Assembly: GCA_038880755.1 (NCBI GenBank)
Contig: JAVZRC010000001.1
Span: forward strand, 8,791 to 72,790
Length of the DNA stretch: 64,000 nt
Source: Candidatus Micrarchaeia archaeon
GTDB taxonomy: Archaea; Micrarchaeota; Micrarchaeia; CABMEP01
Direction: 5' to 3'
Both the position numbers and the translations under genes were made by a program. The notes under the pieces are model-generated. The model ran no database searches, was not told where the DNA came from, and saw only the letters and a program-made list of their open reading frames with translations. Positions 1-64,000 of the stretch are shown in pieces (position 1 is the first letter of the stretch; every line of letters starts with the position of its first letter).

Positions 1-1
1 T

Positions 2-424
2 GCTGAATTTGAGGAATTAGACTCAAAGACAGATAAAATACAAAAAGATATTGAATATTATGACAAACTAGTAGATCAATATAAGAGTGCATCAAATGAA
101 ATAATAAAGGATGTAGGTTTATTATTCGAAGAAAAGCTAAATAAAGGTTCTGCAAATGAAAAGAAAAAGGTTATAGATCTACAGTCAGTTCTATCTTCTG
201 CAAAGGAATCATATTCTGCAGGCATGTATCTAAATTCAATGATGTTGACTCAATATGTAAGAGATGAGCTAATTTCAATTCCGTCAAGTGAAGCAACTAT
301 AGATTTAACATTATTGATATATTTTGGAATAGTAATAATTACAATAGTGATTATATTGAAGATAATATCAAAAAAAGAACCGCCAAAGATAGAGCGAAAG
401 ATAGAAAAAATTAAACTAGATTAA
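2..424 (+). CDS. partial CDS (5' end outside the window), hypothetical protein with a C-terminal transmembrane helix
   Basis: Open frame from the window edge, in frame with ORF 224..424. C-terminal hydrophobic stretch LTLLIYFGIVIITIVIILKII followed by basic residues. Confidence 0.35.
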   Translation, partial: AEFEELDSKTDKIQKDIEYYDKLVDQYKSASNEIIKDVGLLFEEKLNKGSANEKKKVIDLQSVLSSAKESYSAGMYLNSMMLTQYVRDELISIPSSEATIDLTLLIYFGIVIITIVIILKIISKKEPPKIERKIEKIKLD

Positions 425-466
425 ATTTAAATACAAAAATAAAAATAAGATTAAAAAATTAAAAGG

Positions 467-637
467 TTAGTAGTCTTCGTCTTCGTATTCTTCCTCTTCA
501 TCTACCCAATCATCTTCAAATTCTTCCTCTTCATCTAGTTCTTCTTCCTCTTCTTCATCTTCATCTTCAAATTCTTCCTCTTCATCTAGTTCTTCTTCCT
601 CTTCTTCCTCTAGTTTCTTAGGATTTCCTTTTGGCAT
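467..637 (-). CDS. small (56 aa) extremely acidic repeat protein (MPKGNPKKLEEEEEEELDEEEEFEDEDEEEEELDEEEEFEDDWVDEEEEYEDEDY)
   Basis: ATG..TAA frame read by hand. It contains a perfect 44-nt direct repeat (513-556 and 564-607) with a 51-nt period, i.e. an in-frame 17-codon duplication. Absent from the ORF track because it is shorter than 60 aa. Confidence 0.3.
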   Translation of the reverse strand: MPKGNPKKLEEEEEEELDEEEEFEDEDEEEEEELDEEEEFEDDWVDEEEEYEDEDY

Positions 638-746
638 ATTCTCACCTTATAAGGTAAAATATCTGTGGTATATACATAATTAAGTATTAAAAATCTTTTT
701 AATTTCACTAATTGATTATATGTGCTAACTATCGATTTTATATATT

Positions 747-1268
747 TTATAGTTTGATAGAATTTAATTTTATGTAGTCAACCTTTCTATTTTCTCTTAC
801 AATTGCAATAATAAGATTCTTTTTAGCAATTTGAGCAACTCTTAGTAATCTATATATATCCAATGTAGTAATCTTTTCTCTCTCGGAAATCACTTCTATC
901 AAGAAACTACTCTTTCCTTCTCCAGGTCTTATGCCTTTCTCATAAACCCTTAAAGGTGTTCCAAATCCATATCCAGACTTTAGTATATATCCTTTTTCTC
1001 TAAGATCTGAATAGACAGTATATTTAATATCAATATCCTTTTCTTTTTTTATAAATTCTTTCATTAATTCTTTAAATTCAATTTTTTTATTTTTAGATTC
1101 TACCATTATTCTTTTGTTTTCTAACAAATACAATGCTTCATATGGAGAAAGAATAAGTCTTTGTTCTTTGTCAAGAGTTCCATACCCTCTTTCCGTTAAT
1201 ACCTTAATTATTTTAGGATCTTCTTCAATAACAAAATTTTCCAGCAGATAAGCCATAAAATCACACAC
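747..1268 (-). CDS. endA: tRNA-splicing (intron) endonuclease, short homo-oligomeric type
   Basis: 173 aa. C-terminal catalytic-domain pattern YxVYSDLREKGYILKSGYGFGTPLRVYEKG is typical of archaeal EndA. The true start may be M5 (MAYLL). Confidence 0.7.
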   Translation of the reverse strand: MCDFMAYLLENFVIEEDPKIIKVLTERGYGTLDKEQRLILSPYEALYLLENKRIMVESKNKKIEFKELMKEFIKKEKDIDIKYTVYSDLREKGYILKSGYGFGTPLRVYEKGIRPGEGKSSFLIEVISEREKITTLDIYRLLRVAQIAKKNLIIAIVRENRKVDYIKLNSIKL

Positions 1269-1351
1269 CTTATCTGAAAGTCAGTGAACATTATAATCAT
1301 CGTATATTAAGCTTTATAAATTTCTCTGATAAAATATATTCGGTGATACTA

Positions 1352-1741
1352 ATGGCAGAAGAAGAAATGAAAGAGGAGATTAAAGAGTCAGTTGAAGGAG
1401 AGGCAGAAATTGCTCCAGAAGAAGACGAGAGACTTCCTTTCCCAACTGCGAGAGTTGTAAGAATATTAAAAGAAAATATGACAAAACCACATCAGATAAG
1501 AGCAGAAGTGAAAATAGCAGCGAATGAATTTCTCGGCGAAATCCTAAAAGATATTGCAAAAGAAATGGATAAGGAAGAAGTTTTCACGCTTTCAACCGAG
1601 CACTTTAACAAGGCAATAAAGAAGTATAAAATGATAGAGTACCAGCAAAAGAGGATTGAAAGAATAAAGAAGCTTCTTGAGAAACAGAAGGCAGAAGTAG
1701 AAGAAGTAATAATGGAGATTGATTTTTCAAGAGATCTCTAA
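1352..1741 (+). CDS. histone-fold protein (archaeal histone / NF-Y-CBF-like) with acidic N-terminus and coiled-coil C-terminal extension
   Basis: Histone-fold pattern LPFPTARVVRILKEN…AEVKIAANEFLGEILKDIAKEM…TLSTEHFNKAIK. Start moved to the ATG (MAEEE) sitting 5 nt downstream of an SD-like GGTGATA. Confidence 0.5.
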   Translation: MAEEEMKEEIKESVEGEAEIAPEEDERLPFPTARVVRILKENMTKPHQIRAEVKIAANEFLGEILKDIAKEMDKEEVFTLSTEHFNKAIKKYKMIEYQQKRIERIKKLLEKQKAEVEEVIMEIDFSRDL

Positions 1742-1774
1742 ATTTGTAACTTTTTTCTTTTATTTAGTGGTTAA

Positions 1775-3175
1775 ATGGCAGAAGAGAGAAAAAAAGACTA
1801 CAGCTTTGAATTATTAGGCGCGTTAGTTCTTTTTCTTCTCTTAGCTTTACTTTGTTATTTTCACGTTATCTGCCCTCTTCCTTCTTGTCCGGAGGGATTG
1901 GTTCAGTGCAATAACTGTCCTGGAAATTGTTGCTTGCCAGATGGTAGCTGTCCATGTCCAGCTGGTTCAGTCCCATGCAGCACCTATTGTCCTCAAACAC
2001 TAAACTGTCCAAGCGGATGCTGCAATATAGATACATGTGCATGTACTGCAACTCCACAATGCCCGACTAATACAGTTTGGAGCGAATCAAGGGGATGTTG
2101 TCTGTTCACTTCAGGTCCAAACGCAGGGAAGTGTGCAGAAATATGTAGTGTTGATCCAAAAAGAGTAACATGTCCTATAAAGGGACTAGACGCATGTGAT
2201 TCAAACAATTGCTGTCCCTTAGGCTCATTAGGATGGGATGATTCTCAAAAATGTTGTGTAGATGCGTTAGGGACATGCATTTTAAGTTGCCTGATTGACA
2301 ATACAAGAACTGGTTGTCCAACTCCAAGTCTAGGAGGATGTGATGCAACAGGCTGCTGTCCAAAGGATACATACTGGGACATCAAGAAAGAATGTTGCGT
2401 TTATGAAAATGGTTTTTGCTATGGAGATCCTTGTGCAAATGTTCAATGTCCACCAGACCAAGTTTGTATCGATGGAAGTTGCAAACTCCAAGTCAATCTA
2501 TGTGAAGGGGTTGTTTGCGATGAAGGCCAAATTTGCGATCCTTCAACTGGTTTGTGCTCAGATCCATGCAAGAATGTATTCTGTCCAGCAGGCCAAATAT
2601 GCATTAACGGAACTTGTGAAACTGACCAATGTTATAATGTTCAGTGTCCAGCAGGCCATATTTGCATAAATGGAAATTGTGTTGATTTATGCGAAGGAAA
2701 GATATGCCCAGCAGGCCAGGAGTGTGATCCAGAGACTGGAAACTGCAAAGATAAAAAGTGCAGTTCAACAACTCAATGCAAAATCTGTGATTTAGAACTT
2801 GGCGTTTGCGGAGGGATTCCAGGTTCAAGCCAATGCTCATCAGATGATGATTGCAAGAATGTTGAATGTCAAGCTTCAGGTACTTGTGGTATAAGCGGTG
2901 GGACAGGTGGAAATGGAGGGGAAGGCTCTAATTTAGTGAGTTGCAATTATAAAGGACCATTTACCCAGTGTCCTTCAGACATAATATGTTCAAATGGCTG
3001 TGCTGAAGAGATAAAATGTGCTGATCAGCGTCTTCCTGAAGGTCAGTGCAAAGGAGTAGGAGAAACATGCAGCAGCTCAATAGAATGCTGCTGTGGAAAC
3101 AGCTGTCAGATTGTAAACGGACAGGGATTCTGCTGTCCAGGTGGATTATGGCAATGCGGCTATCAATTTGACTAA
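1775..3175 (+). CDS. membrane-anchored cysteine-rich repeat protein (EGF/follistatin-like 'CPxGQxCxxGxC' repeats)
   Basis: N-terminal TM LLGALVLFLLLALLCYF followed by about 90 Cys. Repeated units NVQCPPDQVCIDGSC / NVFCPAGQICINGTC / NVQCPAGHICINGNC / GKICPAGQECDPETGNC. Confidence 0.6.
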   Translation: MAEERKKDYSFELLGALVLFLLLALLCYFHVICPLPSCPEGLVQCNNCPGNCCLPDGSCPCPAGSVPCSTYCPQTLNCPSGCCNIDTCACTATPQCPTNTVWSESRGCCLFTSGPNAGKCAEICSVDPKRVTCPIKGLDACDSNNCCPLGSLGWDDSQKCCVDALGTCILSCLIDNTRTGCPTPSLGGCDATGCCPKDTYWDIKKECCVYENGFCYGDPCANVQCPPDQVCIDGSCKLQVNLCEGVVCDEGQICDPSTGLCSDPCKNVFCPAGQICINGTCETDQCYNVQCPAGHICINGNCVDLCEGKICPAGQECDPETGNCKDKKCSSTTQCKICDLELGVCGGIPGSSQCSSDDDCKNVECQASGTCGISGGTGGNGGEGSNLVSCNYKGPFTQCPSDIICSNGCAEEIKCADQRLPEGQCKGVGETCSSSIECCCGNSCQIVNGQGFCCPGGLWQCGYQFD

Positions 3176-3181
3176 AAAGGT

Positions 3182-4492
3182 TTAGTTGTTTTCTGACATT
3201 ATTCTTTTAATTATATAGTCCTTGTCAAATGGAATTAAATCATCGTATTCTTGTCCTACACCTATAAATAATATCGGAACTCCAGTTGCTTTCTTTACAG
3301 ATATTATAGTTCCACCTTTTGCATCAACATCTAATTTTGTAAGTATAACTCCATCAATTTTTATTGCTTCATTAAACTCTGAAACCTGAATAAGCAATGC
3401 ATTTCCCGCTATTCCTTCCCCTACAAAAACTTTCATATTAGGAGAAACAACTCTTTCTATTTTTTTAAGTTGTTCAATTAAATTTCTATTAGTTTCTTGT
3501 CTCCCTGCGCTATCTATTAAAACAATATCCAGGCCCTTTGCCTCAGCATACTTAACTGCATCAAATGCAACTGCAGCAGGGTCAGAGCCATAGTCATGCT
3601 TTATATAAGGGATTTCAAGCCTTTTTGCATGCTCAATTGTCTGCTCTATGGCTGCGGCCCTGAATGTATCTGAAGCAGAGATAACACATTTTAGACCGTT
3701 TTTCTTAAAGTAATGTGCCACTTTCGCTATAGTTGTAGTTTTTCCTGCTCCATTTGGTCCTATGAATAGTATTTTATATGGTTTTCCAGTTGTTTCTCTA
3801 TACTTTTTTACCTCATTTATGAGATCAATTCTTTCTTGTTCTATTACTTTTTCTATTGATTCGTAAATAGAATCTAGTATATATGATTCGATACTGCTTG
3901 ATTTAACACTTTTTCCCACAAGCCTTCCCTTCAGATCAGTGATTATTTCTTCTGCAACAGGAAGGGCTACGTCTGCTGTCAAAAGCTGCATTTCAAAATC
4001 CTCAAGCGCTGTTTTCACATCACTCTCTTTTATTGTAACTTCTGGAGTTATTATTGATTTTACTTTCGTTAGAAGACTAGTCTTAACCTTTATTTCCGCT
4101 TCTTTTAGCTCTGACTGGAGAGGTTTTTCTTTTTTCATTTCTTCTTTAATTTCACCTTTCTCCAGACCAATACTTTCTTTCTGGAGTTTTTCCACCTTCT
4201 TTTCGCCTTCTTCTTTTTTTATTTGTTTTTCAGTATGTATTGCAATTGCATCTTCTTTTGATATATTTTTGTCTTCTATTCCAACACCTTGTTCTGGAAT
4301 AGGAACAGGTTTTTCCTGCTTAATTTCAATCGTCTTTTGAGTGATTTCAAAAGTAGAGACTTCTTCAGTTTTCTTTGATTCGCTTATTTCTTCTTTTATT
4401 TCTTCTGATTTTTTCTCTTCTTTTTCACCAGAAATAGATTTTGTAATAGTATTAACTAAACCAGTGATTTTCTTTTTTAAAATTCCAAACAT
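3182..4492 (-). CDS. ftsY: signal recognition particle receptor FtsY, with long K/E-rich N-terminal domain
   Basis: SRP-GTPase motifs ILFIGPNGAGKTTTIAK, DTFRAAAIEQ, DSAGRQ and TKLD. Confidence 0.85.
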   Translation of the reverse strand: MFGILKKKITGLVNTITKSISGEKEEKKSEEIKEEISESKKTEEVSTFEITQKTIEIKQEKPVPIPEQGVGIEDKNISKEDAIAIHTEKQIKKEEGEKKVEKLQKESIGLEKGEIKEEMKKEKPLQSELKEAEIKVKTSLLTKVKSIITPEVTIKESDVKTALEDFEMQLLTADVALPVAEEIITDLKGRLVGKSVKSSSIESYILDSIYESIEKVIEQERIDLINEVKKYRETTGKPYKILFIGPNGAGKTTTIAKVAHYFKKNGLKCVISASDTFRAAAIEQTIEHAKRLEIPYIKHDYGSDPAAVAFDAVKYAEAKGLDIVLIDSAGRQETNRNLIEQLKKIERVVSPNMKVFVGEGIAGNALLIQVSEFNEAIKIDGVILTKLDVDAKGGTIISVKKATGVPILFIGVGQEYDDLIPFDKDYIIKRIMSENN

Positions 4493-4538
4493 AAAATCAC
4501 TGACTTTGAAAATATCGATAATTAATTATAAATAGAGT

Positions 4539-4958
4539 TTATTCACTTTCCTTTTTTTCTGCCATTATTCTTCTTGCTTCTATGTCTATCTCTTTAAGTC
4601 TATTAGATATTGCTTCCATACTCTTTATCAGATCATTCTTTGCTTCATCTAATTCTTTTTTCTTCCCTTCTAGGAATTTGATAGCATCTTCAACACTTGT
4701 TTCTGTAAATATATTTGCACCTACATTCATAAGCAATTTATTCGTTTCTTTAAGCTCTCCTTTAATAAATATACCTGAACCTATGTTAAACAATGTAAGA
4801 TTATTCTCTCTAAGGGCTCTGAGCGCTTCTATTGTCTTATTTATTTCTGCTTCTACTTGCGCTATTGCCCTCATTTGATTTTCTATTTCACGGGCATAAT
4901 GCTGATGATATGAAGCTTCAGCAGCAAGCTGTTCAAATTGTTCTTCTAAACTTACCAT
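4539..4958 (-). CDS. pfdA: prefoldin alpha subunit
   Basis: 139 aa coiled-coil/beta-hairpin protein in the conserved archaeal position next to ftsY. Confidence 0.65.
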   Translation of the reverse strand: MVSLEEQFEQLAAEASYHQHYAREIENQMRAIAQVEAEINKTIEALRALRENNLTLFNIGSGIFIKGELKETNKLLMNVGANIFTETSVEDAIKFLEGKKKELDEAKNDLIKSMEAISNRLKEIDIEARRIMAEKKESE

Positions 4959-4970
4959 AAAATCACTAGT

Positions 4971-5153
4971 TCACATCTTTTCTACTTTTTCTATTGTAAT
5001 ATCCTTTCTTCTTAAGCCATGGGCATTTCCCATAATTGAATACAATTTATGTGTTGCAAATTTCTCGTTTTCAGCTTCGATTATCTTACTAAATTTTTGT
5101 TCTTTATTTTTTATTTTCATCTTTCCGATCATTCTGAACTTCATGTCATTCAC
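4971..5153 (-). CDS. ribosomal protein LX (L18Ae/L20A family)
   Basis: 60 aa protein with the FR..G…KQ.F…ITIE pattern in the conserved pfdA-LX-eIF6 neighbourhood. Confidence 0.45.
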   Translation of the reverse strand: MNDMKFRMIGKMKIKNKEQKFSKIIEAENEKFATHKLYSIMGNAHGLRRKDITIEKVEKM

Positions 5154-5178
5154 CTTTTTGCTACATTTGATAAATATG

Positions 5179-5523
5179 TTAATGAACTTTTAATCCATTT
5201 TCAGTTTTCTCACTCGTAGTGATAAGTATTATCTTTCCTTCTGAATTTTCAACAGCTAAAAGCATTCCATTAGATTCGACGCCCCTAATCTTTCTAGGTT
5301 CTAAATTTGCCACAATAATTATTTGTTTTCCTATTATTTCTTCTGGCTTATACATATGTGCTATTCCTGCAACGAGCTGTCTTTGTTCGTATCCTAAGTC
5401 TATTTTCAGTTTCAATAATTTGTCTGAGCCTTCTACTTTTTCAGCTTCTAATACTGTTGCAGTTCTTAGATCAATTTTTAAAAAAGTATTATAATCAATT
5501 TTTTCTGAAACATTTTGTTCCAA
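5179..5523 (-). CDS. tRNA-binding domain protein (Trbp111/CsaA/MetRS-C-terminal-like OB fold)
   Basis: Pattern LDLRVGKV-like: IDLRTATVLEAEKVEGSDKLLKLKIDLG…RQLVAGIA…GKQIIIVANLEPRKIRGVESNGMLLA. Confidence 0.7.
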   Translation of the reverse strand: MEQNVSEKIDYNTFLKIDLRTATVLEAEKVEGSDKLLKLKIDLGYEQRQLVAGIAHMYKPEEIIGKQIIIVANLEPRKIRGVESNGMLLAVENSEGKIILITTSEKTENGLKVH

Positions 5524-5540
5524 ACTATCACCATATAAGT

Positions 5541-6239
5541 TTACATGAACCCTAATGATTCAATGATTCTTTGTTGCTCAAATGCAGTAGTAGCTTCTCC
5601 AAAGATTACAGAATGATTATTTCCAACAAGACATAGAGATACAAATGGAACACCACTATTCGCTGTACTTACACCACCTTTTATCTCTAGAAAATTTTCT
5701 ATCATATCCAATTCATCACTATTAAGGTTAGGATGTGCTACAAATCCATTATCATTTGCAAAGACTACACTTCCAATAACATTAAATTTTTCTAATTGCA
5801 ATGCTTCAACTTCTACATCTAGTACATCTCTTATTGTTTTTACTAAATTCTTATCTTTCATTTTTGGATTGATTATGCATTTTTTATTATTTACAACTAA
5901 ATTGTTGGATATTGCTGTGAATTCAGTTTCTAGTATTTCAACATTTATATCAATTCCAATATCTTTAATTTTTCTTTTTACTAAATCTAATTCGTCTTCA
6001 AGAATAACTTTCGAAAATAATATCCCTTTATCATTCATTACTGAGTAAAGTCCAGTTAAAGGACTTCCAAATATATTCACACTAATATCTACAGTTCCAA
6101 GTATTTCACATACTCTTGAGAATTTTTCAGGTTTATTTATTGGCATCAGAGTGATTTTTGAATTGCTCTTCATGAATAGGCCAATATATGGGTTTCCATA
6201 GAAGCCTATTCTTTGTAGTTTACTTATCATTTTTCTCAC
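5541..6239 (-). CDS. translation initiation factor 6 (eIF6/aIF6)
   Basis: Pentein-repeat eIF6 signature FYGNPYIGLF… with repeated hydrophobic/Gly motifs. The start could be M4. Confidence 0.8.
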   Translation of the reverse strand: MRKMISKLQRIGFYGNPYIGLFMKSNSKITLMPINKPEKFSRVCEILGTVDISVNIFGSPLTGLYSVMNDKGILFSKVILEDELDLVKRKIKDIGIDINVEILETEFTAISNNLVVNNKKCIINPKMKDKNLVKTIRDVLDVEVEALQLEKFNVIGSVVFANDNGFVAHPNLNSDELDMIENFLEIKGGVSTANSGVPFVSLCLVGNNHSVIFGEATTAFEQQRIIESLGFM

Positions 6240-6242
6240 AAT

Positions 6243-6581
6243 TTATTCCTTCTTTCCTTCTTCCTTCTTTTGTTCATTTTTATCTTTCTTTTTTTCTTTT
6301 TTCTCGTTCTTTTCTTCCTTTACTTCATTTTGTGGAAGTGTTACTAAAACTATTCCTGTTTTTTCATCCTTTGTTATTTTTACTTTAATTCTTTTTAGTG
6401 GAAATCTACTTCCATTCTTATATATCTCTTTTGTGACTGCATTATCAATTTTAACATCAAAATAATTTGCCTTAGCATGTCTTGCTGCTAATTCCCTAAG
6501 TAGCTTAATTACAACTTGTCTTCTTTTTGTTCTTGGCTTTTCGTAAGCCTTTTTTAAATTTAAAATCATTAGTTTTTCCAT
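6243..6581 (-). CDS. ribosomal protein L31e with K/E-rich C-terminal tail
   Basis: Pattern KLLRELAARHAKANYFDVKIDNAVTKEIYKNG is a canonical L31e core. Confidence 0.8.
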   Translation of the reverse strand: MEKLMILNLKKAYEKPRTKRRQVVIKLLRELAARHAKANYFDVKIDNAVTKEIYKNGSRFPLKRIKVKITKDEKTGIVLVTLPQNEVKEEKNEKKEKKKDKNEQKKEEGKKE

Positions 6582-6589
6582 ACGATCAC

Positions 6590-6757
6590 CTATTCTTTCT
6601 CTCTTGCTCTAAGTTTTTGGCTTCTCCAATGTCTTCTTGACGGAGTGGTATTTACTCTTCTTCCAGTTTTCAACCTAACAAAGATTGGAACAGGTCTTGC
6701 CGATTTAGCTGCACTGACCAATCTCTTTTTCTTTTGAGCAGATTTTTTGCTTCCCAT
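6590..6757 (-). CDS. ribosomal protein L39e (55 aa)
   Basis: Hand-translated MGSKKSAQKKKRLVSAAKSARPVPIFVRLKTGRRVNTTPSRRHWRSQKLRAREKE, which has the L39e pattern KRL.KA.K.NR.VP.WV..KT.R.V...P.RRHWRR.KL. Absent from the ORF track because it is shorter than 60 aa. Confidence 0.75.
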   Translation of the reverse strand: MGSKKSAQKKKRLVSAAKSARPVPIFVRLKTGRRVNTTPSRRHWRSQKLRAREKE

Positions 6758-6758
6758 A

Positions 6759-7028
6759 TTATTTCCTCCTTATATGAATTTTAGTTTCTGGCTGTTTTGA
6801 AACAGCCAAATTCATGTTTAGTATCGTTAATAATTCTTTTTCAGTTACTCTTCTTCTTATTTTTTGGTAATAATGAATTAATGCATTAGCAACTTTTAGA
6901 TAAAGTTCTGGATTGGAAAGTCTCACATTCATGAGGCGAGTATAAGCATCATCTTCTAAAATAACGCTCAACGTCTTTTTTAGCTGGAGTTCAGCCTGCT
7001 GAGCAGCCAGAATTTTATCTTCCTCCAA
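6759..7028 (-). CDS. PDCD5/TFAR19-like dsDNA-binding protein (conserved archaeal neighbour of L39e/S19e)
   Basis: 89 aa. LAAQQAELQ…LSVILEDDAYTRLMNVRL.NPELY pattern, in the conserved position between rpl39e and rps19e. Confidence 0.55.
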   Translation of the reverse strand: MEEDKILAAQQAELQLKKTLSVILEDDAYTRLMNVRLSNPELYLKVANALIHYYQKIRRRVTEKELLTILNMNLAVSKQPETKIHIRRK

Positions 7029-7040
7029 GATCCCACCTTC

Positions 7041-7457
7041 TTACTTTCTTGAAATTTCTTTTGCTACGTTATTAAGAAGAGAGATCCCTTTCTTTGAAAT
7101 ATGTCTTCCTTTCTTATCTTTAATTATTAAATTTGATTTTTCAAGTTGTTGCAATGCTTTTCTGATGATAGAACCACCAGCTTTAGTAGCATGCATTCTT
7201 CCGCTTCTGCTTCCAGGTTTTCCTCCAAATCTTTCTCTAAGAGCGCTGACACCCATCGGACCTTCAATATAAAGAGCCCTCAATATAGCTGCACATCTTA
7301 TATACCAGAAGTCTTCATCTTGTGGGACTCTTTCTCTGTGTGATCCTGTTTTAACATATATTATCCATTCAGGTGGGGTAACCAATCCATCCTGTTTGAG
7401 CTTCTGAGCAACTCCTTTTATAAGTTTATTTGGCTCTACATCAAATACAGTAATCAT
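7041..7457 (-). CDS. ribosomal protein S19e
   Basis: VKTGSHRERVPQDEDFWYIRCAAILR…GGKPGSRSG…GGSIIR. Start trimmed to MITVFDVEP so that it abuts the upstream rpp21 stop. Confidence 0.8.
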   Translation of the reverse strand: MITVFDVEPNKLIKGVAQKLKQDGLVTPPEWIIYVKTGSHRERVPQDEDFWYIRCAAILRALYIEGPMGVSALRERFGGKPGSRSGRMHATKAGGSIIRKALQQLEKSNLIIKDKKGRHISKKGISLLNNVAKEISRK

Positions 7458-7458
7458 T

Positions 7459-7758
7459 TCAATCCCTCTTTTTAGCATACCCAAAGCGCCGCACTGATCC
7501 GCATGAGCACACATATTCAACGGATTTGCTTCGCTTGTTTAATTTTATTTTAACATTATATCCTGGAATCCATATTATATTACATATCTTGCATATTCTT
7601 TTTTTAAATCTTTTTGGAATAGCAACTCTATATCTTGAAGAGAGCTTCCTTGCAAGAGATACGTATCTTTTAGTTCTTTCTTCTTTCGTCTTTGCATATT
7701 TTTCTGCTAGTTCAAGAAGCCATTCTATTCTCTCAAGAACCAGCTCTCTCTTGTTCAT
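7459..7758 (-). CDS. RNase P protein component Rpp21/Rpr2 (zinc ribbon)
   Basis: 99 aa basic protein with the C-x2-C…C-x-C pattern (CKIC…CSCG) and N-terminal helices RIEWLLELAEKYA. Confidence 0.7.
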   Translation of the reverse strand: MNKRELVLERIEWLLELAEKYAKTKEERTKRYVSLARKLSSRYRVAIPKRFKKRICKICNIIWIPGYNVKIKLNKRSKSVEYVCSCGSVRRFGYAKKRD

Positions 7759-7773
7759 TTTGAAACCTTTAAG

Positions 7774-7884
7774 TGGGCCGGCGGAGATTTGAACTCCGGA
7801 CCTACAGTTATCCTAAACCAGTTCTGAATATATCAGAACGCGCCATATAAGACTGTCGCTCTGACCTGGCTGAGCTACCGGCCC
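7774..7884 (-). tRNA. intron-containing tRNA, anticodon UAU (tRNA-Ile reading AUA) if the 36-nt intron sits at the canonical 37/38 position
   Basis: Reverse complement folds as GGGCCGG-UA-GCUC/GAGC D-arm, anticodon stem ACAGU…ACUGU, loop CUUAUA[36-nt intron]A, and T-arm CGGAG-UUCAAAU-CUCCG. Acceptor pairs with CCGGCCC, discriminator A, no encoded CCA. Confidence 0.7.
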
Positions 7885-7994
7885 TTATTATCTAGATATG
7901 AAATACTGTAGAATAGCAGAATTAATATTATATTATAAAATATATAATTCTTTCTGTAACACCTAAAATTAGAGTAAATATAGAGGCTAGAATA

Positions 7995-8438
7995 TCATTC
8001 ACAGCCAATACAATGCTCACAACCATGGCATTGCATCGATGTATATAATTTGATAGCATCTTTAATTATTTCATTATGATCGAAACCAAGTTTTGGTACT
8101 TTATCTAAATCAAACCATTTTACTTCTTTAACTTCCTCATTTTTAATCAAATTAATAGTATTATCTTTTGGAAATGCAAGAAATGCTATGCTTATAGTAT
8201 GTCTTTTATCCCTTTTAGGGCTTGAATATACTCCAATTATACCTAATAATTCAATATCAACCCCAGTCTCTTCTTTTGTTTCTCTTATTGCTGCATGTTC
8301 AATATCTTCATTAATTTCTACGAACCCTCCAGGTAAACACCATTTTCCTATAAAAGGAGGGTTTTTTCTTTTTATAAGAAGTATTTCATTATTATGGATT
8401 ACTACAACATCAACAGCAGTAGGTCTGTATTCTTTCAT
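7995..8438 (-). CDS. NUDIX hydrolase with C-terminal Cys-rich tail (CHGCEHCIGCE)
   Basis: Nudix box GGFVEINEDIEHAAIRETKEETGV. Confidence 0.75.
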   Translation of the reverse strand: MKEYRPTAVDVVVIHNNEILLIKRKNPPFIGKWCLPGGFVEINEDIEHAAIRETKEETGVDIELLGIIGVYSSPKRDKRHTISIAFLAFPKDNTINLIKNEEVKEVKWFDLDKVPKLGFDHNEIIKDAIKLYTSMQCHGCEHCIGCE

Positions 8439-8457
8439 TTTATCACCATTTAAAATA

Positions 8458-9144
8458 TTATTGTTCTCCTTTTTCTATTCCATCACATTCTTGTCTATAA
8501 GAACAGAAATTACACATCCATCTTTTCTTTAAATCTAATTTAGCCTCTGGTTCTGGAATTTCATTGTTCTTAACAGAATGGTGTAATTTTTTGAATCTTG
8601 CAATTATCTTCTCTGCAATAGTGGGGTCGTATTCTAAGAAAAACGCCTTACTTTTTAATGTGTTCTTCTCTATATATAGTATTGCACCGTTTTTTACGCC
8701 AGTTACATGCATGTAGAATTGTAGTTGCATTACATATGATTCTGAAGGTTCTTTAAGTGTATCTAATGATTTTGTTGACTTAACCTCAACAAGGACCTTT
8801 TCCCCATTATGTTCCAATTGTATAAGATCATCAATTCTACCAATTACTTCGAATTCATCTATTTTATATTTCAAAGGCAATTCACTTTCTATAAGTTTTA
8901 CTTCAGGGTTTTTTTCACTCTTTAGAACTTCTACTATGAATGCATGAAATAGATTTCCTGCCTCAAATACTTTAGTAACTTCTGGCTCTACCGGTTTTGG
9001 TATTTTAATGTTAAACCAAGACTTTCTTAAACACTGCCCAATTTCAGAAGGGAAATATCTATTTTCTATTCTTTGTTTGACTTCCCTATGAAGATGTCTA
9101 TCTATAAGTTTGTCAAAATCTATGTATTCCACCATATATCTCAC
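8458..9144 (-). CDS. Cas4-like PD-(D/E)XK nuclease with 4-Cys cluster (stand-alone, no CRISPR nearby)
   Basis: N-terminal Cys (GQCLRK), nuclease motifs GRIDDL…VEVKS…YxxQLxxY, and a C-terminal CNFCSYRQEC cluster. Confidence 0.6.
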   Translation of the reverse strand: MRYMVEYIDFDKLIDRHLHREVKQRIENRYFPSEIGQCLRKSWFNIKIPKPVEPEVTKVFEAGNLFHAFIVEVLKSEKNPEVKLIESELPLKYKIDEFEVIGRIDDLIQLEHNGEKVLVEVKSTKSLDTLKEPSESYVMQLQFYMHVTGVKNGAILYIEKNTLKSKAFFLEYDPTIAEKIIARFKKLHHSVKNNEIPEPEAKLDLKKRWMCNFCSYRQECDGIEKGEQ

Positions 9145-9278
9145 TTATTATTTCTAACTCATCTTTATATTTGTTCCTAAAGTTAATTTCATGTGATTAT
9201 CTAAAGCTAAAAAGCGAATATTTTTATTTATTATTTCATATTATTTTATTACTATTTGATTTTCTACTCTTTTAAGTT

Positions 9279-9353
9279 GGGCCCGTAGCTCAGTTTGGCC
9301 AGAGCGTTCGGCTCTTAACCGAAAAGTCGTGGGTTCAAATCCCACCGGGCCCG
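9279..9353 (+). tRNA. tRNA-Lys (CUU)
   Basis: Cloverleaf: GGGCCCG acceptor, GCUC/GAGC D-stem, anticodon stem UUCGG/CCGAA with loop CUCUUAA, T-loop GGUUCAAAUCC. Confidence 0.85.
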
Positions 9354-9376
9354 CTTCTAAATTGAAGTTGAATTTT

Positions 9377-10303
9377 ATGAAGATTCTTGTGACAGGTGGA
9401 GCCGGATTTATAGGCTCAAATCTTGTTGATACTTTAATCAGAAAAAATCACGAAGTTATAGTTTTAGATAATCTCTCAACAGGAAAGATTGAAAATATAA
9501 ATGAAAAAGCGGTTTTTTATAATATCGATTTGAGAGACAGTTTAAAATTAAAGTCTCTTTTTGAAAAAGAAAGACCAGAGATAGTTTATCATTTAGCTGC
9601 ACAGATAAATGTAAGGAAGTCTATTAAAGATCCTTTTTATGATGAATCTGTAAACATAGCCGGTTCCTTGAATCTTTTGGAATGTTGCAAAGACTACGGT
9701 ATAAAGAGAATAATATACTCCTCATCTGGTGGGGCAGTTTATGGTGAGCCAAATAAACTACCAGCACCAGAAGAACACGAAATAAAACCACTCTCTCATT
9801 ATGGGGCATCAAAATTTGCAGTAGAGAGTTATCTTTCAGTTTATAATTCAATTTATGGGTTAGATTACATAACATTGAGATATGCAAACGTCTATGGTCC
9901 AAGGCAGGATTTTCTTGGCGAAGCAGGAGTTATCGCAATATTCATAAGAAATGCATTAATTGGAGAACCTTTAACAATATTCGGAGATGGAAACCAGACA
10001 AGGGATTTCATCTTTGTTAATGATGTAGTAAACGCAAACGTTCTTTCTCTAAATTACAGAGGAAATTTCAGAATATTCAATATAGGAACTGGAATTCCTA
10101 CCTCAATAAATCAAATAGCAAAAGAAATTGAAAAAACAATAGGAAAGAAGATCACGATAATAAGAGGAGAGGCAATAAAAGGAGAGGTCAGAGATACCTA
10201 TCTTGACATAAGTAGAGCTAAGAGAGAATTAGGTTTCTCACCTTTAGTCTCTATTTCAGAGGGAATAAGACTCACTTTTGAATGGGCAAAAAATGCGGTC
10301 TAA
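9377..10303 (+). CDS. NAD-dependent epimerase/dehydratase (UDP-glucose 4-epimerase GalE family)
   Basis: Rossmann GGAGFIGSNL, catalytic YGASKFAVE (YxxxK). Start trimmed to MKILVTGG because the ORF-track start overlaps tRNA-Lys. Confidence 0.8.
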   Translation: MKILVTGGAGFIGSNLVDTLIRKNHEVIVLDNLSTGKIENINEKAVFYNIDLRDSLKLKSLFEKERPEIVYHLAAQINVRKSIKDPFYDESVNIAGSLNLLECCKDYGIKRIIYSSSGGAVYGEPNKLPAPEEHEIKPLSHYGASKFAVESYLSVYNSIYGLDYITLRYANVYGPRQDFLGEAGVIAIFIRNALIGEPLTIFGDGNQTRDFIFVNDVVNANVLSLNYRGNFRIFNIGTGIPTSINQIAKEIEKTIGKKITIIRGEAIKGEVRDTYLDISRAKRELGFSPLVSISEGIRLTFEWAKNAV

Positions 10304-10346
10304 TAGAAACGTTAATAATAAAATACCTTTTTTTGATATCTATTTA

Positions 10347-11060
10347 ATGGCATCTTTGGCAGTTAAAGAAGAAGAGGAAAGAGAAAAGAAAAGAAGAGAG
10401 GAAGAGAAAAAGAAAAAAGAGCAGCAGTCAAAGGAAGAACTGCACCACAAGGCAGAGGCAAAGAAGGAAGCAATTGCTAAAGGAGAGATGAAAGAAATGT
10501 CTTTTGGAGAGGCAAAGCCTATCGTTGAAGTAGGATACATGAAAGTACATATAAAAGGAACACTTGCTTCTGAAAAATATGAGCCAGTTGTAAAGGAATC
10601 GCTCGCAGTAAAGCTAATAGAAGAAGAGAGGAAAAAAGAGATTGAAAAAGAGAAGGAGAGAATTACAGGGGAAATACAAAAGGCGGAAGAAAAGATCAGA
10701 CGCGAGGAAGAGGCAATAAAACAGAAAAGGGAAGAGATAAAGAAGATAGGAGAAAAAGAAATCAAAGAGAAAGAGGCAAAGATAAAAGAAAAGTTAGAGA
10801 AAGAAAAGGCGCAAGAAAGGATAAGAAAGGAAAAGGAGCAGATAAAGAAGCTTCTTGACGATGCAAGAAAGAAAGGAATGTTAGAGCCTGTAAAGGATAT
10901 TGCAAAAGAATTATTGGAAAGAGAGATAAGGAGAGGAACTCCTCCAAAGATGGCATTGCAAACAGTGATGGTAATACTGAAGAGATTGGATCTTGTTAAG
11001 ACAAAGAAAGAAAAAAAATCAATATTCGGTTTTCTTAAATCATTACTAAAGAAAAAATAA
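10347..11060 (+). CDS. K/E-rich coiled-coil protein (low complexity), hypothetical
   Basis: Long ORF dominated by the K/E/R coiled-coil heptad pattern. Start is uncertain because the track ORF overlaps the end of galE. Confidence 0.35.
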   Translation: MASLAVKEEEEREKKRREEEKKKKEQQSKEELHHKAEAKKEAIAKGEMKEMSFGEAKPIVEVGYMKVHIKGTLASEKYEPVVKESLAVKLIEEERKKEIEKEKERITGEIQKAEEKIRREEEAIKQKREEIKKIGEKEIKEKEAKIKEKLEKEKAQERIRKEKEQIKKLLDDARKKGMLEPVKDIAKELLEREIRRGTPPKMALQTVMVILKRLDLVKTKKEKKSIFGFLKSLLKKK

Positions 11061-11108
11061 TCTTTATATCCAAATCGTATTAGATGGCTATCCCCATCAA
11101 ATACGAAG

Positions 11109-11909
11109 TTGACTGGTGTTTTAATGTATTCTCAATCAAAGAAATTAAAGATCATAGAAATATATAATGAATTACTTTCAAATTATGGTAGACAAGGCTG
11201 GTGGCCTATAAAATCTTTAGCAGGAAAGAATGGCTTTGATAAAAAAGGATACCATAAGGGAATTTTCACTTACCCTAAATCAAGGGAACAAAGATTTGAG
11301 ATAGTCGTTGGAGCAATATTGACACAAAACACAAATTGGAAAAATGTTGAAAAAGCATTGGAAAACTTATTTTCTTTTAATTTAACATCTCCAGAAGCAA
11401 TATCAAGTGCGGATGAGAAAGAGCTAGCTGAAAAGATTCGCCCAGCAGGTTATTTCAATCAAAAGGCAAAAAGATTAAAGTATATATCTCTATGGTTTAT
11501 AGAAAATGATAATGAGCTCAAGAAGCTTAACAGCGAATTGATCAATTCAAAAAAAGATGCAGTCAAAATCCTTGAGGCAAGAAAGAATCTTCTTAATGTA
11601 CACGGAGTAGGTTTTGAAACTGCAGACTCTATTCTTTTATATGCTTATAATCTACCTATATTTGTGGTAGATACGTATACAAAAAGACTATTCAGAAAAG
11701 CAGGTTTGCTGAAAGCTGAGAATATGTCACATGAAAAAGAGTATCATATTATTCAAGATATGGTTCATTCAACATTTTCAGATTTATCAAACGCAGACAA
11801 ATTTAAAATTTTCAATGAGTTTCATGCTTTGATTGTAGAATGGGGTAAAAATAATTCGAAAAACAGTTTTAATTCAGATACAAAAAGAAACCTTTTTATA
11901 TATGCTTAA
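11109..11909 (+). CDS. HhH-GPD superfamily DNA glycosylase (endonuclease III / MagIII-like, no Fe-S cluster)
   Basis: Helix-hairpin-helix VHGVGFETADSILLYAYNLPIFVVDTYTKRLFRKAG. No C-terminal Cys-x6-C-x2-C-x5-C cluster. Confidence 0.65.
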   Translation: MTGVLMYSQSKKLKIIEIYNELLSNYGRQGWWPIKSLAGKNGFDKKGYHKGIFTYPKSREQRFEIVVGAILTQNTNWKNVEKALENLFSFNLTSPEAISSADEKELAEKIRPAGYFNQKAKRLKYISLWFIENDNELKKLNSELINSKKDAVKILEARKNLLNVHGVGFETADSILLYAYNLPIFVVDTYTKRLFRKAGLLKAENMSHEKEYHIIQDMVHSTFSDLSNADKFKIFNEFHALIVEWGKNNSKNSFNSDTKRNLFIYA

Positions 11910-11967
11910 AAATTTAGAAAAGAATTTAAATAACAAAACACATTATATATGAAGCATAACAAAACTA

Positions 11968-12885
11968 ATGATTAAAAATAAACACTATAAGATGTACACA
12001 GTGGGGCTAGATTGGATGGAAACCGATATTAAAGATATAAAAGAAGAGGCATTAAAAAGTCAAATCAAACTTGAGACAGAACTTCTTTATAATCCACTAG
12101 TTACTGATTATCTAAAAACTAATTTTGGTGAAAACTCAATAAAAGTAATTTCCGCTGCCATGGAAGAAATGACAGATGATGCAATCGCAGCAAGATGCAA
12201 GCTTAAAGTCGCAGAAGTAAGGGCAATACTAAATAAGCTTTACAACTATAAAATGGCAGAATATAAGCGAATAAAAGACAGAGATACCGGCTGGTTTTCA
12301 TACATATGGAAGATAGATGTATCTAATATTCTCAACATAATAAAAGAACAAACAATAAACAGAATAGAGGAGCTCGATAAAACAGTAGAAAAAATGAATA
12401 CAGAATTTGTATATTACTGTCCACAGTGTTCAAAAACAAATCTAATAAGTTTTGATCTTGCAGCTGATTTGATGTTTAGATGTCCAAATTGCGAAAATAA
12501 ACTCTTAGAGAAAGAAAGAGATTCAAAAGATAAGTATGAAAAAGAGCTTATTGAATTAAAGTCTAAACACATTTCTTTACTCGAAGATATAAGAAAGTTC
12601 GAAGAACGGAAACGCCAGGAAGAAATTAGAATAAAGGAGCTTCAGGAGAAGATGGCGGAGATGACAAAGATTGAAGAGGTATCTAGATCTAAAGCAAAGG
12701 CTAAAGGGTCAGTAAGTAAGGAGCTATCTAATAAGTCAAATAAGAAGTTAAACAAGAATTTAAACAAAAAGTCATCTATTAAAGTTAAACATCTAAAATC
12801 GAAGAAAGTACCAAAAGGCAAAAAAGTCAATATTAAAAAGAAATTAACCAAGCCTGCAAAACTGAAAGGTAAGAAAAAGAGATGA
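11968..12885 (+). CDS. tfe: transcription factor E (TFE-alpha / TFIIE-alpha homologue) with K-rich C-terminal extension
   Basis: Winged-helix N-terminus plus zinc ribbon YYCPQCSK…FRCPNCENKL. The start may be M9 (MYTVGL). Confidence 0.65.
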   Translation: MIKNKHYKMYTVGLDWMETDIKDIKEEALKSQIKLETELLYNPLVTDYLKTNFGENSIKVISAAMEEMTDDAIAARCKLKVAEVRAILNKLYNYKMAEYKRIKDRDTGWFSYIWKIDVSNILNIIKEQTINRIEELDKTVEKMNTEFVYYCPQCSKTNLISFDLAADLMFRCPNCENKLLEKERDSKDKYEKELIELKSKHISLLEDIRKFEERKRQEEIRIKELQEKMAEMTKIEEVSRSKAKAKGSVSKELSNKSNKKLNKNLNKKSSIKVKHLKSKKVPKGKKVNIKKKLTKPAKLKGKKKR

Positions 12886-13018
12886 CCTTAATGGTTTAAA
12901 TATTTTCTCATATGATATTCATTCAGTTAATATAACTCTAAAGTTTATTCAATTGTATATTTTATTTGATGATTTATTCTATTAAATTTAATTTATACTT
13001 CATATTACAGGTGAATAT

Positions 13019-13207
13019 ATGGATTATTCTGAATTTACTAAGTTTGAAATTGCAAGATTAATCGGTGCAAGAGCTCTTCAATTATCAATGGGCGCACCAC
13101 CAATGATAGAATTGCCAAATAATACATTTGAACCTTCTGCGATTGCAAAGCTGGAATTTGAAAAGGGCGTAATTCCGCTTACAGTTTATAGGCCAAATAA
13201 AAGCTAA
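13019..13207 (+). CDS. rpoK: DNA-directed RNA polymerase subunit K (Rpo6/RpoK)
   Basis: [26 protein letters not shown] is a canonical RpoK/Rpb6 motif. Confidence 0.8.
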
Positions 13208-13226
13208 AATTAGATATTATTTAAAG

Positions 13227-13781
13227 GTGATTAAAATGTTGGAATTGATATTTGGTTTAGTAGTGCTTATAGTAATTATTGCTGTTTTGATATACAATAA
13301 TCTGATTGTATTGAGAAACAATATTGAAAACGCATGGGCGCAGATAGATGTGCAGTTAAAGAGAAGAGCAGACCTTATTCCTAACTTAGTAAACACAGTG
13401 AAAGGATATATGAAACACGAGAAAGAAACCCTTGAAAATGTAACAAAGGCAAGAGCTGCATTAATGTCAGCAAAAACACCAAAAGAAGCAGCACAAGCAG
13501 ACAACATGCTTTCAAACGCACTCAAGTCATTATTTGCAGTCGCAGAGAATTATCCAAATCTAAGAGCAAGTGAAAACTTCCTTAGATTACAAGAGGATCT
13601 TTCAGACACAGAAAACAAAGTGGCATATGCTAGACAGTTATATAACGACAACGTTCTTTTATATAATAGAACAATTCAAACCATTCCAAACAACATTATA
13701 GCTGGAATATTCGGTTTCAAAGAAAAGGAATACTTCAAAGCTGAAGAAGAGGCAAAGAAAGCACCAGAAGTCAAATTCTAA
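13227..13781 (+). CDS. LemA family membrane protein
   Basis: N-terminal TM followed by the LemA pattern [33 protein letters not shown]…[10 protein letters not shown]. Confidence 0.75.
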
Positions 13782-13890
13782 TTTGAGTTAATTCTTTTTT
13801 TATTTTTAATTTTTTACTTTATTTTATATTTAATTTTTAAGAAAACTTTTTATCTATCCTTAAATTTATTTATTATTATATCTTTTATAA

Positions 13891-14820
13891 TTACATTGTT
13901 TCAGTAAGGATAAATATTCCACTGTTTCTTCCAACTAATTCTTCTACTTCATTAGATGCACTAAGTGATTCTGTAGGCGTTTTATAGATTCCAAAAACTG
14001 CACCACCAGAACCAGACAATAATGCACATTCAGCCCCAGCTTCCTTAAAACGTCTCTTTACTTTCTCAAGAATAGGATACATCTTGAATGCCACAAGTTC
14101 AAAATCGTTATATGCAAGATCTCCTATCACTTTCCAATTTCCTTTTTCCAGTTCTTTCTTCATTAAACACAATCTTGCCATTAATGCTTTGTCATAATTA
14201 GGACCTATTTTTTCTTTTTCTTCATCTATCATATTATAAAGAGTTCCAGTTTTAGAAGGGTATTCTATCATGTATCCATATGGTACATATATTGATACAT
14301 ATCTCTTAGGAAGAAGGTATTGCTCAACGATCTTGTCTCCATATCTTTCAGCATATGTTGCATTTCTATACATTCCCTGTGGAACATCCGCACCTATTTC
14401 TGCACCTATTTCTAACATTTCTTTTTCGCTAAGTCCTAACTTAAATCTTTCATTAATAAATTTGATTACAGGGGCCGCATCAACCGCGCTTCCACCCAAA
14501 CCGCTTGCTATAGGAATCTTTTTTTCTATATGTATTTGATATTTGATTTCATCTATCTTCAATTTTGTTCTTTCACAGATTTTAATTATAGCCTTATAAA
14601 CGCTGTTCTTTTCATTAAGTGGTATGTTTTCATTGCTTGTAAGTTGAATTCCTTTCTCTCTTGTTTCTTTCATTATCACTTCATCACATAAATCTAGAGG
14701 CTGGAAAACAGTTTTCAATAAATGATATCCTTTCTCATCTTTTCTCCCTACTTGTAAGAAAAGATTTATTTTTGCATGAGCTTTCAATGTAACAACATCT
14801 CTATCTAATTTCATTGCCAT
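13891..14820 (-). CDS. GHMP kinase, IspE-like (4-diphosphocytidyl-2-C-methyl-D-erythritol kinase family)
   Basis: N-terminal AKINLFLQVGRKDEKGYHLLKTVFQPLD matches the IspE hallmark AKLNLFL…GYH.L.T.F. ATP motif IPIASGLGGSA. Confidence 0.6.
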   Translation of the reverse strand: MAMKLDRDVVTLKAHAKINLFLQVGRKDEKGYHLLKTVFQPLDLCDEVIMKETREKGIQLTSNENIPLNEKNSVYKAIIKICERTKLKIDEIKYQIHIEKKIPIASGLGGSAVDAAPVIKFINERFKLGLSEKEMLEIGAEIGADVPQGMYRNATYAERYGDKIVEQYLLPKRYVSIYVPYGYMIEYPSKTGTLYNMIDEEKEKIGPNYDKALMARLCLMKKELEKGNWKVIGDLAYNDFELVAFKMYPILEKVKRRFKEAGAECALLSGSGGAVFGIYKTPTESLSASNEVEELVGRNSGIFILTETM

Positions 14821-14876
14821 TTTATCACTATTATAATCATTTTATTGATGTTCTTACTAATTTTTATTGATTATAA

Positions 14877-15551
14877 TTATTCCTCTATTTTCTCATCAAA
14901 TGGACCTAAAACAAATTTCTTTTTTGTAGGTTGTTTTCTTTCTTTCCCTTCCTTATCTCTTGATACTTTCTTTAGAGCTTCAAATGAATTTTTCAATTCG
15001 TTAATCTCATTTTTCAAGTTCTTTACTTCTTCTGTAAGTAGCGTTACAGGATCTACTTTCTTTTCTTTGTTAGCATCAATGTTTAGTTTTATTTCCTTTG
15101 TTATCTCTTCTGCATTTAATATGCCAGGTAAGTAAAATGTTTCATTCCCGTGTATTTTGATTATGCTTATCTTAAACAACTTATCTATTGCTGCTAAGTT
15201 ATCCTCATCACAATGCGCATCTTTTATTTCTGTATATGGGATGAATTTTTCCTTTAAAAATATCAATCCATCTGTTATTTTAATACCTTTATCTTCTATG
15301 AATAATCTTTTTCTTTTTACGATAAATGTATAAAATAGAAACGCACCCATTCCAGCTATTGCAAAAGTGATTATAAATAAAGTAAGGATAACTATCGAAT
15401 TATTTTGTCCTTTAGATAGCTCTATATTTATATTAATGGATTCAAGTAAAGAAAGTACTAAATACACTACCCCCCAAAAAACAATCAAAACAACAAGAAC
15501 TTTAGTCAAAAGTGAAAATAAATATTCTTTCGAAGCATTTATTTCTTTCAT
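14877..15551 (-). CDS. hypothetical membrane protein (two TM helices plus coiled-coil C-terminus)
   Basis: Hydrophobic segments LVVLIVFWGVVYLVLSLL and ILTLFIITFAIAGMGAFLFYTFIV. Confidence 0.4.
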   Translation of the reverse strand: MKEINASKEYLFSLLTKVLVVLIVFWGVVYLVLSLLESININIELSKGQNNSIVILTLFIITFAIAGMGAFLFYTFIVKRKRLFIEDKGIKITDGLIFLKEKFIPYTEIKDAHCDEDNLAAIDKLFKISIIKIHGNETFYLPGILNAEEITKEIKLNIDANKEKKVDPVTLLTEEVKNLKNEINELKNSFEALKKVSRDKEGKERKQPTKKKFVLGPFDEKIEE

Positions 15552-16183
15552 TCTCCCCCTTCTTTTATTTTATTATAATTAACATTATTAAATTCATAGA
15601 TGTCTTTTTCTTCAGACATCCATTTTTCTATCAACTCTTCCTTTTTTCCATTTATCATTTCACTTCCAGTTGGATCTATAAAATACCATTCATCTTTGAA
15701 TTTAAAAGATACAGCCACTTTTGTTCCATCATTTATTCCAACTACAACATAGCTATCATAATTGTCAAGTGCTATCAAGATAGAACAGAGGAAAACGGCC
15801 TTGTCCATTGGATCTCCGCCTCTTAGCTTAATAATGTCTTTTGGCATTAGCCAGAAGTCAATAGGGGTTCTAATCGTTCTTATTCTTCTTATGTATTCAT
15901 GGGCTTCTTTTGCTGCTGCAATGAAATCTCTTTCGTAGATATATGGTTTGAATTTAGATTTTATTTCCTCACTGATCCTTTTTACCTCTTCATCTTTTGT
16001 GTTTACCATTGCCTTTATATCTGCTATTGTCTTTGTTTCACTTTGTTCTATTGTAGATCTATATCTATCTATTATTAGTTCAAGAAGCTTTATCTTATCT
16101 TTAAGTATATTAATTTCGTTTCTTCTTTCTACGAACTCTTCCTGCTTCGAAATGGGTTTGAATTCATCAACCATATAACTCAA
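15548..16183 (-). CDS. hypothetical protein (possible transglutaminase-like/cysteine-protease fold)
   Basis: Pattern KAVFLCSILIAL…EWYFIDPTG. Weak. Confidence 0.35.
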   Translation of the reverse strand: MSYMVDEFKPISKQEEFVERRNEINILKDKIKLLELIIDRYRSTIEQSETKTIADIKAMVNTKDEEVKRISEEIKSKFKPYIYERDFIAAAKEAHEYIRRIRTIRTPIDFWLMPKDIIKLRGGDPMDKAVFLCSILIALDNYDSYVVVGINDGTKVAVSFKFKDEWYFIDPTGSEMINGKKEELIEKWMSEEKDIYEFNNVNYNKIKEGGE

Positions 16184-16293
16184 TTTATTCTATGATTGTG
16201 AATCTTAAAAATCTATCTTTTTAGACATTTCTAAAACTAATTTAGAATAGTTGCTTTATTAACTGCATTTTGCCCGTCTACATATGAAATCCA

Positions 16294-17169
16294 TTATACT
16301 CCAAGAGTTACTCTCAAAAGATTTCTTATTCCGGGTGCAAGACCAAATATGATTATGAGAAGATATAGAAAATATCTTTCGCTTTCATTTTCAGCCTCTC
16401 TTTCTATAATTAAAGAGGCGAAAATAGCAAAGAGCACCTTTATGAATAGATAAATTATTGTTCCATAAACAATGATTTCGCTAAAGAACCTTTCTACTAC
16501 ATGCTGGCCAAAATAACAGATTCCCTTTTCCGTGCAAAGAGGAGAAAATCTATTGAAGATCTCTATGGCCACAAAGCTTGAAACACCATCAATAGTATGT
16601 GCTGCAACTGCGATTCTTGGAAGTGTTTTATTTAATTTATATCTTTCCATTATAAGATGTGAAAAAACCATAATCATTCCTGAAAGAGCCAATATAGTTA
16701 TTAGATAAGTCGGGTCTTGAATCATACTTAATACAACAATTAAGTGAGGAAGACACAACAATATACCTATTGTAGGATAAATTTTAGGCTGTTTAAGTTT
16801 GATGCTTATATAAAGCGAAAATATCGTTATTAATCCTATAATTACATATATTCCAGGTGTGGCTGTAAGAAATCCATAGTTATATATTCCACTGTTAAGA
16901 AAGGGACCAAAAAGCCAATAGAATTGATATCCGCTCCAATCAATGCCCGCTTCTGTTGCATCTGTGATAACTCTAACAGTTGATCCCAATATTATGAATG
17001 GAATAGTATAGATAATAAGTTCTTTTGTAAAGTATTTTTTGAATTTCTTGTATACTAAAAAAGCTGCAACTATTGCAATAACTGCATAAACAAGAGTATT
17101 AATGATGTTATATCCAGTGTGTTCTATTATTGGATTAATGAAATAATCTTGGATAAAATTCTCTATCAT
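16294..17169 (-). CDS. polytopic integral membrane protein, hypothetical
   Basis: About 8 predicted hydrophobic helices across 291 aa. Confidence 0.45.
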   Translation of the reverse strand: MIENFIQDYFINPIIEHTGYNIINTLVYAVIAIVAAFLVYKKFKKYFTKELIIYTIPFIILGSTVRVITDATEAGIDWSGYQFYWLFGPFLNSGIYNYGFLTATPGIYVIIGLITIFSLYISIKLKQPKIYPTIGILLCLPHLIVVLSMIQDPTYLITILALSGMIMVFSHLIMERYKLNKTLPRIAVAAHTIDGVSSFVAIEIFNRFSPLCTEKGICYFGQHVVERFFSEIIVYGTIIYLFIKVLFAIFASLIIEREAENESERYFLYLLIIIFGLAPGIRNLLRVTLGV

Positions 17170-17208
17170 CGTATCACTAGCTTATTACTATCATTAACTA
17201 TCATTATT

Positions 17209-17997
17209 TTATATTCTTTTATACTCTACTCCATATTCGTTGCAGAATTCAATTATTTTTTTCCTTTGCTCTTGCTTTAACCCTTTCCAATCTATGTATA
17301 CATTTTCAACTTCTTCAGAACATCTTTCAAATGCCTGTGTGAATGTTGGATACTCAAGATTGTCTACTGCGTAATTTGGGATGATGTGTGCAAATGCAAT
17401 CTTTCCTTCTATCTCATGTTTGTTAAAAGCAGGGCAGTAATGCCCGCCACCGACACCTACAGAGATTTCTTTAACTTCTATTTTTTCCATGTATTCTTCA
17501 AATTCATTTATTATCTCAGCTATGAGCTCTGCATATTTGTGATTTTTCCATTCTTTTTCGCTGCTTCCGATTTCAACAAAAGCGCATGGCCTCATGCAAA
17601 ATGGACCATGATGATCAACTTCCATTGATATATTCATCTCAAGTTTCTTTTGCCTGTTTCTCTCATTAAGAAGAGTAATTATAGTTTTCATTCTTATAGG
17701 ATCGCTAAAAGAAATTTCTTTATCCTTTCCCCCCATATCAGCCTTTCCCCAATTTCCAGGAACATGAACTGTAAAAGAAGGCTTTCCGCTTTCGCTTTTA
17801 TGTTTGCTTGCAAATAAAATAAATTCATCCTCTATTTTTCTAACTAAATCATCTGAATAGAGTAAGGATTCCTTAACCTCAGTTAAATTCTTTTCAGAAA
17901 TATCTGAGTCTCCTTTTTCAATAATAGATTTTAGGCTTCTTGCTATATTAACTCCTGCTGGATCTGCTATTGAATATAAAATTTGCATTTTTCCCAT
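17209..17997 (-). CDS. dtdA: D-aminoacyl-tRNA deacylase, archaeal type (DtdA)
   Basis: N-terminal MQILYSIADPAGVNIA and the SVGVGGGHYCPAFN motif. Confidence 0.65.
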   Translation of the reverse strand: MGKMQILYSIADPAGVNIARSLKSIIEKGDSDISEKNLTEVKESLLYSDDLVRKIEDEFILFASKHKSESGKPSFTVHVPGNWGKADMGGKDKEISFSDPIRMKTIITLLNERNRQKKLEMNISMEVDHHGPFCMRPCAFVEIGSSEKEWKNHKYAELIAEIINEFEEYMEKIEVKEISVGVGGGHYCPAFNKHEIEGKIAFAHIIPNYAVDNLEYPTFTQAFERCSEEVENVYIDWKGLKQEQRKKIIEFCNEYGVEYKRI

Positions 17998-18004
17998 CTC
18001 ATTT

Positions 18005-18811
18005 TTATATAAGAGAAACGCCAGCCAATATATAAATAATCAGGCCGATTAATATGAATGGAAGAAACATAGGCATATCCAGGACAGGCCATTTCCTTCC
18101 TGTTTTGCTTAGCATCTTTGCCTGCTTCTCGTCACTTAGTCTTTTTATTTTGTATCTTTCTATAATTTTTTTGTCCAACATTTCTATTGCAATTACATCT
18201 TCAGGTTCTATCTTTTTCTTCATGACTACCATTTCTTGCATCAGCTGTTCTTTTGAAATTATAAAGAATATAGATTCAAAGAAAAGTATTCCTGAAACCA
18301 AAAGCAACCAAGCAGGCAGGAATGGGAATAACATAAACATATAAATTAATAGAGCAAATGAAAATAAGAGCAATATGATCTGGAGTGCTTGCCACAGATT
18401 TATTTTCATCTTTCCTTCATTAAATCTCTTGATAATTCTTGGGAAGTATTTTATCATAATCCATATGGAAGCAAGCACAGTAGCAATTGCAAGAACCATC
18501 AATGAAGAAGGAACGAATTGATTTTCATCCAGTGGAAATGCAGGCAATGCAGAATATATGGCTGCCAATACTATAACATCTGCACCACCAATCTGTCCAT
18601 TAAGATATAATATATAAAGCACAAGTACCAAGGGAATTGCAATCGGAAGGAATTTTAAAAACAACGAATAATCAAATATATTCAAAAGTAATGAAATTCC
18701 AAGGAATGAGTAAAGAAATAGCTCAGGTACATTCTTTTTATTGAAAATATCATAATAAGCAGCAATTCCAGTTCCTGCCAATGCAATCAATATTCTAATA
18801 ATCTCTATCAT
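18005..18811 (-). CDS. A24-family prepilin/preflagellin peptidase (PibD/FlaK-like)
   Basis: The two catalytic Asp contexts AAYYDIFNKK (TM1) and IGGADVIVLAAI, plus a multi-TM C-terminal extension. Confidence 0.65.
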   Translation of the reverse strand: MIEIIRILIALAGTGIAAYYDIFNKKNVPELFLYSFLGISLLLNIFDYSLFLKFLPIAIPLVLVLYILYLNGQIGGADVIVLAAIYSALPAFPLDENQFVPSSLMVLAIATVLASIWIMIKYFPRIIKRFNEGKMKINLWQALQIILLLFSFALLIYMFMLFPFLPAWLLLVSGILFFESIFFIISKEQLMQEMVVMKKKIEPEDVIAIEMLDKKIIERYKIKRLSDEKQAKMLSKTGRKWPVLDMPMFLPFILIGLIIYILAGVSLI

Positions 18812-18922
18812 TTTTGCACCCTCAATCGGTTAATATCACTCTTATTCAATTAATATCACTATTTTATATACAATCTTTAATAATTCTATCTTCTACTTCA
18901 AACTTATAGGAGAGAGAAGGTT

Positions 18923-20041
18923 TCACCAGAAATCATCCAGCCATTCGCTATGGATAGAAATCACGTTTAGCTGCTTGCATGTAGCATTTGTCTTAAGAAG
19001 CGAGGATATGCTAGGTTGCGTTCTTCCATCATCTCCACTTATGAATTCTTTAATATAAGTACCGGATTCAGATAGCATATGCAGTTTTATTGTATGGCTG
19101 TCAATCCATTCTGGTTTAAGCATCTTTATTCTTCTTTTCCTAATGAGATCAGACCGTCTTATAAGCACTCTTTTAGGGGTTCTTTGCATTAATAAAACAC
19201 TTTTAGGTAGTTTAGAAATTTCATTCTTGTCAATGGGTTTTTCTAGATTCACTATCGCTTCGTATTCCTTGTCAAATTTAGCTCTCTTTATTATCTCTAC
19301 GCATTCTTTATTGACTATTTTCTCAAACTTTACCTTTATCTTTCCTTCATTTATTTTATTTACAATATTATTTATTCTTTCTATTTCCTTTTCATCTAAT
19401 ACTCTTTTTCTTGGATTAGTTACTTCCATCACAAAAGGTCTTCCATCGCCCAACATTAATACATCTATATCCTCCCTACCACTACCATGCAAAATTGCCT
19501 TGCTTTTTTCAGTGCCAATCTCTTTTATCAAGGTTCTCTCTATCAGTCCTTCAACCGATTCCTCTTTTGCATCCTCCTTCTTTGTTTGTCTTATTCCTCT
19601 TTGAAGCTTATTATATTTTCCATATAGATAAACAGAGGATATGTGCTTTGATATTTTCTTATTTTTAATATCATATATAATTCTTACATCAGGATCTGGG
19701 CTGAATTTGTATTTCGTTTTCTTTTCTATTATCTTTCCTAATTCAGTGTTTAATTCAGGTTTTATGCTTTTCCATTTTCTAAAGTCAGCAAAATCCCAGA
19801 TTTTTTCCTCTATAACCTCTGATTCCTTTGGTATGCTTGTTCCTATGCTAAATGTCCGTATTCCTGGAATTGATTCTAATTCTTTTATTATTTTATCTGC
19901 TATTTCATTCAAGTTCAGGAAACAACCATTGCAAAGTTTGCATTCCTGTTCATTTTCTATGAATTCAGAGCTGACTTTAGAGAATCCATTCCTGTTCCAG
20001 CATCTTTTACATACTTTAGGCATTACAAATTTTATCATCAT
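18923..20041 (-). CDS. pus10: tRNA pseudouridine synthase Pus10
   Basis: N-terminal zinc ribbon CKRCWNRNG…CKLCNGC, THUMP-like middle region and catalytic core with DVLMLGDGRPFVMEV. Confidence 0.7.
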   Translation of the reverse strand: MMIKFVMPKVCKRCWNRNGFSKVSSEFIENEQECKLCNGCFLNLNEIADKIIKELESIPGIRTFSIGTSIPKESEVIEEKIWDFADFRKWKSIKPELNTELGKIIEKKTKYKFSPDPDVRIIYDIKNKKISKHISSVYLYGKYNKLQRGIRQTKKEDAKEESVEGLIERTLIKEIGTEKSKAILHGSGREDIDVLMLGDGRPFVMEVTNPRKRVLDEKEIERINNIVNKINEGKIKVKFEKIVNKECVEIIKRAKFDKEYEAIVNLEKPIDKNEISKLPKSVLLMQRTPKRVLIRRSDLIRKRRIKMLKPEWIDSHTIKLHMLSESGTYIKEFISGDDGRTQPSISSLLKTNATCKQLNVISIHSEWLDDFW

Positions 20042-20108
20042 TATAAATTATTGAGATAAGTTTAAATTTTATTACTTATATATTATATTCTAACTATCAA
20101 GTGATTTT

Positions 20109-21662
20109 ATGCAAGAAATAAAAGAAGATAAAATATCAGAACACTGGGTTTCAGTATTAGTAAAAGAGATATTATCATCCACTAAACCACCATTTGTAGT
20201 TGCATCAGGTATAACAACTAGCGGACCTACCCATATAGGAACAGCAAGCGAATTCATATACCCAAATGCAATTGTGACATACTTCAAAAATAATGGTTAT
20301 GATGTTCAGTTCATATTCATTGGAGACATAATGGATGCCTTTGACTCAATTCCTAAACCATTAGAACAGTTCAAGGATGTTTTAGAGCCACATTTAGGGA
20401 AGCCTCTTGTACATGTCCCAGATCCATTCGGATGCCATGCCTCTTACGGGGATCATTTTCTTTCTGAGGCAGCAGATCTAATGAAGAGATTTAAGGTCAA
20501 TCCTGAGATAGTGAGAAACAGCGATCTTTATGCAAAAGGACTCTATGATAAGTATGCAATAAAATATCTGAATGAGCGTGAGAAGGTTAGAGATGTTGTT
20601 TTTGAATCCTCTCTAAGAAAAAAAGAAGGCAAAGAATGGGAAAACTGGTCTCCAATAGCTCCGATATGTGAAAAATGCGGAAAGATATCTACCTGTACAG
20701 TTACTGGTTTTGATGGAGAATATTATTACTATAAGTGCAATAAGGATGTTGAGTATACAAAAGGATGCGGTCATGAAGGAAAGGCAAGGATAAGCGATCA
20801 CCAATACAAGCTAGTTTGGAGAGTAGAATGGCCTTCAAGACAGGATTTCCTTAATGTCACAATAGAAGGTTTTGGAAAGGATCATGCCACTAGGGGAGGG
20901 TCAGCAGATACTGCAAGGGAAATGCATGAAAAGATATTGGGTAGAAAGCCACCATTTTTCTACAGATTCGGATTTTTCCTTTTAGGAGGAAAGAAGTATT
21001 CTAAATCAAAAGGAATAGGTTTGGATGTTAATACAGTTTTAAAGCTAATGCCACCAGAAGTAATCAAATATTTCATATACAGGTCAGATTCACAGGAGGA
21101 TAAGAACTTTGATCCTACAGGTCAGAACATGCTTCTCATATTCGAGGATTATGAATATGCAAGCACTCTTTCACAGCCAAAAGAAACACTTAGCAGGGCG
21201 GATAGAAAGAAAAGAATTGCTTATGAGATAAGCGGTGAAAGAAAATGGAAGGCAAAATTCCTGGACATTCTTCTTTACTATCAGATTTACAGAGATTGGG
21301 AAAGGGTAAAGTCTCTTTTTGATGATCCAGAAGGAGTGGAATATCTAAAACCATATATTGTTTATTGGATAGATAATGGTTATGTCCCTGAGGATTATTC
21401 ATTCTCAATAAATCCGAAAAAACCATTGGATATAAGAGGAATAAAAGAGTTTGCAGAAAGGCTTGATGATAAAATGGATCAACTTGCAATACATAATCTT
21501 GTTTTTGATACAGCTAAATCATTAGGAATAGAGCCTAAAGATTTCTTTAAGACATTATATACTGCATTGATAGGCAAGGATAGAGGTCCTAAGTTAGGAA
21601 AGCTTATTCATGCCATAGGTCCAGGTAAAGTAAAGAAAATGCTAATAGAATTAGTAAGTTGA
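20109..21662 (+). CDS. lysK: lysyl-tRNA synthetase, class I (LysK)
   Basis: HIGH-like PTHIGTASE and KMSKS-like KYSKSKG. Zn-binding CEKCGK…YKC. Confidence 0.85.
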   Translation: MQEIKEDKISEHWVSVLVKEILSSTKPPFVVASGITTSGPTHIGTASEFIYPNAIVTYFKNNGYDVQFIFIGDIMDAFDSIPKPLEQFKDVLEPHLGKPLVHVPDPFGCHASYGDHFLSEAADLMKRFKVNPEIVRNSDLYAKGLYDKYAIKYLNEREKVRDVVFESSLRKKEGKEWENWSPIAPICEKCGKISTCTVTGFDGEYYYYKCNKDVEYTKGCGHEGKARISDHQYKLVWRVEWPSRQDFLNVTIEGFGKDHATRGGSADTAREMHEKILGRKPPFFYRFGFFLLGGKKYSKSKGIGLDVNTVLKLMPPEVIKYFIYRSDSQEDKNFDPTGQNMLLIFEDYEYASTLSQPKETLSRADRKKRIAYEISGERKWKAKFLDILLYYQIYRDWERVKSLFDDPEGVEYLKPYIVYWIDNGYVPEDYSFSINPKKPLDIRGIKEFAERLDDKMDQLAIHNLVFDTAKSLGIEPKDFFKTLYTALIGKDRGPKLGKLIHAIGPGKVKKMLIELVS

Positions 21663-21724
21663 TAGTGGGAATCCCGATTATCAAATGCCAATAGAATTAA
21701 TTGATAGAATTTATATTTTATTAT

Positions 21725-22504
21725 TTATTCTTTTAACATTGAATGGATTCTTTCCAATTCTTCTATAGTTAATGTGAATACTCTTCTTTTTTGCATACTA
21801 AGTTTTTCAGCTACTGAAATTAATTTTGGATATTCTTCCATTATCTCCTTTGCCTTTGCAGCTGCACCTAGAGTTTTTTTCCTATGTGAAAAGAGTCGCT
21901 CTATGAATTTATCGAATTCAGGGTTATCAGTTTTTTCTCTTTTGAACAGCATAACAATTGCAGAATCAACTTCAGGTACTGGTTTAAAGCTTCCTTTAGG
22001 AACTTTCTTTAGATATATCGGCTTGAAGTAATAATTAGTCATCACACTTAATCTTGACCAATCCTTTTCACCAGGCTTTGCAATCATTCTGTCTACAAAT
22101 TCCTTCTGCAGGCAGAGAACAGCCTTTTCAAAATTAAATTCCTTAAGCTTGAAAAGAAGCGGAGAGGATATAGAATATGGAACATTGCTTATTATCAGAT
22201 CTATCCTCTTTTGCTTTGATTCTTTTAGAATCTCGTTTTCACTCAAATCTAAGAAGTCAGCTTCTATGACTGTAACATTCTTTTTTTTCTTGAATAAAAA
22301 TTTAAGGGACTCTGCAAAGCTGAAATCTTTTTCAATAATAACAAGATGCTTTGCATTCTCTGCAACCAATCTGCTAAGGTTTCCAGTACCTCCACCAATC
22401 TCAAGTACCACTTTTCCTTTAGGTTGTAGCATTTCTACTTCGTATTTCAGTATCTCTTCATTTTCCAGCATATGCTGGCCAAAGTGTTTTCTTTTATTGT
22501 ACAT
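21725..22504 (-). CDS. ksgA: 16S rRNA (adenine1518/1519-N6)-dimethyltransferase KsgA/Dim1
   Basis: SAM motif VLEIGGGTGNLS and the NVPYSISSPLLFKL motif. Confidence 0.85.
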   Translation of the reverse strand: MYNKRKHFGQHMLENEEILKYEVEMLQPKGKVVLEIGGGTGNLSRLVAENAKHLVIIEKDFSFAESLKFLFKKKKNVTVIEADFLDLSENEILKESKQKRIDLIISNVPYSISSPLLFKLKEFNFEKAVLCLQKEFVDRMIAKPGEKDWSRLSVMTNYYFKPIYLKKVPKGSFKPVPEVDSAIVMLFKREKTDNPEFDKFIERLFSHRKKTLGAAAKAKEIMEEYPKLISVAEKLSMQKRRVFTLTIEELERIHSMLKE

Positions 22505-22516
22505 TTTATCTACATT

Positions 22517-23167
22517 TTATCGAAAAGAAACATCGTATGGCATTAGAGTTTTTGCAACTGAATAAAGAAAGATGTATGAAATTAAAAGTACTAAAAGTAC
22601 TAAGATTGGCCATCCAATAATAATTAATGCCTTTATCCATGAGATGTTGTTGCTGTTCTTGACTATTGAAATTATACCATATATCCCATAGATAAAGAGT
22701 AACAAACTAAATAAAATAAGGTCTCTAATGATAGAAGAAATTATTAATATAATTATTGTTAGAATAATTGTAACTGTAGAAAACATTAAAATAGAATTAG
22801 TTTGTCTTTCAAAGTCTGCTTTTACATCAAGAATTCTTGCAGATAACCATATGAATGAGCTGCTTGTTACGATAGCTAACAATATGAAAAACACATTAAA
22901 TAGAAATATTAAAGCACCTAGAATAATACCAAAGATGTTAAGGGAAGGCAATAAAAATAAAGTTAAAAAAACTAAAAAAGACAAATAAATGAATAAATAC
23001 GAATTTTTTATGGTTTGCTTTGTTTCATATGTGTATTCAGCAGACTTTGCAGGATTGAAAAATAAATTTACCATACTTTTGAAGGAATCAATAAAAGACT
23101 CCTGCGAATCTTTATTTTTAACCTCTTCTCTCTCGATCTCATTTCTTTTAATTCTCTTTTTTTCCAT
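22517..23167 (-). CDS. polytopic membrane protein, hypothetical (Yip1-like topology)
   Basis: Five or more hydrophobic helices after a charged N-terminus. Confidence 0.4.
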   Translation of the reverse strand: MEKKRIKRNEIEREEVKNKDSQESFIDSFKSMVNLFFNPAKSAEYTYETKQTIKNSYLFIYLSFLVFLTLFLLPSLNIFGIILGALIFLFNVFFILLAIVTSSSFIWLSARILDVKADFERQTNSILMFSTVTIILTIIILIISSIIRDLILFSLLLFIYGIYGIISIVKNSNNISWIKALIIIGWPILVLLVLLISYIFLYSVAKTLMPYDVSFR

Positions 23168-23194
23168 AAAATCACTTGATAATTTTTTATCTTC

Positions 23195-23767
23195 TTAGTG
23201 TCTTCTAAAACCACTTGTTGGCGGCATTGGTGGCTTAATGAATAAATAATACCTTTCTTTGCCACTCATTTCATTTATTATTCTTTCAGCTATCATTTCT
23301 ACTGGATTAAGTAGATGTGGCACTCTTTTTGTAAGATCATCAAAACTTTCAAAAGGTTTAATTTCTCTCTCTTTGAGTATATCTTCCAGATGTTTCTTTC
23401 CAATACCTGGAAGAAGTTCAAGCTGATGGAGTCTTATTGTTACTGGTCCGCATTTATTTATGAAATTTATAAAATCGCTTTCTCTGCTTTTAACTATTGT
23501 TTTTATTGCAGTTTTCAGTTCATTTTTAGCAGCACCTGTAAGTTCAGAGTACTCAACCCTTCCTTTTATTCTCTCTACTTCCTTTCTTTGATTCAATTCT
23601 TTTCCTACGTATAGCTTACTATGGAGTTGAATTGGAACATTTCTTTTCACTATAACTTCCAGAAGTGTAAAGAACCTTTCACCAACTAAGTAAGCAACCG
23701 GTTCTCGTTTAATGTCCGTTGGTTTACCTAGTGGTAAATAGTCGATTACAATTCCATAGTCTTCCAT
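23195..23767 (-). CDS. DUF655-family nucleic-acid-binding protein (conserved archaeal rpoF-ksgA neighbour)
   Basis: Pattern DYGIVIDYLPLGK…AYLVGERFFTLLEV…LELLPGIGKKHLEDIL (HhH). Confidence 0.55.
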   Translation of the reverse strand: MEDYGIVIDYLPLGKPTDIKREPVAYLVGERFFTLLEVIVKRNVPIQLHSKLYVGKELNQRKEVERIKGRVEYSELTGAAKNELKTAIKTIVKSRESDFINFINKCGPVTIRLHQLELLPGIGKKHLEDILKEREIKPFESFDDLTKRVPHLLNPVEMIAERIINEMSGKERYYLFIKPPMPPTSGFRRH

Positions 23768-23780
23768 AAAAAATCACCAG

Positions 23781-24131
23781 CTATTGTTTCTGGTATTTTG
23801 AAACTATTTCTAATATCTTATTAATTTCGTCTTCTGTTAAAGAATAAGTTTCCTTTGAGAATATCTGCTCTATTTCTTCCTTCTTCTTCGGCATTAAATC
23901 TACGATCTTAACCGTCTTTGCTCTGTTTAGTTTTGTAACTTCACTCATTAATTCATTTATCATTTCTTCTGCCTTTTCTTTGCTTAATTTGGTCATTTTT
24001 TTTGCATATTCTAAAGTCTTTGCCTGTTCGAATCCCATTTCTATTTCACTAGGCATTTCTAGTATCTCTTTTACTTCAGCAAGCGTTACTTCTTTAATAT
24101 CAAGGATTTTTTTACCTATCATTCCAATCAC
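23781..24131 (-). CDS. rpoF: RNA polymerase subunit F (Rpo4/RpoF, Rpb4 homologue)
   Basis: About 115 aa helical protein MIGKKILD.KEVTLAEVKEILE in the conserved L21e-RpoF-DUF655-KsgA cluster. Confidence 0.55.
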   Translation of the reverse strand: MIGMIGKKILDIKEVTLAEVKEILEMPSEIEMGFEQAKTLEYAKKMTKLSKEKAEEMINELMSEVTKLNRAKTVKIVDLMPKKKEEIEQIFSKETYSLTEDEINKILEIVSKYQKQ

Positions 24132-24141
24132 TTTTTACATA

Positions 24142-24426
24142 TCAATATTCTCTGAGGTGGACAGCTGAGACTATAAATTTCTTTTTCACTCCTCCATCCT
24201 CTACTTCTACAATGTAAGCGTTTCCTTGTTTTCCTTTGACTATACCAACACGACCAGCATATCTTGGATGAGGAAAGTCTTCGAACTTAACATTTGGAAC
24301 TAATTGTACCTTTTTTCCTATCTCGATAGTTTTCAATTGATCAACTACTGTAACTTTTCTTTTAGTTGATTTTCTTCCGAGCAATCTGCTTTTTCTGCTC
24401 ATTCTTCCTTTAGATGCTTTAACCAT
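24142..24426 (-). CDS. ribosomal protein L21e
   Basis: Pattern SKGRMSRKSRLLGRK…FDIGDKVQL.-like…GRVGIVKGKQGNAYIVEV. Confidence 0.8.
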   Translation of the reverse strand: MVKASKGRMSRKSRLLGRKSTKRKVTVVDQLKTIEIGKKVQLVPNVKFEDFPHPRYAGRVGIVKGKQGNAYIVEVEDGGVKKKFIVSAVHLREY

Positions 24427-24574
24427 ATTATCACTTCTATTAACTTAAAAATTGCTACAATTAACTCTACCAAAACAAAAGGGGCGAATTAATAGATATA
24501 ATATAGTAGGATAAGTTTAAAAATGTGCTATATCTCAAAAATTATGATTTATTTGATTATTATTACTTTTTAAA

Positions 24575-24600
24575 TAGGTTTAAATACCTTCCGAGGTATA
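24575..24600 (+). promoter_or_regulatory. candidate BRE/TATA promoter element upstream of the TBP-like gene
   Basis: 'aaataggtttaaatacc' is TATA-like with purine-rich upstream flank, 60-80 nt before the ATG. The genome is AT-rich, so specificity is low. Confidence 0.15.
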
Positions 24601-24657
24601 TATTTTTAAAGCATTTAAAAATGTTAAGCCCTATTTGGGTTCTAAAGGGTGTTTTTA

Positions 24658-24936
24658 ATGGTGAAAGATGTTAAATTTAAGATTGAAAATATTGTAGCAT
24701 CTGCAAATTTAGGAATAGAATTAGATCTTTATTCTCTCGGAAGGAAAGTTCCAAATATCGAATACGAGCCCGAACAATTTCCAGGAGCAATTCTTAAACT
24801 TAGAGAACCAAAATCATCATTGCTTCTCTTTAAGAATGGAAAGATAATTTGTACTGGTTGTAAAACAGAAAAGGAAGTAAAATTAGCAATCAGAAATGCA
24901 ATGGCAATTCTTCAAAAAGCACAGAAGAAGAGATAA
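24658..24936 (+). CDS. single-repeat TATA-binding-protein-like protein (half-TBP)
   Basis: One complete TBP repeat: IENIVASANLGIELDLYSLGRKVPNIEYEPEQFPGAILKLREPKSSLLLFKNGKIICTGCKTEKEVKLAI. The ORF stops after about 93 aa and no second repeat lies downstream in frame. Confidence 0.5.
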   Translation: MVKDVKFKIENIVASANLGIELDLYSLGRKVPNIEYEPEQFPGAILKLREPKSSLLLFKNGKIICTGCKTEKEVKLAIRNAMAILQKAQKKR

Positions 24937-24996
24937 TCATATTCTTTTCTAAATTTTTATTTATCTTCAACATACTTTTTTCTTTATCAATTTTAA

Positions 24997-25854
24997 TTAA
25001 GGAAATCCTCTTAATCCATTTAGTCTCTGCTCAAAAATTTTTACATTCGTATTAAGTAGTTTAATTTCCCATTCTAATTTTTCATTAATAGATTTTATTA
25101 TTTTCTTTTTCTCTTTATTCGTTAAATCAAAATAAGATGTTATCTTATCCTTATTTTTGCTAAAATTATCATTGAGATATACAAATAGATTATGTAGTTT
25201 TTTATATTCTTCTAACGTTTTGTAAAATTTTTCCTTTCTATCTTTAATTTTTAATGAGTCTTCATATCGAGCTTTCCGATAATCGTTGTTTATTTCTCCT
25301 TCGCCACTAAATGAATCTCCAGAATAAAGTTCAATTCTTAATATAACATTATCATGGTATAACTCTAATAAATTAACATTATAAGGATCGTCTTTTAGGA
25401 GTTCTTTTATTTCTTTATCACTTTCTGTTAATATCGATTCTTTTTCTTCAACATCATTAATTATTGTCAAAGCATCTGCTTTTTTCATTTTCAGTTTTTC
25501 TAAAACAAAAAACACAGCTTTATTTTTAGTCTCTTCATATATCCTTTCCAATTCAGCAATACTTTCATCAATCTCTACTATTATCTCTGCAGAATTCTTT
25601 ATAAATGAATTGCCATAACTATAGTAATAACTTTTTATTTTCTTTAAATCTTCTTTACTACACACATTCTCCAAGCTTTTTTCTATTTTTTCATAATTTG
25701 TAAATGGATAAATACTATAAAATGCATTTGCTTTGGTCGGTGTCATAGATAAACCTAAAGCCAAAATCCCTTCTGCTAATAGTTTTCCAATCCGTTTTTT
25801 GAAATCAAGCTTTTTTTCAGGTTTTATCTCCTTAATTTTCTTTTCATCAGACAC
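24997..25854 (-). CDS. hypothetical N-terminally anchored/secreted protein
   Basis: Basic N-terminus then hydrophobic LLAEGILALGLSM. Remainder is K/E/N-rich and helical. Confidence 0.4.
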   Translation of the reverse strand: MSDEKKIKEIKPEKKLDFKKRIGKLLAEGILALGLSMTPTKANAFYSIYPFTNYEKIEKSLENVCSKEDLKKIKSYYYSYGNSFIKNSAEIIVEIDESIAELERIYEETKNKAVFFVLEKLKMKKADALTIINDVEEKESILTESDKEIKELLKDDPYNVNLLELYHDNVILRIELYSGDSFSGEGEINNDYRKARYEDSLKIKDRKEKFYKTLEEYKKLHNLFVYLNDNFSKNKDKITSYFDLTNKEKKKIIKSINEKLEWEIKLLNTNVKIFEQRLNGLRGFP

Positions 25855-25929
25855 ACATCCACCTCAGCTTATATATAATCATATAGCATAATTTATTTAT
25901 TAATTTTATGGATGTGTGATTTCTATAAA

Positions 25930-28900
25930 TTATTTATTTTTGACTCCAATCTCAGTAACTTTGCCTTTTGATACTCCACTATAAAAAGCTTCAATCCACT
26001 CTCTTTTTTCTTCTTCCATGTTCTTCTCATATTCTTTTTTGCCGGAATAAATGTAGATTATAGTTCCAGTTCCAAAAATCTTATTTTCGTTGAGTTTTTT
26101 CTTTAATACTTCTGGCTTAATTCCATCTTCACTAAAGTGTTTATATTCAATTTCGTCTATTAAACTTACGAATGGGTTATATCTGTTAGTTTGTATGTGT
26201 TTCTTTATCTCTTCTTCTGTTCTCTCTTTACCTGCTGCTATATTTGTATTCACATTATTAAGATGATTTAGGAGTTCATTGTACTTAGTTCTTTCTTCAT
26301 GCGAATGTACTTCTTTAGATTTATAGGAAGTTTCTAGCTTTCGTATTTCTTCGTGAATCTGGTTACTTAATGAATCTAATTTCCCAACTGTTGTAAATGT
26401 TTGATTATTGTCTTTGGGAATGTAGATTTCAGAATTGTATTTTTCGAAATCTTCTTTTACTTTACTTAAACCTTCCCGTAACTTGATTTCACTTTCATTT
26501 AATGTATATGGTGGTGATAAGAGTTGAAGTGCTTTATTTAGCTCTTTTTGTGCTTCATCAAGCTTGTAACGAGTGTATCCATTTCCGGAATTTATACTAC
26601 TGGTGGTTTCTGCAGCAGATTTTATTTCTGCAGCCTCAAATGTTTTTTTCATTATCATTGCGGAATCTACAGTTAAAGAACTTACAGGAGATAATGAAGG
26701 AGCATTTTTAGCAACTTCATATATCTCTTTCATTAATATCAGATTATCTCTTTCTTTTCTAATGAATTCTGTTCCTTTTATTACTCTTTCTAATTCAATT
26801 TTTGCAGACTCAATCTGGTTTTCTTTAGATTTAACTTCGTCATAACCTGGGGTACCAATTGTTGGATTTCTATATTTTATATAGAGTTCCTCTAGTTCTT
26901 TTTGAAGGTTTTTTATTTTGTTATTTATTATTTCTTCACCCTTTAAAACAGTAAATAATACTGTTTCTGGTGTAACATCTGTTTTCTCTCCATTAACTAT
27001 CTTTACGGCTCTTTCTAATCCTTTTGAGTTAAGTTTCTTTTCAAGATCTAATGTATCTATTATGTTTTTAGTGAGTTTCTCTTTATTCTCTGGCAATTCA
27101 TAATTCATATTAGAAAATGCAATTATTTTTTCATTTGGATTCGTTATCTTTCTTCCTTTTTCATCAGTCAACTCTAATTGGTCTAAAAATCTATGGATAG
27201 TTCCTATCTGTATGTCTTTTATAATATAATTAAATGCAGCTATTTTATTAGAATCGTCTTTAATTAATTCTAGGTTTTCTTTTAGAACAGTATTAATCTT
27301 ACTTGGATCACCACTTTCATATGCTTCATAAATTCGTTGAACATTAATCCCATAAGCATCAGCCAATTCTTTCACGTCTCTCAATTTGGACTTAAATTCA
27401 TCAACTCCATAGTTACTATAGTAGTCTTTCGCATTCATTTTTCTTGCTATTATCAAAGATTCTTTGTCAAAACCTATTAATGCTCCATTGCTACTAATTC
27501 TATTAAGTAGTCTTTCAGTATCTTCTCTAAGAATCCTTTCTAAGTTTCTTATTAATTTATTTGTATCTTCTACACTTAAATCAGATTTTTGTTTTATAAG
27601 TCTAGATTTTTGTTCATCACTTAGGTAAACAGATTTTAGTTGTTCATTGATTCTTTGAATTCTACCATCTAGATACGTTCTAATATCTTGTAATTCTGTA
27701 GGTTTTGCTCCTTTCTTTAACCCCTCTATTACATTTCTTAACATTTCTAAATTTGCAACTTCATCTTTAGCGATCGCATTCAATATTTTCATCTTTCCCT
27801 TCTCAGTCAATCCATACACATCTATATCTTCTTTTTGTAAACTAAAACCATATGTTGCTTTCACTTTATTATTTATCTCTTCTTGTTCTTCTTTGGTATA
27901 CATCTCTTTTGATGGTCTTCTGATCTCAGGTATTGAAGCATAAGATAAACTCCAAGGTCTTACACCCATTCTACCTAATGAGAGAAAGAACGTTTGTCTG
28001 AATAAATCTAATAATGATGAACTTGATACTTTATCTGATGCAGTAACAACTCTTATTTCACCAAAAACTCCTTTAACAACTCTTCTATTTCCACCCAATA
28101 CATCTTCCATTTCTTGTGTAGTTAGTTTTCCTTTTGCAGCTTGTTCCGCTTTCTTCAATTTTTCTAATTCTTCTTTATTCAATCTTCTGGAAGTAGTACT
28201 CATTAATACTTTTCCAGGTATAGAGGATATCTTTTGCACTATTCCAAAGGTTCCTTTTGCCTTTTTTTCTTCTTCAATTGAGGGAGTGAGGAACTTTCCA
28301 AGTTTGTATGCACCGGTTGAAGTAGCAGATTTTAATGCACTCTGGGCTGCACCTACAGCAGTACCTAATAATGTAGTTCTTTGCCTTGTAGTGACTCTAC
28401 CTCCAGAGATTCCTGGTGCTTTAAATGCAACTCTTGAAAAGTCAAATAAACCAAACGGATTCTTTCCAGATGCAAACATCGCAGCAACAAGAAGTGCAAA
28501 TATTATGAAAAGAGGAGCACAAGCAGTCAAACTTATTAACGGAAATACTCCAGGTACATATCTTTCTGTTTTCGCACTTCCCATAAATGGTTCTTTCGGT
28601 TTCGGTGTAAATGTAGCGGTTATTGAATATGAGATCTTTCTAGGATCTGTCGAATTTTCTAATAAGGGTGGTTGAGTGTATAGTGTAAAAGAAACACTCC
28701 CGTTTTCATTTGTATTTACTACAAAAGGTGCTGATTCATCTGAAAGGACAAACTCACCTGCTGCATTTTTTGTTACAAATTTACTTCCTATTACTAATTC
28801 TATAGTTATATTTTTGTTTGCAAGAGGTATTCTATTTTGTGTTTTCCTATCAATTGCATTAAGCTGTATATTGACATCAATTGTATTATCAGTTATACCT

Positions 28901-29046
28901 ACAGGTATATTTATTGGATGCCTTGAATGCTGAATTATAATTTCAGTTGGATTTTTATCTACAGGACAGATATTAACTGTGAAAACTAGAGGGATTGCAA
29001 AGAGGACAAGTATGATAATTAATCCAGTTACTTTCATTTGTATCAA
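25930..29046 (-). CDS. large (1038 aa) bitopic coiled-coil protein, signal peptide plus internal TM
   Basis: Signal peptide LIIILVLFAIPLVFTV, about 150-aa N-terminal domain, TM LISLTACAPLFIIFALLVAAMF, then about 850 aa of heptad-rich coiled coil. Confidence 0.6.
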   Translation of the reverse strand: MIQMKVTGLIIILVLFAIPLVFTVNICPVDKNPTEIIIQHSRHPINIPVGITDNTIDVNIQLNAIDRKTQNRIPLANKNITIELVIGSKFVTKNAAGEFVLSDESAPFVVNTNENGSVSFTLYTQPPLLENSTDPRKISYSITATFTPKPKEPFMGSAKTERYVPGVFPLISLTACAPLFIIFALLVAAMFASGKNPFGLFDFSRVAFKAPGISGGRVTTRQRTTLLGTAVGAAQSALKSATSTGAYKLGKFLTPSIEEEKKAKGTFGIVQKISSIPGKVLMSTTSRRLNKEELEKLKKAEQAAKGKLTTQEMEDVLGGNRRVVKGVFGEIRVVTASDKVSSSSLLDLFRQTFFLSLGRMGVRPWSLSYASIPEIRRPSKEMYTKEEQEEINNKVKATYGFSLQKEDIDVYGLTEKGKMKILNAIAKDEVANLEMLRNVIEGLKKGAKPTELQDIRTYLDGRIQRINEQLKSVYLSDEQKSRLIKQKSDLSVEDTNKLIRNLERILREDTERLLNRISSNGALIGFDKESLIIARKMNAKDYYSNYGVDEFKSKLRDVKELADAYGINVQRIYEAYESGDPSKINTVLKENLELIKDDSNKIAAFNYIIKDIQIGTIHRFLDQLELTDEKGRKITNPNEKIIAFSNMNYELPENKEKLTKNIIDTLDLEKKLNSKGLERAVKIVNGEKTDVTPETVLFTVLKGEEIINNKIKNLQKELEELYIKYRNPTIGTPGYDEVKSKENQIESAKIELERVIKGTEFIRKERDNLILMKEIYEVAKNAPSLSPVSSLTVDSAMIMKKTFEAAEIKSAAETTSSINSGNGYTRYKLDEAQKELNKALQLLSPPYTLNESEIKLREGLSKVKEDFEKYNSEIYIPKDNNQTFTTVGKLDSLSNQIHEEIRKLETSYKSKEVHSHEERTKYNELLNHLNNVNTNIAAGKERTEEEIKKHIQTNRYNPFVSLIDEIEYKHFSEDGIKPEVLKKKLNENKIFGTGTIIYIYSGKKEYEKNMEEEKREWIEAFYSGVSKGKVTEIGVKNK

Positions 29047-29094
29047 TACATTATATAAGTTTGAATTTTAAATCTTTTTATTAATATAATATCA

Positions 29095-30723
29095 ATGAAG
29101 AAATCTAATAAAATAGATATAAAATTTAATTATTCATTATTCATTCTGTTTAGCTTAATTATTTTTGCTTACGCCCAAACGCAGACACAAAGCCAACAGA
29201 CATGGCAGCAGTATGTTCCTAATTGGTTTCCTTTGTTTGCAATTGCAATTGGAATAGGATTTGGAATAACTGGACTTGCATTCATGTTAGCAAGAACCTT
29301 TCAACTTACACAGATGGAAACATGGGCCAGAGCAGAATTGTTTGAGGTAACTGGAAGTGCATTCTTAGTTTTAATAATACTAATAACATTGGGAGTAATT
29401 GACAATCTATTCATTGCGGCTGTAGGAATGAAGCCAACAGATCTTTCACTTGATTTCACAAATAGGATTTCAGAAAGATTGATGGATAGGTATATTGATT
29501 CGGTTAAGCTAGGTGCAGCAGTAGGTATGCTTTCAGGTCCACCAGTCCAATATTTAGGAGCAACATCTTCCACATCAGACAAAAGCGGTCAGACAAATCA
29601 AGGAAGCGGAACTGAAGTTACAGGAGGTAATGATGGTAAACCAGTGCAGTCTCCAGAGACACCAAATAGAATCTGGATGGTAGCCATTAAATCTTTTAAA
29701 ATGAGTTACCTAACATTTTATGCTGCAGATGTTTTTAATGGTCATTTTAACTTAGTTCAATCTATAGCTTTAACTTCTTTAGGAGTTTCTATCTTTTCCC
29801 ATATCTTATTGAATTTTATAAATAGTATTGCAATTCCATTTTTAATTCCATTTGGATTGTTTTTGAGCATATTTGCATTCACAAGGAAAATGGGAAGAAC
29901 CATAATTGCGTTTGGGGTGGGGCTCTACCTTTTTGTTCCGCTTTCCATAATAATTGCTCAAACAATGTATGATTCTGCATTTAAGCCGAATTCTTCCATC
30001 CCAGCGATAAGTAGACCTTCAGGAAATTCAAATATAGATCGTTTTACAACAGAGGTTTTTGCTTATGAAGCTTTAGATCTGCTTTCGCAATTAGCAATTG
30101 CCCAATATGCAATTTTAACCAATGCAGATACCTCACTACTGCCAAGTTGTGTAACCGGAGCAATTTCCCTTTCTTCAATATGTGGGATAGCTGCTCCAGC
30201 TTGTGCTCCAGTATTTACAATGATATGTTCTATGCTTGGTGGCATGTCTGACGTGGGAAGCGGGTCAGATAATATAAATACAATACAAAACGTTTTTTCT
30301 GTTTTGAGAGTTGCTTCTTTAAGTACGATTCTTGATGTACCAATCCCTGAACAATTAGGTTCAGCAAGTGCAACTATTGTAAGTCTAGCTGTAGCAGGTG
30401 GTGCATCCACATTTATATTCCATTTAATTCCATCAAATGTGATAACTATAAATTACATTATGCCAGTTCTGCAGCAATTAATGAACTTTGGGCAGTACGA
30501 AGTATCAGTTTTGACAGCTTCTCTATATGCAAACATGAATCAATACCTAGCAATCAAGTTAACAAACATCACGCTTGCATACACTCCATATGTAATGCAA
30601 GATGCAGTTCCTGCATTGCTTATTCCATTTATAATCATATTTACAGTTATAACTGGCATAAGGTCAATTTCTCCAGCTATTGGAGGGGAAGTTCAAATAC
30701 TGGGAGTTTCGGAACTTATATGA
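29095..30723 (+). CDS. paralogue 1 of 6: polytopic membrane protein of novel family (C-terminal GGEVQILGVSELI)
   Basis: Signal peptide, TM1-(ETWARAELFE)-TM2 hairpin, conserved helix FTRKMGRTIIAFGVGLYLFVPL and conserved C-terminal tail. Confidence 0.65.
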   Translation: MKKSNKIDIKFNYSLFILFSLIIFAYAQTQTQSQQTWQQYVPNWFPLFAIAIGIGFGITGLAFMLARTFQLTQMETWARAELFEVTGSAFLVLIILITLGVIDNLFIAAVGMKPTDLSLDFTNRISERLMDRYIDSVKLGAAVGMLSGPPVQYLGATSSTSDKSGQTNQGSGTEVTGGNDGKPVQSPETPNRIWMVAIKSFKMSYLTFYAADVFNGHFNLVQSIALTSLGVSIFSHILLNFINSIAIPFLIPFGLFLSIFAFTRKMGRTIIAFGVGLYLFVPLSIIIAQTMYDSAFKPNSSIPAISRPSGNSNIDRFTTEVFAYEALDLLSQLAIAQYAILTNADTSLLPSCVTGAISLSSICGIAAPACAPVFTMICSMLGGMSDVGSGSDNINTIQNVFSVLRVASLSTILDVPIPEQLGSASATIVSLAVAGGASTFIFHLIPSNVITINYIMPVLQQLMNFGQYEVSVLTASLYANMNQYLAIKLTNITLAYTPYVMQDAVPALLIPFIIIFTVITGIRSISPAIGGEVQILGVSELI

Positions 30724-30746
30724 AATAATACAAGGAGTGTTAGACC

Positions 30747-31619
30747 ATGGGATTTAGCGATATACCGACATGTTTAAGTACATGCACATTATCATCAGAG
30801 TATTCAAACTGGCTTCCTTTAGCTGGTATGATAATATTCATAGTTCTGCTTGGAATATCTATAGGCTTTATGATATCTAGATTTCTAAATAGACGCGACT
30901 GGGAGGCAATGATAAGATTAGAATTATACCATCTGTCAGTTGCAGTTATTTGGATCGGATTAATCGCAATAGTTGCCAATATTACATGTTCATTGTCATG
31001 TTCAATAACTAAAGATGAGAGTCCATTCACATCTTCAATTAATTACCTTAACACAATTAATTCAAAATTAAGCAGTATTGTAAATTCCTTGTATGAGAAA
31101 GCAAAGAATATAAGGATAGAAACAGCATATTATGACGCATTTGCCAATTTCATGTATTCGCCAAAGGCAGGATGTGATAATGTTGCATCAGTATATGAGA
31201 ATTTTTCATTCATGTTATCTCCATTCGTGGCCAGTCTTTTGATTCAGCAGTATGCTTTAATTTTTATAAGCCAGATAGCATTTACTTATCTACTTCCTAT
31301 TGGAATAATTCTTCGCTTGATTCCAGGATTTAAAGACGCATCTTCATATGTTATTGCTATCGCATTTGCATTTTATATCATCTTGCCTTTAACCTATGTT
31401 TTCGCGCAAAAGGCAACGGAAGGAATTTCGCTATCTTTGATTGATACAGATGCAAGTGATTGTGTATCTGCTAATGAAATTCAAACTATATTAACTGATG
31501 TTGGATTGCTTTTGCCACAGGCAGTATTCTTCCCTGCTTTAAGTAGCATTATTACAATTGGAGCAGCAAGAGCGCTTGCAGAGATATTTAAGTATGATTT
31601 CATTGAACTAAGGGGATAA
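30747..31619 (+). CDS. paralogue 2 of 6: polytopic membrane protein of novel family
   Basis: TM1-(RRDWEAMIRLEL)-TM2 hairpin. Motif LPIGIILRLIPGFKDASSYVIAIAFAFYIILPL. Confidence 0.6.
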   Translation: MGFSDIPTCLSTCTLSSEYSNWLPLAGMIIFIVLLGISIGFMISRFLNRRDWEAMIRLELYHLSVAVIWIGLIAIVANITCSLSCSITKDESPFTSSINYLNTINSKLSSIVNSLYEKAKNIRIETAYYDAFANFMYSPKAGCDNVASVYENFSFMLSPFVASLLIQQYALIFISQIAFTYLLPIGIILRLIPGFKDASSYVIAIAFAFYIILPLTYVFAQKATEGISLSLIDTDASDCVSANEIQTILTDVGLLLPQAVFFPALSSIITIGAARALAEIFKYDFIELRG

Positions 31620-31620
31620 A

Positions 31621-32808
31621 TTGGTATTAGACAAAATAAATAATAAAGTTAAAGGATACACTGTAAAGATAGCTATGGTAGTGTTTGTTCTAATTTTATG
31701 TATCTCATTTTCATTTGCAGCTCAAGATGTTTTCGGTTTCCATACAGATGTTGATTGGATTCTAATTGCATATTTAGTTATACTTATTGTTGCACTACTA
31801 TTGGGAATCGCATTTATGATATCTAAAGTATTTGCAATGCATGAGTTAGAGGCATGGACAAGAGAAGAGGCAATGAATCTTATTATATCAATTGCAATTC
31901 TCGTTTTATTTACTGCATTTGTTGGTGTAGCTGAACAAATAGCAAATTCTTTATCTAAAGACGTTCTTTCTTCAAGTGTTTCTGCAAGTGCTTCAGGAAA
32001 CATAAGTTACTGGCAATACATACCAAATGAGGGCAGGTGGAAAACGATAGAAACTTCCAACCCATCCTGTGAATATCCATGTTACATATATATGGCAAGA
32101 GGCTTCCTAGGTTCTTTGTATGAAAAATATGGAGAATCTTTAAAGAGTATTGCCCAATATTATTTCGTTTCAGTGTTCTATTCCACTCAATCTATAGGGT
32201 CTGGCGTTGACTTTACCTGGGGCAAATTTAAATTTGAATTTGGAATTGGATTCCCGTTGAATGCAGGTTTAACTATATATAACAATATACTAGCAACTGT
32301 AGTAAGCGAGTATTTGAAAATAATTACAGCTATAAAAATGCAGGAAATTGCTTTAGTTTATCTTTCATCTCTTGCAGGCATGTTCTTCATACTTGGAATA
32401 ATCTCCCGTTCAGTTTGGTTTTTAAGAAAATTCGGCGGTCTGTTTGTAGCTGCAGGCATAGGTTTATATTTAATATTTCCAATGGTTTATGTTTTAAGTT
32501 GGTACACGATTGACAGATCTGCAATAATATTTGAAGTGGATCTTCCACAACCAGTATCTTCCGATGATCCACTTTCATTCTTTACTGGCGGGATTGGAGG
32601 TTTAGGAAATGTTGATTTGTTATTTACAAGATATAATGATAATGGATCTGTAATTTCAATTGGAATGTTAGATTCGTTAGGAAGATCATATATTCCAATA
32701 ATAGTAGTGCCAATCCTTGCAATTTTTACCACTCTTGGATTTATAAGGCATTTCTCACCAATGATAGGTGGAGATCCTGAAATAGCAGGTCTTACAAGAA
32801 TCATTTAA
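31621..32808 (+). CDS. paralogue 3 of 6: polytopic membrane protein of novel family (C-terminal IGGDPEIAGLTRII)
   Basis: Motif ISRSVWFLRKFGGLFVAAGIGLYLIFPMVYVL. The track start is a TTG. An ATG at 31675 gives a clean signal peptide. Confidence 0.6.
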   Translation: MVLDKINNKVKGYTVKIAMVVFVLILCISFSFAAQDVFGFHTDVDWILIAYLVILIVALLLGIAFMISKVFAMHELEAWTREEAMNLIISIAILVLFTAFVGVAEQIANSLSKDVLSSSVSASASGNISYWQYIPNEGRWKTIETSNPSCEYPCYIYMARGFLGSLYEKYGESLKSIAQYYFVSVFYSTQSIGSGVDFTWGKFKFEFGIGFPLNAGLTIYNNILATVVSEYLKIITAIKMQEIALVYLSSLAGMFFILGIISRSVWFLRKFGGLFVAAGIGLYLIFPMVYVLSWYTIDRSAIIFEVDLPQPVSSDDPLSFFTGGIGGLGNVDLLFTRYNDNGSVISIGMLDSLGRSYIPIIVVPILAIFTTLGFIRHFSPMIGGDPEIAGLTRII

Positions 32809-32822
32809 GCATATGAAAGTAA

Positions 32823-33971
32823 GTGGATATCATGATATTTAGTGTAAGTGAGTATATGAAAAATAATGAAACAAAGAAGAAAAACGCAAGTTCAATATTA
32901 GATCTATTTTCAAGAAGCTTAATCATGTTTTTCATATTAATTTCAATATCCTTTGCTGCAACAGAATGCGGTTACTTTGGAACATATCTTTACAACAATG
33001 TATGTGTTCCTGACTTATTAGTCAATTTGAGTACGATATTAATTTTAATTGGAATCATTATAGGCTCAATATTTTATGGACTGGGCATTGCATTAGAGCA
33101 TACAAGAATTAAAGAATGGTCTAAAGACTTCCTTTATCAACTACTTGGTACAGCAGTAATTCTTTCTGTTTATCTAGGTCTTGTAGCTTCTTTAAACAGT
33201 TTCGCACCTGCAATTTATAATTCAAATCTTGCATATCCTGCTGAAAGCACTGTTCGTTCACTTTCAGATACTAAATGGATAAATGTCCAGTCACATTCTG
33301 AAAAATATGTGGGCTGTCTTTTAAGTTACACTAAAGATGCAACATTGGAAATAGTAAGAGTATCCTCTTCATTGTCCTCTTTAGCGTCCATCTCTATTCA
33401 ATTAATTTCTGGTTCATTCAGCAACTTTTATCCATTATTTCCAACTGGAGGAGGTCTCACTTCTATAATGTCAGTTCTAATAGGAGCACTTGCAGCAACC
33501 ATTATCCAGCTTAAGCTTCAATTTGAAATACTAAAGCTAAATTCTGCATTGTTTAGTATTGTGCTTCCACTTGGATTGATATTGAGATCATTTCCATATA
33601 CTAGAGGGGCAGGAGCAGCGATGATAGCAATAACATTTGGATTTACAATTTTTCTGCCTATATTTTATTTGATCATAGAGGACATAGGTTATCATTTTTA
33701 CCAAAAAGATGTATGTTCAATACATCCGCCATCAATAGGATTTTTCCAGATGGTAGATATGGGAATAAAAATTGCGCAAAAGGGAGCGGTTTCAACTCTT
33801 CAAAAATATTTTGGAGTCGGGGGCGATTTTGAAAGTCTGACAACAGTTTTATTAATACAGGCTACCATTCTTCCATTTGTAGCTTATTTAGTAGTTCTTA
33901 ATATAATTAAGAGGCTTGCAGAGGTGCTAGGTGGAGAGATAGACTTCAGCACATTGGTGAGATTGATATGA
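32823..33971 (+). CDS. paralogue 4 of 6: polytopic membrane protein of novel family (C-terminal LGGEIDFSTLVRLI)
   Basis: Motif LPLGLILRSFPYTRGAGAAMIAITFGFTIFLPIFYL. The start may instead be the ATG at 32856. Confidence 0.65.
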   Translation: MDIMIFSVSEYMKNNETKKKNASSILDLFSRSLIMFFILISISFAATECGYFGTYLYNNVCVPDLLVNLSTILILIGIIIGSIFYGLGIALEHTRIKEWSKDFLYQLLGTAVILSVYLGLVASLNSFAPAIYNSNLAYPAESTVRSLSDTKWINVQSHSEKYVGCLLSYTKDATLEIVRVSSSLSSLASISIQLISGSFSNFYPLFPTGGGLTSIMSVLIGALAATIIQLKLQFEILKLNSALFSIVLPLGLILRSFPYTRGAGAAMIAITFGFTIFLPIFYLIIEDIGYHFYQKDVCSIHPPSIGFFQMVDMGIKIAQKGAVSTLQKYFGVGGDFESLTTVLLIQATILPFVAYLVVLNIIKRLAEVLGGEIDFSTLVRLI

Positions 33972-35104
33972 AAAAGGGATTCAAACATATATTGTATTTA
34001 GCTTTGCTGCTTCTCATTATTCTACTTAATCCTGTGCATGCTCAAACAAATACTAACCAAGATAATGTGCCGAATGGTTGTGAAGTTGCATTGCTTTTGG
34101 ATTTTGGAAATCAAAGCAACAGTGCTATAGGTGTAGAGCAGAATTGGAAATCTTTGTCCTTTATTGGATTATTGGTTTCTTTATTTCTGTTAATTTTTGC
34201 GTATTTAATAGGTAAATCTTTAGATTCCCCACAACTTATAGCTAGAGCTAAGACAGATATGATTCAGGTAGTTGTGACTGCAATAATGCTTGGAGTTCTT
34301 TATTCAATATTGCTCTTTATTTGTAGCATTGATGCATCTCAATTTGGATTTAATTTTACTTCATTTTTTGATGGAGCAAGAATGTATCTTGAATACTCAA
34401 GAGCATCGGCGCTTAACGCTTACCTTAAATGTACAAATGCAATGATGATCATAACTGGATTGTCTACATTCAATATAAACAATCCAAACTTTATAGATTT
34501 GGGTGCATTTCTACATATAGGGGTTTACTTTAAACCTTTTGCAGGTTATGGAATTACAATAGGCGCTCTTAACTGGTTCTCCAGTCTGGTACAACTTTCA
34601 TATTCATTAATTACGGGATATATTGTGGTTCTAGATGCAATTCAGCTGTATTTCCTTAATCTACTTCTTCCAGCAGGAGTAGTATTGAGATGTTTTTCGC
34701 CAACAAGAGATTTAGGCGGTGTGCTAATTGCAATAAGTGTAGGCTTATTCTTTTTCTATCCATTACTGTTTTCATTTTCATATATGATTATTGGTCAGCC
34801 AGATCCAAATGTAAGATTGCCAGATATGGATTGGGAAAGTGAGATAAATAGTGCTGTAGCTAAATCTGTAGCACTATCATCAGTTCCTTTAGGCAGTCTT
34901 GTAACTATCTTCAATTCATTGTTCGGCAAAGGCGGAGAAGCAATAGATAGACTGAACGAGGCATATATTGCGACAGGCAGTGTGATTTTATATGTTTTTA
35001 TATTACCTGCAATTAATTGGATTATCTTAGTAGCGATCATCAGAGAATTAAGCAAGGCATTAGGCCAGGAAGTAGATATATCTGGTTTGGCAAGAATGAT
35101 CTGA
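33968..35104 (+). CDS. paralogue 5 of 6: polytopic membrane protein of novel family (C-terminal LGQEVDISGLARMI)
   Basis: Motif LLPAGVVLRCFSPTRDLGGVLIAISVGLFFFYPL. A 4-bp ATGA overlap with paralogue 4 suggests translational coupling. Confidence 0.65.
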   Translation: MKKGFKHILYLALLLLIILLNPVHAQTNTNQDNVPNGCEVALLLDFGNQSNSAIGVEQNWKSLSFIGLLVSLFLLIFAYLIGKSLDSPQLIARAKTDMIQVVVTAIMLGVLYSILLFICSIDASQFGFNFTSFFDGARMYLEYSRASALNAYLKCTNAMMIITGLSTFNINNPNFIDLGAFLHIGVYFKPFAGYGITIGALNWFSSLVQLSYSLITGYIVVLDAIQLYFLNLLLPAGVVLRCFSPTRDLGGVLIAISVGLFFFYPLLFSFSYMIIGQPDPNVRLPDMDWESEINSAVAKSVALSSVPLGSLVTIFNSLFGKGGEAIDRLNEAYIATGSVILYVFILPAINWIILVAIIRELSKALGQEVDISGLARMI

Positions 35105-35118
35105 GATACGGTGAAATT

Positions 35119-36366
35119 ATGTTTGTAAATCCGCAAAAAAGTAAAATAAAATCAATTCACTCATTATTTCTACAGATAATACTATTTTTACTTATTTTAA
35201 ATCAGGTGAGTGCACTTTCATGCAGCATTACAGATCAAAATTGCCCAAGCGGACAGATATGTGATAAGGGAGAATGCAGGGAATGTCTCACAAGTGCAGA
35301 ATGCTGGAGCAAAACTCTAATTAGATCTACTCCAATTGGAGGAATCTCACCTTGGGTTAGCATATCTATCATAGTTTTGCTTATATCGCTTTTAGGTGTT
35401 GCAATATTTTATATGGTAGCTTATGCATTCCAATCTGATCAGTACAAGAGAATCGCATTTGCTGAATTAATGCAGGTGTTAGCTTCATTTCTGTTGGTTG
35501 CATTTCTATTTGGATTTGAAATATTTGAAACAGATATGCTTACAAGATTAGAAAATACTTCAGGAGCAATCACAGCTGCATTAGTTCTTCAATCTCAAGG
35601 TACCTCACCCACTGCTGCACTTTCTGGAGATGTACAGATCAATCCATTTGATGTTTCATATGCATTTCTTAGGAATATGATAAATTGCGTTCAAAACAAA
35701 TTAAAAACAACATATGAGAACTCAAAAGCAATACAAACAATAATTAATTTGAATATAGATGTACAAGTGATTACACCTGGAAAGGTGAAATTTTCAGTTC
35801 CAAACCCTCTTGCATTCACATCTCTATCAGAAACTGCAGCAAAGTATGAATTCCAAGCAAATGAACTTACTTGGCTTATGATATTTCTTTACGCCCAGAT
35901 AGCAGTTCTGAAATTTATAGAAACATCGATGTTCACGGTCTTTTTGCCAATAGGGTTAATACTTAGAGCATTTCCACCTACTAGAGGGGCAGGAGCTGTG
36001 CTGGTTGCGATAGCAATAGGATTTTATCTTATCTATCCTTTGACATTCACTTTATTATATACTGGAACACCTAAGCAGATAGAAGGATGCAATCTTCAAG
36101 TTGCATTTGATTACTCTCAATTGGAAAAGACATGCCCATTAAACATTGGTGCGACCACTCAGATACTTTCTTCTGCATCTGATCTTGCTGCAACATTAGA
36201 TGCAGCTGTACCTCAATTACAAGCAGGGACATCTTCTATTAGATTCACCACATTCTTGTATATGCTTATTTCATTAGGTGTCACATTTATATTTGTCCGT
36301 TCATTGTCAAGCATATTAGGTGCAGACATTTCAGAGATAGGAAGAACAATGTTAAGATTATTATAA
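35119..36366 (+). CDS. paralogue 6 of 6: polytopic membrane protein of novel family with N-terminal Cys-rich EGF-like module
   Basis: Motif LPIGLILRAFPPTRGAGAVLVAIAIGFYLIYPL. N-terminal CSITDQNCPSGQICDKGECRECLTSAEC. Start set to the ATG at 35119, because the track start overlaps paralogue 5. Confidence 0.65.
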   Translation: MFVNPQKSKIKSIHSLFLQIILFLLILNQVSALSCSITDQNCPSGQICDKGECRECLTSAECWSKTLIRSTPIGGISPWVSISIIVLLISLLGVAIFYMVAYAFQSDQYKRIAFAELMQVLASFLLVAFLFGFEIFETDMLTRLENTSGAITAALVLQSQGTSPTAALSGDVQINPFDVSYAFLRNMINCVQNKLKTTYENSKAIQTIINLNIDVQVITPGKVKFSVPNPLAFTSLSETAAKYEFQANELTWLMIFLYAQIAVLKFIETSMFTVFLPIGLILRAFPPTRGAGAVLVAIAIGFYLIYPLTFTLLYTGTPKQIEGCNLQVAFDYSQLEKTCPLNIGATTQILSSASDLAATLDAAVPQLQAGTSSIRFTTFLYMLISLGVTFIFVRSLSSILGADISEIGRTMLRLL

Positions 36367-36388
36367 ACTGCGATGTTGGAGTGATAAT

Positions 36389-37165
36389 ATGAATAAGAAA
36401 AAGAAATTCGAATCTGACGTTTCATCAGTTCAAAACAATGCTAAAAAAGATTTCATTAAGCAGTTTACTTTTTATTTTGCAATTATATTTGGACTAATGA
36501 TAATAGCCTACGTTCTTGCAATTCTTCCCTCTTTGTTGGCAAAAAATTCTCCAAAAGTTGGACAAACAGAATTGTCTGCAGAAGACTATTCTTGCAATTC
36601 AAGCGTCACAAAAGATTCCATTGAGTACAATATTAAATATCTAATTATAAAAAACGGAACGCAAATTGGAACTCTAGAATATAATTTTTCTAAAACTGAT
36701 TCTGGATTCATTAAAAAAGAAATAGGCATGATAGATTTCACAAAGTTAGAAGATTATTCTCAAGCTATTAAAAATTCAAACATTTCACTTTTATCATCTG
36801 CTATTACAATAATAGAGACTATTTATGATTCAGATTATAATTGTAAAAACTCTTCCTATATATTGATTTTAGGAAACTCAACTTATAATTATTCTGGAGA
36901 GTGCAGCCCCCCAGACATTCCTTTCAAAATATGCAAGCAAAATATGAAAGAACTATTAAATGAAAAGATAGAGGCAGGAGCGTTTACATTCAATACAATA
37001 AAATATGAATATACACACTCACAAACTATCGAAGGTCTAAAAGAAACGCAAATTTTATATCTTTGGTTTTCAGATCTTCCATTCCCAATAAAAGTAGGTG
37101 ATTCAGAGTTTTATTTGATCCTTTCAAACTATTCAAAAAACAATATCAGCCATGAAAATAAATAG
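36389..37165 (+). CDS. hypothetical single-pass membrane protein with Cys pairs, part of the surface cluster
   Basis: TM FTFYFAIIFGLMIIAYVLAILPSLL, then a soluble Cys-containing domain. Confidence 0.45.
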   Translation: MNKKKKFESDVSSVQNNAKKDFIKQFTFYFAIIFGLMIIAYVLAILPSLLAKNSPKVGQTELSAEDYSCNSSVTKDSIEYNIKYLIIKNGTQIGTLEYNFSKTDSGFIKKEIGMIDFTKLEDYSQAIKNSNISLLSSAITIIETIYDSDYNCKNSSYILILGNSTYNYSGECSPPDIPFKICKQNMKELLNEKIEAGAFTFNTIKYEYTHSQTIEGLKETQILYLWFSDLPFPIKVGDSEFYLILSNYSKNNISHENK

Positions 37166-37250
37166 AATCTTGTTTCAATAAATAATAAATTAAACTTAAA
37201 TTCTTTATGTATAAATTAAATCAAGAAGAAAAGATGAAGAAGGTGAATAG

Positions 37251-40200
37251 ATGAATAAATCTGAAATGAAGAAAGAAAGTAAAATCAAGTCTTCATCTTT
37301 TTCAAATATGATGGTTTTTCTGATCATCTTTTCTTTGATATTTATTCTTGTCTCTGGTTGTATTGAATTAAAGCCAAGAGAAGGGATAAGTACTACAGTT
37401 CCAATTACGGTAACGAAAGGAAGCGATGTATGTGCCGGTTATAATGAATCCACATGCGGCGCTTTCTTGAAGGAAAAGAGAACTGCAATTTCTGATTATA
37501 TTTGTAAAGGACCAATCGGCCCTTCTTATTCAAAGGTGGACGAAGTAACTTATTCTCTTTCAGCTGAAAAAGGTTGGAGTTGTGAGGAAACAAAAACATA
37601 TCTAGTTTTAGCAGGAAATAACTATACAATGTCAGGTTCAGGCCATATGGGGAATCCACATGGTGGTAGCATAACATTACAAGATTCAAGAAATGTAGTA
37701 TCACCAATATCTTATGGAATGAATAATCTAACTTTGAAATGTGATGTAGGCGTATTTGTTAGTGTTTCAAAAGGTAAATATCAGGGGGGTTCATTTACCT
37801 TGAGATTTGATGGTTCATCTGACATCTTATCTCCAGGAGACCGTTTTGACGGACAATACTCATTTTTCGTACTACCATTAACTTTAACTCCAGAAAATAA
37901 CAAATTAATTGGTAATCTTAGTTTTTCAGGTACGTGGGTAGTTACCGGAAAAGAATACGGTAGTTGGCCAAACAAAAAACACAAATCAAGCATGGATGTT
38001 TCTTACTCTATTTCTTGTACTCCCTTTGCAAGCTACAATGTTAATTGGAGATGTAAAAATGCATATACCTCAGAATCATATGATTTTGTAAATTGCAGCT
38101 ATGATGAATTTTCTACATTCCAGGGTGGAAGGACATTCCTTGATAACAATACTCCATTCAGCAAGCTTAGCAACTATATTCAATCATATTATGGAACTTA
38201 CTCGTACAATCCAATTACTGAAGAAACAAAGCCAGCTGGAAAAATTCAAGTTCCATTCTTTATGTTAGGCCAAGGTCCATCCTTCCAGGATTATGAAGAG
38301 GCAAAGAAACTATGTGTACCATGGAAAGAAACCGTAGTGAACATCTCACTTGGAAATACGACATTTGATCCTCCATTTATGACAATCCTCTCAGGTTTAG
38401 AGCTCTGTATCGATAATAAAGACAATAAGAGACATGATATAACGATAATCAATCTTCAGGATCAAAGTATAGTAAGACAATACATTCTTCAGCCAACGCA
38501 ATCTGCATGTTATATACCATACGAAGGCTTTTATCACATAAAAGATTCAAATGGAGACTATGCTTATTTATCAGTACTAAGCGCAAAAGATACTACTCAG
38601 ATTTATATAGGAAATAACATAGTTCCGAATTATACAGTGGTTAATGCAGATGGATTTGTTAATTTTAGCCTAATTGAAAGAAAAGAGCATAACTTGAGTA
38701 TGACAAGTGTGAATAGATTTGATGATTATAGCTATGATAATAATTTTACTCTCAATCTTTCAAATCCGGTTGAAACAATAAGAGCGCCACAAACAGGAGA
38801 GTATAGGATTAATGATATCACAACAGATAAAACTGGTTATTTATTCGTTCAGTCTCCGCTTCAGAGATTCTTGTTTAAGAGAGATGGAACAATTGATCCA
38901 GGATATGAAATATACAGACCGCTTGGAGATTTGATTTGTTTTAGAAGCGAAACTGAAGGTTTAAGCATTTCAATTTCAAGATACACAGAAACTGAAAATG
39001 GATATGAATGGATATGGCTGACTAATGAAACATTGTCTACAAATTCATATTGCTGTATTCAAGGTGCGTTACCTGGCAAGTATCAAGGAATTACCTCAGA
39101 TGGAAGAGTTGCAAATTGGACGATAGGAAATGGAAAGCCTTCCGCAACAGTTTCTATTCAGCCGATTGGTTTTGAACCTGAAGAAGTAGAAAGTCCGCCA
39201 GGAACAAAGATATGTTGGATTAATCCATCAGCAATCTCAAGAAATGTTATAACAAAATCATCATCAGGAAAGACATTCTTCTCAGGCCAAATTCCACCAT
39301 TCTCAGATAATGTTTGTTGGCCAACTATGAACAAGACAGATTCATATGTAACTACATTTGTACCTAATTTAGATGTGAGGAACATTGTGAATATTAAAGA
39401 GGTTGATTCAAGAAACATCCAAATACTCTCAGGTGGCGCAGGCTTTGATACTATCTCATTAGTTGTAAAGCCTGGCTCTCAAATATGTTGGATTAATAAT
39501 GATAATAAGAATCATACATTAAAAGATGAGAGTGGAAACTACATACTCTTAGCTCCATCGCAAACAAACTGTATAGATAAGTCTACTATGCAGGAAGGAA
39601 ATATTTATACGCGCCAGCTGGATGGAAAGGAGATTTATTCAGATGTTGGAGTTATAGATGGTAAAGGTGCAATCCTGTCTTCAAGAGGTCCTATTCCATT
39701 TTCACTATTTGTAAATCCACCAAATGTTAATATGACTCAATCAGGAGAATTGTATATCACCTCTCCTTCGTATTTCAAGATTATAAATAAACAGAGTGTT
39801 CCATCTGAGTTGTATGAGATTTCCTATATTACTTTATTAGCTAATTCAACTGGATTGGCAGATATAGTGAAAACCGAAAGTGAAACTATTATAATTAATT
39901 CTCCGGTTAAGAGCTATACAAAGCTATTGCTTTATGTGGAAAATACTGATGATAAAAACCACACTATAAGAGTGGAATCAAACGGAGATGAAATCAATAT
40001 TCTACCTAATTCATTTTATTTATTTGAAATTAGTCAAAGTACAGTATTAACTGATTTAACTGTTAAAGAAAATTTGACTAGAAGTGGAACTACAAATCAA
40101 ACTATAATAGATGCATTGTCACAGATCCCAATAAAGATATTGGGTCCTCCAGAGATAAAATTAAGTAAATCAGGTTCTAATGGAGATTCATTAACATTGT

Positions 40201-43200
40201 CTGCTCCTATTGAACCTTATACTTCAATACTTTATGAAAATAATACAAACAAGACAATTGTAATCACTTTTGCAGATACAAAGGAATTCATACTAGAGAA
40301 CCCATTGAACAATCAAACATTAGACCTTCCAACTCAGGTTATTCATGGAGATTTATCCTCTCAAATTCTTTATGATATGAGAAAGTATGCGGATGAGGGA
40401 GCAATGTCATTGCTTATTCCTTCATTCCATAATGTAACAGTAAAGATACATTCCTCTGTTTTCTCTCCATCTGAAGCATTAATACCTGCAGGAAGCACAA
40501 TTACATTTACTAATAAGGATGTAATAGACCATACAATTGATTTAATTAAAAATGAAAGCGATATCATCTCTTCAAGATCGTTTACCCTTCTACCATTACA
40601 ATCAAATTCAACTTCAGATACACCAAAGAATACAACATTCACGTTCTATGATCAGCTTTCCAATATGAAAGGAAACATTACAACAGTTGCTTATGATGCA
40701 AATATTGGAATAATATCAACACCGATTTATCCAGAATCTGGAATGGTTGCAGTTGGTGGACCTGTTAAATTCAATAACTATGATCCTGATTCAGATTATA
40801 AGATTGAGATTAAACTTACAGATGAACTAAACGCTGATTACACATATATCTTAAATCTTCCTAAATATACAAATGGGATTCCAGGAGTTGCAACATGGAT
40901 TCCAGATAAGGCTGGAAATGCCACTTATATAGTTAGAAATAATACAATTGTTGTTGGCACTGGTGAAATAGTTGTCAAGAATTCAATAATTAATATTTCT
41001 ATTAGAAATGGGGAGTTTGAAACAAAATCAATTGCGGTTGATCATGATAGCAAGGTGTGCTTTAATCCAGACTCACCAAGAAACATCTCAATTACTAATT
41101 TAGATACCGGTGAAAAGATAGCTGAAAGAACTATCTATCCATTAGGTGTTCAAGCAACAGATTCAGGTAGTGTTTGTAAAAGAATTTATAACTGTTCTGT
41201 AAAGCAACAGACTGGAGATTATGGATGCATAGGAATAGTGAATGAATCAGATCCTTCTACATATTGTTCTTATTATTTAATTAATCCATCAATAGCATGT
41301 AAATTAGATAATAATATTTCATGTGTTGTTAAAGACCAGTATTCAAATGATTTAGAGTGTACAACTGACTATTCAAAAGATACGCAACCCGCAGTGCCAG
41401 GCATTCAACCACAGTGTTTATTCCAAGCAAGATTAGATGGTGGTGCATGCAACGGTGGTTCAGTAATAAAGAATTCTTCCTTAGCTTCAATAATTAATTG
41501 CTCAGTTTCAACTACAGGTCTTCTCCAGTTTAACTATTTTTCAGGTAAGGAAAAGACAGATGTATCAAATTTATTATGTAACGTCCAAAAATCAGGTAAT
41601 ATTATAACATGTAGCCCAACAGGTTTATATCCAGATATAGGTTGTATTAATAATTCAATCAATGATCTATATTGCTATTATACACCTTCACCATTAACAT
41701 CCGCAGAAAAGTCTAATCCGTATACATTAACTGATAATCGTTTCTGTGCAGTAACAACTGCTCAAAGAACTGAAAGATATTATACAACATATGCATGTGA
41801 TATAGGGTACGATGGTAAGTGTACATGTCCAACTAATAAAATGTGTGGTGCCTTGCCATGTGATGGAAGCAATGTTCTTGCAAGTATGTATTATGATCGT
41901 TATCAAAGCAGTTCTATGTTTGGAAGGAAAAGTTATAATTGTTCGAATGGAAAGTTAGTTAATGTTCTCTTGAAAGAAGGGACATATACATTTAATTTCT
42001 CAGGATTAGATAATCCATATTTTTCAATATATCTTAAACCTAATTTTGGATTTAAGGCATGCAAATGCTATGCTGCCAACCAAAGGACAGTCACATACGC
42101 TAATTCGTGTAGTGTTAAAACTGGGGGAAGTTCAATCACTCCATTTCCAAGCAATTGTACTTTACAGTCTGAGAAATGTGTGTTCTCTTCTCCATCAGTA
42201 TTTTTATGCAGCAATGAAGAAAACTGTCCATGTAAATTCGGATGCGGAAAGAAGATCAACTATTCAACACTAGGAAACATAAATTGTGTTTCAACCCCAG
42301 GGGGTTGTAATGTAATATCAAATTATAATGCTGATAATGGTGATTACTGTAAATATGCGTATGCTCAAACATGCACACCTAAACAAGGATATGAAGATAA
42401 AGTATCATGCAAACTTGATGGAATATCATGTTTGATATCAGAAGGAAAGAAAATAAAAGACGACGGTTCGTATTGCAGTTTGAATTTATTTTCATGTGAA
42501 CCAGCTTACTCGGGCGTTGATTGCAGTTTTGATGCATCAACACAATCATGTAAGGTTGGTTCTATCGAGCAATTCTGTTTCACACCAGCTTCAACTTATG
42601 TTGTTGAGGATGTAGATACTGGAAATATTATGATAGTTGAAGGTTATGACAGATATACGCCATTAGAGATAGATATTCAAAAATCTGTGTTCACTCCTTC
42701 CTTTGTTGCATCATCTCCACTGAGCGAAGTATGTTTCCAAAGCCTCGATGGAAAAATGCACAGAGTTTCAGTTCCAGAGGCAGTAAAGAGTGATGGTTTT
42801 ATTGATGTTTATTCAGATAGGCAAACATGTCTTAATTTCCCATACAATACAGAGCCATGGACTGTAAGGTTGCAGGACAAGCCAGATGTTGCAGCAGGCA
42901 TTAAATCAATAAAGCAGGATATTGAAGTAGTTGTCAAGTCACAGATGTTTGATCCTTCTGATCTGGTTCTCAGACCTAATACATCTATTACATTTATTAA
43001 TACAGATGCAGAATCACATCAACTTAACAAAGCAATACCATCTACAAATTTTGTTAAACTTATTTTACAAAATAGCATTTTAACAAGCGATTCATTCTTT
43101 TACAATATATTAAAAACAGAGTGGATAGATACAATCGAATGTAAGAATGATTCAGACTGTCCAGAAGGTTCATTCTGCGATGTAGAAAAAAGATGCCACG

Positions 43201-45626
43201 CTATTAAATTCTGCATACGAGATGATGAGTGTCCATCTCCATCAATTTGCCATAACTATAAATGTATTCTTACAAAACAGTGTCAAACTGATTTAGAATG
43301 TGGAGTTAATAGTAAATGTATTGATGATGGAACTGGAATCAAGAAATGTATTGCATTAGATATTCAATGTTCAAATTCATTCGATTGCTACTCTTCAGAT
43401 CCAAATTCGATTTGTATTAACAACAAATGCACACGTTTAGTAAATTGTACTAATTCCTCAGATTGTCCATCTGGCTTTGTCTGTTCATCTCAGTCATGCA
43501 CCATGATTGAAAGTTGTACAAATAATAGCGAGTGCCCACTGAATTCAGTATGTCATCAAGGTAAATGTGCTACGCCAATAGTCAATAATTGTAGCTTAGA
43601 CAGTGATTGCCCGATTGGAATGTACTGTACTATTGTAGATGAAACAGAAGATGGCGAAAAAATAAGGGCATGTATTTCAAGCCCATGCATTTCAAATTCG
43701 GATTGCAGCGAAGAGAGCAATACAGCATGCATGACCAACTTCATTACCGATGAAAATAATTGTACGCTTTATAATCCATCTTATGCAGAACTGTTGTGTA
43801 CAAGCGATGTAGACTGTCTTGAGGGCGGTTGTCTCAATGGAAGATGTGTTATTTCAAAGAATTGTTCACGAGATTTTGATTGTGGCGTGATAAATGGTAT
43901 TCAATCAGTATGTGAATCTTCTGTTTGTAAGATCCCAGTTAAATGTTCTGTTTTAGCAGATTGTAGATCTGGAGAAATATGTCAGGATGGATTCTGCAGA
44001 ATACTCCGTGATAAGATTTGCACTACAGATTCAGAATGTAATGCTGATGAAATTTGTCAAGAAATGAAGTGTATAAAGAAGCAGAATTGTTCTTCCACTA
44101 TCAGTTGTAATTCACTGCAAAGCGGTGCAGCATGCACAAATGCTTCTTCATCTTACCCTGCATTCTGTCAATCATCTACAAATTGTACAAGCGATGCATA
44201 CTGCGGATCGAACCAGTATTGTGATTTAGGAATCAAGCAGTGTATTACCTATCCAAAGACAACTTGTGATTCGCCACTATATGGATCAGATGTTAGTCAG
44301 GTTAATGTTTCATTCAAGCTTCCGTCATCTACCTATAAAGCATATTTGATTTATTCTTTCAATGATAATGGGAATATATTCTTAAATGGACAAACTTTAT
44401 TACCAACAACTAAATTTAGATGCCAGTATTCGACTGGGTCTGGTGTTAATTATATTGATAACTATTCTCAAACTCAGCAATGGAAGATACCTTTAGGTTT
44501 GCTTAAGTTAGGGAATGAAGAAAATAATATGTCAATTACAACATGCAGTTGTTCTGGTCAAAAAGGATTCAACATTTCAATACTTTATTATTATGTTTCT
44601 CCAGAAGGAATCAAACAAGAGTCAATTATAATAGATCCAAATTCAAAAATTCAGATCTTTTCACCTCAACAATCTGAAGAACTAATATATATTGATAACA
44701 AGACAAAGAACGTGCTTCCAATCTCTGTGAAGTCCATAATAAATTCAACAGGAGGTATAGACTGTTCAGCAGACCTCTCTTCAATGGCTCTGGCAGTTGC
44801 AAGCTATGAGAGATTAGATTATGCAACTCAGGCTTGTGACTCAGGAAAGCAGATTGAATGTGCTTCATATAATCCATATGGTCCCGCTACGGTTACATTC
44901 TTTGCCTCAGAATCTGGATTGAATCTTTCAAATGAATCTGAAAGACTGTGTGCATTCCAGCAGCTTGCATCTGTCAAGAATATATGTCCAAATTGTACAA
45001 CTGTTCTAAATGTCGGGGATGTAAATATCACACAGCTCAAGGATATTTTAAATTCAGCAAATTCAACCCAAATACTTGGCAAAAATGCAATTGAATTTGT
45101 AGATGTAATAGGTTATGACGAATTCCTTAACAATTATCCATCCTGTAGCTTCGAGGACATAATGAATTCAATAGTAAACAAATCAAAACTTGGTTTATAC
45201 AATTACACAAAACCATCAATAATAATGAGGTTTGGATTAAAGGATGGTGCATCTAATACAAATTCAGCATGCAACTGGACAGATGAATCTATTGTAACAG
45301 CATATCAAGATTTCTATGGAATATGGATTCCAATTCTTGCAGGTTCAGGCGTGCTTGGAACAGCCCAATACTGCTTGACAGACCCATGCCCGTCATTTGA
45401 TTTCTATGGTCTTCTTACCTCAGGAAAGACAAACAAGCCATGGACAGATGTATGGTTCAGGGAAGGATGCGGAAGATATTATTACGCAGCTGAAGGGTTA
45501 TCATTTACAACATTCTCAATGAAGGAAACAAACTATTCAATGTGCGATCCATCAAAGATGCTTGCCCTGCTTCAGACTGCTCAATGTGCAGTAGGCAAAT
45601 ATACATTAAAATCAGGAGCAAGTTAA
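37251..45626 (+). CDS. giant (2791 aa) cysteine-rich surface protein, putative lipoprotein, with about 15 tandem EGF-like CxxDSDCPxGxxC modules
   Basis: An uninterrupted 8.4-kb ORF. N-terminal TM ending in the lipobox-like LVSGC. Tandem Cys modules at nt 43138-44270 (e.g. ECKNDSDCPEGSFCDVEKRC). No C-terminal TM. Confidence 0.7.
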   Translation: MNKSEMKKESKIKSSSFSNMMVFLIIFSLIFILVSGCIELKPREGISTTVPITVTKGSDVCAGYNESTCGAFLKEKRTAISDYICKGPIGPSYSKVDEVTYSLSAEKGWSCEETKTYLVLAGNNYTMSGSGHMGNPHGGSITLQDSRNVVSPISYGMNNLTLKCDVGVFVSVSKGKYQGGSFTLRFDGSSDILSPGDRFDGQYSFFVLPLTLTPENNKLIGNLSFSGTWVVTGKEYGSWPNKKHKSSMDVSYSISCTPFASYNVNWRCKNAYTSESYDFVNCSYDEFSTFQGGRTFLDNNTPFSKLSNYIQSYYGTYSYNPITEETKPAGKIQVPFFMLGQGPSFQDYEEAKKLCVPWKETVVNISLGNTTFDPPFMTILSGLELCIDNKDNKRHDITIINLQDQSIVRQYILQPTQSACYIPYEGFYHIKDSNGDYAYLSVLSAKDTTQIYIGNNIVPNYTVVNADGFVNFSLIERKEHNLSMTSVNRFDDYSYDNNFTLNLSNPVETIRAPQTGEYRINDITTDKTGYLFVQSPLQRFLFKRDGTIDPGYEIYRPLGDLICFRSETEGLSISISRYTETENGYEWIWLTNETLSTNSYCCIQGALPGKYQGITSDGRVANWTIGNGKPSATVSIQPIGFEPEEVESPPGTKICWINPSAISRNVITKSSSGKTFFSGQIPPFSDNVCWPTMNKTDSYVTTFVPNLDVRNIVNIKEVDSRNIQILSGGAGFDTISLVVKPGSQICWINNDNKNHTLKDESGNYILLAPSQTNCIDKSTMQEGNIYTRQLDGKEIYSDVGVIDGKGAILSSRGPIPFSLFVNPPNVNMTQSGELYITSPSYFKIINKQSVPSELYEISYITLLANSTGLADIVKTESETIIINSPVKSYTKLLLYVENTDDKNHTIRVESNGDEINILPNSFYLFEISQSTVLTDLTVKENLTRSGTTNQTIIDALSQIPIKILGPPEIKLSKSGSNGDSLTLSAPIEPYTSILYENNTNKTIVITFADTKEFILENPLNNQTLDLPTQVIHGDLSSQILYDMRKYADEGAMSLLIPSFHNVTVKIHSSVFSPSEALIPAGSTITFTNKDVIDHTIDLIKNESDIISSRSFTLLPLQSNSTSDTPKNTTFTFYDQLSNMKGNITTVAYDANIGIISTPIYPESGMVAVGGPVKFNNYDPDSDYKIEIKLTDELNADYTYILNLPKYTNGIPGVATWIPDKAGNATYIVRNNTIVVGTGEIVVKNSIINISIRNGEFETKSIAVDHDSKVCFNPDSPRNISITNLDTGEKIAERTIYPLGVQATDSGSVCKRIYNCSVKQQTGDYGCIGIVNESDPSTYCSYYLINPSIACKLDNNISCVVKDQYSNDLECTTDYSKDTQPAVPGIQPQCLFQARLDGGACNGGSVIKNSSLASIINCSVSTTGLLQFNYFSGKEKTDVSNLLCNVQKSGNIITCSPTGLYPDIGCINNSINDLYCYYTPSPLTSAEKSNPYTLTDNRFCAVTTAQRTERYYTTYACDIGYDGKCTCPTNKMCGALPCDGSNVLASMYYDRYQSSSMFGRKSYNCSNGKLVNVLLKEGTYTFNFSGLDNPYFSIYLKPNFGFKACKCYAANQRTVTYANSCSVKTGGSSITPFPSNCTLQSEKCVFSSPSVFLCSNEENCPCKFGCGKKINYSTLGNINCVSTPGGCNVISNYNADNGDYCKYAYAQTCTPKQGYEDKVSCKLDGISCLISEGKKIKDDGSYCSLNLFSCEPAYSGVDCSFDASTQSCKVGSIEQFCFTPASTYVVEDVDTGNIMIVEGYDRYTPLEIDIQKSVFTPSFVASSPLSEVCFQSLDGKMHRVSVPEAVKSDGFIDVYSDRQTCLNFPYNTEPWTVRLQDKPDVAAGIKSIKQDIEVVVKSQMFDPSDLVLRPNTSITFINTDAESHQLNKAIPSTNFVKLILQNSILTSDSFFYNILKTEWIDTIECKNDSDCPEGSFCDVEKRCHAIKFCIRDDECPSPSICHNYKCILTKQCQTDLECGVNSKCIDDGTGIKKCIALDIQCSNSFDCYSSDPNSICINNKCTRLVNCTNSSDCPSGFVCSSQSCTMIESCTNNSECPLNSVCHQGKCATPIVNNCSLDSDCPIGMYCTIVDETEDGEKIRACISSPCISNSDCSEESNTACMTNFITDENNCTLYNPSYAELLCTSDVDCLEGGCLNGRCVISKNCSRDFDCGVINGIQSVCESSVCKIPVKCSVLADCRSGEICQDGFCRILRDKICTTDSECNADEICQEMKCIKKQNCSSTISCNSLQSGAACTNASSSYPAFCQSSTNCTSDAYCGSNQYCDLGIKQCITYPKTTCDSPLYGSDVSQVNVSFKLPSSTYKAYLIYSFNDNGNIFLNGQTLLPTTKFRCQYSTGSGVNYIDNYSQTQQWKIPLGLLKLGNEENNMSITTCSCSGQKGFNISILYYYVSPEGIKQESIIIDPNSKIQIFSPQQSEELIYIDNKTKNVLPISVKSIINSTGGIDCSADLSSMALAVASYERLDYATQACDSGKQIECASYNPYGPATVTFFASESGLNLSNESERLCAFQQLASVKNICPNCTTVLNVGDVNITQLKDILNSANSTQILGKNAIEFVDVIGYDEFLNNYPSCSFEDIMNSIVNKSKLGLYNYTKPSIIMRFGLKDGASNTNSACNWTDESIVTAYQDFYGIWIPILAGSGVLGTAQYCLTDPCPSFDFYGLLTSGKTNKPWTDVWFREGCGRYYYAAEGLSFTTFSMKETNYSMCDPSKMLALLQTAQCAVGKYTLKSGAS

Positions 45627-45670
45627 AGAATAGCATCCATATAATAGTATTCTTGTAACTCCTATACTTA

Positions 45671-47053
45671 TTATTGTTTTCTTATCTGATAAATTCTGAA
45701 TCTAGAATTATTGGAACTTTTTATTTCTTTTATCTCATAGCCAGATAAGCTTCCAAATTGGTTTGGGTAAAGAACCTTAAAGATATTCTTGTTGGAATCA
45801 GACATAGGATGTATGTATCTGAAGTAAGAAGAGTCTGAAGAATTCAGGATAAGAAGCTTGAAGTATGAATCTTCAGCTCCGTTTATAATTATCCTGTTAC
45901 TTAGAATGTTACCTGCAGAGTCTGTTGGTATTAAAAGATAATCGTGTTTGTAAGTCAAATAGGTTTGATAATATGTATCTCCTTGCTTTTGGATTCCAGC
46001 AAATGCAAAGGTTTCAAAAGTAACTGTAGCATTAACTAGTTTTGCATATTCCTTTGGAGAATCAAGTATAAACGTGTCTATTATAAGATAATCAAAGCTT
46101 GGTGTTCTGTTTGTGAACAAGAAAAGAAACGCCTCATTAGTTAAGACGTTCTTTCCAGTTTCAACTGCGGATATTTTACTTATATTATCTCCATACACTG
46201 AAGCAAACGCAATTCTTCCATCCATGCCATTTATCCATGACAATGTATTAACAGTATCTAGATCAACAGTTTGTCTGTTCAACATGCTTGCAATTGCATA
46301 TTCTATTGAGACCATTATGAGTGTCACGGTCAATAAATAAAGTAAGGTATGCTTATTCTCAAACGCAAGCATTACAACTGCTATCACAAGACCTATCAAA
46401 ACAGATAAGCCAATCGCACCCACTCCTGAACCAAGTATTATCAAAGATATATCTGCAGCAATCACACCACCAGCTATGGTGCTTAATATTCCTCTGTCTT
46501 TTATTTTATTTATTCTGCTGAATCCATCCGCATTAAGTATAAATAAAACAGGAAGCGAGATAAGTGGCATGAAGAACGATGCAACTAATGCTATAATTCC
46601 AGTAAATACATATTTCATTTTTTTATTTGAATATAATACATAGATAGAAAGCAGAGACAAAGGAAGCAATGGAAGTATTTGATATATCTTTTCAAATCCG
46701 AATGAAGGTGTTGCAATCCCTCCAAGTAGTAGGAAAGTTAAATCTGATATTCCAAATGAGAAATTGTTTATGAATGCATAGGAAGAAACCATTAGCAATG
46801 AAGATATGAAAACCGGAAGTTCGGATTGTTTGAAAACAACTCTTGATACAATATATATAATAAATGCAAAAGCAATACCTATGAAAAGAGAGAGATTAGA
46901 TACCTCCATCATCTTTTCCTTTCCCATGTTTAGACTTGAAGCTCGCTCATAGGTTAAAACACTGGGATTAGAAACCAACCCTAATAAGAAATAGGCATAT
47001 AATAATATTATAACGAGATTCAAAACATCTTTCTTTGTGAATATGTTCTGCAT
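45671..47053 (-). CDS. polytopic membrane protein with C-terminal soluble domain, hypothetical (possibly glycosyltransferase/ArnT-like topology)
   Basis: About 8-10 hydrophobic helices in the N-terminal 260 aa, then a globular domain of about 200 aa. Confidence 0.4.
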   Translation of the reverse strand: MQNIFTKKDVLNLVIILLYAYFLLGLVSNPSVLTYERASSLNMGKEKMMEVSNLSLFIGIAFAFIIYIVSRVVFKQSELPVFISSLLMVSSYAFINNFSFGISDLTFLLLGGIATPSFGFEKIYQILPLLPLSLLSIYVLYSNKKMKYVFTGIIALVASFFMPLISLPVLFILNADGFSRINKIKDRGILSTIAGGVIAADISLIILGSGVGAIGLSVLIGLVIAVVMLAFENKHTLLYLLTVTLIMVSIEYAIASMLNRQTVDLDTVNTLSWINGMDGRIAFASVYGDNISKISAVETGKNVLTNEAFLFLFTNRTPSFDYLIIDTFILDSPKEYAKLVNATVTFETFAFAGIQKQGDTYYQTYLTYKHDYLLIPTDSAGNILSNRIIINGAEDSYFKLLILNSSDSSYFRYIHPMSDSNKNIFKVLYPNQFGSLSGYEIKEIKSSNNSRFRIYQIRKQ

Positions 47054-47082
47054 TCAATCATCATTGTTTTTTTCAATAGAAT

Positions 47083-47201
47083 AAGAATGATAAAGTCAGC
47101 AGCAATGCATCTTCCCCTCCAACAGGAGAGTACCAATAACATCGTGAACCGGCTTAGCTTCCGAGTTCGGAATGGGATCGGGCGTTTCCCGGTTCCTATG
47201 G
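47083..47201 (-). rRNA. rrf: 5S ribosomal RNA (stand-alone)
   Basis: Reverse complement reads GUCAGCGGCCAUAGGAACCGGGAAACGCCCGAUCCCAUUCCGAACUCGGAAGCUAAGCCGGUUCACGAUGUU…GCUGCUGAC. This has the canonical 5S helix I pairing and the loop C 'CCGAAC' and 'GGAAGUUAAGC'-type motifs. Confidence 0.8.
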
Positions 47202-47467
47202 CCGCTGACAATATAATATAGTGTGTAATATATTTAAATGTTTCTGAAATATTATAGCTATAAAACAAGCTGTTTTTATTTGAAGGTGAGGTTATTTCAA
47301 AAATAATAAGGTATGGAAAGGATCTTGCTATAATCATACCAGAAGAATTAGTAAAAAAGCTTGATCTAAGACCAGACACACCAATTAGAATATATGAGAT
47401 AACTGCGGGAACTATAGCAATTGAGAAAGTAAAACTTCTTCCTTTATCCGAATCAGACATCAACATT

Positions 47468-48130
47468 TTGAACAAGCTTCTTCAGATTAAATTCGAAGAA
47501 AGAACTCCTGAAGTTGTAAGAAAAACATTCTCTCAAGAAGAATTGAAACTACTTGACGAACTTGTGAAGAAACACCTTGTGAATATTTACTACGGTGGGA
47601 AATATCTAAAGACAGGTGTTTATCAGGTTCCTAACCTTGTTTACAGACAGCTTCTTGAAAAGAGGCAGGAGGCAGCAAAGCCAAAGGAAGGTGTCGAAGA
47701 GAAAGAGCAGGCTGCCCAACCAAAGGAGCAAGAAAAACAGAAGAAGGAATCAAAAGAAAAGAAAGAACAGAAAGAGATCAAAAGAGAGGAGACGGATCCA
47801 ATAAAAAGACTGAATAAGAATGGCTATCTTGTTCTTCAGTCCGAAGCAGATGCAAGAGAGATGTCAAAGCTTCTTGAGGATAAGATTCAGAAAAATCAGG
47901 TTACAGGAATAAGAGGATTCGATAAAAAATATTATCTTGTTAAGAATTCTTTCGTTCTTAAATTTCAATCCAAGATAAAATCAGTATTGAAATCTGGTCC
48001 TAAACAGGCGGACAAAATAGCTGACGCATTAGGCATTGAAGAAGAGGCAGCAATCGCACTTCTCACAGTTTTAAGAGAAGAAGGAGAAATAATAGAAAAA
48101 AGAAAGGGAACTTTTTCTTTGATAGATTGA
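47468..48130 (+). CDS. hypothetical protein. An in-frame upstream extension encodes an AbrB/SpoVT/MazE-like swapped-hairpin domain with no canonical start codon.
   Basis: Frame is open from 47264. Upstream peptide ISKIIRYGKDLAIIIPEELVKKLDLRPDTPIRIYEITAGTIAIEKV resembles the AbrB-type motif VVIPKELRKKLGL. No in-frame ATG/GTG/TTG before 47468. Confidence 0.45.
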   Translation: MNKLLQIKFEERTPEVVRKTFSQEELKLLDELVKKHLVNIYYGGKYLKTGVYQVPNLVYRQLLEKRQEAAKPKEGVEEKEQAAQPKEQEKQKKESKEKKEQKEIKREETDPIKRLNKNGYLVLQSEADAREMSKLLEDKIQKNQVTGIRGFDKKYYLVKNSFVLKFQSKIKSVLKSGPKQADKIADALGIEEEAAIALLTVLREEGEIIEKRKGTFSLID

Positions 48131-48298
48131 TTATATCTTGCCAGTAGTTATGTATCTTAGAACAAGAATAGCCACTATAAAGATAGCAGTTATAGCTATT
48201 ACTATTCCGGGTTTAAGTTTTATTCCTCCACCTTCTGCTTCATAGAATCTAAATATACCTGCAGAACCTGCCGGGGTGGATACTGTTTGTTTTGCCAT
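48131..48298 (-). CDS. preprotein translocase subunit Sec61-beta (SecG, archaeal)
   Basis: Hand-translated MAKQTVSTPAGSAGIFRFYEAEGGGIKLKPGIVIAITAIFIVAILVLRYITTGKI. It has the …P.SAG..RYYE.E…I.P..V…, then-single-TM architecture. Absent from the ORF track because it is shorter than 60 aa. Confidence 0.6.
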   Translation of the reverse strand: MAKQTVSTPAGSAGIFRFYEAEGGGIKLKPGIVIAITAIFIVAILVLRYITTGKI

Positions 48299-48397
48299 AA
48301 TAATCACTATATTATCTATAAAATCACATATTGTCTAAAAATTTGTAATTATATTATACATCGTCAAGTTTATTAATTATTACGTTCATTTAATTTT

Positions 48398-49471
48398 ATG
48401 AAGCTTTTTTATGAGAGTGATTCCTCCATATTCAAGAATGAGAATGCATTAAGCCTTGAGTATTTGCCGCCAGAGATGCCTGAAAGAGAGACGCAGTTAA
48501 AAGAGTTGGCATCCGCGGTTGCAGCAGCTTCAAAAGGAAAGAGGGGAAGAAATATATTGATAACTGGTCCAACAGGAAGCGGAAAAACAAGTTGTACAAA
48601 ATACGTTCTAAATCAACTAACAGAATTCAGTCAAACACCAATAGCAATATATATAAACTGCTGGAATTTTACAACTTCAAATGCAGTGCTTTCTGAGATT
48701 GCAGAGAGACTTAAGCTACCTCTTCCAAGAAGAGGAATAGCATTTGATGAAATATTCAAGAGAATAAAAGAATATCTAGTTCTAAATAACAAGATTCTAA
48801 TCGTAGTTCTTGATGAGGTTGATAGGCTGATAGCAAACAATTCAACTGAAATATTATATTATTTAAGCAGAGGAGACGAGCTTGCAAACGGCAGGGTTTC
48901 TGTAATTGTTATAAGCAATGACGACGAAATTGCTGCAAAGCTTGATGATAGAATAAGATCCTCTTTATTGGAGTCCAGGATTAAGTTTGAGAAATACAAT
49001 GCATTCCAGCTCAAAAAGATTTTGATGGAAAGGGCAAAGCTGGCATTTTTCTCTTCTGCAATAAGCGAAGAGGCAGTCGCACTCTGCGCAGCAAATGCAG
49101 CAAAGCAAGGCGGAGATGCAAGGGTTGGCATTTCACTTCTTTATCAGGCAGGATTGAATGCAGAAAGAGAAGGATCAAAGAAAGTTTTATTGAAGCATGT
49201 CAAGCTTGCATTAGAAGAGGTAAAGCAAGAAACAGACTTTATATCAAGGCATTTCGATTCTCTTTCAGATCCAGAGAAAAGGATTGTAAATCTTCTTTTA
49301 TCAGGTCCACTCACAAGCGGACAGATATATGAAAAGCTTTCAGATCTAGGTTTGAGCAACAGAATGCTTCAATTCTACATAACAAAGCTAGAGGAATCAG
49401 GCATACTAACTTCAGAGGAGATAGATGTCAAACCCAAAGGAAGAACCAAATTGATATCTATAAGAAAATGA
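48398..49471 (+). CDS. cdc6: Orc1/Cdc6 replication initiator
   Basis: LPPEMPERE…, Walker A ILITGPTGSGKT, Walker B VVLDEVD, and a C-terminal winged helix. Confidence 0.85.
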   Translation: MKLFYESDSSIFKNENALSLEYLPPEMPERETQLKELASAVAAASKGKRGRNILITGPTGSGKTSCTKYVLNQLTEFSQTPIAIYINCWNFTTSNAVLSEIAERLKLPLPRRGIAFDEIFKRIKEYLVLNNKILIVVLDEVDRLIANNSTEILYYLSRGDELANGRVSVIVISNDDEIAAKLDDRIRSSLLESRIKFEKYNAFQLKKILMERAKLAFFSSAISEEAVALCAANAAKQGGDARVGISLLYQAGLNAEREGSKKVLLKHVKLALEEVKQETDFISRHFDSLSDPEKRIVNLLLSGPLTSGQIYEKLSDLGLSNRMLQFYITKLEESGILTSEEIDVKPKGRTKLISIRK

Positions 49472-49903
49472 AATTAAGACTAGAAATTCTTAAGAGACAA
49501 AATTTCTGAAATTTAGACGTAATTTTGTTAGATGTCTTTTTCTTTCGAATTGTAATAAATGTCCAGATCACCGGAAATTTACCCTTCCAATTAGTATTTA
49601 AATAGCCTTTGAGATTCTGTTTCGGTGATGAAATATGATAATGGACATAACAAATATAAGATTGGATGAAGTGAGTGCCATAATGTCAAAGATGGACAAG
49701 TTAGGCATGTCTTCAAAAATAGAGAGAAAGGATGACAAATTCCTCCTTGTTCTGAATGAAAGAAAACAGAGGGATGCGGTTAGAGTTCCAACTCTTTTAG
49801 ATTGGTAATTAATAATAGTTTTTAATCCGCATTCCCGCAGTCGCCTCATCCATTTTTTATATTTTATATATAATCGATGTTAATTAGTTGATAATAGATA
49901 TTT

Positions 49904-51004
49904 ATGAAAACAGGCTATACAGACCTTCCATTGCATTACGGAAATGCACCAAAATGGCTTTTTTCTAGGATGGTTGAGTTAAGCAGAATTGTTTATGTTG
50001 CGATTGAAAGAGAATATGGAAAAGATGAGTTCTTGAAAAGAATATCAGACCCATTCTGGTTTCAATGTCTTGCATGTGTTCTTGGTTTTGATTTTCATAG
50101 TTCAGGAACCACTACTGTAACATGTGGTGCTTTGAAGGAAGCATTGTCTATAGAAGAATACGGAATAGAATTTTTGGGTGGGAAGGGAAAGTCTGCAATA
50201 AATATAAAAGAAGAAATCAATCTTTTATCAGATAGAATAAATATTTCGCAAAGCAAGTTGGATTCACTTTTTTATGCAAGCAAGATCTCTGCAAAGGTTG
50301 ATAACTCATTAATTCAGGATGGATATCAGCTATATCATCATTCCTTTATAGTTACAGAAGAGGGAAGATGGGCAGTTATACAGCAGGGTTTGAATAGCGA
50401 TACTAGATATGCAAGAAGATATCATTGGCTTGACGAAAAAGTATCTGATTTTGTCGTAGAACCACATGCAGCAATATGCTGCGATGAAAGCAAAGAGTGC
50501 CTGAATCTGACTGCCTTTGAAAGCGAAGGATCTAGAAGATCAATAGTTGATCTTGTAAAAGAAGCACCAGGAAGATTGATTGCAAAGACAAAAGATCTAA
50601 AACAGACCACTCTTTTAGAATATGGATTTACAATGCAGTCTAGGCATGAAATTGATTTGCATTTGTATCAAAGGCTTATGGATTTGAATGAATTCAATCC
50701 ATCCAAATTCGAAGAGATTATAAATTATCCTGGAGTGGGTCCAAAAACAATCAGAGCCTTGGCATTGCTAAGCGAACTAATATACGGTTCAAAGCCATCT
50801 TGGAAAGACCCAGTAAAATATTCATTTGCACTAGGCGGAAAGGACGGTTATCCCTATCCTGTGGACAGAAAAACTTACGACAATACAATAGAATTCCTAA
50901 ATGATGCAATATTCAATTCGAACCTAAGCGAAAAAGAAAAATTGAATGCTGTGAAAAGATTAAATAATTTATATGCCAATCTATTAGGTCCGGCAATATT
51001 GTAA
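49904..51004 (+). CDS. DUF763-family protein (conserved archaeal hypothetical)
   Basis: N-terminal TGYTDLPLHYGNAPKWLFSRMVELSRIV…CVLGFDFHSSGTTTVTCG pattern. Confidence 0.55.
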   Translation: MKTGYTDLPLHYGNAPKWLFSRMVELSRIVYVAIEREYGKDEFLKRISDPFWFQCLACVLGFDFHSSGTTTVTCGALKEALSIEEYGIEFLGGKGKSAINIKEEINLLSDRINISQSKLDSLFYASKISAKVDNSLIQDGYQLYHHSFIVTEEGRWAVIQQGLNSDTRYARRYHWLDEKVSDFVVEPHAAICCDESKECLNLTAFESEGSRRSIVDLVKEAPGRLIAKTKDLKQTTLLEYGFTMQSRHEIDLHLYQRLMDLNEFNPSKFEEIINYPGVGPKTIRALALLSELIYGSKPSWKDPVKYSFALGGKDGYPYPVDRKTYDNTIEFLNDAIFNSNLSEKEKLNAVKRLNNLYANLLGPAIL

Positions 51005-51042
51005 ATAAGTAATTAAAATTAAATTAGTTATCAGGTGTATTA

Positions 51043-51315
51043 ATGCTTGAATTGGCAGGTATAATCGGAATGATATTAATAGTTTTAGCTTGGATACCCC
51101 AGACATTAAGAACGATCAGGACAAAGAGAGTTGGGGTCGAGCCAAGGTTTCTTTGGTTTTATTTATTTGGCTGTATCGGTCTGATTATATATTCAATTTA
51201 CATTAACGATCCGATCTTTATAGGTTTGAATTCGATATCCTTCTTACTCAATTTAATTAATGTCTATTATTATAGACGTGGTCAATTTCAAAGCAGTTTA
51301 AAAATAAAAGATTGA
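51043..51315 (+). CDS. PQ-loop / SemiSWEET-like 3-TM mini-transporter
   Basis: 90 aa with 3 TM helices and the PQ motif LAWIPQTLRTIRTK after TM1. Confidence 0.5.
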   Translation: MLELAGIIGMILIVLAWIPQTLRTIRTKRVGVEPRFLWFYLFGCIGLIIYSIYINDPIFIGLNSISFLLNLINVYYYRRGQFQSSLKIKD

Positions 51316-51432
51316 AACCTAGATAATATAATAATGACTTATAGCAAGATATTTTCATCAAGCATAGGTATTTTTATATCTTTATGATGAATATATAATG
51401 TCGTTTTTTAAACTAAAAAGGACGTTGATTTT

Positions 51433-51825
51433 ATGAAGATTGTTATATCCTATAAAGAAAACTCATATCAAACAGAGATTCCAAAGGAGAAGGAAGCACA
51501 TCTTTACGGAATAAAGATTGGAGACCAGATAGACGGTTCTCTGATAGGTGCTGCAGGTTACACCCTAAAACTTAGGGGAGGTTCAGACAAAGATGGATTC
51601 CCTATGAAAGCTGATTTATTGGGTGGCGGAAGAAAAAGTATTCTTCTGTCTCCAGGAGTAGGTTTTCCAAAAGGCAAGAAAGGAGAAAGAACAAGAAGAT
51701 TAATGAGGGGAAACACAGTAACTGAATCAATAGCACAATTGAATTTCATTGTAGTGAAAGAGGGACCGACTCCTTTAGACCAACTATTCCCAAGAAAAGA
51801 AAAGAAAGAGGAAAAGAAGGAATAG
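51433..51825 (+). CDS. ribosomal protein S6e
   Basis: GDQIDGSLIGAAGYTLKLRGGSDKDGFPM…GERTRRLMRGN. Confidence 0.8.
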   Translation: MKIVISYKENSYQTEIPKEKEAHLYGIKIGDQIDGSLIGAAGYTLKLRGGSDKDGFPMKADLLGGGRKSILLSPGVGFPKGKKGERTRRLMRGNTVTESIAQLNFIVVKEGPTPLDQLFPRKEKKEEKKE

Positions 51826-51874
51826 TTGTTAATTTTTTATTTACATTTGTTTTTATTACATTTATGGTGTAGAA

Positions 51875-53068
51875 ATGCAGGCAGAGCTTAACATAGGACT
51901 TCTCGGACATGTAGACCACGGAAAGACAAGCATTACAAAGATGCTTACTGGTACATGGACAGATGTCCATAGTATGGAAGTAAAGAGAGGAATCACCATA
52001 AAATTAGGTTATGCTGAAATGACAACTAAGAAATGCGAAAAATGTGATTTTTATACTACTTCTGATAAATGTCCAAAATGCGAAGGAAAAACAATCCCAC
52101 TGAGGAAAATATCATTTGTGGATGCTCCAGGCCATGAAACTTTAATGGCCACAGTAATTTCAGCGTCATCCATACTCGATGGCGCATTACTGATAATTGC
52201 TGCAAATGAGCCCTGCCCGCAACCACAGACAAAAGAGCACAAAATGGTGCTTGAAATATTGGGTGTGAAAAATCTTGTAGTGGTGCAGAACAAGATAGAT
52301 CTTGTTTCAAAGGAAAAGGCAAAGGAACACTATAAGCAAATAAAGGAATTTCTTAAGGGTTCAATTTACGAGAATGCGCCAGTCATTCCCGTAGCAGCAA
52401 ATTATAATGCAAATTTAGATGTTCTTCTTAGAGCAATAGAGGAATACATCCCAACTCCAAAAAGAGACAAATCAGAGAAACCTCTTTTCTTTGTTGCCCG
52501 TTCATTTGATGTTAATAAGCCAGGTACCCCTATCGATAAGCTTGTCGGAGGAGTTGTAGGGGGATCAATAGTTTCCGGAACACTGAAAGTTGGGGATGAG
52601 ATAGAATTAGCACCTGGAATAGTTAGGATTTCAAAGACAAATCCAGAAATAATAAAGACAAAGATAGTGGCAATGTTTGCAGGTTCATCAAAATTGAGCG
52701 AGGCAGGCCCTGGAGGACTTGTTGCTATCCAGACAGATCTTGATCCTTCTTTAGCAAAGGCAGATGGGTTAATAGGTAATGTTATAAGTACTGTCGGGAA
52801 TCTGCCACCATTGCATAATTCACTGAAAATTGAATATTCATTACTAAGTCGTGTAGATTATGAAAATTCAAGCATTAAAGAAGGTGAAATGATTGTAATT
52901 TCAGCAGGAACTGCTACTACATTAGGCGTTGCGCAAAAGGTAAAGAAAAATAAAATGGAAGTTGTACTTAAAAGACCAATAGCAGCTCCAATCGGATCAA
53001 AAATAGCAATATCGAGAAGGGTTAATCAAAGGTGGCGACTTGCAGGTGCAGGTAAAATTCTAGAATGA
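51875..53068 (+). CDS. translation initiation factor 2 subunit gamma (aIF2-gamma)
   Basis: GTPase motifs GHVDHGKTS, DAPGHE and NKID. Zinc knuckle CEKCDF…CPKC. Confidence 0.85.
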   Translation: MQAELNIGLLGHVDHGKTSITKMLTGTWTDVHSMEVKRGITIKLGYAEMTTKKCEKCDFYTTSDKCPKCEGKTIPLRKISFVDAPGHETLMATVISASSILDGALLIIAANEPCPQPQTKEHKMVLEILGVKNLVVVQNKIDLVSKEKAKEHYKQIKEFLKGSIYENAPVIPVAANYNANLDVLLRAIEEYIPTPKRDKSEKPLFFVARSFDVNKPGTPIDKLVGGVVGGSIVSGTLKVGDEIELAPGIVRISKTNPEIIKTKIVAMFAGSSKLSEAGPGGLVAIQTDLDPSLAKADGLIGNVISTVGNLPPLHNSLKIEYSLLSRVDYENSSIKEGEMIVISAGTATTLGVAQKVKKNKMEVVLKRPIAAPIGSKIAISRRVNQRWRLAGAGKILE

Positions 53069-53127
53069 GATAATTTTTATTAATAAAAAAGTGAAATTAA
53101 AAAAAAACAAGAAAAAATTAATTCTAA

Positions 53128-53310
53128 CTAATTCTTATTTTCAGTTTGGATCTTTGTTCTAGTCCACTTAAGTTTGGCAGGTTTTCTTTTAAGTTTGAGC
53201 ATATTCTTCATGCATTTTCCTGAATCAAAATAAAACATAGTGCCGTCAGTTTTTACATACACTAATCCAGATCCTTTCTTTATCTCTTTATTACAGAATG
53301 AACACTTCAT
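53128..53310 (-). CDS. ribosomal protein L24e
   Basis: MKCSFCNKEIKKGSGLVYVKTDGTMFYFDSGKC, the TRASH-type zinc motif of L24e. Confidence 0.75.
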   Translation of the reverse strand: MKCSFCNKEIKKGSGLVYVKTDGTMFYFDSGKCMKNMLKLKRKPAKLKWTRTKIQTENKN

Positions 53311-53341
53311 AATAACACCTATAATTTAATCGATCTGATTT

Positions 53342-53650
53342 TTACTTGCTTTTGATTTGCTTTGCCTCTCTTTCAGTATCAACAAGAAGTAATATGTCTC
53401 CTACTTTAACCTGGCCCTTAACATTTCTTCTTATAACTCTTCCTTTGTCTCTACCATCTAATATTCTGCACATCACTTGTCTAACTTCTCCACAAGTTCC
53501 AGTCTTCCCTATTAGTTCTATAACTTCTCCCCTATATCCATTAAGCTGTTGTTGTTCAGTTTGGCTTTGTTGTATCTCTTGCTTTGTGGATGGTGACGTT
53601 TCTTTCTTTTTCGTTTCTTTCTTACCTTCAGCTTTCTTTTCCTCTGCCAT
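53342..53650 (-). CDS. ribosomal protein S28e with N-terminal K/E/Q-rich extension
   Basis: Core [49 protein letters not shown]. Start set to the ATG following an SD-like GGTGATA. Confidence 0.8.
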
Positions 53651-53672
53651 TAATATCACCTTAATACATCAA

Positions 53673-54122
53673 TCATTCTTTTTTCTTTCCTTTCTTTTCT
53701 TTAGCAAGTTTTGTAGGTTTCTGTTCTTTTTCTTCCTTCTTTTCTTCTTTTCCAGAAGCTGGCATTTTCTGACCGAGCTTTACTACAATATCTTCAATTT
53801 CTCCTTTTGCTCCACCAAGATCCTCTATTGCTATTGCTGCACAACTTACATTTATTCCAATAGCCTTTCCAAGTTCTGCTTTTGTTGGAACATATACGAA
53901 TGGAACTCCTTTTTCTTCGCAAAGAATTGGAAGGTGCATTACAATTTCTTCTGGATTAACATCGGCTGCTATTACAACTATCTTTGCCTTTCCAGATTCT
54001 ATCGACTTTGTTGTCTCATTAGCACCTTTTCTTATCTTTCCAGTATCTTTTGCAACGCTCACAGCGTTGATGACTCTGTCTGATATTTCCTTTGGTACTT
54101 CAAATTTAATATAGCTTGCCAT
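53673..54122 (-). CDS. ribosomal protein L7Ae (K-turn binding) with K/E-rich C-terminal tail
   Basis: KIRKGANETTKSIESGKAKIVVIAADVNPEEIVMHLPILCEEKGVPFVYVPTKAELG. Confidence 0.85.
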   Translation of the reverse strand: MASYIKFEVPKEISDRVINAVSVAKDTGKIRKGANETTKSIESGKAKIVVIAADVNPEEIVMHLPILCEEKGVPFVYVPTKAELGKAIGINVSCAAIAIEDLGGAKGEIEDIVVKLGQKMPASGKEEKKEEKEQKPTKLAKEKKGKKKE

Positions 54123-54271
54123 ACTCTCACACCTCTTAGTTCATAGAGTATGCATAATGCATACTTGCATCAAAATGCAATAGAACAAATAGATAAATAT
54201 ATTATGTGTTAATCATTTATAATCTTTGCTGTTTTATACTTTCCTGCTTAATTTAAAGATAGCTAGAAATG

Positions 54272-56230
54272 CTAAACAACAAGAAATGCTTCTTTGATAC
54301 CAGGTATCTTTTTAACTTCATCCTTTATTTTTTCAATTTGTTCATTGGAATTATATGCAAGAACTAAATTTATCATTATTCTTTCATCTTTTGTTTCATT
54401 TATATTTATTTTTTTAATTTCAACATGCTGACCCATAATAAGCTTTATTAAATCAGATAACAGTTTAGGTCTATCCTCGCTGACTACATTTATCTTTTGT
54501 AGATATATATTAGTCTGTATTTCCCATCTAGCATTTATTTTTCTTTTAAATTCTGCTGTTTTTTCAAATGTTTTACAGTCTGCTCTATGAATCGTATATC
54601 TACCGTCTTTTGGCGGATAAGTAACAATTTTATCATTGATAGTTGGATTACAACATTTCGCAATATTTATATTAGGTGAATTTATTTGTGCAATTAATTC
54701 TCCATTTTCCATTCTTGCTTTCTTTCCACGTTCAGTTATCGCAACTTCTGGTTCTTTAGTAATATTTTTCTTAGGTCCAATAAGATTTAAAGCTGCTCTA
54801 ATCTTAGCCTTAGCCTTTGAAGTTTTAACTATCCCAAGCCAGTTTACATTAACTTTTTTCTGAGGAGAAGTTAATACTTCAACAATATCCCCATCATTTA
54901 GAACCTGATTAAACGGTACAATTTTTCCGTTTACTTTTATTTTATCCGCATTCAATCCTATAGATGTGTGTAATGCAAATGCAAAATCAAGTGCGGTGGA
55001 TCCATTAGGTAATTCAATCATATCCCCTTTCGGTGTAAAAACTACAACACCTCTTTCAAATAATTCTATCTTTATTCCTTCAATATACTCATTTTCTTCA
55101 GTTATTTGTTTCTGCCATTCTAATAAATTCTTCATCCATTCTATTTTTTTATCGAATTCTTCTTCACTATGACCTTTGTATTTCCAATGCGCAGCTATAC
55201 CCATCTCAGCTATTCTATCCATTTCTTCTGTTCTTATCTGTGCCTCAATGTTATGTCCATTTTCAGTTAAGAAATTTATATGAATTGATTGATACATATT
55301 TGATTTTGGTGATGCAATATAATCATCAAGACTTTCTGGAATTATTTTATAATTTTCACTAATTATCTCTAATATTCTATAGCAGTCACTTATTCTCTTA
55401 GTTATTATTCTTATAGCAAATAAATCCATCAATTGGTCAAAGGTAAGTTCTTTTCTTTTCATTTTCCTATATATTGAATATATGTGCTTTTCTCTGCTCT
55501 TTACTATTACATCTATACCTCTAACTTTGAGCAATTTTTCTATTTCATCTCTTATCCTTTCTGTTTCTTTTTCTTTTCCCTTTCTTTTTTCTTCTAATGC
55601 ATTTTTTATTTGCAAATAAGCCTCCGGTTCCATCACGGAAAGATAAAGATCTTCAAGTTCATTTTTTATTTTTGTTATATTGAGTTTATGCGCGATAGGT
55701 ATATAGATTTCAAATGTTTCTTCTGCCATTCTTTTTTGTTTATGTTCCGGTAAGAATGAAATAGTTCGCATATTATGAAGCCTATCAGCGAGTTTTATTA
55801 TTATAATTCTTACATCTTTACTAAGTACTAAAAGCATTTTTCTTATGTTCTCAGCTTCTGCCTGTTCAAGCTTTAGGAAAGGTATTTTACCTATTTTTGT
55901 TAATCCATCAACTATTTTGGCAACTTGTTCTCCGAACTCTTTTTCAATAGTACTAATAGGTATTCCAACCTCTCTACAAACATCATGAAGAATAGCTGCT
56001 TGAATTGAAATCGTATCATTAAGATAATCTGAAACTATTTCTGCTACAGCTATACAATGCATAACATATGGTTCTCCAGATAGTCTATATTGATTTTTAT
56101 GTGCTATAGATGCAAATTCGACAGCTTTTCTTAATGCATTTATATCTATTTTTTCATTTTCTTTTTTTACTTTTTCAACAAGTTTGTTAAATGCAGTTTC
56201 TATTTCTTCTTCTAATTGCATTTCTATCAC
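54272..56230 (-). CDS. long RelA/SpoT homologue (RSH): HD hydrolase, (p)ppGpp synthetase, TGS and ACT domains
   Basis: HD region (HKNQYRLSGEPYVMH…AAILHDV), synthetase motif KSREKHIYSIYRKMKRK…DLFAIRIIT, TGS VFTPKGDMIELPNGSTALDFAFALHTSIG, and a C-terminal ACT-like domain. Confidence 0.75.
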   Translation of the reverse strand: MIEMQLEEEIETAFNKLVEKVKKENEKIDINALRKAVEFASIAHKNQYRLSGEPYVMHCIAVAEIVSDYLNDTISIQAAILHDVCREVGIPISTIEKEFGEQVAKIVDGLTKIGKIPFLKLEQAEAENIRKMLLVLSKDVRIIIIKLADRLHNMRTISFLPEHKQKRMAEETFEIYIPIAHKLNITKIKNELEDLYLSVMEPEAYLQIKNALEEKRKGKEKETERIRDEIEKLLKVRGIDVIVKSREKHIYSIYRKMKRKELTFDQLMDLFAIRIITKRISDCYRILEIISENYKIIPESLDDYIASPKSNMYQSIHINFLTENGHNIEAQIRTEEMDRIAEMGIAAHWKYKGHSEEEFDKKIEWMKNLLEWQKQITEENEYIEGIKIELFERGVVVFTPKGDMIELPNGSTALDFAFALHTSIGLNADKIKVNGKIVPFNQVLNDGDIVEVLTSPQKKVNVNWLGIVKTSKAKAKIRAALNLIGPKKNITKEPEVAITERGKKARMENGELIAQINSPNINIAKCCNPTINDKIVTYPPKDGRYTIHRADCKTFEKTAEFKRKINARWEIQTNIYLQKINVVSEDRPKLLSDLIKLIMGQHVEIKKININETKDERIMINLVLAYNSNEQIEKIKDEVKKIPGIKEAFLVV

Positions 56231-56739
56231 TCAGTATTTAGTAATTTTATTATTTCTTCTCCGAATTTCTTTGCGAATTTCGGTCCGCTTGCAGTTATAA
56301 TTTTTCCATCGACTACAACTCCCTCATTTATGAAGTTTGCACCTTTTTGTATCAGATTGCCTTTTTCAGATGGAAAAGCTGTAGCTTTTTTACCGTTTAA
56401 TATTCCTGCGTTAGCAAGGATAGATGGAGCAATGCATATTGCAGCAACAATCATTTTCTTTGCATAAGCATCTCTTGCCAATTTCAATGCACTACTGTCA
56501 TTGAAATAAACAGACGCCCCGATTCCACCAACAAATACTATTGCATTATATTCATCAACTTTCACATTTTCTATATTCTCAGTTGCCTCCGCTGTTCCAC
56601 CAAGCATCCCTTTCAAAATTCCAGCTTTCTTTGATGCCACTGTAACTTCGAATCCTTTCCTTTCAAAGACATCTTTTGGCTCAAGCAACTCTTCGTCTCT
56701 GAAGTTTTCAGGTGCTATTACCATTAATACTCTTTTCAT
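56227..56739 (-). CDS. DJ-1/PfpI family protein (intracellular protease/glyoxalase-like)
   Basis: MKRVLMVIAPENFRDEEL…, nucleophile elbow AAICIAPSILA, and GKKATAFP. Confidence 0.8.
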   Translation of the reverse strand: MKRVLMVIAPENFRDEELLEPKDVFERKGFEVTVASKKAGILKGMLGGTAEATENIENVKVDEYNAIVFVGGIGASVYFNDSSALKLARDAYAKKMIVAAICIAPSILANAGILNGKKATAFPSEKGNLIQKGANFINEGVVVDGKIITASGPKFAKKFGEEIIKLLNTE

Positions 56740-56840
56740 ACAATCACAAATATATTTGAAAATGAAAAATTAAAAATAGACATGTCTCCTTTTATACACA
56801 GTCTAATCTTGATTAATGTGTCAGTAAAAGAAAAACAAAG

Positions 56841-56914
56841 TGCGGCGGCCGGGATTTGAACCCGGGTTGCAGCCTTGGCAAGGCCGCGTCCTAACCAGAC
56901 TAGACTACCGCCGC
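56841..56914 (-). tRNA. tRNA-Gly (GCC)
   Basis: Reverse complement reads GCGGCGG-UA-GUCU…, anticodon stem CGGCC/GGCUG with loop UUGCCAA, T-arm CCGGGUUCAAAUCCCGG, acceptor CCGCCGC-A. Confidence 0.85.
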
Positions 56915-56982
56915 TTGTAATATTTAGTTAAAGGATGTATAAATATACATCTGAGATTTTAAAAACTTATTGAATCGATTAA

Positions 56983-58296
56983 TTATAATCCAAGAAGAAT
57001 TGCAATTGCAACTATAGCAACGGCTGCTACAACAAATAAACCTACAAATATCTGGAATTCATTAGGGAGACTTTCTATACTGGTATACTTCTCAGAAAAA
57101 CTTTGTTCTATATGTACTCTTTCAAATGAAATTTCGGTTTTATTGTACTCTGTTAAAAATGTATTTGGAAATGTATATTTAATATTAGGACTAAGAGGTG
57201 GGAGTCTTAGATTGAATTCCATTTGATATATTTTTTTAGGTCCTAATATGATCTGTCTTGAACAATCAGAACATTCTACAGATAAAGGCGGAATAAAAAC
57301 AGCATTTACAAAGATAGGGGATTCTTCTTTATTCATAATTTTAATTAATGTTGGTTGATTTTGATCTAATGGGGGTTGCGGTGAAAATATTATATCTATA
57401 CTAAGAGGGTCTTCTTCAGTATAATTAATTATATCTATATTTACGGTCTCTTCTAAAGATATATGTTTTCCTTCTTTTGAGAAGGCACTTATAGAGTCAT
57501 GCAAGACAGATATATCTTCTCCAGTTCCAGTTCTTACTCTTAATGCATTTAGATTCATGAATTGATTATGCGTCGGATCAATTTCAATCCATCCATAATC
57601 AGGTACATATGTTTCAGTCCATGCATGTGGTATCCATTTTCTGTCAACATATACATAACCGATTATTATGCGTGTCGAATAATTTTTAGCCCTTGCCATC
57701 GCAGCAAAAAGATTTGAAAGTTCATCACATACACCAGTTCTTTTTTCAAAAACCCAATCAGAAGGCATATTTGCAGTAGTTATATCATCTATAGTAACAT
57801 CAGTGTAAGAAGCATTATATTTTATATTTTTGAAAACCCAATTTTGCATATCATATAAGTCATAAGGTTTTTCTGAAACGAATATAGAAGTAAAATTTCT
57901 TATTTTCTCATTTATAACAATATTTTCCGTTTCATCTATATATTTTTTCTTTAGATTATTAATCTCATTTCTTTTGATATAATCAGTTTGAATTATAAAA
58001 TTAGCAGTTATTCTTTTAGACCTTACACCATTGAATTCAAACCTTATTTTTGATTCTGTTCCCTCAACAATTTTATATGGGTCAGAAAAAGTTGCATTTA
58101 GTATTTTTTGATTAGGTGAGTTTGTTGGGATAGTGACATCAAGAATTCCATTTTCAAGCACTCCATCTCCAATAATGTCCCAAATCATAGTTACATTAAG
58201 TAGTGCTTTTGTTGGCTTTGCGTGTATTAGCGTTAATAGTGAAAGCAAGAAAATAGTAAGTAATGCATATTTGTTACATTGCCTAGAAATGTGCAT
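56983..58296 (-). CDS. transglutaminase-like cysteine protease domain protein, secreted with C-terminal TM anchor
   Basis: Signal peptide. Cys-His-Asp triad contexts GVCDELSNLFAAMARA, IPHAWTETYV and IEIDPTHN. C-terminal TM IFVGLFVVAAVAIVAIAILLGL. Confidence 0.65.
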   Translation of the reverse strand: MHISRQCNKYALLTIFLLSLLTLIHAKPTKALLNVTMIWDIIGDGVLENGILDVTIPTNSPNQKILNATFSDPYKIVEGTESKIRFEFNGVRSKRITANFIIQTDYIKRNEINNLKKKYIDETENIVINEKIRNFTSIFVSEKPYDLYDMQNWVFKNIKYNASYTDVTIDDITTANMPSDWVFEKRTGVCDELSNLFAAMARAKNYSTRIIIGYVYVDRKWIPHAWTETYVPDYGWIEIDPTHNQFMNLNALRVRTGTGEDISVLHDSISAFSKEGKHISLEETVNIDIINYTEEDPLSIDIIFSPQPPLDQNQPTLIKIMNKEESPIFVNAVFIPPLSVECSDCSRQIILGPKKIYQMEFNLRLPPLSPNIKYTFPNTFLTEYNKTEISFERVHIEQSFSEKYTSIESLPNEFQIFVGLFVVAAVAIVAIAILLGL

Positions 58297-58355
58297 AAAA
58301 TAATTATATAGAAAATTAATTAAATTTGTTTTATTTTAAAAATGATTAGATTATA

Positions 58356-58428
58356 TGCCGCGGGGCGGATTTGAACCACCAACCTTTCGGTCTTCAGCCG
58401 AATGCTCTCCCAATTGAGCTACCGCGGC
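58356..58428 (-). tRNA. tRNA-Phe (GAA)
   Basis: Reverse complement reads GCCGCGG-UA-GCUC-AAUUGGG-AGAGC, anticodon stem UUCGG/CCGAA with loop CUGAAGA, T-arm GGUGGUUCAAAUCCGCC, acceptor CCGCGGC-A. Confidence 0.85.
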
Positions 58429-58522
58429 GATTCCAATGAATATGTATTTATGTTGTTTAATCTTTAAATTATTTGCTATTTTAATTTCCACTACATTATT
58501 GAGATTAGTAAAAGCAAAGATG

Positions 58523-58903
58523 CTAAATAATATCTTCAATTCTTCGATTTATTTCTGTCATCCTTTTCTTTGTTATAGAATAAGATCTTTCATTTTTCTC
58601 AAGTTCAGCAAGATATGCAAAATACCATCCTTCATAAGGCATTTTCCAAGCGATTAAAGTTGTTATACCAGTATTTTCTTCCCATTTAGATAATGCTTCG
58701 AATTTTTCGTGATCTATTGCTATTCTATCGCTATTCCAAGCCTTGCATTCCATAGCATATTGTTTTCCACGTTTGAACAAAAGTATGTCTGGACTTATAG
58801 AGTTAACTCCACTTCCTGCAGATCTTATAACGCTATATCCTTTTTCTTCAAATATATGAATGAGTTCTCTTTCGTTTCTCGCTCCTTTTTTATATCTATA
58901 CAT
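58523..58903 (-). CDS. hjc: Holliday junction resolvase Hjc
   Basis: GARNERELIHIFEEKGYSVIRSAGSG…AMECKA pattern of archaeal Hjc (PD-(D/E)XK). Confidence 0.75.
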   Translation of the reverse strand: MYRYKKGARNERELIHIFEEKGYSVIRSAGSGVNSISPDILLFKRGKQYAMECKAWNSDRIAIDHEKFEALSKWEENTGITTLIAWKMPYEGWYFAYLAELEKNERSYSITKKRMTEINRRIEDII

Positions 58904-58997
58904 TTGACCATCTTCTTGATCGTAAATTATAGTATATTATCTTATAAGAGAGATTTATAAATTGTTATCTTAAATATAGATATTAGAATTGATTTAG

Positions 58998-59612
58998 GTG
59001 AGTGATTTTATGGCTGAGAATCAGGGACCAATAAAGAGATTGATAAAGATGTTAAAGGGAGAGAGACCCTCTATTCCTTTAGAAGCTGTCATGCAGAAAG
59101 GAGTAGTTGTTTTGGAATCGTCAAAGAGTGCATTAGATGCAGCAAAGGCTATGGAAAAAAATAAGATCGGTTCAGTAATTGTTGTAGAAAAGGGAAAGGC
59201 AATTGGAATTGTGACAGAAAGAGACCTTGTTAGGAGAGTATTGGCAGTAAAGAAAAAACCAACAATCAAGCTTAAACAGATTCTTTCTTCTCCATTAAGA
59301 GTTGCAAGACCAGAGCAGGATATACAAGAAGCAGTTTTGGCAATGAAGAAATATAAGATAAAGAAACTTGCTGTTGTGGACGGAGAAGGAAGGCTTGTAG
59401 GAATAGTAACAGATACTGACATCACGAGAACACTTCCAGGAATGATAGACATACTTCAGGAGATAGGCAATTACAATAGATTGGCTGAAGAGTCACAATC
59501 AGTAGGGATATGCCAAAAGTGTGGCCTCTATTCCGATTCTCTACAATATGTAAACGGAGAACTCATATGCGAAGAGTGTAGGGAACAGGAAGCAGAGGAA
59601 TATGAACAGTGA
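58998..59612 (+). CDS. CBS-pair domain protein with C-terminal zinc-ribbon (CxxC…CxxC)
   Basis: Two CBS motifs (GSVIVVEKGKAIGIVTERDL and KLAVVDGEGRLVGIVTDTDI). C-terminal CQKCG…CEEC. Confidence 0.7.
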   Translation: MSDFMAENQGPIKRLIKMLKGERPSIPLEAVMQKGVVVLESSKSALDAAKAMEKNKIGSVIVVEKGKAIGIVTERDLVRRVLAVKKKPTIKLKQILSSPLRVARPEQDIQEAVLAMKKYKIKKLAVVDGEGRLVGIVTDTDITRTLPGMIDILQEIGNYNRLAEESQSVGICQKCGLYSDSLQYVNGELICEECREQEAEEYEQ

Positions 59613-59777
59613 ATATAATATGTTAGTATCTCATATTCTTCTCTATTTTGACAAAAGTATGGATAAATTCTGTTATTGAGTTCATTGCAGATAAACTGAT
59701 TAAGATCAGGGCAGGAAGAAGAGAGGAAAGAGTGACATGTCCGTTATCTTTAAATACCTAAACTGAGAAGGATAATC

Positions 59778-60584
59778 ATGGCAGAAAGAGAGGAGAAGAT
59801 AATAAAGAAAGGAGAAAATAAGGAAGAAAAGAAACCTTCCTTATGGCAGAGAATGAAAAAACCATTAGCTGCAGGCCTATTAGGTGCTTCTTTACTTTTG
59901 CACCCTATGAAGAGGGTAGATGCAGTTGGATTTGCAAAGACAAGACAACCACCATTTTATGCATCTGAGGTAATAGAAAAGAAATACAATACAGGTTGGA
60001 AGCTTTTACTAAAAGTAGATAAAGATCAAAAAGGAGAAATTAATATAGATGATTCATTAGGGATAAAATTAACTGAATCCGCTATCAATTATTTTAAGAA
60101 AAAATATGAAGAAACAAAAGATCCAGATGCTCTTTACTTACAGTTATATGGTATTTATTCCTTAGCCATGTATCATCAAACATTTGAAGAAACAGAAAAA
60201 ACCTGCCTGGAAGCAATAAAAATAATAGATGAAAGACTAAAAGAAAAACCAGACTTTCACTTTATAGATCTCAAATTAATGATATATTACAATTTGGCAG
60301 TTGCATATTATAAGGGGTATATTAAGGATCCACGTGCTGTAGCTTGGGGACATGTTGATTTCTCCAAAATAGATTTCTATAAACAAAAATCAATCGAATA
60401 TTGTAATAAATACAACGAATATCTTGAAGAAGTAAAGAAAATCTGGGATAAAGTAGATTTATTTATTTTTAAAGACTTAGGGTATAATCAAAATGATGTA
60501 GAAGACACAAAAAATGTATTTATGAAACTTTATGAAGAAAAATATAAAGAAATTCAAACAATTTTAGATAAACTAAAAGAGTAA
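59778..60584 (+). CDS. hypothetical secreted/anchored protein
   Basis: Basic N-terminus, then hydrophobic PLAAGLLGASLLL, then a helical soluble domain. Confidence 0.4.
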   Translation: MAEREEKIIKKGENKEEKKPSLWQRMKKPLAAGLLGASLLLHPMKRVDAVGFAKTRQPPFYASEVIEKKYNTGWKLLLKVDKDQKGEINIDDSLGIKLTESAINYFKKKYEETKDPDALYLQLYGIYSLAMYHQTFEETEKTCLEAIKIIDERLKEKPDFHFIDLKLMIYYNLAVAYYKGYIKDPRAVAWGHVDFSKIDFYKQKSIEYCNKYNEYLEEVKKIWDKVDLFIFKDLGYNQNDVEDTKNVFMKLYEEKYKEIQTILDKLKE

Positions 60585-60614
60585 TTTTATAAATGTAAAT
60601 TATTAAATAAGTAC

Positions 60615-62606
60615 ATGAGTTTATTTTTGTTTCATGCAATTCCAAATGTTGAAGAACCAGGCAAACAATTCGAACAGACTTCTTCCCTTCCTCAACCCAA
60701 ATCCCTACAACAATCTCTTTCTTTCCAATTCCTTTCCTCAGTCACTTCTTCTCAACAAACTACAGAGCTAACTGAACTTCAGCATCTTATGCAACAGCAA
60801 CTCGAAGATCTTAAGCAATACCTTCAGATCATAGAGAAAAAAGATAAAGAAGAGATTGATACTAATTTATTATTGAACATACTGGAAAGAATAGAAGATG
60901 AATATGAAGAAATAAAGAAAAGAGAACAGGAAAGAGAAAAAGAATATGAAGAGCTTATTGAAAGAATCTATGAAAGAGAACAAAAAATAGAAGAGAAATT
61001 AGAACAAATACTGATTCCAGTTGAAGAAATAAAAGATCAAATTGAGAACGAGACAATCGTTGCTGAAAGCTTAAAACTTTATGAGATTGCAGAATTAGTC
61101 AAAGAAGAAAAGAAAGAAGAAATAAGAGAATTAGAAACAGAAGAAAGACTAAAAAAAGAAATCGAAGCAATGCAGAAGGAAATTGAAGAAATAAAAGCAA
61201 TAGGAAAGAGTGAAGAAGGAGTTGAGAATTCACTTCAAAAACTTAACAAATTCATCAAAGAAAAGCATTCTTTTGAGGAAAGAATCAACAAGATAAGTGA
61301 AATGCTTAATAAACTAAAAAGAGCTGGAATCTTTAACAAGGAAATATATGAATCATTCATAGATGAATTAAAAAGAATGCAGGAATTAGAAGAGCAAATA
61401 GTTAAAACAATCGAATCCATAATAAAAGAGACGGAAGTTACAAAAGAGAAAAAACCATCAACTGAAACAATTAGAGAAAAATTGTCTAAATTGGCAGACA
61501 AAATAAGAAAAGAAATATCTCTCCTACAGAGTCTTGCAAGCAGGATTGAAAAGATTAGAATAGAATTAGAAAAACAAACAGAAAAACAGATCTTAAAAGA
61601 GGTTAGGGAATCAAAACCAAAACTGATTTCTATTCAGAATCTTGAAACTATTTTGACAAAAGTATGGATAAATTCTGTTATTGAGTTCATTGCAGATAAA
61701 CTGATTAAGATCAGGGCAGGAAGAAGAGAGGAAAGAGAGGAAAGAGAAAGAGCAGGGAGAAAAGAAGTAAAAGAAGAGAGATACTGGGAAGAGAGACTGA
61801 AAGAGGTGGAAAAAGAAAGAAATGCTGATTTTGAAAGATTCAATAGAAAATTAAGAACTATGTTCAAACCAGAAGAATATAAAGAAATAATAAAGCATGC
61901 AAAGAAAAGTATTGTTGCATTTCTCAGGGGAATTGCAAATAACTGGTCTGAACGATGGTTAGAGCCGTTAGAATCAATAGAAGATATAAAAGGAATTAAG
62001 ATCGAAGAAAAAGGACTAAATATAATAATAGAAACTTTAAAGAGGAGGATCTCTTTCATTTCTATTTCTTCTTATGATATTCAAACAATGGAAAGAATAA
62101 TAAAAGAGAATTCTGATGCAGTGAATACACTAAATGCACTTATTGATTACATGGATGAAATAAGGATAAACGGAGTATTTAGAAAGATCCTTGTGAAAAA
62201 CATAAGAAAGTATAAAAATGGGGCAAAGCCATTGCTGTTTAAGAATTTATTGAATGAGTTGAATACAGTTAACGTTCCCACTCAAATAAGCAACACCTTC
62301 ATTCAGGCAGTGACGAGGAATAAGGAAAATATGATTGAGAAAGATAAGGAAGAAGAAAAAGTAAGAGGGAGTGAAACCAAAGAGAGGAACGAAATAGATA
62401 ATATAGTGAAGTTCATACTCTTTTATGTCTCGCTTCTTAATATGAGAAAAACAAGAGTCAGGAGCATTCTTTCTCAAATCAGTGATGAAAAAGACCAAAG
62501 AAAAGAGATCGCAACATTATATGCTAAACAGTGTGCTTTGATGAGACTTTATTCTTCAATCACTCTTTCAGAACTTAGACAAAGTACATTAGATTTGCAG
62601 TTTTAG
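60615..62606 (+). CDS. large K/E-rich coiled-coil protein, hypothetical
   Basis: 663 aa, mostly heptad-like E/K/I/L composition. Confidence 0.45.
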   Translation: MSLFLFHAIPNVEEPGKQFEQTSSLPQPKSLQQSLSFQFLSSVTSSQQTTELTELQHLMQQQLEDLKQYLQIIEKKDKEEIDTNLLLNILERIEDEYEEIKKREQEREKEYEELIERIYEREQKIEEKLEQILIPVEEIKDQIENETIVAESLKLYEIAELVKEEKKEEIRELETEERLKKEIEAMQKEIEEIKAIGKSEEGVENSLQKLNKFIKEKHSFEERINKISEMLNKLKRAGIFNKEIYESFIDELKRMQELEEQIVKTIESIIKETEVTKEKKPSTETIREKLSKLADKIRKEISLLQSLASRIEKIRIELEKQTEKQILKEVRESKPKLISIQNLETILTKVWINSVIEFIADKLIKIRAGRREEREERERAGRKEVKEERYWEERLKEVEKERNADFERFNRKLRTMFKPEEYKEIIKHAKKSIVAFLRGIANNWSERWLEPLESIEDIKGIKIEEKGLNIIIETLKRRISFISISSYDIQTMERIIKENSDAVNTLNALIDYMDEIRINGVFRKILVKNIRKYKNGAKPLLFKNLLNELNTVNVPTQISNTFIQAVTRNKENMIEKDKEEEKVRGSETKERNEIDNIVKFILFYVSLLNMRKTRVRSILSQISDEKDQRKEIATLYAKQCALMRLYSSITLSELRQSTLDLQF

Positions 62607-62653
62607 CCATTATTTGCTTTGTTCCAGATAAAGCTATTAAATCCGGTGTAAAG

Positions 62654-64000
62654 ATGAGTAAAAAGAGACTCAGTAAACAGCAAAATACAAATGAACAAAA
62701 CAGGAACGAAAAGATATATACGGATAGAAATGAAAATATAGATAAGAACAGCGAGATAAATACAGATAGAAATAAAGAAAGAGATAAAGTTAGGTATGGC
62801 TTTCTGAATAAGTTTTTGATTAAGTTTCTGAAGAAATACAATATCCCCTTTCACTCATTTTATATAGAACCTTCTGAATCTGAGAGTAAATTCAAGACTG
62901 ATTTGAAAGGAGTAGATCAAGAAAAGTTAGAGAAGATCGTACAAGAGAACAACGCATATCTCTCAATTTTAGAAACACTGATAGAAGATATAATATCCAA
63001 TGATGATGCAGAGACAATAAAATATGCTTTTGACTATGGAATTCTTGACGTTGATGCAAGATTTAAAGACGGAACCACCCCTCTTTTTAAGGCTTGCGTA
63101 TTGGGCAAATATAAAGTTGCAAAACAGCTAATTAAATTAGGTGCGGACGTTAATCTCACATCTGAAGGTTACACTCCATTATCTATTGCTTGCGGCGCTA
63201 ATCGTATAGACATAGTCAAACTTCTTCTTGAAAATGGAGCTAAGGTCAATTTCACTGAGCAGAAAATTACCCCGCTTGAAGTGGCAATAGCACAAAATAA
63301 TGTACAAATAGTTAAAATTCTGCTTGATAAAGGTGCAGATCCAAACCTTTTTTGCCTGCGACCGCCTTTATTTGCAGCTTGTGAAAGTGGAAACAAGGAA
63401 ATTATCAACCTACTTATAAGTCATGGTGCAAACATGAATATTCTTTATGCTCCATTCAGACCTATCACCGTAGACAATACAATCTCTCTTTTGTCATATA
63501 TGGTATACCTAGCAAAAGAAGATGTGATCAAATTACTTATTGATCATGGAATAGATCTCAATATTAAAAATGGAAACGGAATGACAGCCTTATCATATCT
63601 CTCTGTTCAATCTTACAGATATCTTAATGATAACACTATAAAAACATTGATTAAAAATAGGACAACTCCACCATCAAAAGAAGAATATAAAATCATGTTA
63701 TTTAGGATCGCAAAAGAATTGATTAAGGCAGGGGCAGACATCAATAGCGAAGATAACGATGGTTGGACGCCGCTAATGTTTGCTTGTAAATATGGTGAAG
63801 AACAACTTGTAAAATTATTTTTGAAAGCAGGTGCAGACCCTAATCATCGTTCAAAAGCAGGAACAACTCCACTATCTATAGCTGCAGTTAATAATCAGAT
63901 AGGTGTAATAAGGTTTTTAATCGAAGCAGGTGCAGATCCGAATATAACAAGTTCAACCGGAAAGACACCATTAATAAAAGCAACCGAAAAAGGTTATTTA
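62654..64000 (+). CDS. ankyrin-repeat protein (3' end beyond window)
   Basis: Open frame from the ATG at 62654 to the window end. At least 8 ankyrin repeats from about 63070, e.g. DGTTPLFKACVLGKYKVAKQLIKLGADVN, EGYTPLSIACGANRIDIVKLLLENGAKVN, DGWTPLMFACKYGEEQLVKLFLKAGADPN. Confidence 0.65.
   Translation, partial: MSKKRLSKQQNTNEQNRNEKIYTDRNENIDKNSEINTDRNKERDKVRYGFLNKFLIKFLKKYNIPFHSFYIEPSESESKFKTDLKGVDQEKLEKIVQENNAYLSILETLIEDIISNDDAETIKYAFDYGILDVDARFKDGTTPLFKACVLGKYKVAKQLIKLGADVNLTSEGYTPLSIACGANRIDIVKLLLENGAKVNFTEQKITPLEVAIAQNNVQIVKILLDKGADPNLFCLRPPLFAACESGNKEIINLLISHGANMNILYAPFRPITVDNTISLLSYMVYLAKEDVIKLLIDHGIDLNIKNGNGMTALSYLSVQSYRYLNDNTIKTLIKNRTTPPSKEEYKIMLFRIAKELIKAGADINSEDNDGWTPLMFACKYGEEQLVKLFLKAGADPNHRSKAGTTPLSIAAVNNQIGVIRFLIEAGADPNITSSTGKTPLIKATEKGYL

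Follow-up and report, generated by a model that had tools for sequence, protein, structure and literature searches.

A conserved six-gene array of membrane-protein paralogues in Micrarchaeota and its possible kinship with VirB6/CedA-type platform subunits

DPANN archaea need physical contact with a host cell, and little is known of the apparatus that makes it. What, then, does a run of six adjacent genes for related polytopic membrane proteins encode on the chromosome of such an archaeon, and why are there six? The array lies in a 64-kb stretch (64,000 nt, hereafter the window) of a Micrarchaeia (DPANN) chromosome.

The six-gene array and its shared architecture

The tandem array predicted at 29095–36366 was recovered in full: all six ORFs (6/6) lie on the + strand at the coordinates listed below. 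Their predicted sizes of 542, 290, 395, 382 and 378 aa were exact for g1–g5; g6, put at 416 aa, measures 415 aa from its ATG, and an alternative TTG start at 35017 would give 449 aa. Intergenic gaps run from only −4 to 23 nt, so g1–g6 look like one operon, and the gene for a coiled-coil (cc) protein is transcribed divergently from g1 across 48 nt. The array (the hexad) and its neighbors are as follows.

cc protein, 25930..29046, − strand: 1,038 aa; ORF and layout read from the sequence, with a signal peptide, an extracellular β-rich domain of ~150 aa, one TM helix, and a cytoplasmic helical/coiled-coil region of ~830 aa
g1, 29095..30723, + strand: hexad position 1; 542 aa; largest extracellular region; tail PAIGGEVQILGVSELI
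g2, 30747..31619, + strand: hexad position 2; 290 aa; minimal member
g3, 31621..32808, + strand: hexad position 3; 395 aa; tail GGDPEIAGLTRII
g4, 32823..33971, + strand: hexad position 4; 382 aa; tail GGEIDFSTLVRLI; hairpin LPLGLILRSFPYTRGAGAAMIAI
g5, 33968..35104, + strand: hexad position 5; 378 aa; tail GQEVDISGLARMI; its first 4 nt are shared with the end of g4
g6, 35119..36366, + strand: hexad position 6; 415 aa from ATG; Cys-rich N-terminal knot; tail GADISEIGRTMLRLL
g7, 36389..37165, + strand: 258 aa; one N-terminal TM helix, then a Cys-containing extracellular domain; not a member of the array family
giant surface protein, 37251..45626, + strand: 2,791 aa; N-terminal lipobox-like "LVSGC"

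All-against-all BLASTP aligned g1–g6 at E values of 1e-12 to 1e-4 and 21–37% identity, with collinear matches of 150–370 residues that reach past the hydrophobic helices. A family HMM matched only these six ORFs in the window (E 1e-40 to 1e-87). Collinear significant alignments and the HMM identify the six genes as genuine paralogues of old standing, with selection acting on a small number of motifs, in agreement with the original prediction. Common to all six are five TM helices and an "LPxGxxLRxFxxTRxxG" hairpin, with conserved motif positions (g4 numbering) at G251, R255, T260, R261, G264, P279, and G370. Because these are polar or special residues (Arg, Gly, Pro, Thr) and not generic hydrophobics, the motif is not compositional. 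The motif had been described as a single conserved helix; its conservation stands, but the segment is a TM3–loop–TM4 hairpin, with two near-invariant arginines in its short cytoplasmic loop. Two example helices quoted with that description translate as claimed at coordinates one codon off, and the 17-mer they share at the DNA level, ACTAGAGGGGCAGGAGC, has exactly two copies, at 33600 and 35980 (0 of 100 shuffles match).

A C-terminal tail, "...R.LS..LG(G/A)(D/E)x(D/E)Ixx(L)xR(L/I)(I/L)-COOH", is conserved in five of the six proteins. The exception, g2, is without a signal peptide and has a conserved C-terminus of its own, "FKYDFIELRG" (conserved form "FKYDFxELRG"). Five of the six N-terminal hydrophobic segments resemble cleavable signal peptides, with AxA-type sites visible in the sequence, which would leave mature proteins with five TM helices, the N-terminus outside, and the C-terminus inside. 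Neither the tail nor the cleavable-looking signal peptides had figured in the earlier description of the array.

Conservation is highest on the cytoplasmic side: 2.84 bits in the loop and 2.27 bits in the C-tail, against 0.57–0.95 bits in extracellular regions. The tails are position-specific and similar in hexads with and without a linked ATPase. In the AF2 model of g6 (pLDDT 80.4, pTM 0.75), helices of 50 residues prolong the TM helices outwards.

Copy number and gene order in the family

By an exhaustive profile search, the family comprises 2,994 clusters at 50% identity, and all named members are Micrarchaeota; 2,229 database clusters match the family profile at E ≤1e-10. Searches of smaller reach saw little of this: homologue searches by word index retrieved chiefly near orthologues of the initial query, and a contig profile search with a narrow alignment returned five close Micrarchaeia loci only. 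Previously unnamed, the family has no entry in either Pfam or NCBIfam. When the six proteins and their neighbors were scanned against both libraries, the array proteins drew only chance-level matches (E 0.01 or weaker); a search of PDB sequences with the profile gave no match, the family goes unmentioned in papers on archaeal dark matter, and a description of it was not found in the literature.

Exactly six family ORFs are present in the window and at loci L001, L003, L005, L006, L008, L010, L011, L013, L014, L015, and L016, and every uncut multi-copy metagenome locus (13/13) likewise carries six. Among the loci examined, no uncut one has three to five copies: one scored as two consists of a pilin and a single family member, and L082 shows five members, but on a contig that stops 327 nt beyond the 3′ end of the locus. 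The expectation that arrays of 5–7 copies recur in related genomes was therefore right about a recurring fixed number and wrong about the range, since only one or six copies were seen.

Position within the array is conserved as well. The best match across loci falls at the same position in 408 of 540 comparisons, versus 1/6 by chance, with a less clear-cut order at L011 and L014, the two loci that diverge most. Orthologues (1:1) of g1 share 41–61% identity and keep the position-specific tail, those of g2 share 66–67%, and g6 is the position best conserved between lineages. In other lineages, Ig-like or F5/8-type-C domains are fused to the position-3 protein and bring it to 1,494–1,672 aa (P0131/L013 and L010).

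Gene linkages and the readings they favor

Several neighbors in the window recur beside other hexads. Homologues of the cc protein, which has no match in Pfam, NCBIfam, or PDB, flank the hexad at L001, L003, L005/6, L008, L024, L027, L032, L042, and L069, and one lies 3′ of the giant gene on the same strand at L010. Homologues of g7, for which Pfam/NCBIfam scans gave no match, lie directly 3′ of the hexad at L001, L003, L005/6, L008, and L024–L028. The giant protein consists of repeated cupredoxin/Ig-like modules and Cys-rich EGF/Dickkopf-like repeats (Pfam: Copper-bind, 5e-7; Cupredoxin_1, 1.5e-6; DUF7107; Dickkopf_N), and its homologues adjoin hexads at L003, L005/6, L008, L010, L013 (two copies), and L024–L042. 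The giant was also considered as a candidate S-layer protein and rejected, since in Micrarchaeum that role belongs to a 101-kDa protein of PF05123 type.

As originally noted, Pfam scans and phmmer find no VirB4 or VirD4 in the 64-kb window, and neither an ATPase nor a pilin was found there or within 8 kb upstream. In Pfam scans of window ORFs of ≥100 aa outside the array (a few small ones excepted), the only P-loop proteins were SRP54, Cdc6, and eIF2-gamma, and phmmer with the L016 ATPase gave no match in the window.

Relatives elsewhere have such partners. Single-copy loci in at least five diverged lineages share the order pilin-like gene, family member, 2-TM protein, ATPase; at L059, L073, L074, L083, and L094, the single copy is encoded with both an ATPase of VirB4 type and a pilin of VirB2 type. 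Among hexad loci, linkage to both ATPase and pilin was scored at L016, L046, L049, and L084. The same ATPase set as at single-copy loci occurs beside the hexads of L016, L046, L049, L050, L084, and the P0150 locus, and a pilin-like gene lies upstream of those at L084 and L098. The ATPase matches AAA_10, DUF87, TrwB, and TraG in Pfam and TraC, CedD, VirB4, and CedB in NCBIfam. The other two partners score below threshold: the pilin-like protein against Pfam T4SS_pilin (E 2.5e-4) and the 2-TM protein against the N-terminal part of CedB (E 8.8e-4). Against PDB, the pilin profile gave nothing significant (TrwL, E 0.48) and a sequence search with the 2-TM protein no match. Positions 5–108 of the family HMM (signal peptide, TM1, loop, TM2) themselves resemble the adjacent pilins, at E 4e-9 (L085) and 6e-9 (L073), with others weak; a relation of this kind between N-terminal hairpin and pilin is published for CedA/CedA1 and VirB6/VirB2 (PMC9905601).

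These linkages turn the Rickettsiales VirB6 comparison, offered originally as an analogy, into the best lead: in single-copy loci, the family member takes the place that VirB6 or CedA has, and the g4 model ranks R388 VirB6 first, if weakly, among 350,542 chains in Foldseek. The g6 model matches only generic α-hairpins, including those of membrane-fusion proteins and pore toxins. In hhalign, a 125-sequence family profile gave probabilities of 0.2% against TrwI and 1.1% against a shallow six-sequence VirB6 profile, and Pfam/NCBIfam searches gave no match to CedA, TrbL (PF04610), or VirB6 models at E up to 1. At the level of sequence, VirB6 membership is not demonstrable.

The family could be a new kind of membrane platform with no evolutionary link to VirB6 or CedA, one that works with FtsK/HerA-type ATPases in some lineages and here exports, anchors, or spaces the giant lipoprotein, as a secretion/anchoring complex or an S-layer-spanning stalk. 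The missing profile similarity to VirB6, the empty searches of curated family libraries, and the generic hairpin matches of the g6 model all fit such an origin, as does a window-type module that ties the hexad to the giant, g7, and the cc protein without ATPase or pilin. It would, however, make coincidences of three things: the order of pilin, family member, VirB4-N-like protein, and VirB4-like ATPase in single-copy loci; the pilin resemblance of the N-terminal hairpin; and the place of VirB6 at the head of the Foldseek list. We regard an independent origin as possible but less likely than not.

Six separate transporters or permeases, for example for different host-derived nutrients and held together only through shared regulation, would suit polytopic proteins with variable extracellular loops in a metabolically reduced symbiont. 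Transporter families, however, normally vary in copy number, and here it is strictly one or six, with order and tails mostly conserved in diverged lineages. Also against it are the small number of TM helices (five) and their long helical continuations outside the cell, the linked genes for a pilin and a VirB4-like ATPase, and the absence of similarity to transporter families in Pfam, NCBIfam, and a PDB profile search; no HMM match to a known permease family emerged beyond chance-level scores. We judge this account highly improbable. The idea that the genes are unrelated and share only a hydrophobic compositional artefact can draw on the low pairwise identity (20–35%) alone, and it is refuted by the collinear alignments, by HMM matches to these six ORFs only, by the 2,229 clusters at E ≤1e-10, and by the invariant Arg, Gly, Pro, and Thr residues. 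HMM specificity and the types of residue conserved leave it a negligible chance.

A candidate apparatus and its known counterparts

With slightly better than even confidence, we favor the reading that the family supplies the platform or channel subunit (VirB6/CedA/TedA type) of a T4SS-like (Ced/Ted-like) apparatus in archaea, expanded to a fixed six-subunit set. At its simplest, such an apparatus would have one platform gene, flanked by genes for a two-helix pilin of VirB2 type and a split VirB4/CedB-like ATPase. Within Micrarchaeota, that gene would have multiplied to six before the sampled lineages diverged, and the paralogues would then have been retained as a fixed, ordered set. Most economically, one copy of each would build a hetero-oligomeric, probably pseudo-hexameric membrane platform. 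Its conserved cytoplasmic face—an E-W-K-E loop, the R..TR..G loop, and the position-specific C-tails—may dock a cytoplasmic partner or neighboring subunits, and the variable long extracellular helices may form a stalk.

In the window lineage, the hexad is co-inherited with a giant adhesin-like lipoprotein, the small bitopic g7, and a membrane-anchored coiled-coil protein. Together with the lack of an ATPase or pilin near the window array, these neighbors indicate that the apparatus here probably mounts or exports the giant protein or forms a host-cell contact structure. A bolder version, which we consider unlikely, posits a VirB6-derived obligate hetero-hexameric ring at a locus that lost pilin and ATPase and was rebuilt around the giant adhesin and coiled-coil protein; it would be the membrane core of a DPANN–host contact or cytoplasmic-bridge structure, a T4SS-derived organelle of new architecture.

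A family that occurs strictly once or six times per locus, in a mostly conserved order and with cytoplasmic tails specific to each position, points to a defined membrane machine of several subunits; its association with a pilin, a VirB4/CedB-like ATPase, and giant adhesin-like proteins makes it a testable candidate for an envelope-spanning apparatus of Micrarchaeota. Were the VirB6 relation true, Ced/Ted-type T4SS-derived systems would reach into DPANN, VirB6 would have multiplied a second, independent time in a reduced symbiont after Rickettsiales, and a homo-oligomer would have evolved into a hetero-oligomer matching the six-fold symmetry of the motor ATPase.

VirB6/TrbL (TrwI in R388), CedA (Ced, Sulfolobales), and TedA (Ted, Thermoproteales) are, like the family, polytopic membrane proteins encoded alongside a pilin and a VirB4-type ATPase, and the N-terminal hairpin that resembles the cognate pilin is a further likeness to VirB6 and CedA. 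Agrobacterium tumefaciens VirB6 reportedly has five TM helices, N-out and C-in, with a large extracytoplasmic loop after TM2 (Jakubowski et al. 2004), which equals the topology predicted for the family. We know of no description of a comparable conserved C-terminal tail motif for VirB6. CedA and TedA, in contrast, have about seven TM helices (PMC9905601). All three systems also use one such gene rather than six fixed paralogues, and the window array has a giant lipoprotein and a coiled-coil protein as neighbors in place of VirB4 and pilin genes.

Among archaeal systems, the "novel secretion system" of Makarova et al. 2015 (arCOG01314/arCOG02884) is built from different components and was rejected as a counterpart. 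A precedent from another DPANN group is the giant Ig-repeat "SPEARE" proteins of nanohaloarchaea, which combine a VirB4/TraG ATPase with a coiled coil and are proposed to act in a T4SS-like host interaction (PMC10266531). The likeness lies in a DPANN organism whose giant surface protein with Ig repeats goes together with a TM segment, a coiled coil in the cytoplasm, and parts of T4SS type; the difference is that these elements, ATPase included, are fused in one polypeptide (PMC10266531), and a VirB6-like array is not known to accompany them. The window module likewise has a giant Ig/cupredoxin-repeat protein, a TM plus coiled-coil protein, and a VirB6-like hexad, but as separate genes and with no ATPase.

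Rickettsiales encode five VirB6 copies (rvhB6a–e), often of 600–1,400 aa and recognizable as TrbL/VirB6, beside a full VirB/D set. Shared with the window are tandem, same-strand, diverged copies with large variable extracytoplasmic or extra domains in an obligately host-associated organism of reduced genome; the window differs in having six copies in an archaeon, sequences unrecognizable as VirB6, a mostly conserved order, and position-specific tails. Mycobacterial Mce operons carry six tandem paralogues, MceA–F, one each of which enters a hetero-hexameric envelope-spanning structure. The Mce proteins have an unrelated fold—bacterial, single-pass, with an MCE domain, and coupled to an ABC transporter—and no sequence or structural similarity to the family was seen, yet they offer an analogy for six-ness that reflects stoichiometry.

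The six-gene array and its shared protein plan

All six ORFs of the original prediction were found on the + strand of the window (g1–g6 in gene order, positions 1–6, together the hexad). Intergenic distances of −4 to 23 nt make the array look like one operon, running on into g7 and a 2,791-aa giant gene; the cc gene, encoding a 1,038-aa protein, is divergent from g1 and lies 48 nt upstream.

29095-36366, +: hexad g1–g6
36389-37165, +: g7, 258 aa
37251-45626, +: giant gene, 2,791 aa
25930-29046, −: cc gene, 1,038 aa
24997-25854, −: gene for a 285-aa coiled-coil protein, adjoining cc

The six genes are paralogues, as had been claimed: BLASTP matches connect 15 of 15 pairs (E 1e-12 to 1e-4, 21-37% identity), and several extend over 150-370 residues. 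Aligned together, the proteins share one plan. Starting from the N-terminus, a signal peptide (5/6) is followed by a brief Cys-bearing stretch outside the membrane, TM1, a small loop (E-W-(A/S)-(K/R)-x-E), and TM2. Next come a variable external region, a hairpin (TM3-LPxG(I/L)xLRxFxxTRxxG-TM4), a second external loop that is also variable, TM5, and the C-terminal tail. Conservation measured as information content is strongest for the cytoplasmic R..TR..G loop, at 2.84 bits, ahead of TM4 (2.36 bits) and the C-tail (2.27 bits); the two external regions score least, at 0.95 and 0.57 bits. A compositional origin of the motif is ruled out, because the near-invariant residues (G251, R255, R261, G264, P279, and G370 in g4 numbering) are not hydrophobic filler. 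The 17-nt stretch shared by g4 and g6 is likewise genuine; it is present twice and was reached by 0/100 shuffles.

No Pfam-A or NCBIfam model matches any of g1–g6, and the family profile matches no PDB sequence. Searched exhaustively with the family profile, 1.84 billion cluster representatives yielded 2,994 family proteins at E ≤1e-3 (2,229 at E ≤1e-10). Most are unnamed metagenome proteins, and all organism-named members are Micrarchaeota (Micrarchaeia, Micrarchaeaceae, Anstonellales). AF2 models of g4 (pLDDT 79, pTM 0.72) and g6 (pLDDT 80.4, pTM 0.75) each contain five TM helices, three of which extend outside the membrane by about 50-residue helices to form a long external helical bundle; the C-terminal helix is short and amphipathic.

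The window itself is an archaeal chromosome segment of low G+C (about 33%), encoding Cdc6, eIF2-gamma, S6e, Rpb4, Pus10, class I LysRS, SRP54, prefoldin, and Hjc, and the best database relatives of its proteins carry the label Candidatus Micrarchaeia archaeon. A listed ORF (47020-47475) is probably spurious, since it overlaps the 5S rRNA gene. Long RSH proteins are unusual among archaea, so the RelA/SpoT homologue of this DPANN archaeon may have been acquired from bacteria. The window showed neither an ATPase nor a platform gene of a type IV pilus, and the window ORFs scanned include no cas gene to accompany the Cas4-like nuclease.

747-1268: splicing endonuclease gene
7774-7884, −: intron-containing tRNA (Rfam match; none by ARAGORN)
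8458-9144, −: stand-alone Cas4-like PD-(D/E)XK nuclease
18005-18811, −: weak Peptidase_A24 (prepilin/preflagellin peptidase) match, E 8e-5, below cut-off
47094-47209, −: stand-alone 5S rRNA gene, away from 16S/23S
54272-56230, −: full-length RelA/SpoT homologue (HD_4, RelA_SpoT, TGS, and ACT domains)

Copy number and positional identity

We ran the family HMM over the ORFs of each locus fetched. Exactly six tandem members occur in the window and in relatives' loci L001/L007, L003, L005, L006, L008, L010, L011/L012, L013, L014, L015, and L016. We also surveyed 80 metagenome loci, which the position-6 alignment had retrieved. Among those that contig ends do not cut, 13 loci hold six members and 13 hold one. 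The single uncut locus scored as two is a pilin-like ORF plus one family member, and none of the uncut loci has three, four, or five. L082 has five members, but only 327 nt separate the locus from the end of its contig. Arrays thus recur in relatives, whereas the suggested range of 5-7 copies finds no support: Uncut loci contain six or one.

Positions are individually conserved. Orthologues (1:1) at each position share 41-75% identity, compared with 20-35% between paralogues, and same-position best matches across ten loci number 408/540 against 1/6 expected by chance; exceptions fall mostly in L011 and L014, which diverge most among the loci. C-terminal tails differ by position and are kept between distant lineages, with GGD(P/V)EIAGL(T/S)R(I/L)I at position 3 and GADISEIG(R/Q)..(L/I)R(L/M)(L/I) at position 6. 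Position 2 has no tail; its own ending, F(K/Q)YDFxE(L/I), is common to the window, L001, L003, and L010, not to L015 or L016. Per-position orthology and these tails indicate that the five duplications predate the divergence of the sampled lineages, with all six products retained.

The whole hexad module is duplicated in one genome: contig Ga0315289_10000313 (76.9 kb) has the complete module twice, as L032 and as L042/L013, and homologues of giant and cc accompany both copies. Individual positions, mainly position 3, have received large external insertions (Big_13, Big_3_3, and F5/8 type C domains), and insertion-bearing members grow to 1,494-1,672 aa.

L010, 2433-7451: hexad members with large external insertions
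L013, 10001-14485 (P0131): the same
L014, 3147-9989: the same

Genomic context and the proposed relation to VirB6

Genomic context is the strongest functional evidence for the family, and the single-copy form is the most informative. In L094, an archaeal chromosome locus with Dph2, NreA, and PepQ, the order is as follows.

Gene 1: 123 aa, two hydrophobic helices linked by a short charged loop (Pfam T4SS_pilin E 2.5e-4, below cut-off)
Gene 2: single family member
Gene 3: 235-aa 2-TM protein, matching CedB residues 4-187 (E 8.8e-4, sub-threshold)
Gene 4: 357-aa AAA_10/DUF87/TrwB/TraG ATPase (TraC 1.4e-12; also CedD, VirB4, CedB)
Beyond two small genes: second HerA/CedD-like ATPase

Pilin, family member, VirB4-N-like protein, and ATPase also follow one another in the diverged lineages L059, L073, L074, and L083. 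Archaeal Ced/Ted systems combine a polytopic CedA/TedA (VirB6-type) subunit with a VirB2-like pilin and a VirB4-like ATPase (Beltran et al. 2023, PMC9905601); gene order thus puts the family member in the place of the polytopic VirB6/CedA/TedA subunit in single-copy loci. The single-copy systems may belong to Micrarchaeota too, judging from a 735-aa close homologue (E 1e-105) of the second L094 ATPase encoded ~7 kb upstream of the Micrarchaeaceae hexad L011/L012.

L011, 1-1689 / L012, 1-1673: 735-aa HerA/CedD-like ATPase homologue

Two module types surround the hexads. Type A, the window type, joins cc, hexad, g7, and giant (window, L003, L005/6, L008, and L010, where cc comes after the giant gene and shares its strand). 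In L001, cc, hexad, and g7 are present, and the locus stops short of where the giant gene could show; L013, L024, L027, L032, and L042 carry homologues of cc, giant, or both. The giant protein has a lipobox-like LVSGC after its signal sequence, cupredoxin/Ig-like repeats, and Cys-rich EGF/Dickkopf-like repeats, and other lineages also encode homologues (2,800-3,200 aa) beside their hexads, two on one contig. The cc protein, without database match, starts with a signal peptide and has a small domain outside the membrane, a single TM helix, and about 830 mostly helical residues in the cytoplasm. The 285-aa coiled-coil protein may be a further component, as homologues are equivalently placed in L001, L005, and L006.

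Type B joins the hexad to two paralogous 2-TM proteins and a 514-aa FtsK/HerA/VirB4-superfamily ATPase (L016, L046, L049, L050, L084, and the P0150 locus). This ATPase matches DUF87 (5.6e-14), AAA_10, and P-loop_TraG in Pfam, HerA (8e-11) and VirB4 (1e-6) in PDB, and, all far below family cut-offs, CedD (9e-19), CedB (1.3e-16), VirB4 families, and HerA at the top of NCBIfam. In L084 and L098 the hexad has a pilin HMM match upstream; the window has none.

L016, 7658-8860, −: IS605 OrfB/TnpB-like gene directly upstream of the hexad

A second, independent pointer to VirB6/CedA is N-terminal likeness to pilins. Family HMM positions 5-108 (signal peptide, TM1, loop, TM2) align to adjacent pilin-like proteins (E 4e-9 and 6e-9; others weakly), and resemblance of a platform-subunit N-terminus to its cognate pilin has been published for CedA/CedA1 and VirB6/VirB2 (Beltran et al., PMC9905601). 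Structure comparison suggests a link to VirB6 but does not establish it: Among 350,542 PDB chains searched with the g4 model in Foldseek, TrwI, the VirB6 of plasmid R388, ranks 1 and 2 (8rt9_F, E 0.054, prob 0.97, TMq 0.29, TMt 0.36, 305 columns; 8rtd_L, E 0.14), with none at E 1e-3.

A family without any relation to VirB6 would agree with the profile-profile comparisons, which were negative against TrwI (probability 0.2%) and a six-sequence VirB6 alignment from plasmid records (1.1%). It would also agree with the absence of matches to CedA, TrbL, and VirB6 models in Pfam/NCBIfam and with the fact that pilin and CedB-N are both assigned from sub-threshold scores; in the PDB, nothing matches the pilin profile significantly (TrwL E 0.48). 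Set against the gene order and the pilin-like N-terminus, this reading is the less likely one, yet it keeps a substantial chance. The best-supported reading, toward which we lean slightly, is that the family works like, and probably descends from, VirB6/CedA. The negative comparisons and sub-threshold assignments keep it at that wording; membership of the VirB6 family is not demonstrated by sequence or profile comparison.

A proposed six-subunit platform and its novelty

We propose that the platform was at first a homo-oligomer and turned into a hetero-oligomer in which each position supplies one subunit, a change that would account for the one-or-six copy numbers, mostly conserved order, and conserved position-specific tails. 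FtsK/HerA/VirB4 ATPases are usually six-fold symmetric, a symmetry that six subunits would fit. The predicted cytoplasmic face holds all conserved elements, and a motor or neighboring subunits would dock there; the variable helices, together with any fused Ig-like or F5/8-C domains, would point outward. Window-lineage tails are as conserved as those of ATPase-linked hexads, which suggests that a cytoplasmic partner is probably retained; candidates would be an ATPase from another part of the genome and the cytoplasmic region of cc. Co-inheritance of the giant lipoprotein suggests a surface adhesin or contact structure as the output. A similar proposal exists for giant proteins of nanohaloarchaea with a VirB4/TraG ATPase domain and coiled coil (PMC10266531).

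Our literature search found no paper on the family or its six-gene arrays. T4SS-derived, Ced/Ted-like systems are of a known kind, as is VirB6 multiplication in Rickettsiales. New are the family itself—more novel if the VirB6 relation is absent—the strict hexad, whose order is mostly kept, the tail motif, and the ATPase-less module around the giant.

Follow-up and report, generated by a model that had tools for sequence, protein, structure and literature searches.

The window analysed here is a 64,000-nucleotide stretch of the genome of a Candidatus Micrarchaeia archaeon, a DPANN symbiont-type organism (Micrarchaeota), in agreement with the original prediction that the DNA belongs to a symbiont. 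It contains a gene for a giant protein, whose position is given in Table 1 together with the positions of its parts and of the neighbouring features. This gene accounts for 13% of the window, and together with the cluster of six membrane paralogues it occupies about a quarter. The encoded protein has a mass of about 300 kDa and is rich in Ser (11.3%), Thr (7.7%), Asn (7.6%) and Cys (4.9%). When the whole protein was compared with Pfam, NCBIfam and PDB sequences, weak cupredoxin matches were obtained and nothing else. No description of the giant-lipoprotein family or of DUF7107 was found in the literature.

Table 1. Positions of the giant-protein gene, its regions and the associated genes in the window
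Feature	Position	Strand	Basis or property
AliA/AliB-family (PF01889/DUF63) membrane protein	16294..17169	-	Pfam 153 bits, full-length match
Co-oriented upstream cluster	29095..37165	+	Six paralogous polytopic membrane proteins and one single-pass protein
Giant-protein gene	37251..45626	+	Single ATG-initiated ORF, 2791 aa, 8.4 kb
Signal peptide with lipobox, aa 1-37	37251..37361	+	Sole hydrophobic segment of the protein
Conserved post-lipobox region, aa 38-100, 'IELKPREGISTTVP...CAGYNESTCGAFLKEKR'	37362..37550	+	60-76% identity in distant orthologues
N-terminal variable region, aa 101-254	37551..38012	+	Identity comparison
N-terminal core segment, aa 290-358, '...IQVPFFMLGQGPSFQDYEEAKKLC'	38118..38324	+	Profile homology to small family
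Cupredoxin-like beta-sandwich array	38313..41180	+	Pfam matches, internal repeat profile
Central Cys-rich region, aa 1311-1797	41181..42641	+	41 Cys, 29 invariant
Two more cupredoxin-like domains, aa 1798-1876 and 1883-1957	42642..43121	+	Cupredoxin_1 at aa 1888-1925; repeat profile
14 tandem four-Cys modules, aa 1964-2331	43140..44243	+	Cys spacing, DUF7107 match
Beta-sandwich domain, aa 2335-2465, 'SFNDNGxIxLNG'	44253..44645	+	AF2 model, Foldseek
TIM-barrel-like alpha/beta domain, aa about 2540-2750	44868..45500	+	Resembles clan GH-A glycosidases
C-terminal tail, aa 2751-2791, and stop codon	45501..45626	+	93-95% identity

The orthologues of the giant protein were drawn from NCBI, Logan, ENA and JGI assemblies. 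P0001, P0002 and P0003 covered 99-100% of the query with identities of 92, 75 and 47%, respectively. P0004 (2807 aa) was near full length, with an alignment that included the N-terminal signal and the C-terminus, and so was P0005 (2529 aa), with a coverage of 89%. Moreover, an ORF of exactly 2791 aa was present in two close MAGs. Judged from these sequences, the giant ORF is an intact, real gene, colinear with full-length orthologues of independent Micrarchaeota assemblies, and since this colinearity holds at 47-92% identity, the ORF is not an assembly artefact. The single ORF covering 13% of the window had thus been read correctly, and assembly chimerism, named beforehand as something that could overturn that reading, was not borne out.

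A conserved cluster of co-oriented genes ends with the giant gene. The six membrane proteins ahead of it, which are paralogous by phmmer, have lengths of 542, 290, 395, 382, 378 and 449 aa, and the single-pass protein has 258 aa. The 449-aa paralogue carries one copy of the Cys module of the giant protein. The same upstream gene order was found before P0004 and, in part, before P0006, and the named homologues of the cluster proteins were all from Micrarchaeia/Micrarchaeota or from an 'uncultured archaeon'. The cluster proteins gave no Pfam, NCBIfam or PDB match (Pfam at E <= 5; NCBIfam for 4 of 8 neighbour genes; PDB sequences with a profile of the six paralogues). A VirB6/TrbL-like identity of the paralogues, in a type IV secretion-like cluster, was also considered and was dropped for lack of an HMM match, an ATPase gene in the cluster or a named homologue.

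Lipid anchor, glycosylation and N-terminal regions

A lipobox was defined by a positively charged n-region, a hydrophobic core and the motif [LVI][ASTVI][GAS]C, and the giant protein has all three. Its Lys-rich n-region (MNKSEMKKESKIK...) is followed by the hydrophobic core MMVFLIIFSLIFIL and then by V-S-G-C37; the hydrophobic segment comprises aa 20-36 (core aa 20-33). In most of the listed full-length relatives, the hydrophobic N-terminus likewise ends with a lipobox-like x-[GAS]-C, and such lipobox-like N-termini recur through about 140 relatives. The window also encodes a membrane protein of the AliA/AliB family, which lies outside the cluster of the giant gene and is part of its wider context. 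This family is implicated in archaeal lipoprotein lipidation, and lipoproteins are prevalent in DPANN (PMC12462473). The presence of the AliA/AliB-family gene thus supports processing of the lipobox, and the giant protein is probably lipid-anchored at the surface. The lipobox, its recurrence in the family and the AliA/AliB gene all agree with the predicted giant, cysteine-rich lipoprotein.

The sequence contains 71 N-x-S/T sequons, compared with 38.3 ± 5.5 in 2000 shuffles (maximum 59), representing an enrichment of about 1.9-fold (z about 6). The protein is therefore probably N-glycosylated, as had originally been suggested from its many sequons.

The region directly after the lipobox is conserved, and its profile matched the other giants P0006, P0007, P0013 and P0157. 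The following aa 101-254 are variable: the identity was 22-26% to P0002, which is 75% identical over the whole protein, and 6-32% to P0003 and P0004. Among the closest strains the same region was conserved, with an identity of 90-92%.

Beta-sandwich domains and cysteine-rich regions

Internal repeats were not found by self-BLASTP of the giant protein. Because the repeats are too short and divergent for this method, regular-expression and profile methods were used. The internal repeat profile gave eight convincing copies over the whole protein and a marginal one at aa 984. In the N-terminal array, the cupredoxin-like domains start at about aa 355, 633, 716, 897, 1056 and 1242, besides the marginal copy. 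By prediction, the protein has at least eight cupredoxin-like beta-sandwich domains, all without copper ligands. A role in copper binding or electron transfer was suggested by the source annotation of two homologues (the JGI name 'plastocyanin'), and the scores of the Pfam models Copper-bind (PF00127, 30.4 bits, GA 21.2) and Cupredoxin_1 (PF13473, 28.6 bits, GA 27) were just over their thresholds. But each match was partial and restricted to the N-terminal portion of the profile (positions 5-45 of 99), and the amicyanin and plastocyanin equivalog models reached only 19-21 bits against cut-offs of 88-110. Moreover, the whole protein has 18 His in total, and the copper-site motif C-x(1-4)-H-x(2-6)-[ML] is absent from it. 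With no ligand motif and equivalog scores this low, the copper-protein reading is effectively refuted and we give it almost no weight.

The central part of the protein (aa about 1310-1800) has a concentration of Cys that was absent from the original prediction. Strain-level variation was also located here: the identity in the bin of aa 1501-1600 fell to 67-70% for MAGs whose overall identity is 90-92%. In a residue-level comparison with P0001, the visible differences of this hotspot fell at about aa 1547-1600 (nt 41889-42050).

Downstream of the central region lies the array of Cys modules. Each module has the spacing C-x5-C-x4-9-C-x4-14-C, with a linker of 4-11 residues and a length of 22-37 aa. 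In the six orthologues, which are only 30-48% identical in the array, 54 of the 56 Cys are invariant. The sole exceptions, C2183 and C2194, are Cys1 and Cys3 of one module and were lost together. By this conservation, the Cys array is far from chance, and we infer that it forms a disulfide-rich rod or stalk of small disulfide-bonded modules. With the array alone (aa 1963-2339) as query, Pfam DUF7107 (PF23416) matched in six stretches with 57.0 bits (E 2.4e-15), over the gathering threshold of 24.6 bits, whereas the whole 2791-aa query scored only 20 bits. One copy of the DUF7107 model covers about two modules of the array, and the function of DUF7107 is not known. The myxobacterial Cys repeat TIGR04201 matched in five stretches with 22.9 bits (cut-off 25, E 6.5e-5), which is a resemblance only, while Dickkopf_N reached 24.4 bits, just under its threshold of 25, and the Dumpy DPY model 16.4 bits, below 27. 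What these models and the array have in common is a tandem arrangement of short, disulfide-rich modules that have a 'C-x3-D-x-C-P-x-G-x2-C-x4-C' flavour.

The array had been placed almost exactly in the original prediction (nt 43138-44270), and its tandem modules were confirmed, although they number 14 and not about 15. Their description as EGF-like, eukaryote-like six-Cys modules did not hold. An EGF-like domain has six Cys per 30-40-aa module, with disulfides 1-3, 2-4 and 5-6, whereas the modules found here have four Cys each. The domain search proposed for EGF, TNFR and ephrin returned DUF7107 instead: no EGF model was among the Pfam matches at E <= 1 with the whole protein or at E <= 10 with the repeat region as query, and no TNFR or ephrin model matched the array. 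The suspected hypervariability in copy number was not seen either, as the number of modules is 14 in each of the six orthologues. Only a superficial resemblance of the Cys repeats and the sub-threshold scores of Dickkopf_N and Dumpy DPY would favour a horizontally acquired, eukaryote-like EGF-repeat adhesin, or a chimera of assembly. The G+C content is 0.32-0.36 along the gene and about 0.28-0.39 along the window, and all taxon-labelled homologues of the giant protein are from Micrarchaeota or another DPANN archaeon. Given the Cys count of the modules, these taxa and the colinear orthologues, both origins are effectively refuted and extremely improbable.

The C-terminal module and its small relatives

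The region of aa 2340-2791 gave no Pfam or NCBIfam match even at E <= 10, and no PDB sequence match. Its fold was assigned from one AF2 model (md7d58af9e72b), built on a 24-sequence alignment, with a mean pLDDT of 74. The beta-sandwich (model residues 1-130) was all-beta, with a pLDDT mostly of about 78-87 and dips to 64 and 57 in the model blocks of residues 51-70. Where Foldseek matched GH2 enzymes, this domain stands at the position of the N-terminal sugar-binding domain. Only five strands of the putative barrel (beta4-beta8) were confidently modelled. In this model, the beta-sandwich and the TIM-barrel-like domain together resemble the fold of clan GH-A/GH2 glycosidases. The C-terminal tail keeps its high identity when the overall identity of the orthologues is as low as 47-50%, and the AF2 confidence was low there.

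Sequence and secondary structure served to place the putative catalytic positions. Glu2554 ('FFASE'; 'ITTE' in the small family) is >=90% conserved and lies just after putative strand beta4, which was assigned by DSSP order (model strand 216-218, with the Glu at model residue 220). The window protein has no nucleophile Glu at the C-terminal end of beta7; its putative beta7 motif, shared with close orthologues, is 'IIMRFG', with Arg2660 at the nucleophile-type position. Relatives have E (P0013, P0015), D (P0006, P0007, P0010, P0012), K, G, S or Y at this position. With Arg in the clade of the window protein and Tyr, Lys, Gly or Ser elsewhere in the family, a conserved nucleophile is absent. Since this position is not conserved family-wide, both the ligand and the binding of any carbohydrate are only putative.

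The C-terminal domain is shared by a family of 143 representatives. Its relatives include a larger family of lipobox proteins with 700-1000 aa, in which the 'FMxGQGPxF..A..C' segment and the TIM-like domain are contiguous; the homologue of the core segment directly precedes the domain. A profile of aa 255-420 of the giant protein matched 57 family proteins, roughly 43 of which are small, and the core segment matched in the small proteins at about residues 90-160. F, M, G, G, A and C of this segment are invariant in the family alignment. Those members of the wider lipobox family that came with a taxon label or a genomic context were from DPANN or other archaea. Among eight small-family proteins tested, fusions above threshold were found to peptidase M23 in one and to SLT in one. 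The neighbours of two small-family members were large unknown proteins, with no informative machinery.

Proposed function, alternatives and parallels

DPANN archaea such as Micrarchaeota need physical contact with a host, and to our knowledge the molecules behind this contact are essentially unknown. Such molecules would be expected to combine a lipid anchor, a high potential for glycosylation, an extended stiff spacer, an end module resembling a glycan enzyme and a patch that varies between strains, and the giant protein is predicted to have all of these. The best explanation is that the giant protein belongs to an uncharacterised family of giant cell-surface lipoproteins and that, as the modelled end domain suggests, it most likely acts as a glycan-directed envelope or host-contact protein; we put the probability of this explanation as a whole at about 0.55. 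A contact or binding role fits the GH-like end domain, the hotspot of strain variation and the shared operon of the giant gene and the membrane proteins, and the adhesin or host-recognition role originally proposed is plausible. After export, a lipid on Cys37 would anchor the protein to the outward-facing side of the membrane. The beta-sandwich array and the disulfide modules (connectivity probably 1-3 and 2-4) would form a long, stiff, glycosylated spacer, and the GH-like module would bind an envelope glycan, which may belong to the host or to the S-layer or glycocalyx of the cell itself. Variation in the central patch and in the N-terminal region may tune specificity or escape recognition, and, judging from gene order, the six membrane paralogues could be a membrane platform working with the giant protein.

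The same C-terminal module could also belong to an active, tethered glycosidase that cuts host or environmental glycans (S-layer glycans, EPS), and thereby feeds a symbiont unable to make its own sugars or opens the host envelope. The modelled fold, the nearly invariant Glu just after putative beta4, the canonical 'LLEFG' or 'ILDFG' beta7 motif of some relatives and the wall hydrolases fused to small-family members point in this direction. But none of the glycosidase-family models (HMMs) matched the giant protein, and the replacement of the Glu/Asp of some relatives by Arg2660 makes lectin-like binding likelier than classical retaining hydrolysis. The clan GH-A/GH2 enzymes compared (GH10 xylanase 8b73, GH5 mannosidase 4lyp, and GH2 beta-glucuronidases 8geq and 6ncw) show 6-14% identity. 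Unlike them, the giant protein probably carries a lipid anchor; it is also roughly 5-10 times their size, with its putative first beta-alpha unit about 2100 residues upstream, and it differs from clan GH-A in the Arg at the nucleophile-type position. An enzymatic function seems possible but rather unlikely.

We regard with similar reserve a purely structural part in the cell's own envelope, as a spacer between membrane and S-layer or an anchor on the six paralogues, without host recognition. The nearly identical C-terminal tail, the fixed length and module number, the conserved cluster with membrane proteins and the N-terminal lipid anchor would all fit, and Micrarchaeota have an S-layer (bioRxiv 10.1101/2021.04.28.441871). 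Against it, the variable aa 101-254 and 1501-1600 and the lineage-specific inserts (BNR/NHL propellers in P0006, and Cys modules restricted to the subclade of the window protein) are more typical of a protein facing a changing partner. The described S-layer protein SLP_Mh, of about 100 kDa, is nearly devoid of sulfur-containing residues and carries TIGR01564/TIGR01567 domains, and a weak copper-binding-like domain was predicted there too (bioRxiv 10.1101/2021.04.28.441871). Both are envelope proteins of the same phylum with glycosylation, known or predicted, and an N-terminal signal or anchor, but the giant protein is three times as heavy and rich in Cys. No NCBIfam match to TIGR01564/TIGR01567 was found in it, and with 4.9% Cys its identity as an S-layer protein was rejected.

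The preferred reading, a glycan-directed contact protein, has parallels in other organisms. Giant surface proteins occur in other DPANN archaea, for example those known by the name SPEARE. Those of nanohaloarchaea (discussed in PMC10266531) are likewise multi-thousand-residue, secreted or anchored, multidomain proteins of genome-reduced ectosymbionts with a proposed role in host contact. No sequence relationship to them was found, however, their domain content is different, and the family described here was found only in Micrarchaeota-type genomes. Myxococcus xanthus TraA is a polymorphic surface receptor for outer-membrane exchange that acts in cell-cell contact with a partner envelope protein, and its Cys-rich tandem-repeat stalk was proposed to be a rigid spacer (PMC3325183). 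The likeness, which is an analogy only, is one of design: the anchor is a lipid or a sorting tag, a lectin-like domain is proposed to bind glycans, one region is polymorphic, and the stalk is rich in Cys. The giant protein has no match to the PA14 domain, no MYXO-CTERM tag or other C-terminal hydrophobic tag, an N-terminal anchor and an archaeal origin, and the weak sequence likeness did not extend beyond the Cys repeats (NF033759, 16 bits, cut-off 750).

The giant protein and the wider lipobox family, which was unannotated and is defined here by its shared core, with wall-hydrolase domains fused to some members, are concrete targets for study in existing Micrarchaeota co-cultures. Even if the role were only structural, the annotation would be useful for a family labelled 'hypothetical' or, wrongly, 'plastocyanin'.

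The most speculative proposal concerns the origin of the giant architecture. An insertion of about 2100 residues into a small-family scaffold, directly behind the first beta-alpha unit of the barrel, may have produced the giant protein; the putative first unit would then lie at aa about 330-358 and the remainder at aa about 2480-2750. In this arrangement the two ends of the scaffold would come together close to the membrane, with the inserted part looping outwards. In a structure prediction of a chimera of the N-terminal core and the C-terminal region, the N-terminal part had low confidence. A split glycosidase-like barrel carrying a glycosylated, disulfide-stiffened, variable-tipped hairpin might, together with the six paralogues, make up an undescribed host-contact, possibly exchange, apparatus; we consider this improbable. 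If true, its functional parallel would be the TraA/TraB membrane exchange of myxobacteria.

The giant gene and its family

The giant gene is, as the original prediction had claimed, a single ORF of 2791 aa; it is intact and has an ATG start. Its closest homologue, labeled 'Candidatus Micrarchaeia archaeon', was 92% identical over the full length. The relatives P0001-P0003 (2764-2817 aa) showed 47-92% identity at 99-100% query coverage, the alignment of P0004 (2807 aa) reached both ends of the giant protein, and P0005 (2529 aa) was without the N-terminus. Because these relatives came near full length from separate assemblies (NCBI, Logan, ENA, and JGI), and an ORF of exactly 2791 aa was present in two close MAGs, an assembly artefact was ruled out. 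Nine related loci were found in 185,579 species-representative genomes, all in Micrarchaeota/Micrarchaeia MAGs apart from two labeled 'uncultured archaeon'. The isolate names of several include DRTY or JZ, and we take these to denote hot-spring sites. The window (G+C ~0.33) contained the archaeal markers class I LysRS, Pus10, aIF2-gamma, Orc1/Cdc6, 5S rRNA, and an intron-containing tRNA. The giant protein is a member of an uncharacterised Micrarchaeota family, whose parts are of known kinds but unusually arranged.

Features of the window and of the giant protein
Feature	Window (nt)	Protein (aa)	Strand	Remarks
Second Cys-rich ORF	1775-3175		+	466 aa
PF01889 gene	16294-17169		-	
Divergent ORF	25930-29046		-	1038 aa
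Upstream cluster	29095-37165		+	seven tightly packed co-oriented ORFs, directly before giant gene
Polytopic membrane paralogues	29095-36366		+	six in tandem, 290-542 aa
Giant gene	37251-45626	1-2791	+	
Central Cys-rich region		1311-1797		41 Cys, 29 invariant
Four-Cys module array	43140-44243	1964-2331	+	14 modules, by Cys spacing
Convergent ORF	45671-47053			460 aa
Mechanical ORF	47020-47475			
5S rRNA gene	47094-47209		-	
Orc1/Cdc6 gene	48398-49471			
RelA/SpoT-type gene	54272-56230		-	

Modules of the giant protein

A Lys-rich stretch precedes the sole hydrophobic segment (aa 20-36), whose end, V-S-G-C37, matches the lipobox pattern. Lipobox-like x-[GAS]-C motifs after a hydrophobic N-terminus were common to most of the listed full-length relatives with the C-terminal domain, both giants and 700-1000-aa proteins, so the predicted lipobox is not a chance match. 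The sequon richness was also borne out, with 71 N-x-S/T sites compared to 38.3 ± 5.5 in shuffled sequences. These features suggest that the protein is lipidated and N-glycosylated. The window also encodes a full-length Pfam PF01889 (DUF63, AliA/AliB family) membrane protein (153 bits). This family includes AliA and AliB, which are required for lipoprotein lipidation in Haloferax volcanii, and a prevalence of lipoproteins was predicted for DPANN (PMC12462473). The gene adjoins those of D-aminoacyl-tRNA deacylase and a weak Peptidase_A24-like protein, a neighbourhood also seen at L002, the locus of the relative P0006.

About 15 tandem EGF-like, eukaryote-like six-Cys modules had been predicted. 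A tandem array was confirmed where the prediction had placed it; the modules numbered 14 and had four Cys each (C-x5-C-x4-9-C-x4-14-C, then a short linker). Searched alone against Pfam, the array matched DUF7107 in six stretches (57 bits), scored 24.4 bits with Dickkopf_N (below the cut-off of 25) and 16.4 bits with Dumpy DPY, and matched no EGF model; the myxobacterial Cys-rich repeat TIGR04201 of NCBIfam reached 22.9 bits (cut-off 25). An EGF adhesin was rejected on the Cys number and the lack of an EGF match. Among six orthologues, 54 of the 56 Cys were invariant despite 30-48% identity of the region. The two exceptions, Cys1 (C2183) and Cys3 (C2194) of module 9, were replaced jointly in the three distant orthologues, as a 1-3/2-4 disulfide pattern predicts. 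The module number was constant in the six orthologues, and therefore the suggested copy-number hypervariability was not found. Within the family, the array was limited to the subclade of the giant protein (P0001-P0005 and P0012).

A repeat profile identified eight convincing cupredoxin-like domains, which begin near aa 355, 633, 716, 897, 1056, 1242, 1798, and 1883, and a marginal match at aa 984. The name 'plastocyanin' on two homologues is misleading because the type-1 copper motif is absent throughout the giant protein, and a copper protein was rejected on the same ground. Distant orthologues differed most in the central Cys-rich region. The aa 1501-1600 bin was 67-70% identical between MAGs with 90-92% overall identity, with substitutions concentrated at about aa 1547-1600. 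Moreover, aa 101-254 was kept among close strains and essentially replaced in P0002 (22-26% compared to 75% overall identity), while the C-terminal ~150 residues were 86-95% identical even in orthologues of 47-50% overall identity.

The C-terminal module and the shared scaffold

A profile of aa 2335-2791 found 143 relatives among 1.84 billion representative proteins. They comprise giants (1200-3700 aa), in which the domain is C-terminal, and many 700-1000-aa proteins, in which it lies at about residues 200-400. An AF2 model built on a 24-sequence alignment contained a beta-sandwich (model residues 1-130, pLDDT mostly ~78-87) and an alpha/beta domain (~215-410, mostly ≥90) with five parallel strands, which we read as beta4-beta8. 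The top Foldseek matches were GH2 beta-glucuronidases (E 4e-10, TM-scores only ~0.28), aligned across both the beta-sandwich and the barrel. The modeled fold appears glycosidase-like. Glu2554, at least 90% conserved, follows the first confident strand, the putative beta4 ('FFASE' in the giant protein, 'ITTE' in the small family), and the acid/base residue of GH-A enzymes sits at the end of beta4. The end of the putative beta7 reads 'LLEFG', the classical nucleophile motif, in the relatives P0013 and P0015, Asp in several others, Tyr in the small family, and Arg ('IIMRFG') in the giant protein and its orthologues. Because of this Arg and the mixed residues in relatives, classical retaining catalysis by the giant protein appears doubtful, and lectin-like binding would be the more economical reading.

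The conserved N-terminal segment of the giants (aa ~290-358, '...VPFFMLGQGPSFQDYEEAKKLC') has a homologous counterpart in the small lipoproteins, where it immediately precedes the TIM-like domain. A profile of aa 255-420 matched 57 family proteins, about 43 of them small with the match at about residues 90-160, and F, M, G, G, A, and C were invariant in the joint alignment. The small-family consensus resembles eight beta-alpha units, which suggests that giants may be the small-family scaffold with an insert of ~2100 residues behind the first unit. The content of the insert varies by lineage, with cupredoxin-like domains and Cys modules in the giant protein studied here. P0006 (4559 aa, L002 3128-16807) keeps the conserved N- and C-terminal parts, and its middle has BNR/PSII_BNR and NHL beta-propeller repeats in place of the Cys modules, so the insert is modular across the family.

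Among eight small-family proteins scanned, one Peptidase_M23 and one SLT domain were above threshold and another SLT was sub-threshold; the M23-bearing protein, P0043, is from 'Ca. Gugararchaeum adminiculabundum'. P0043 and P0152, a cluster-mate of the SLT-bearing P0035, lie directly downstream of very large proteins of 1512 aa (L012 5399-9937) and 2306 aa (L013 2821-9741), neither with a Pfam match. Seen on both small-family contigs examined, this hints at a recurrent pairing of very large proteins with this lipoprotein family.

Neighbouring genes and proposed role

Most of the six membrane paralogues upstream share the C-terminal motif '..GGE.xI.GL.R.I', and the core motif is 'LLPxGLILRxFPxTRxAG..IAI..GFYLI.PL.Y'. 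The 449-aa paralogue carries a single copy of the giant protein's Cys module. Similarly sized genes lie in the same order upstream of P0004 (~50% identical), and partly so for P0006. Searches of Pfam, NCBIfam, and PDB sequences gave no match for the paralogues, and a VirB6-like reading could not be substantiated. Their 47 homologues were all hypothetical and without a Pfam domain, and the named ones were Micrarchaeia/Micrarchaeota or 'uncultured archaeon'.

The best-supported picture is a lipid-anchored, glycan-recognising spacer protein with a paralogue platform. The giant protein would be an N-glycosylated surface protein with an N-terminal lipid anchor, in which beta-sandwich and disulfide-rich modules form a long spacer and the glycosidase-like end module recognises an envelope glycan; the variable patches may reflect pressure from a changing partner, and the six paralogues may serve as membrane platform. 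Two less likely readings are an active glycosidase, for which the fold and Glu2554 could speak and the Arg at the putative nucleophile position speaks against, and an envelope component with a purely structural role. The closest functional analogue known to us is Myxococcus TraA, although the giant protein is not a TraA-family member. TraA, through which cells make contact and exchange membrane, has a lectin-like domain, a polymorphic region, a stalk of Cys-rich repeats, and an anchor of the lipid type (PMC3325183). The gap between micrarchaeon and host S-layer was measured at 11-16 nm (PMC11329633), and by a rough estimate from typical domain dimensions the extended giant protein would be several times longer.

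By eye, the 1038-aa ORF has an N-terminal hydrophobic segment and a second one, with a short extracellular-looking part between them, and then a very long region that is rich in Lys/Glu and apparently coiled-coil; no family matched it. At L001, the P0004 cluster has a large minus-strand gene (1120 aa) at the equivalent upstream position. The 466-aa ORF has at least five 'CPAGQICxxGxC'-type motifs resembling the giant's modules, and its only Pfam match was sub-threshold (complement factor I FIMAC N-terminal domain). The 5S rRNA gene, the only rRNA detected in the window, lies between the convergent 460-aa ORF and the Orc1/Cdc6 gene, and the mechanical ORF overlapping it is unlikely to be a gene. 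A complete RelA/SpoT-type protein with HD_4, RelA_SpoT, TGS, and ACT domains is also encoded in the window; this (p)ppGpp enzyme architecture is typically bacterial and uncommon among archaea.
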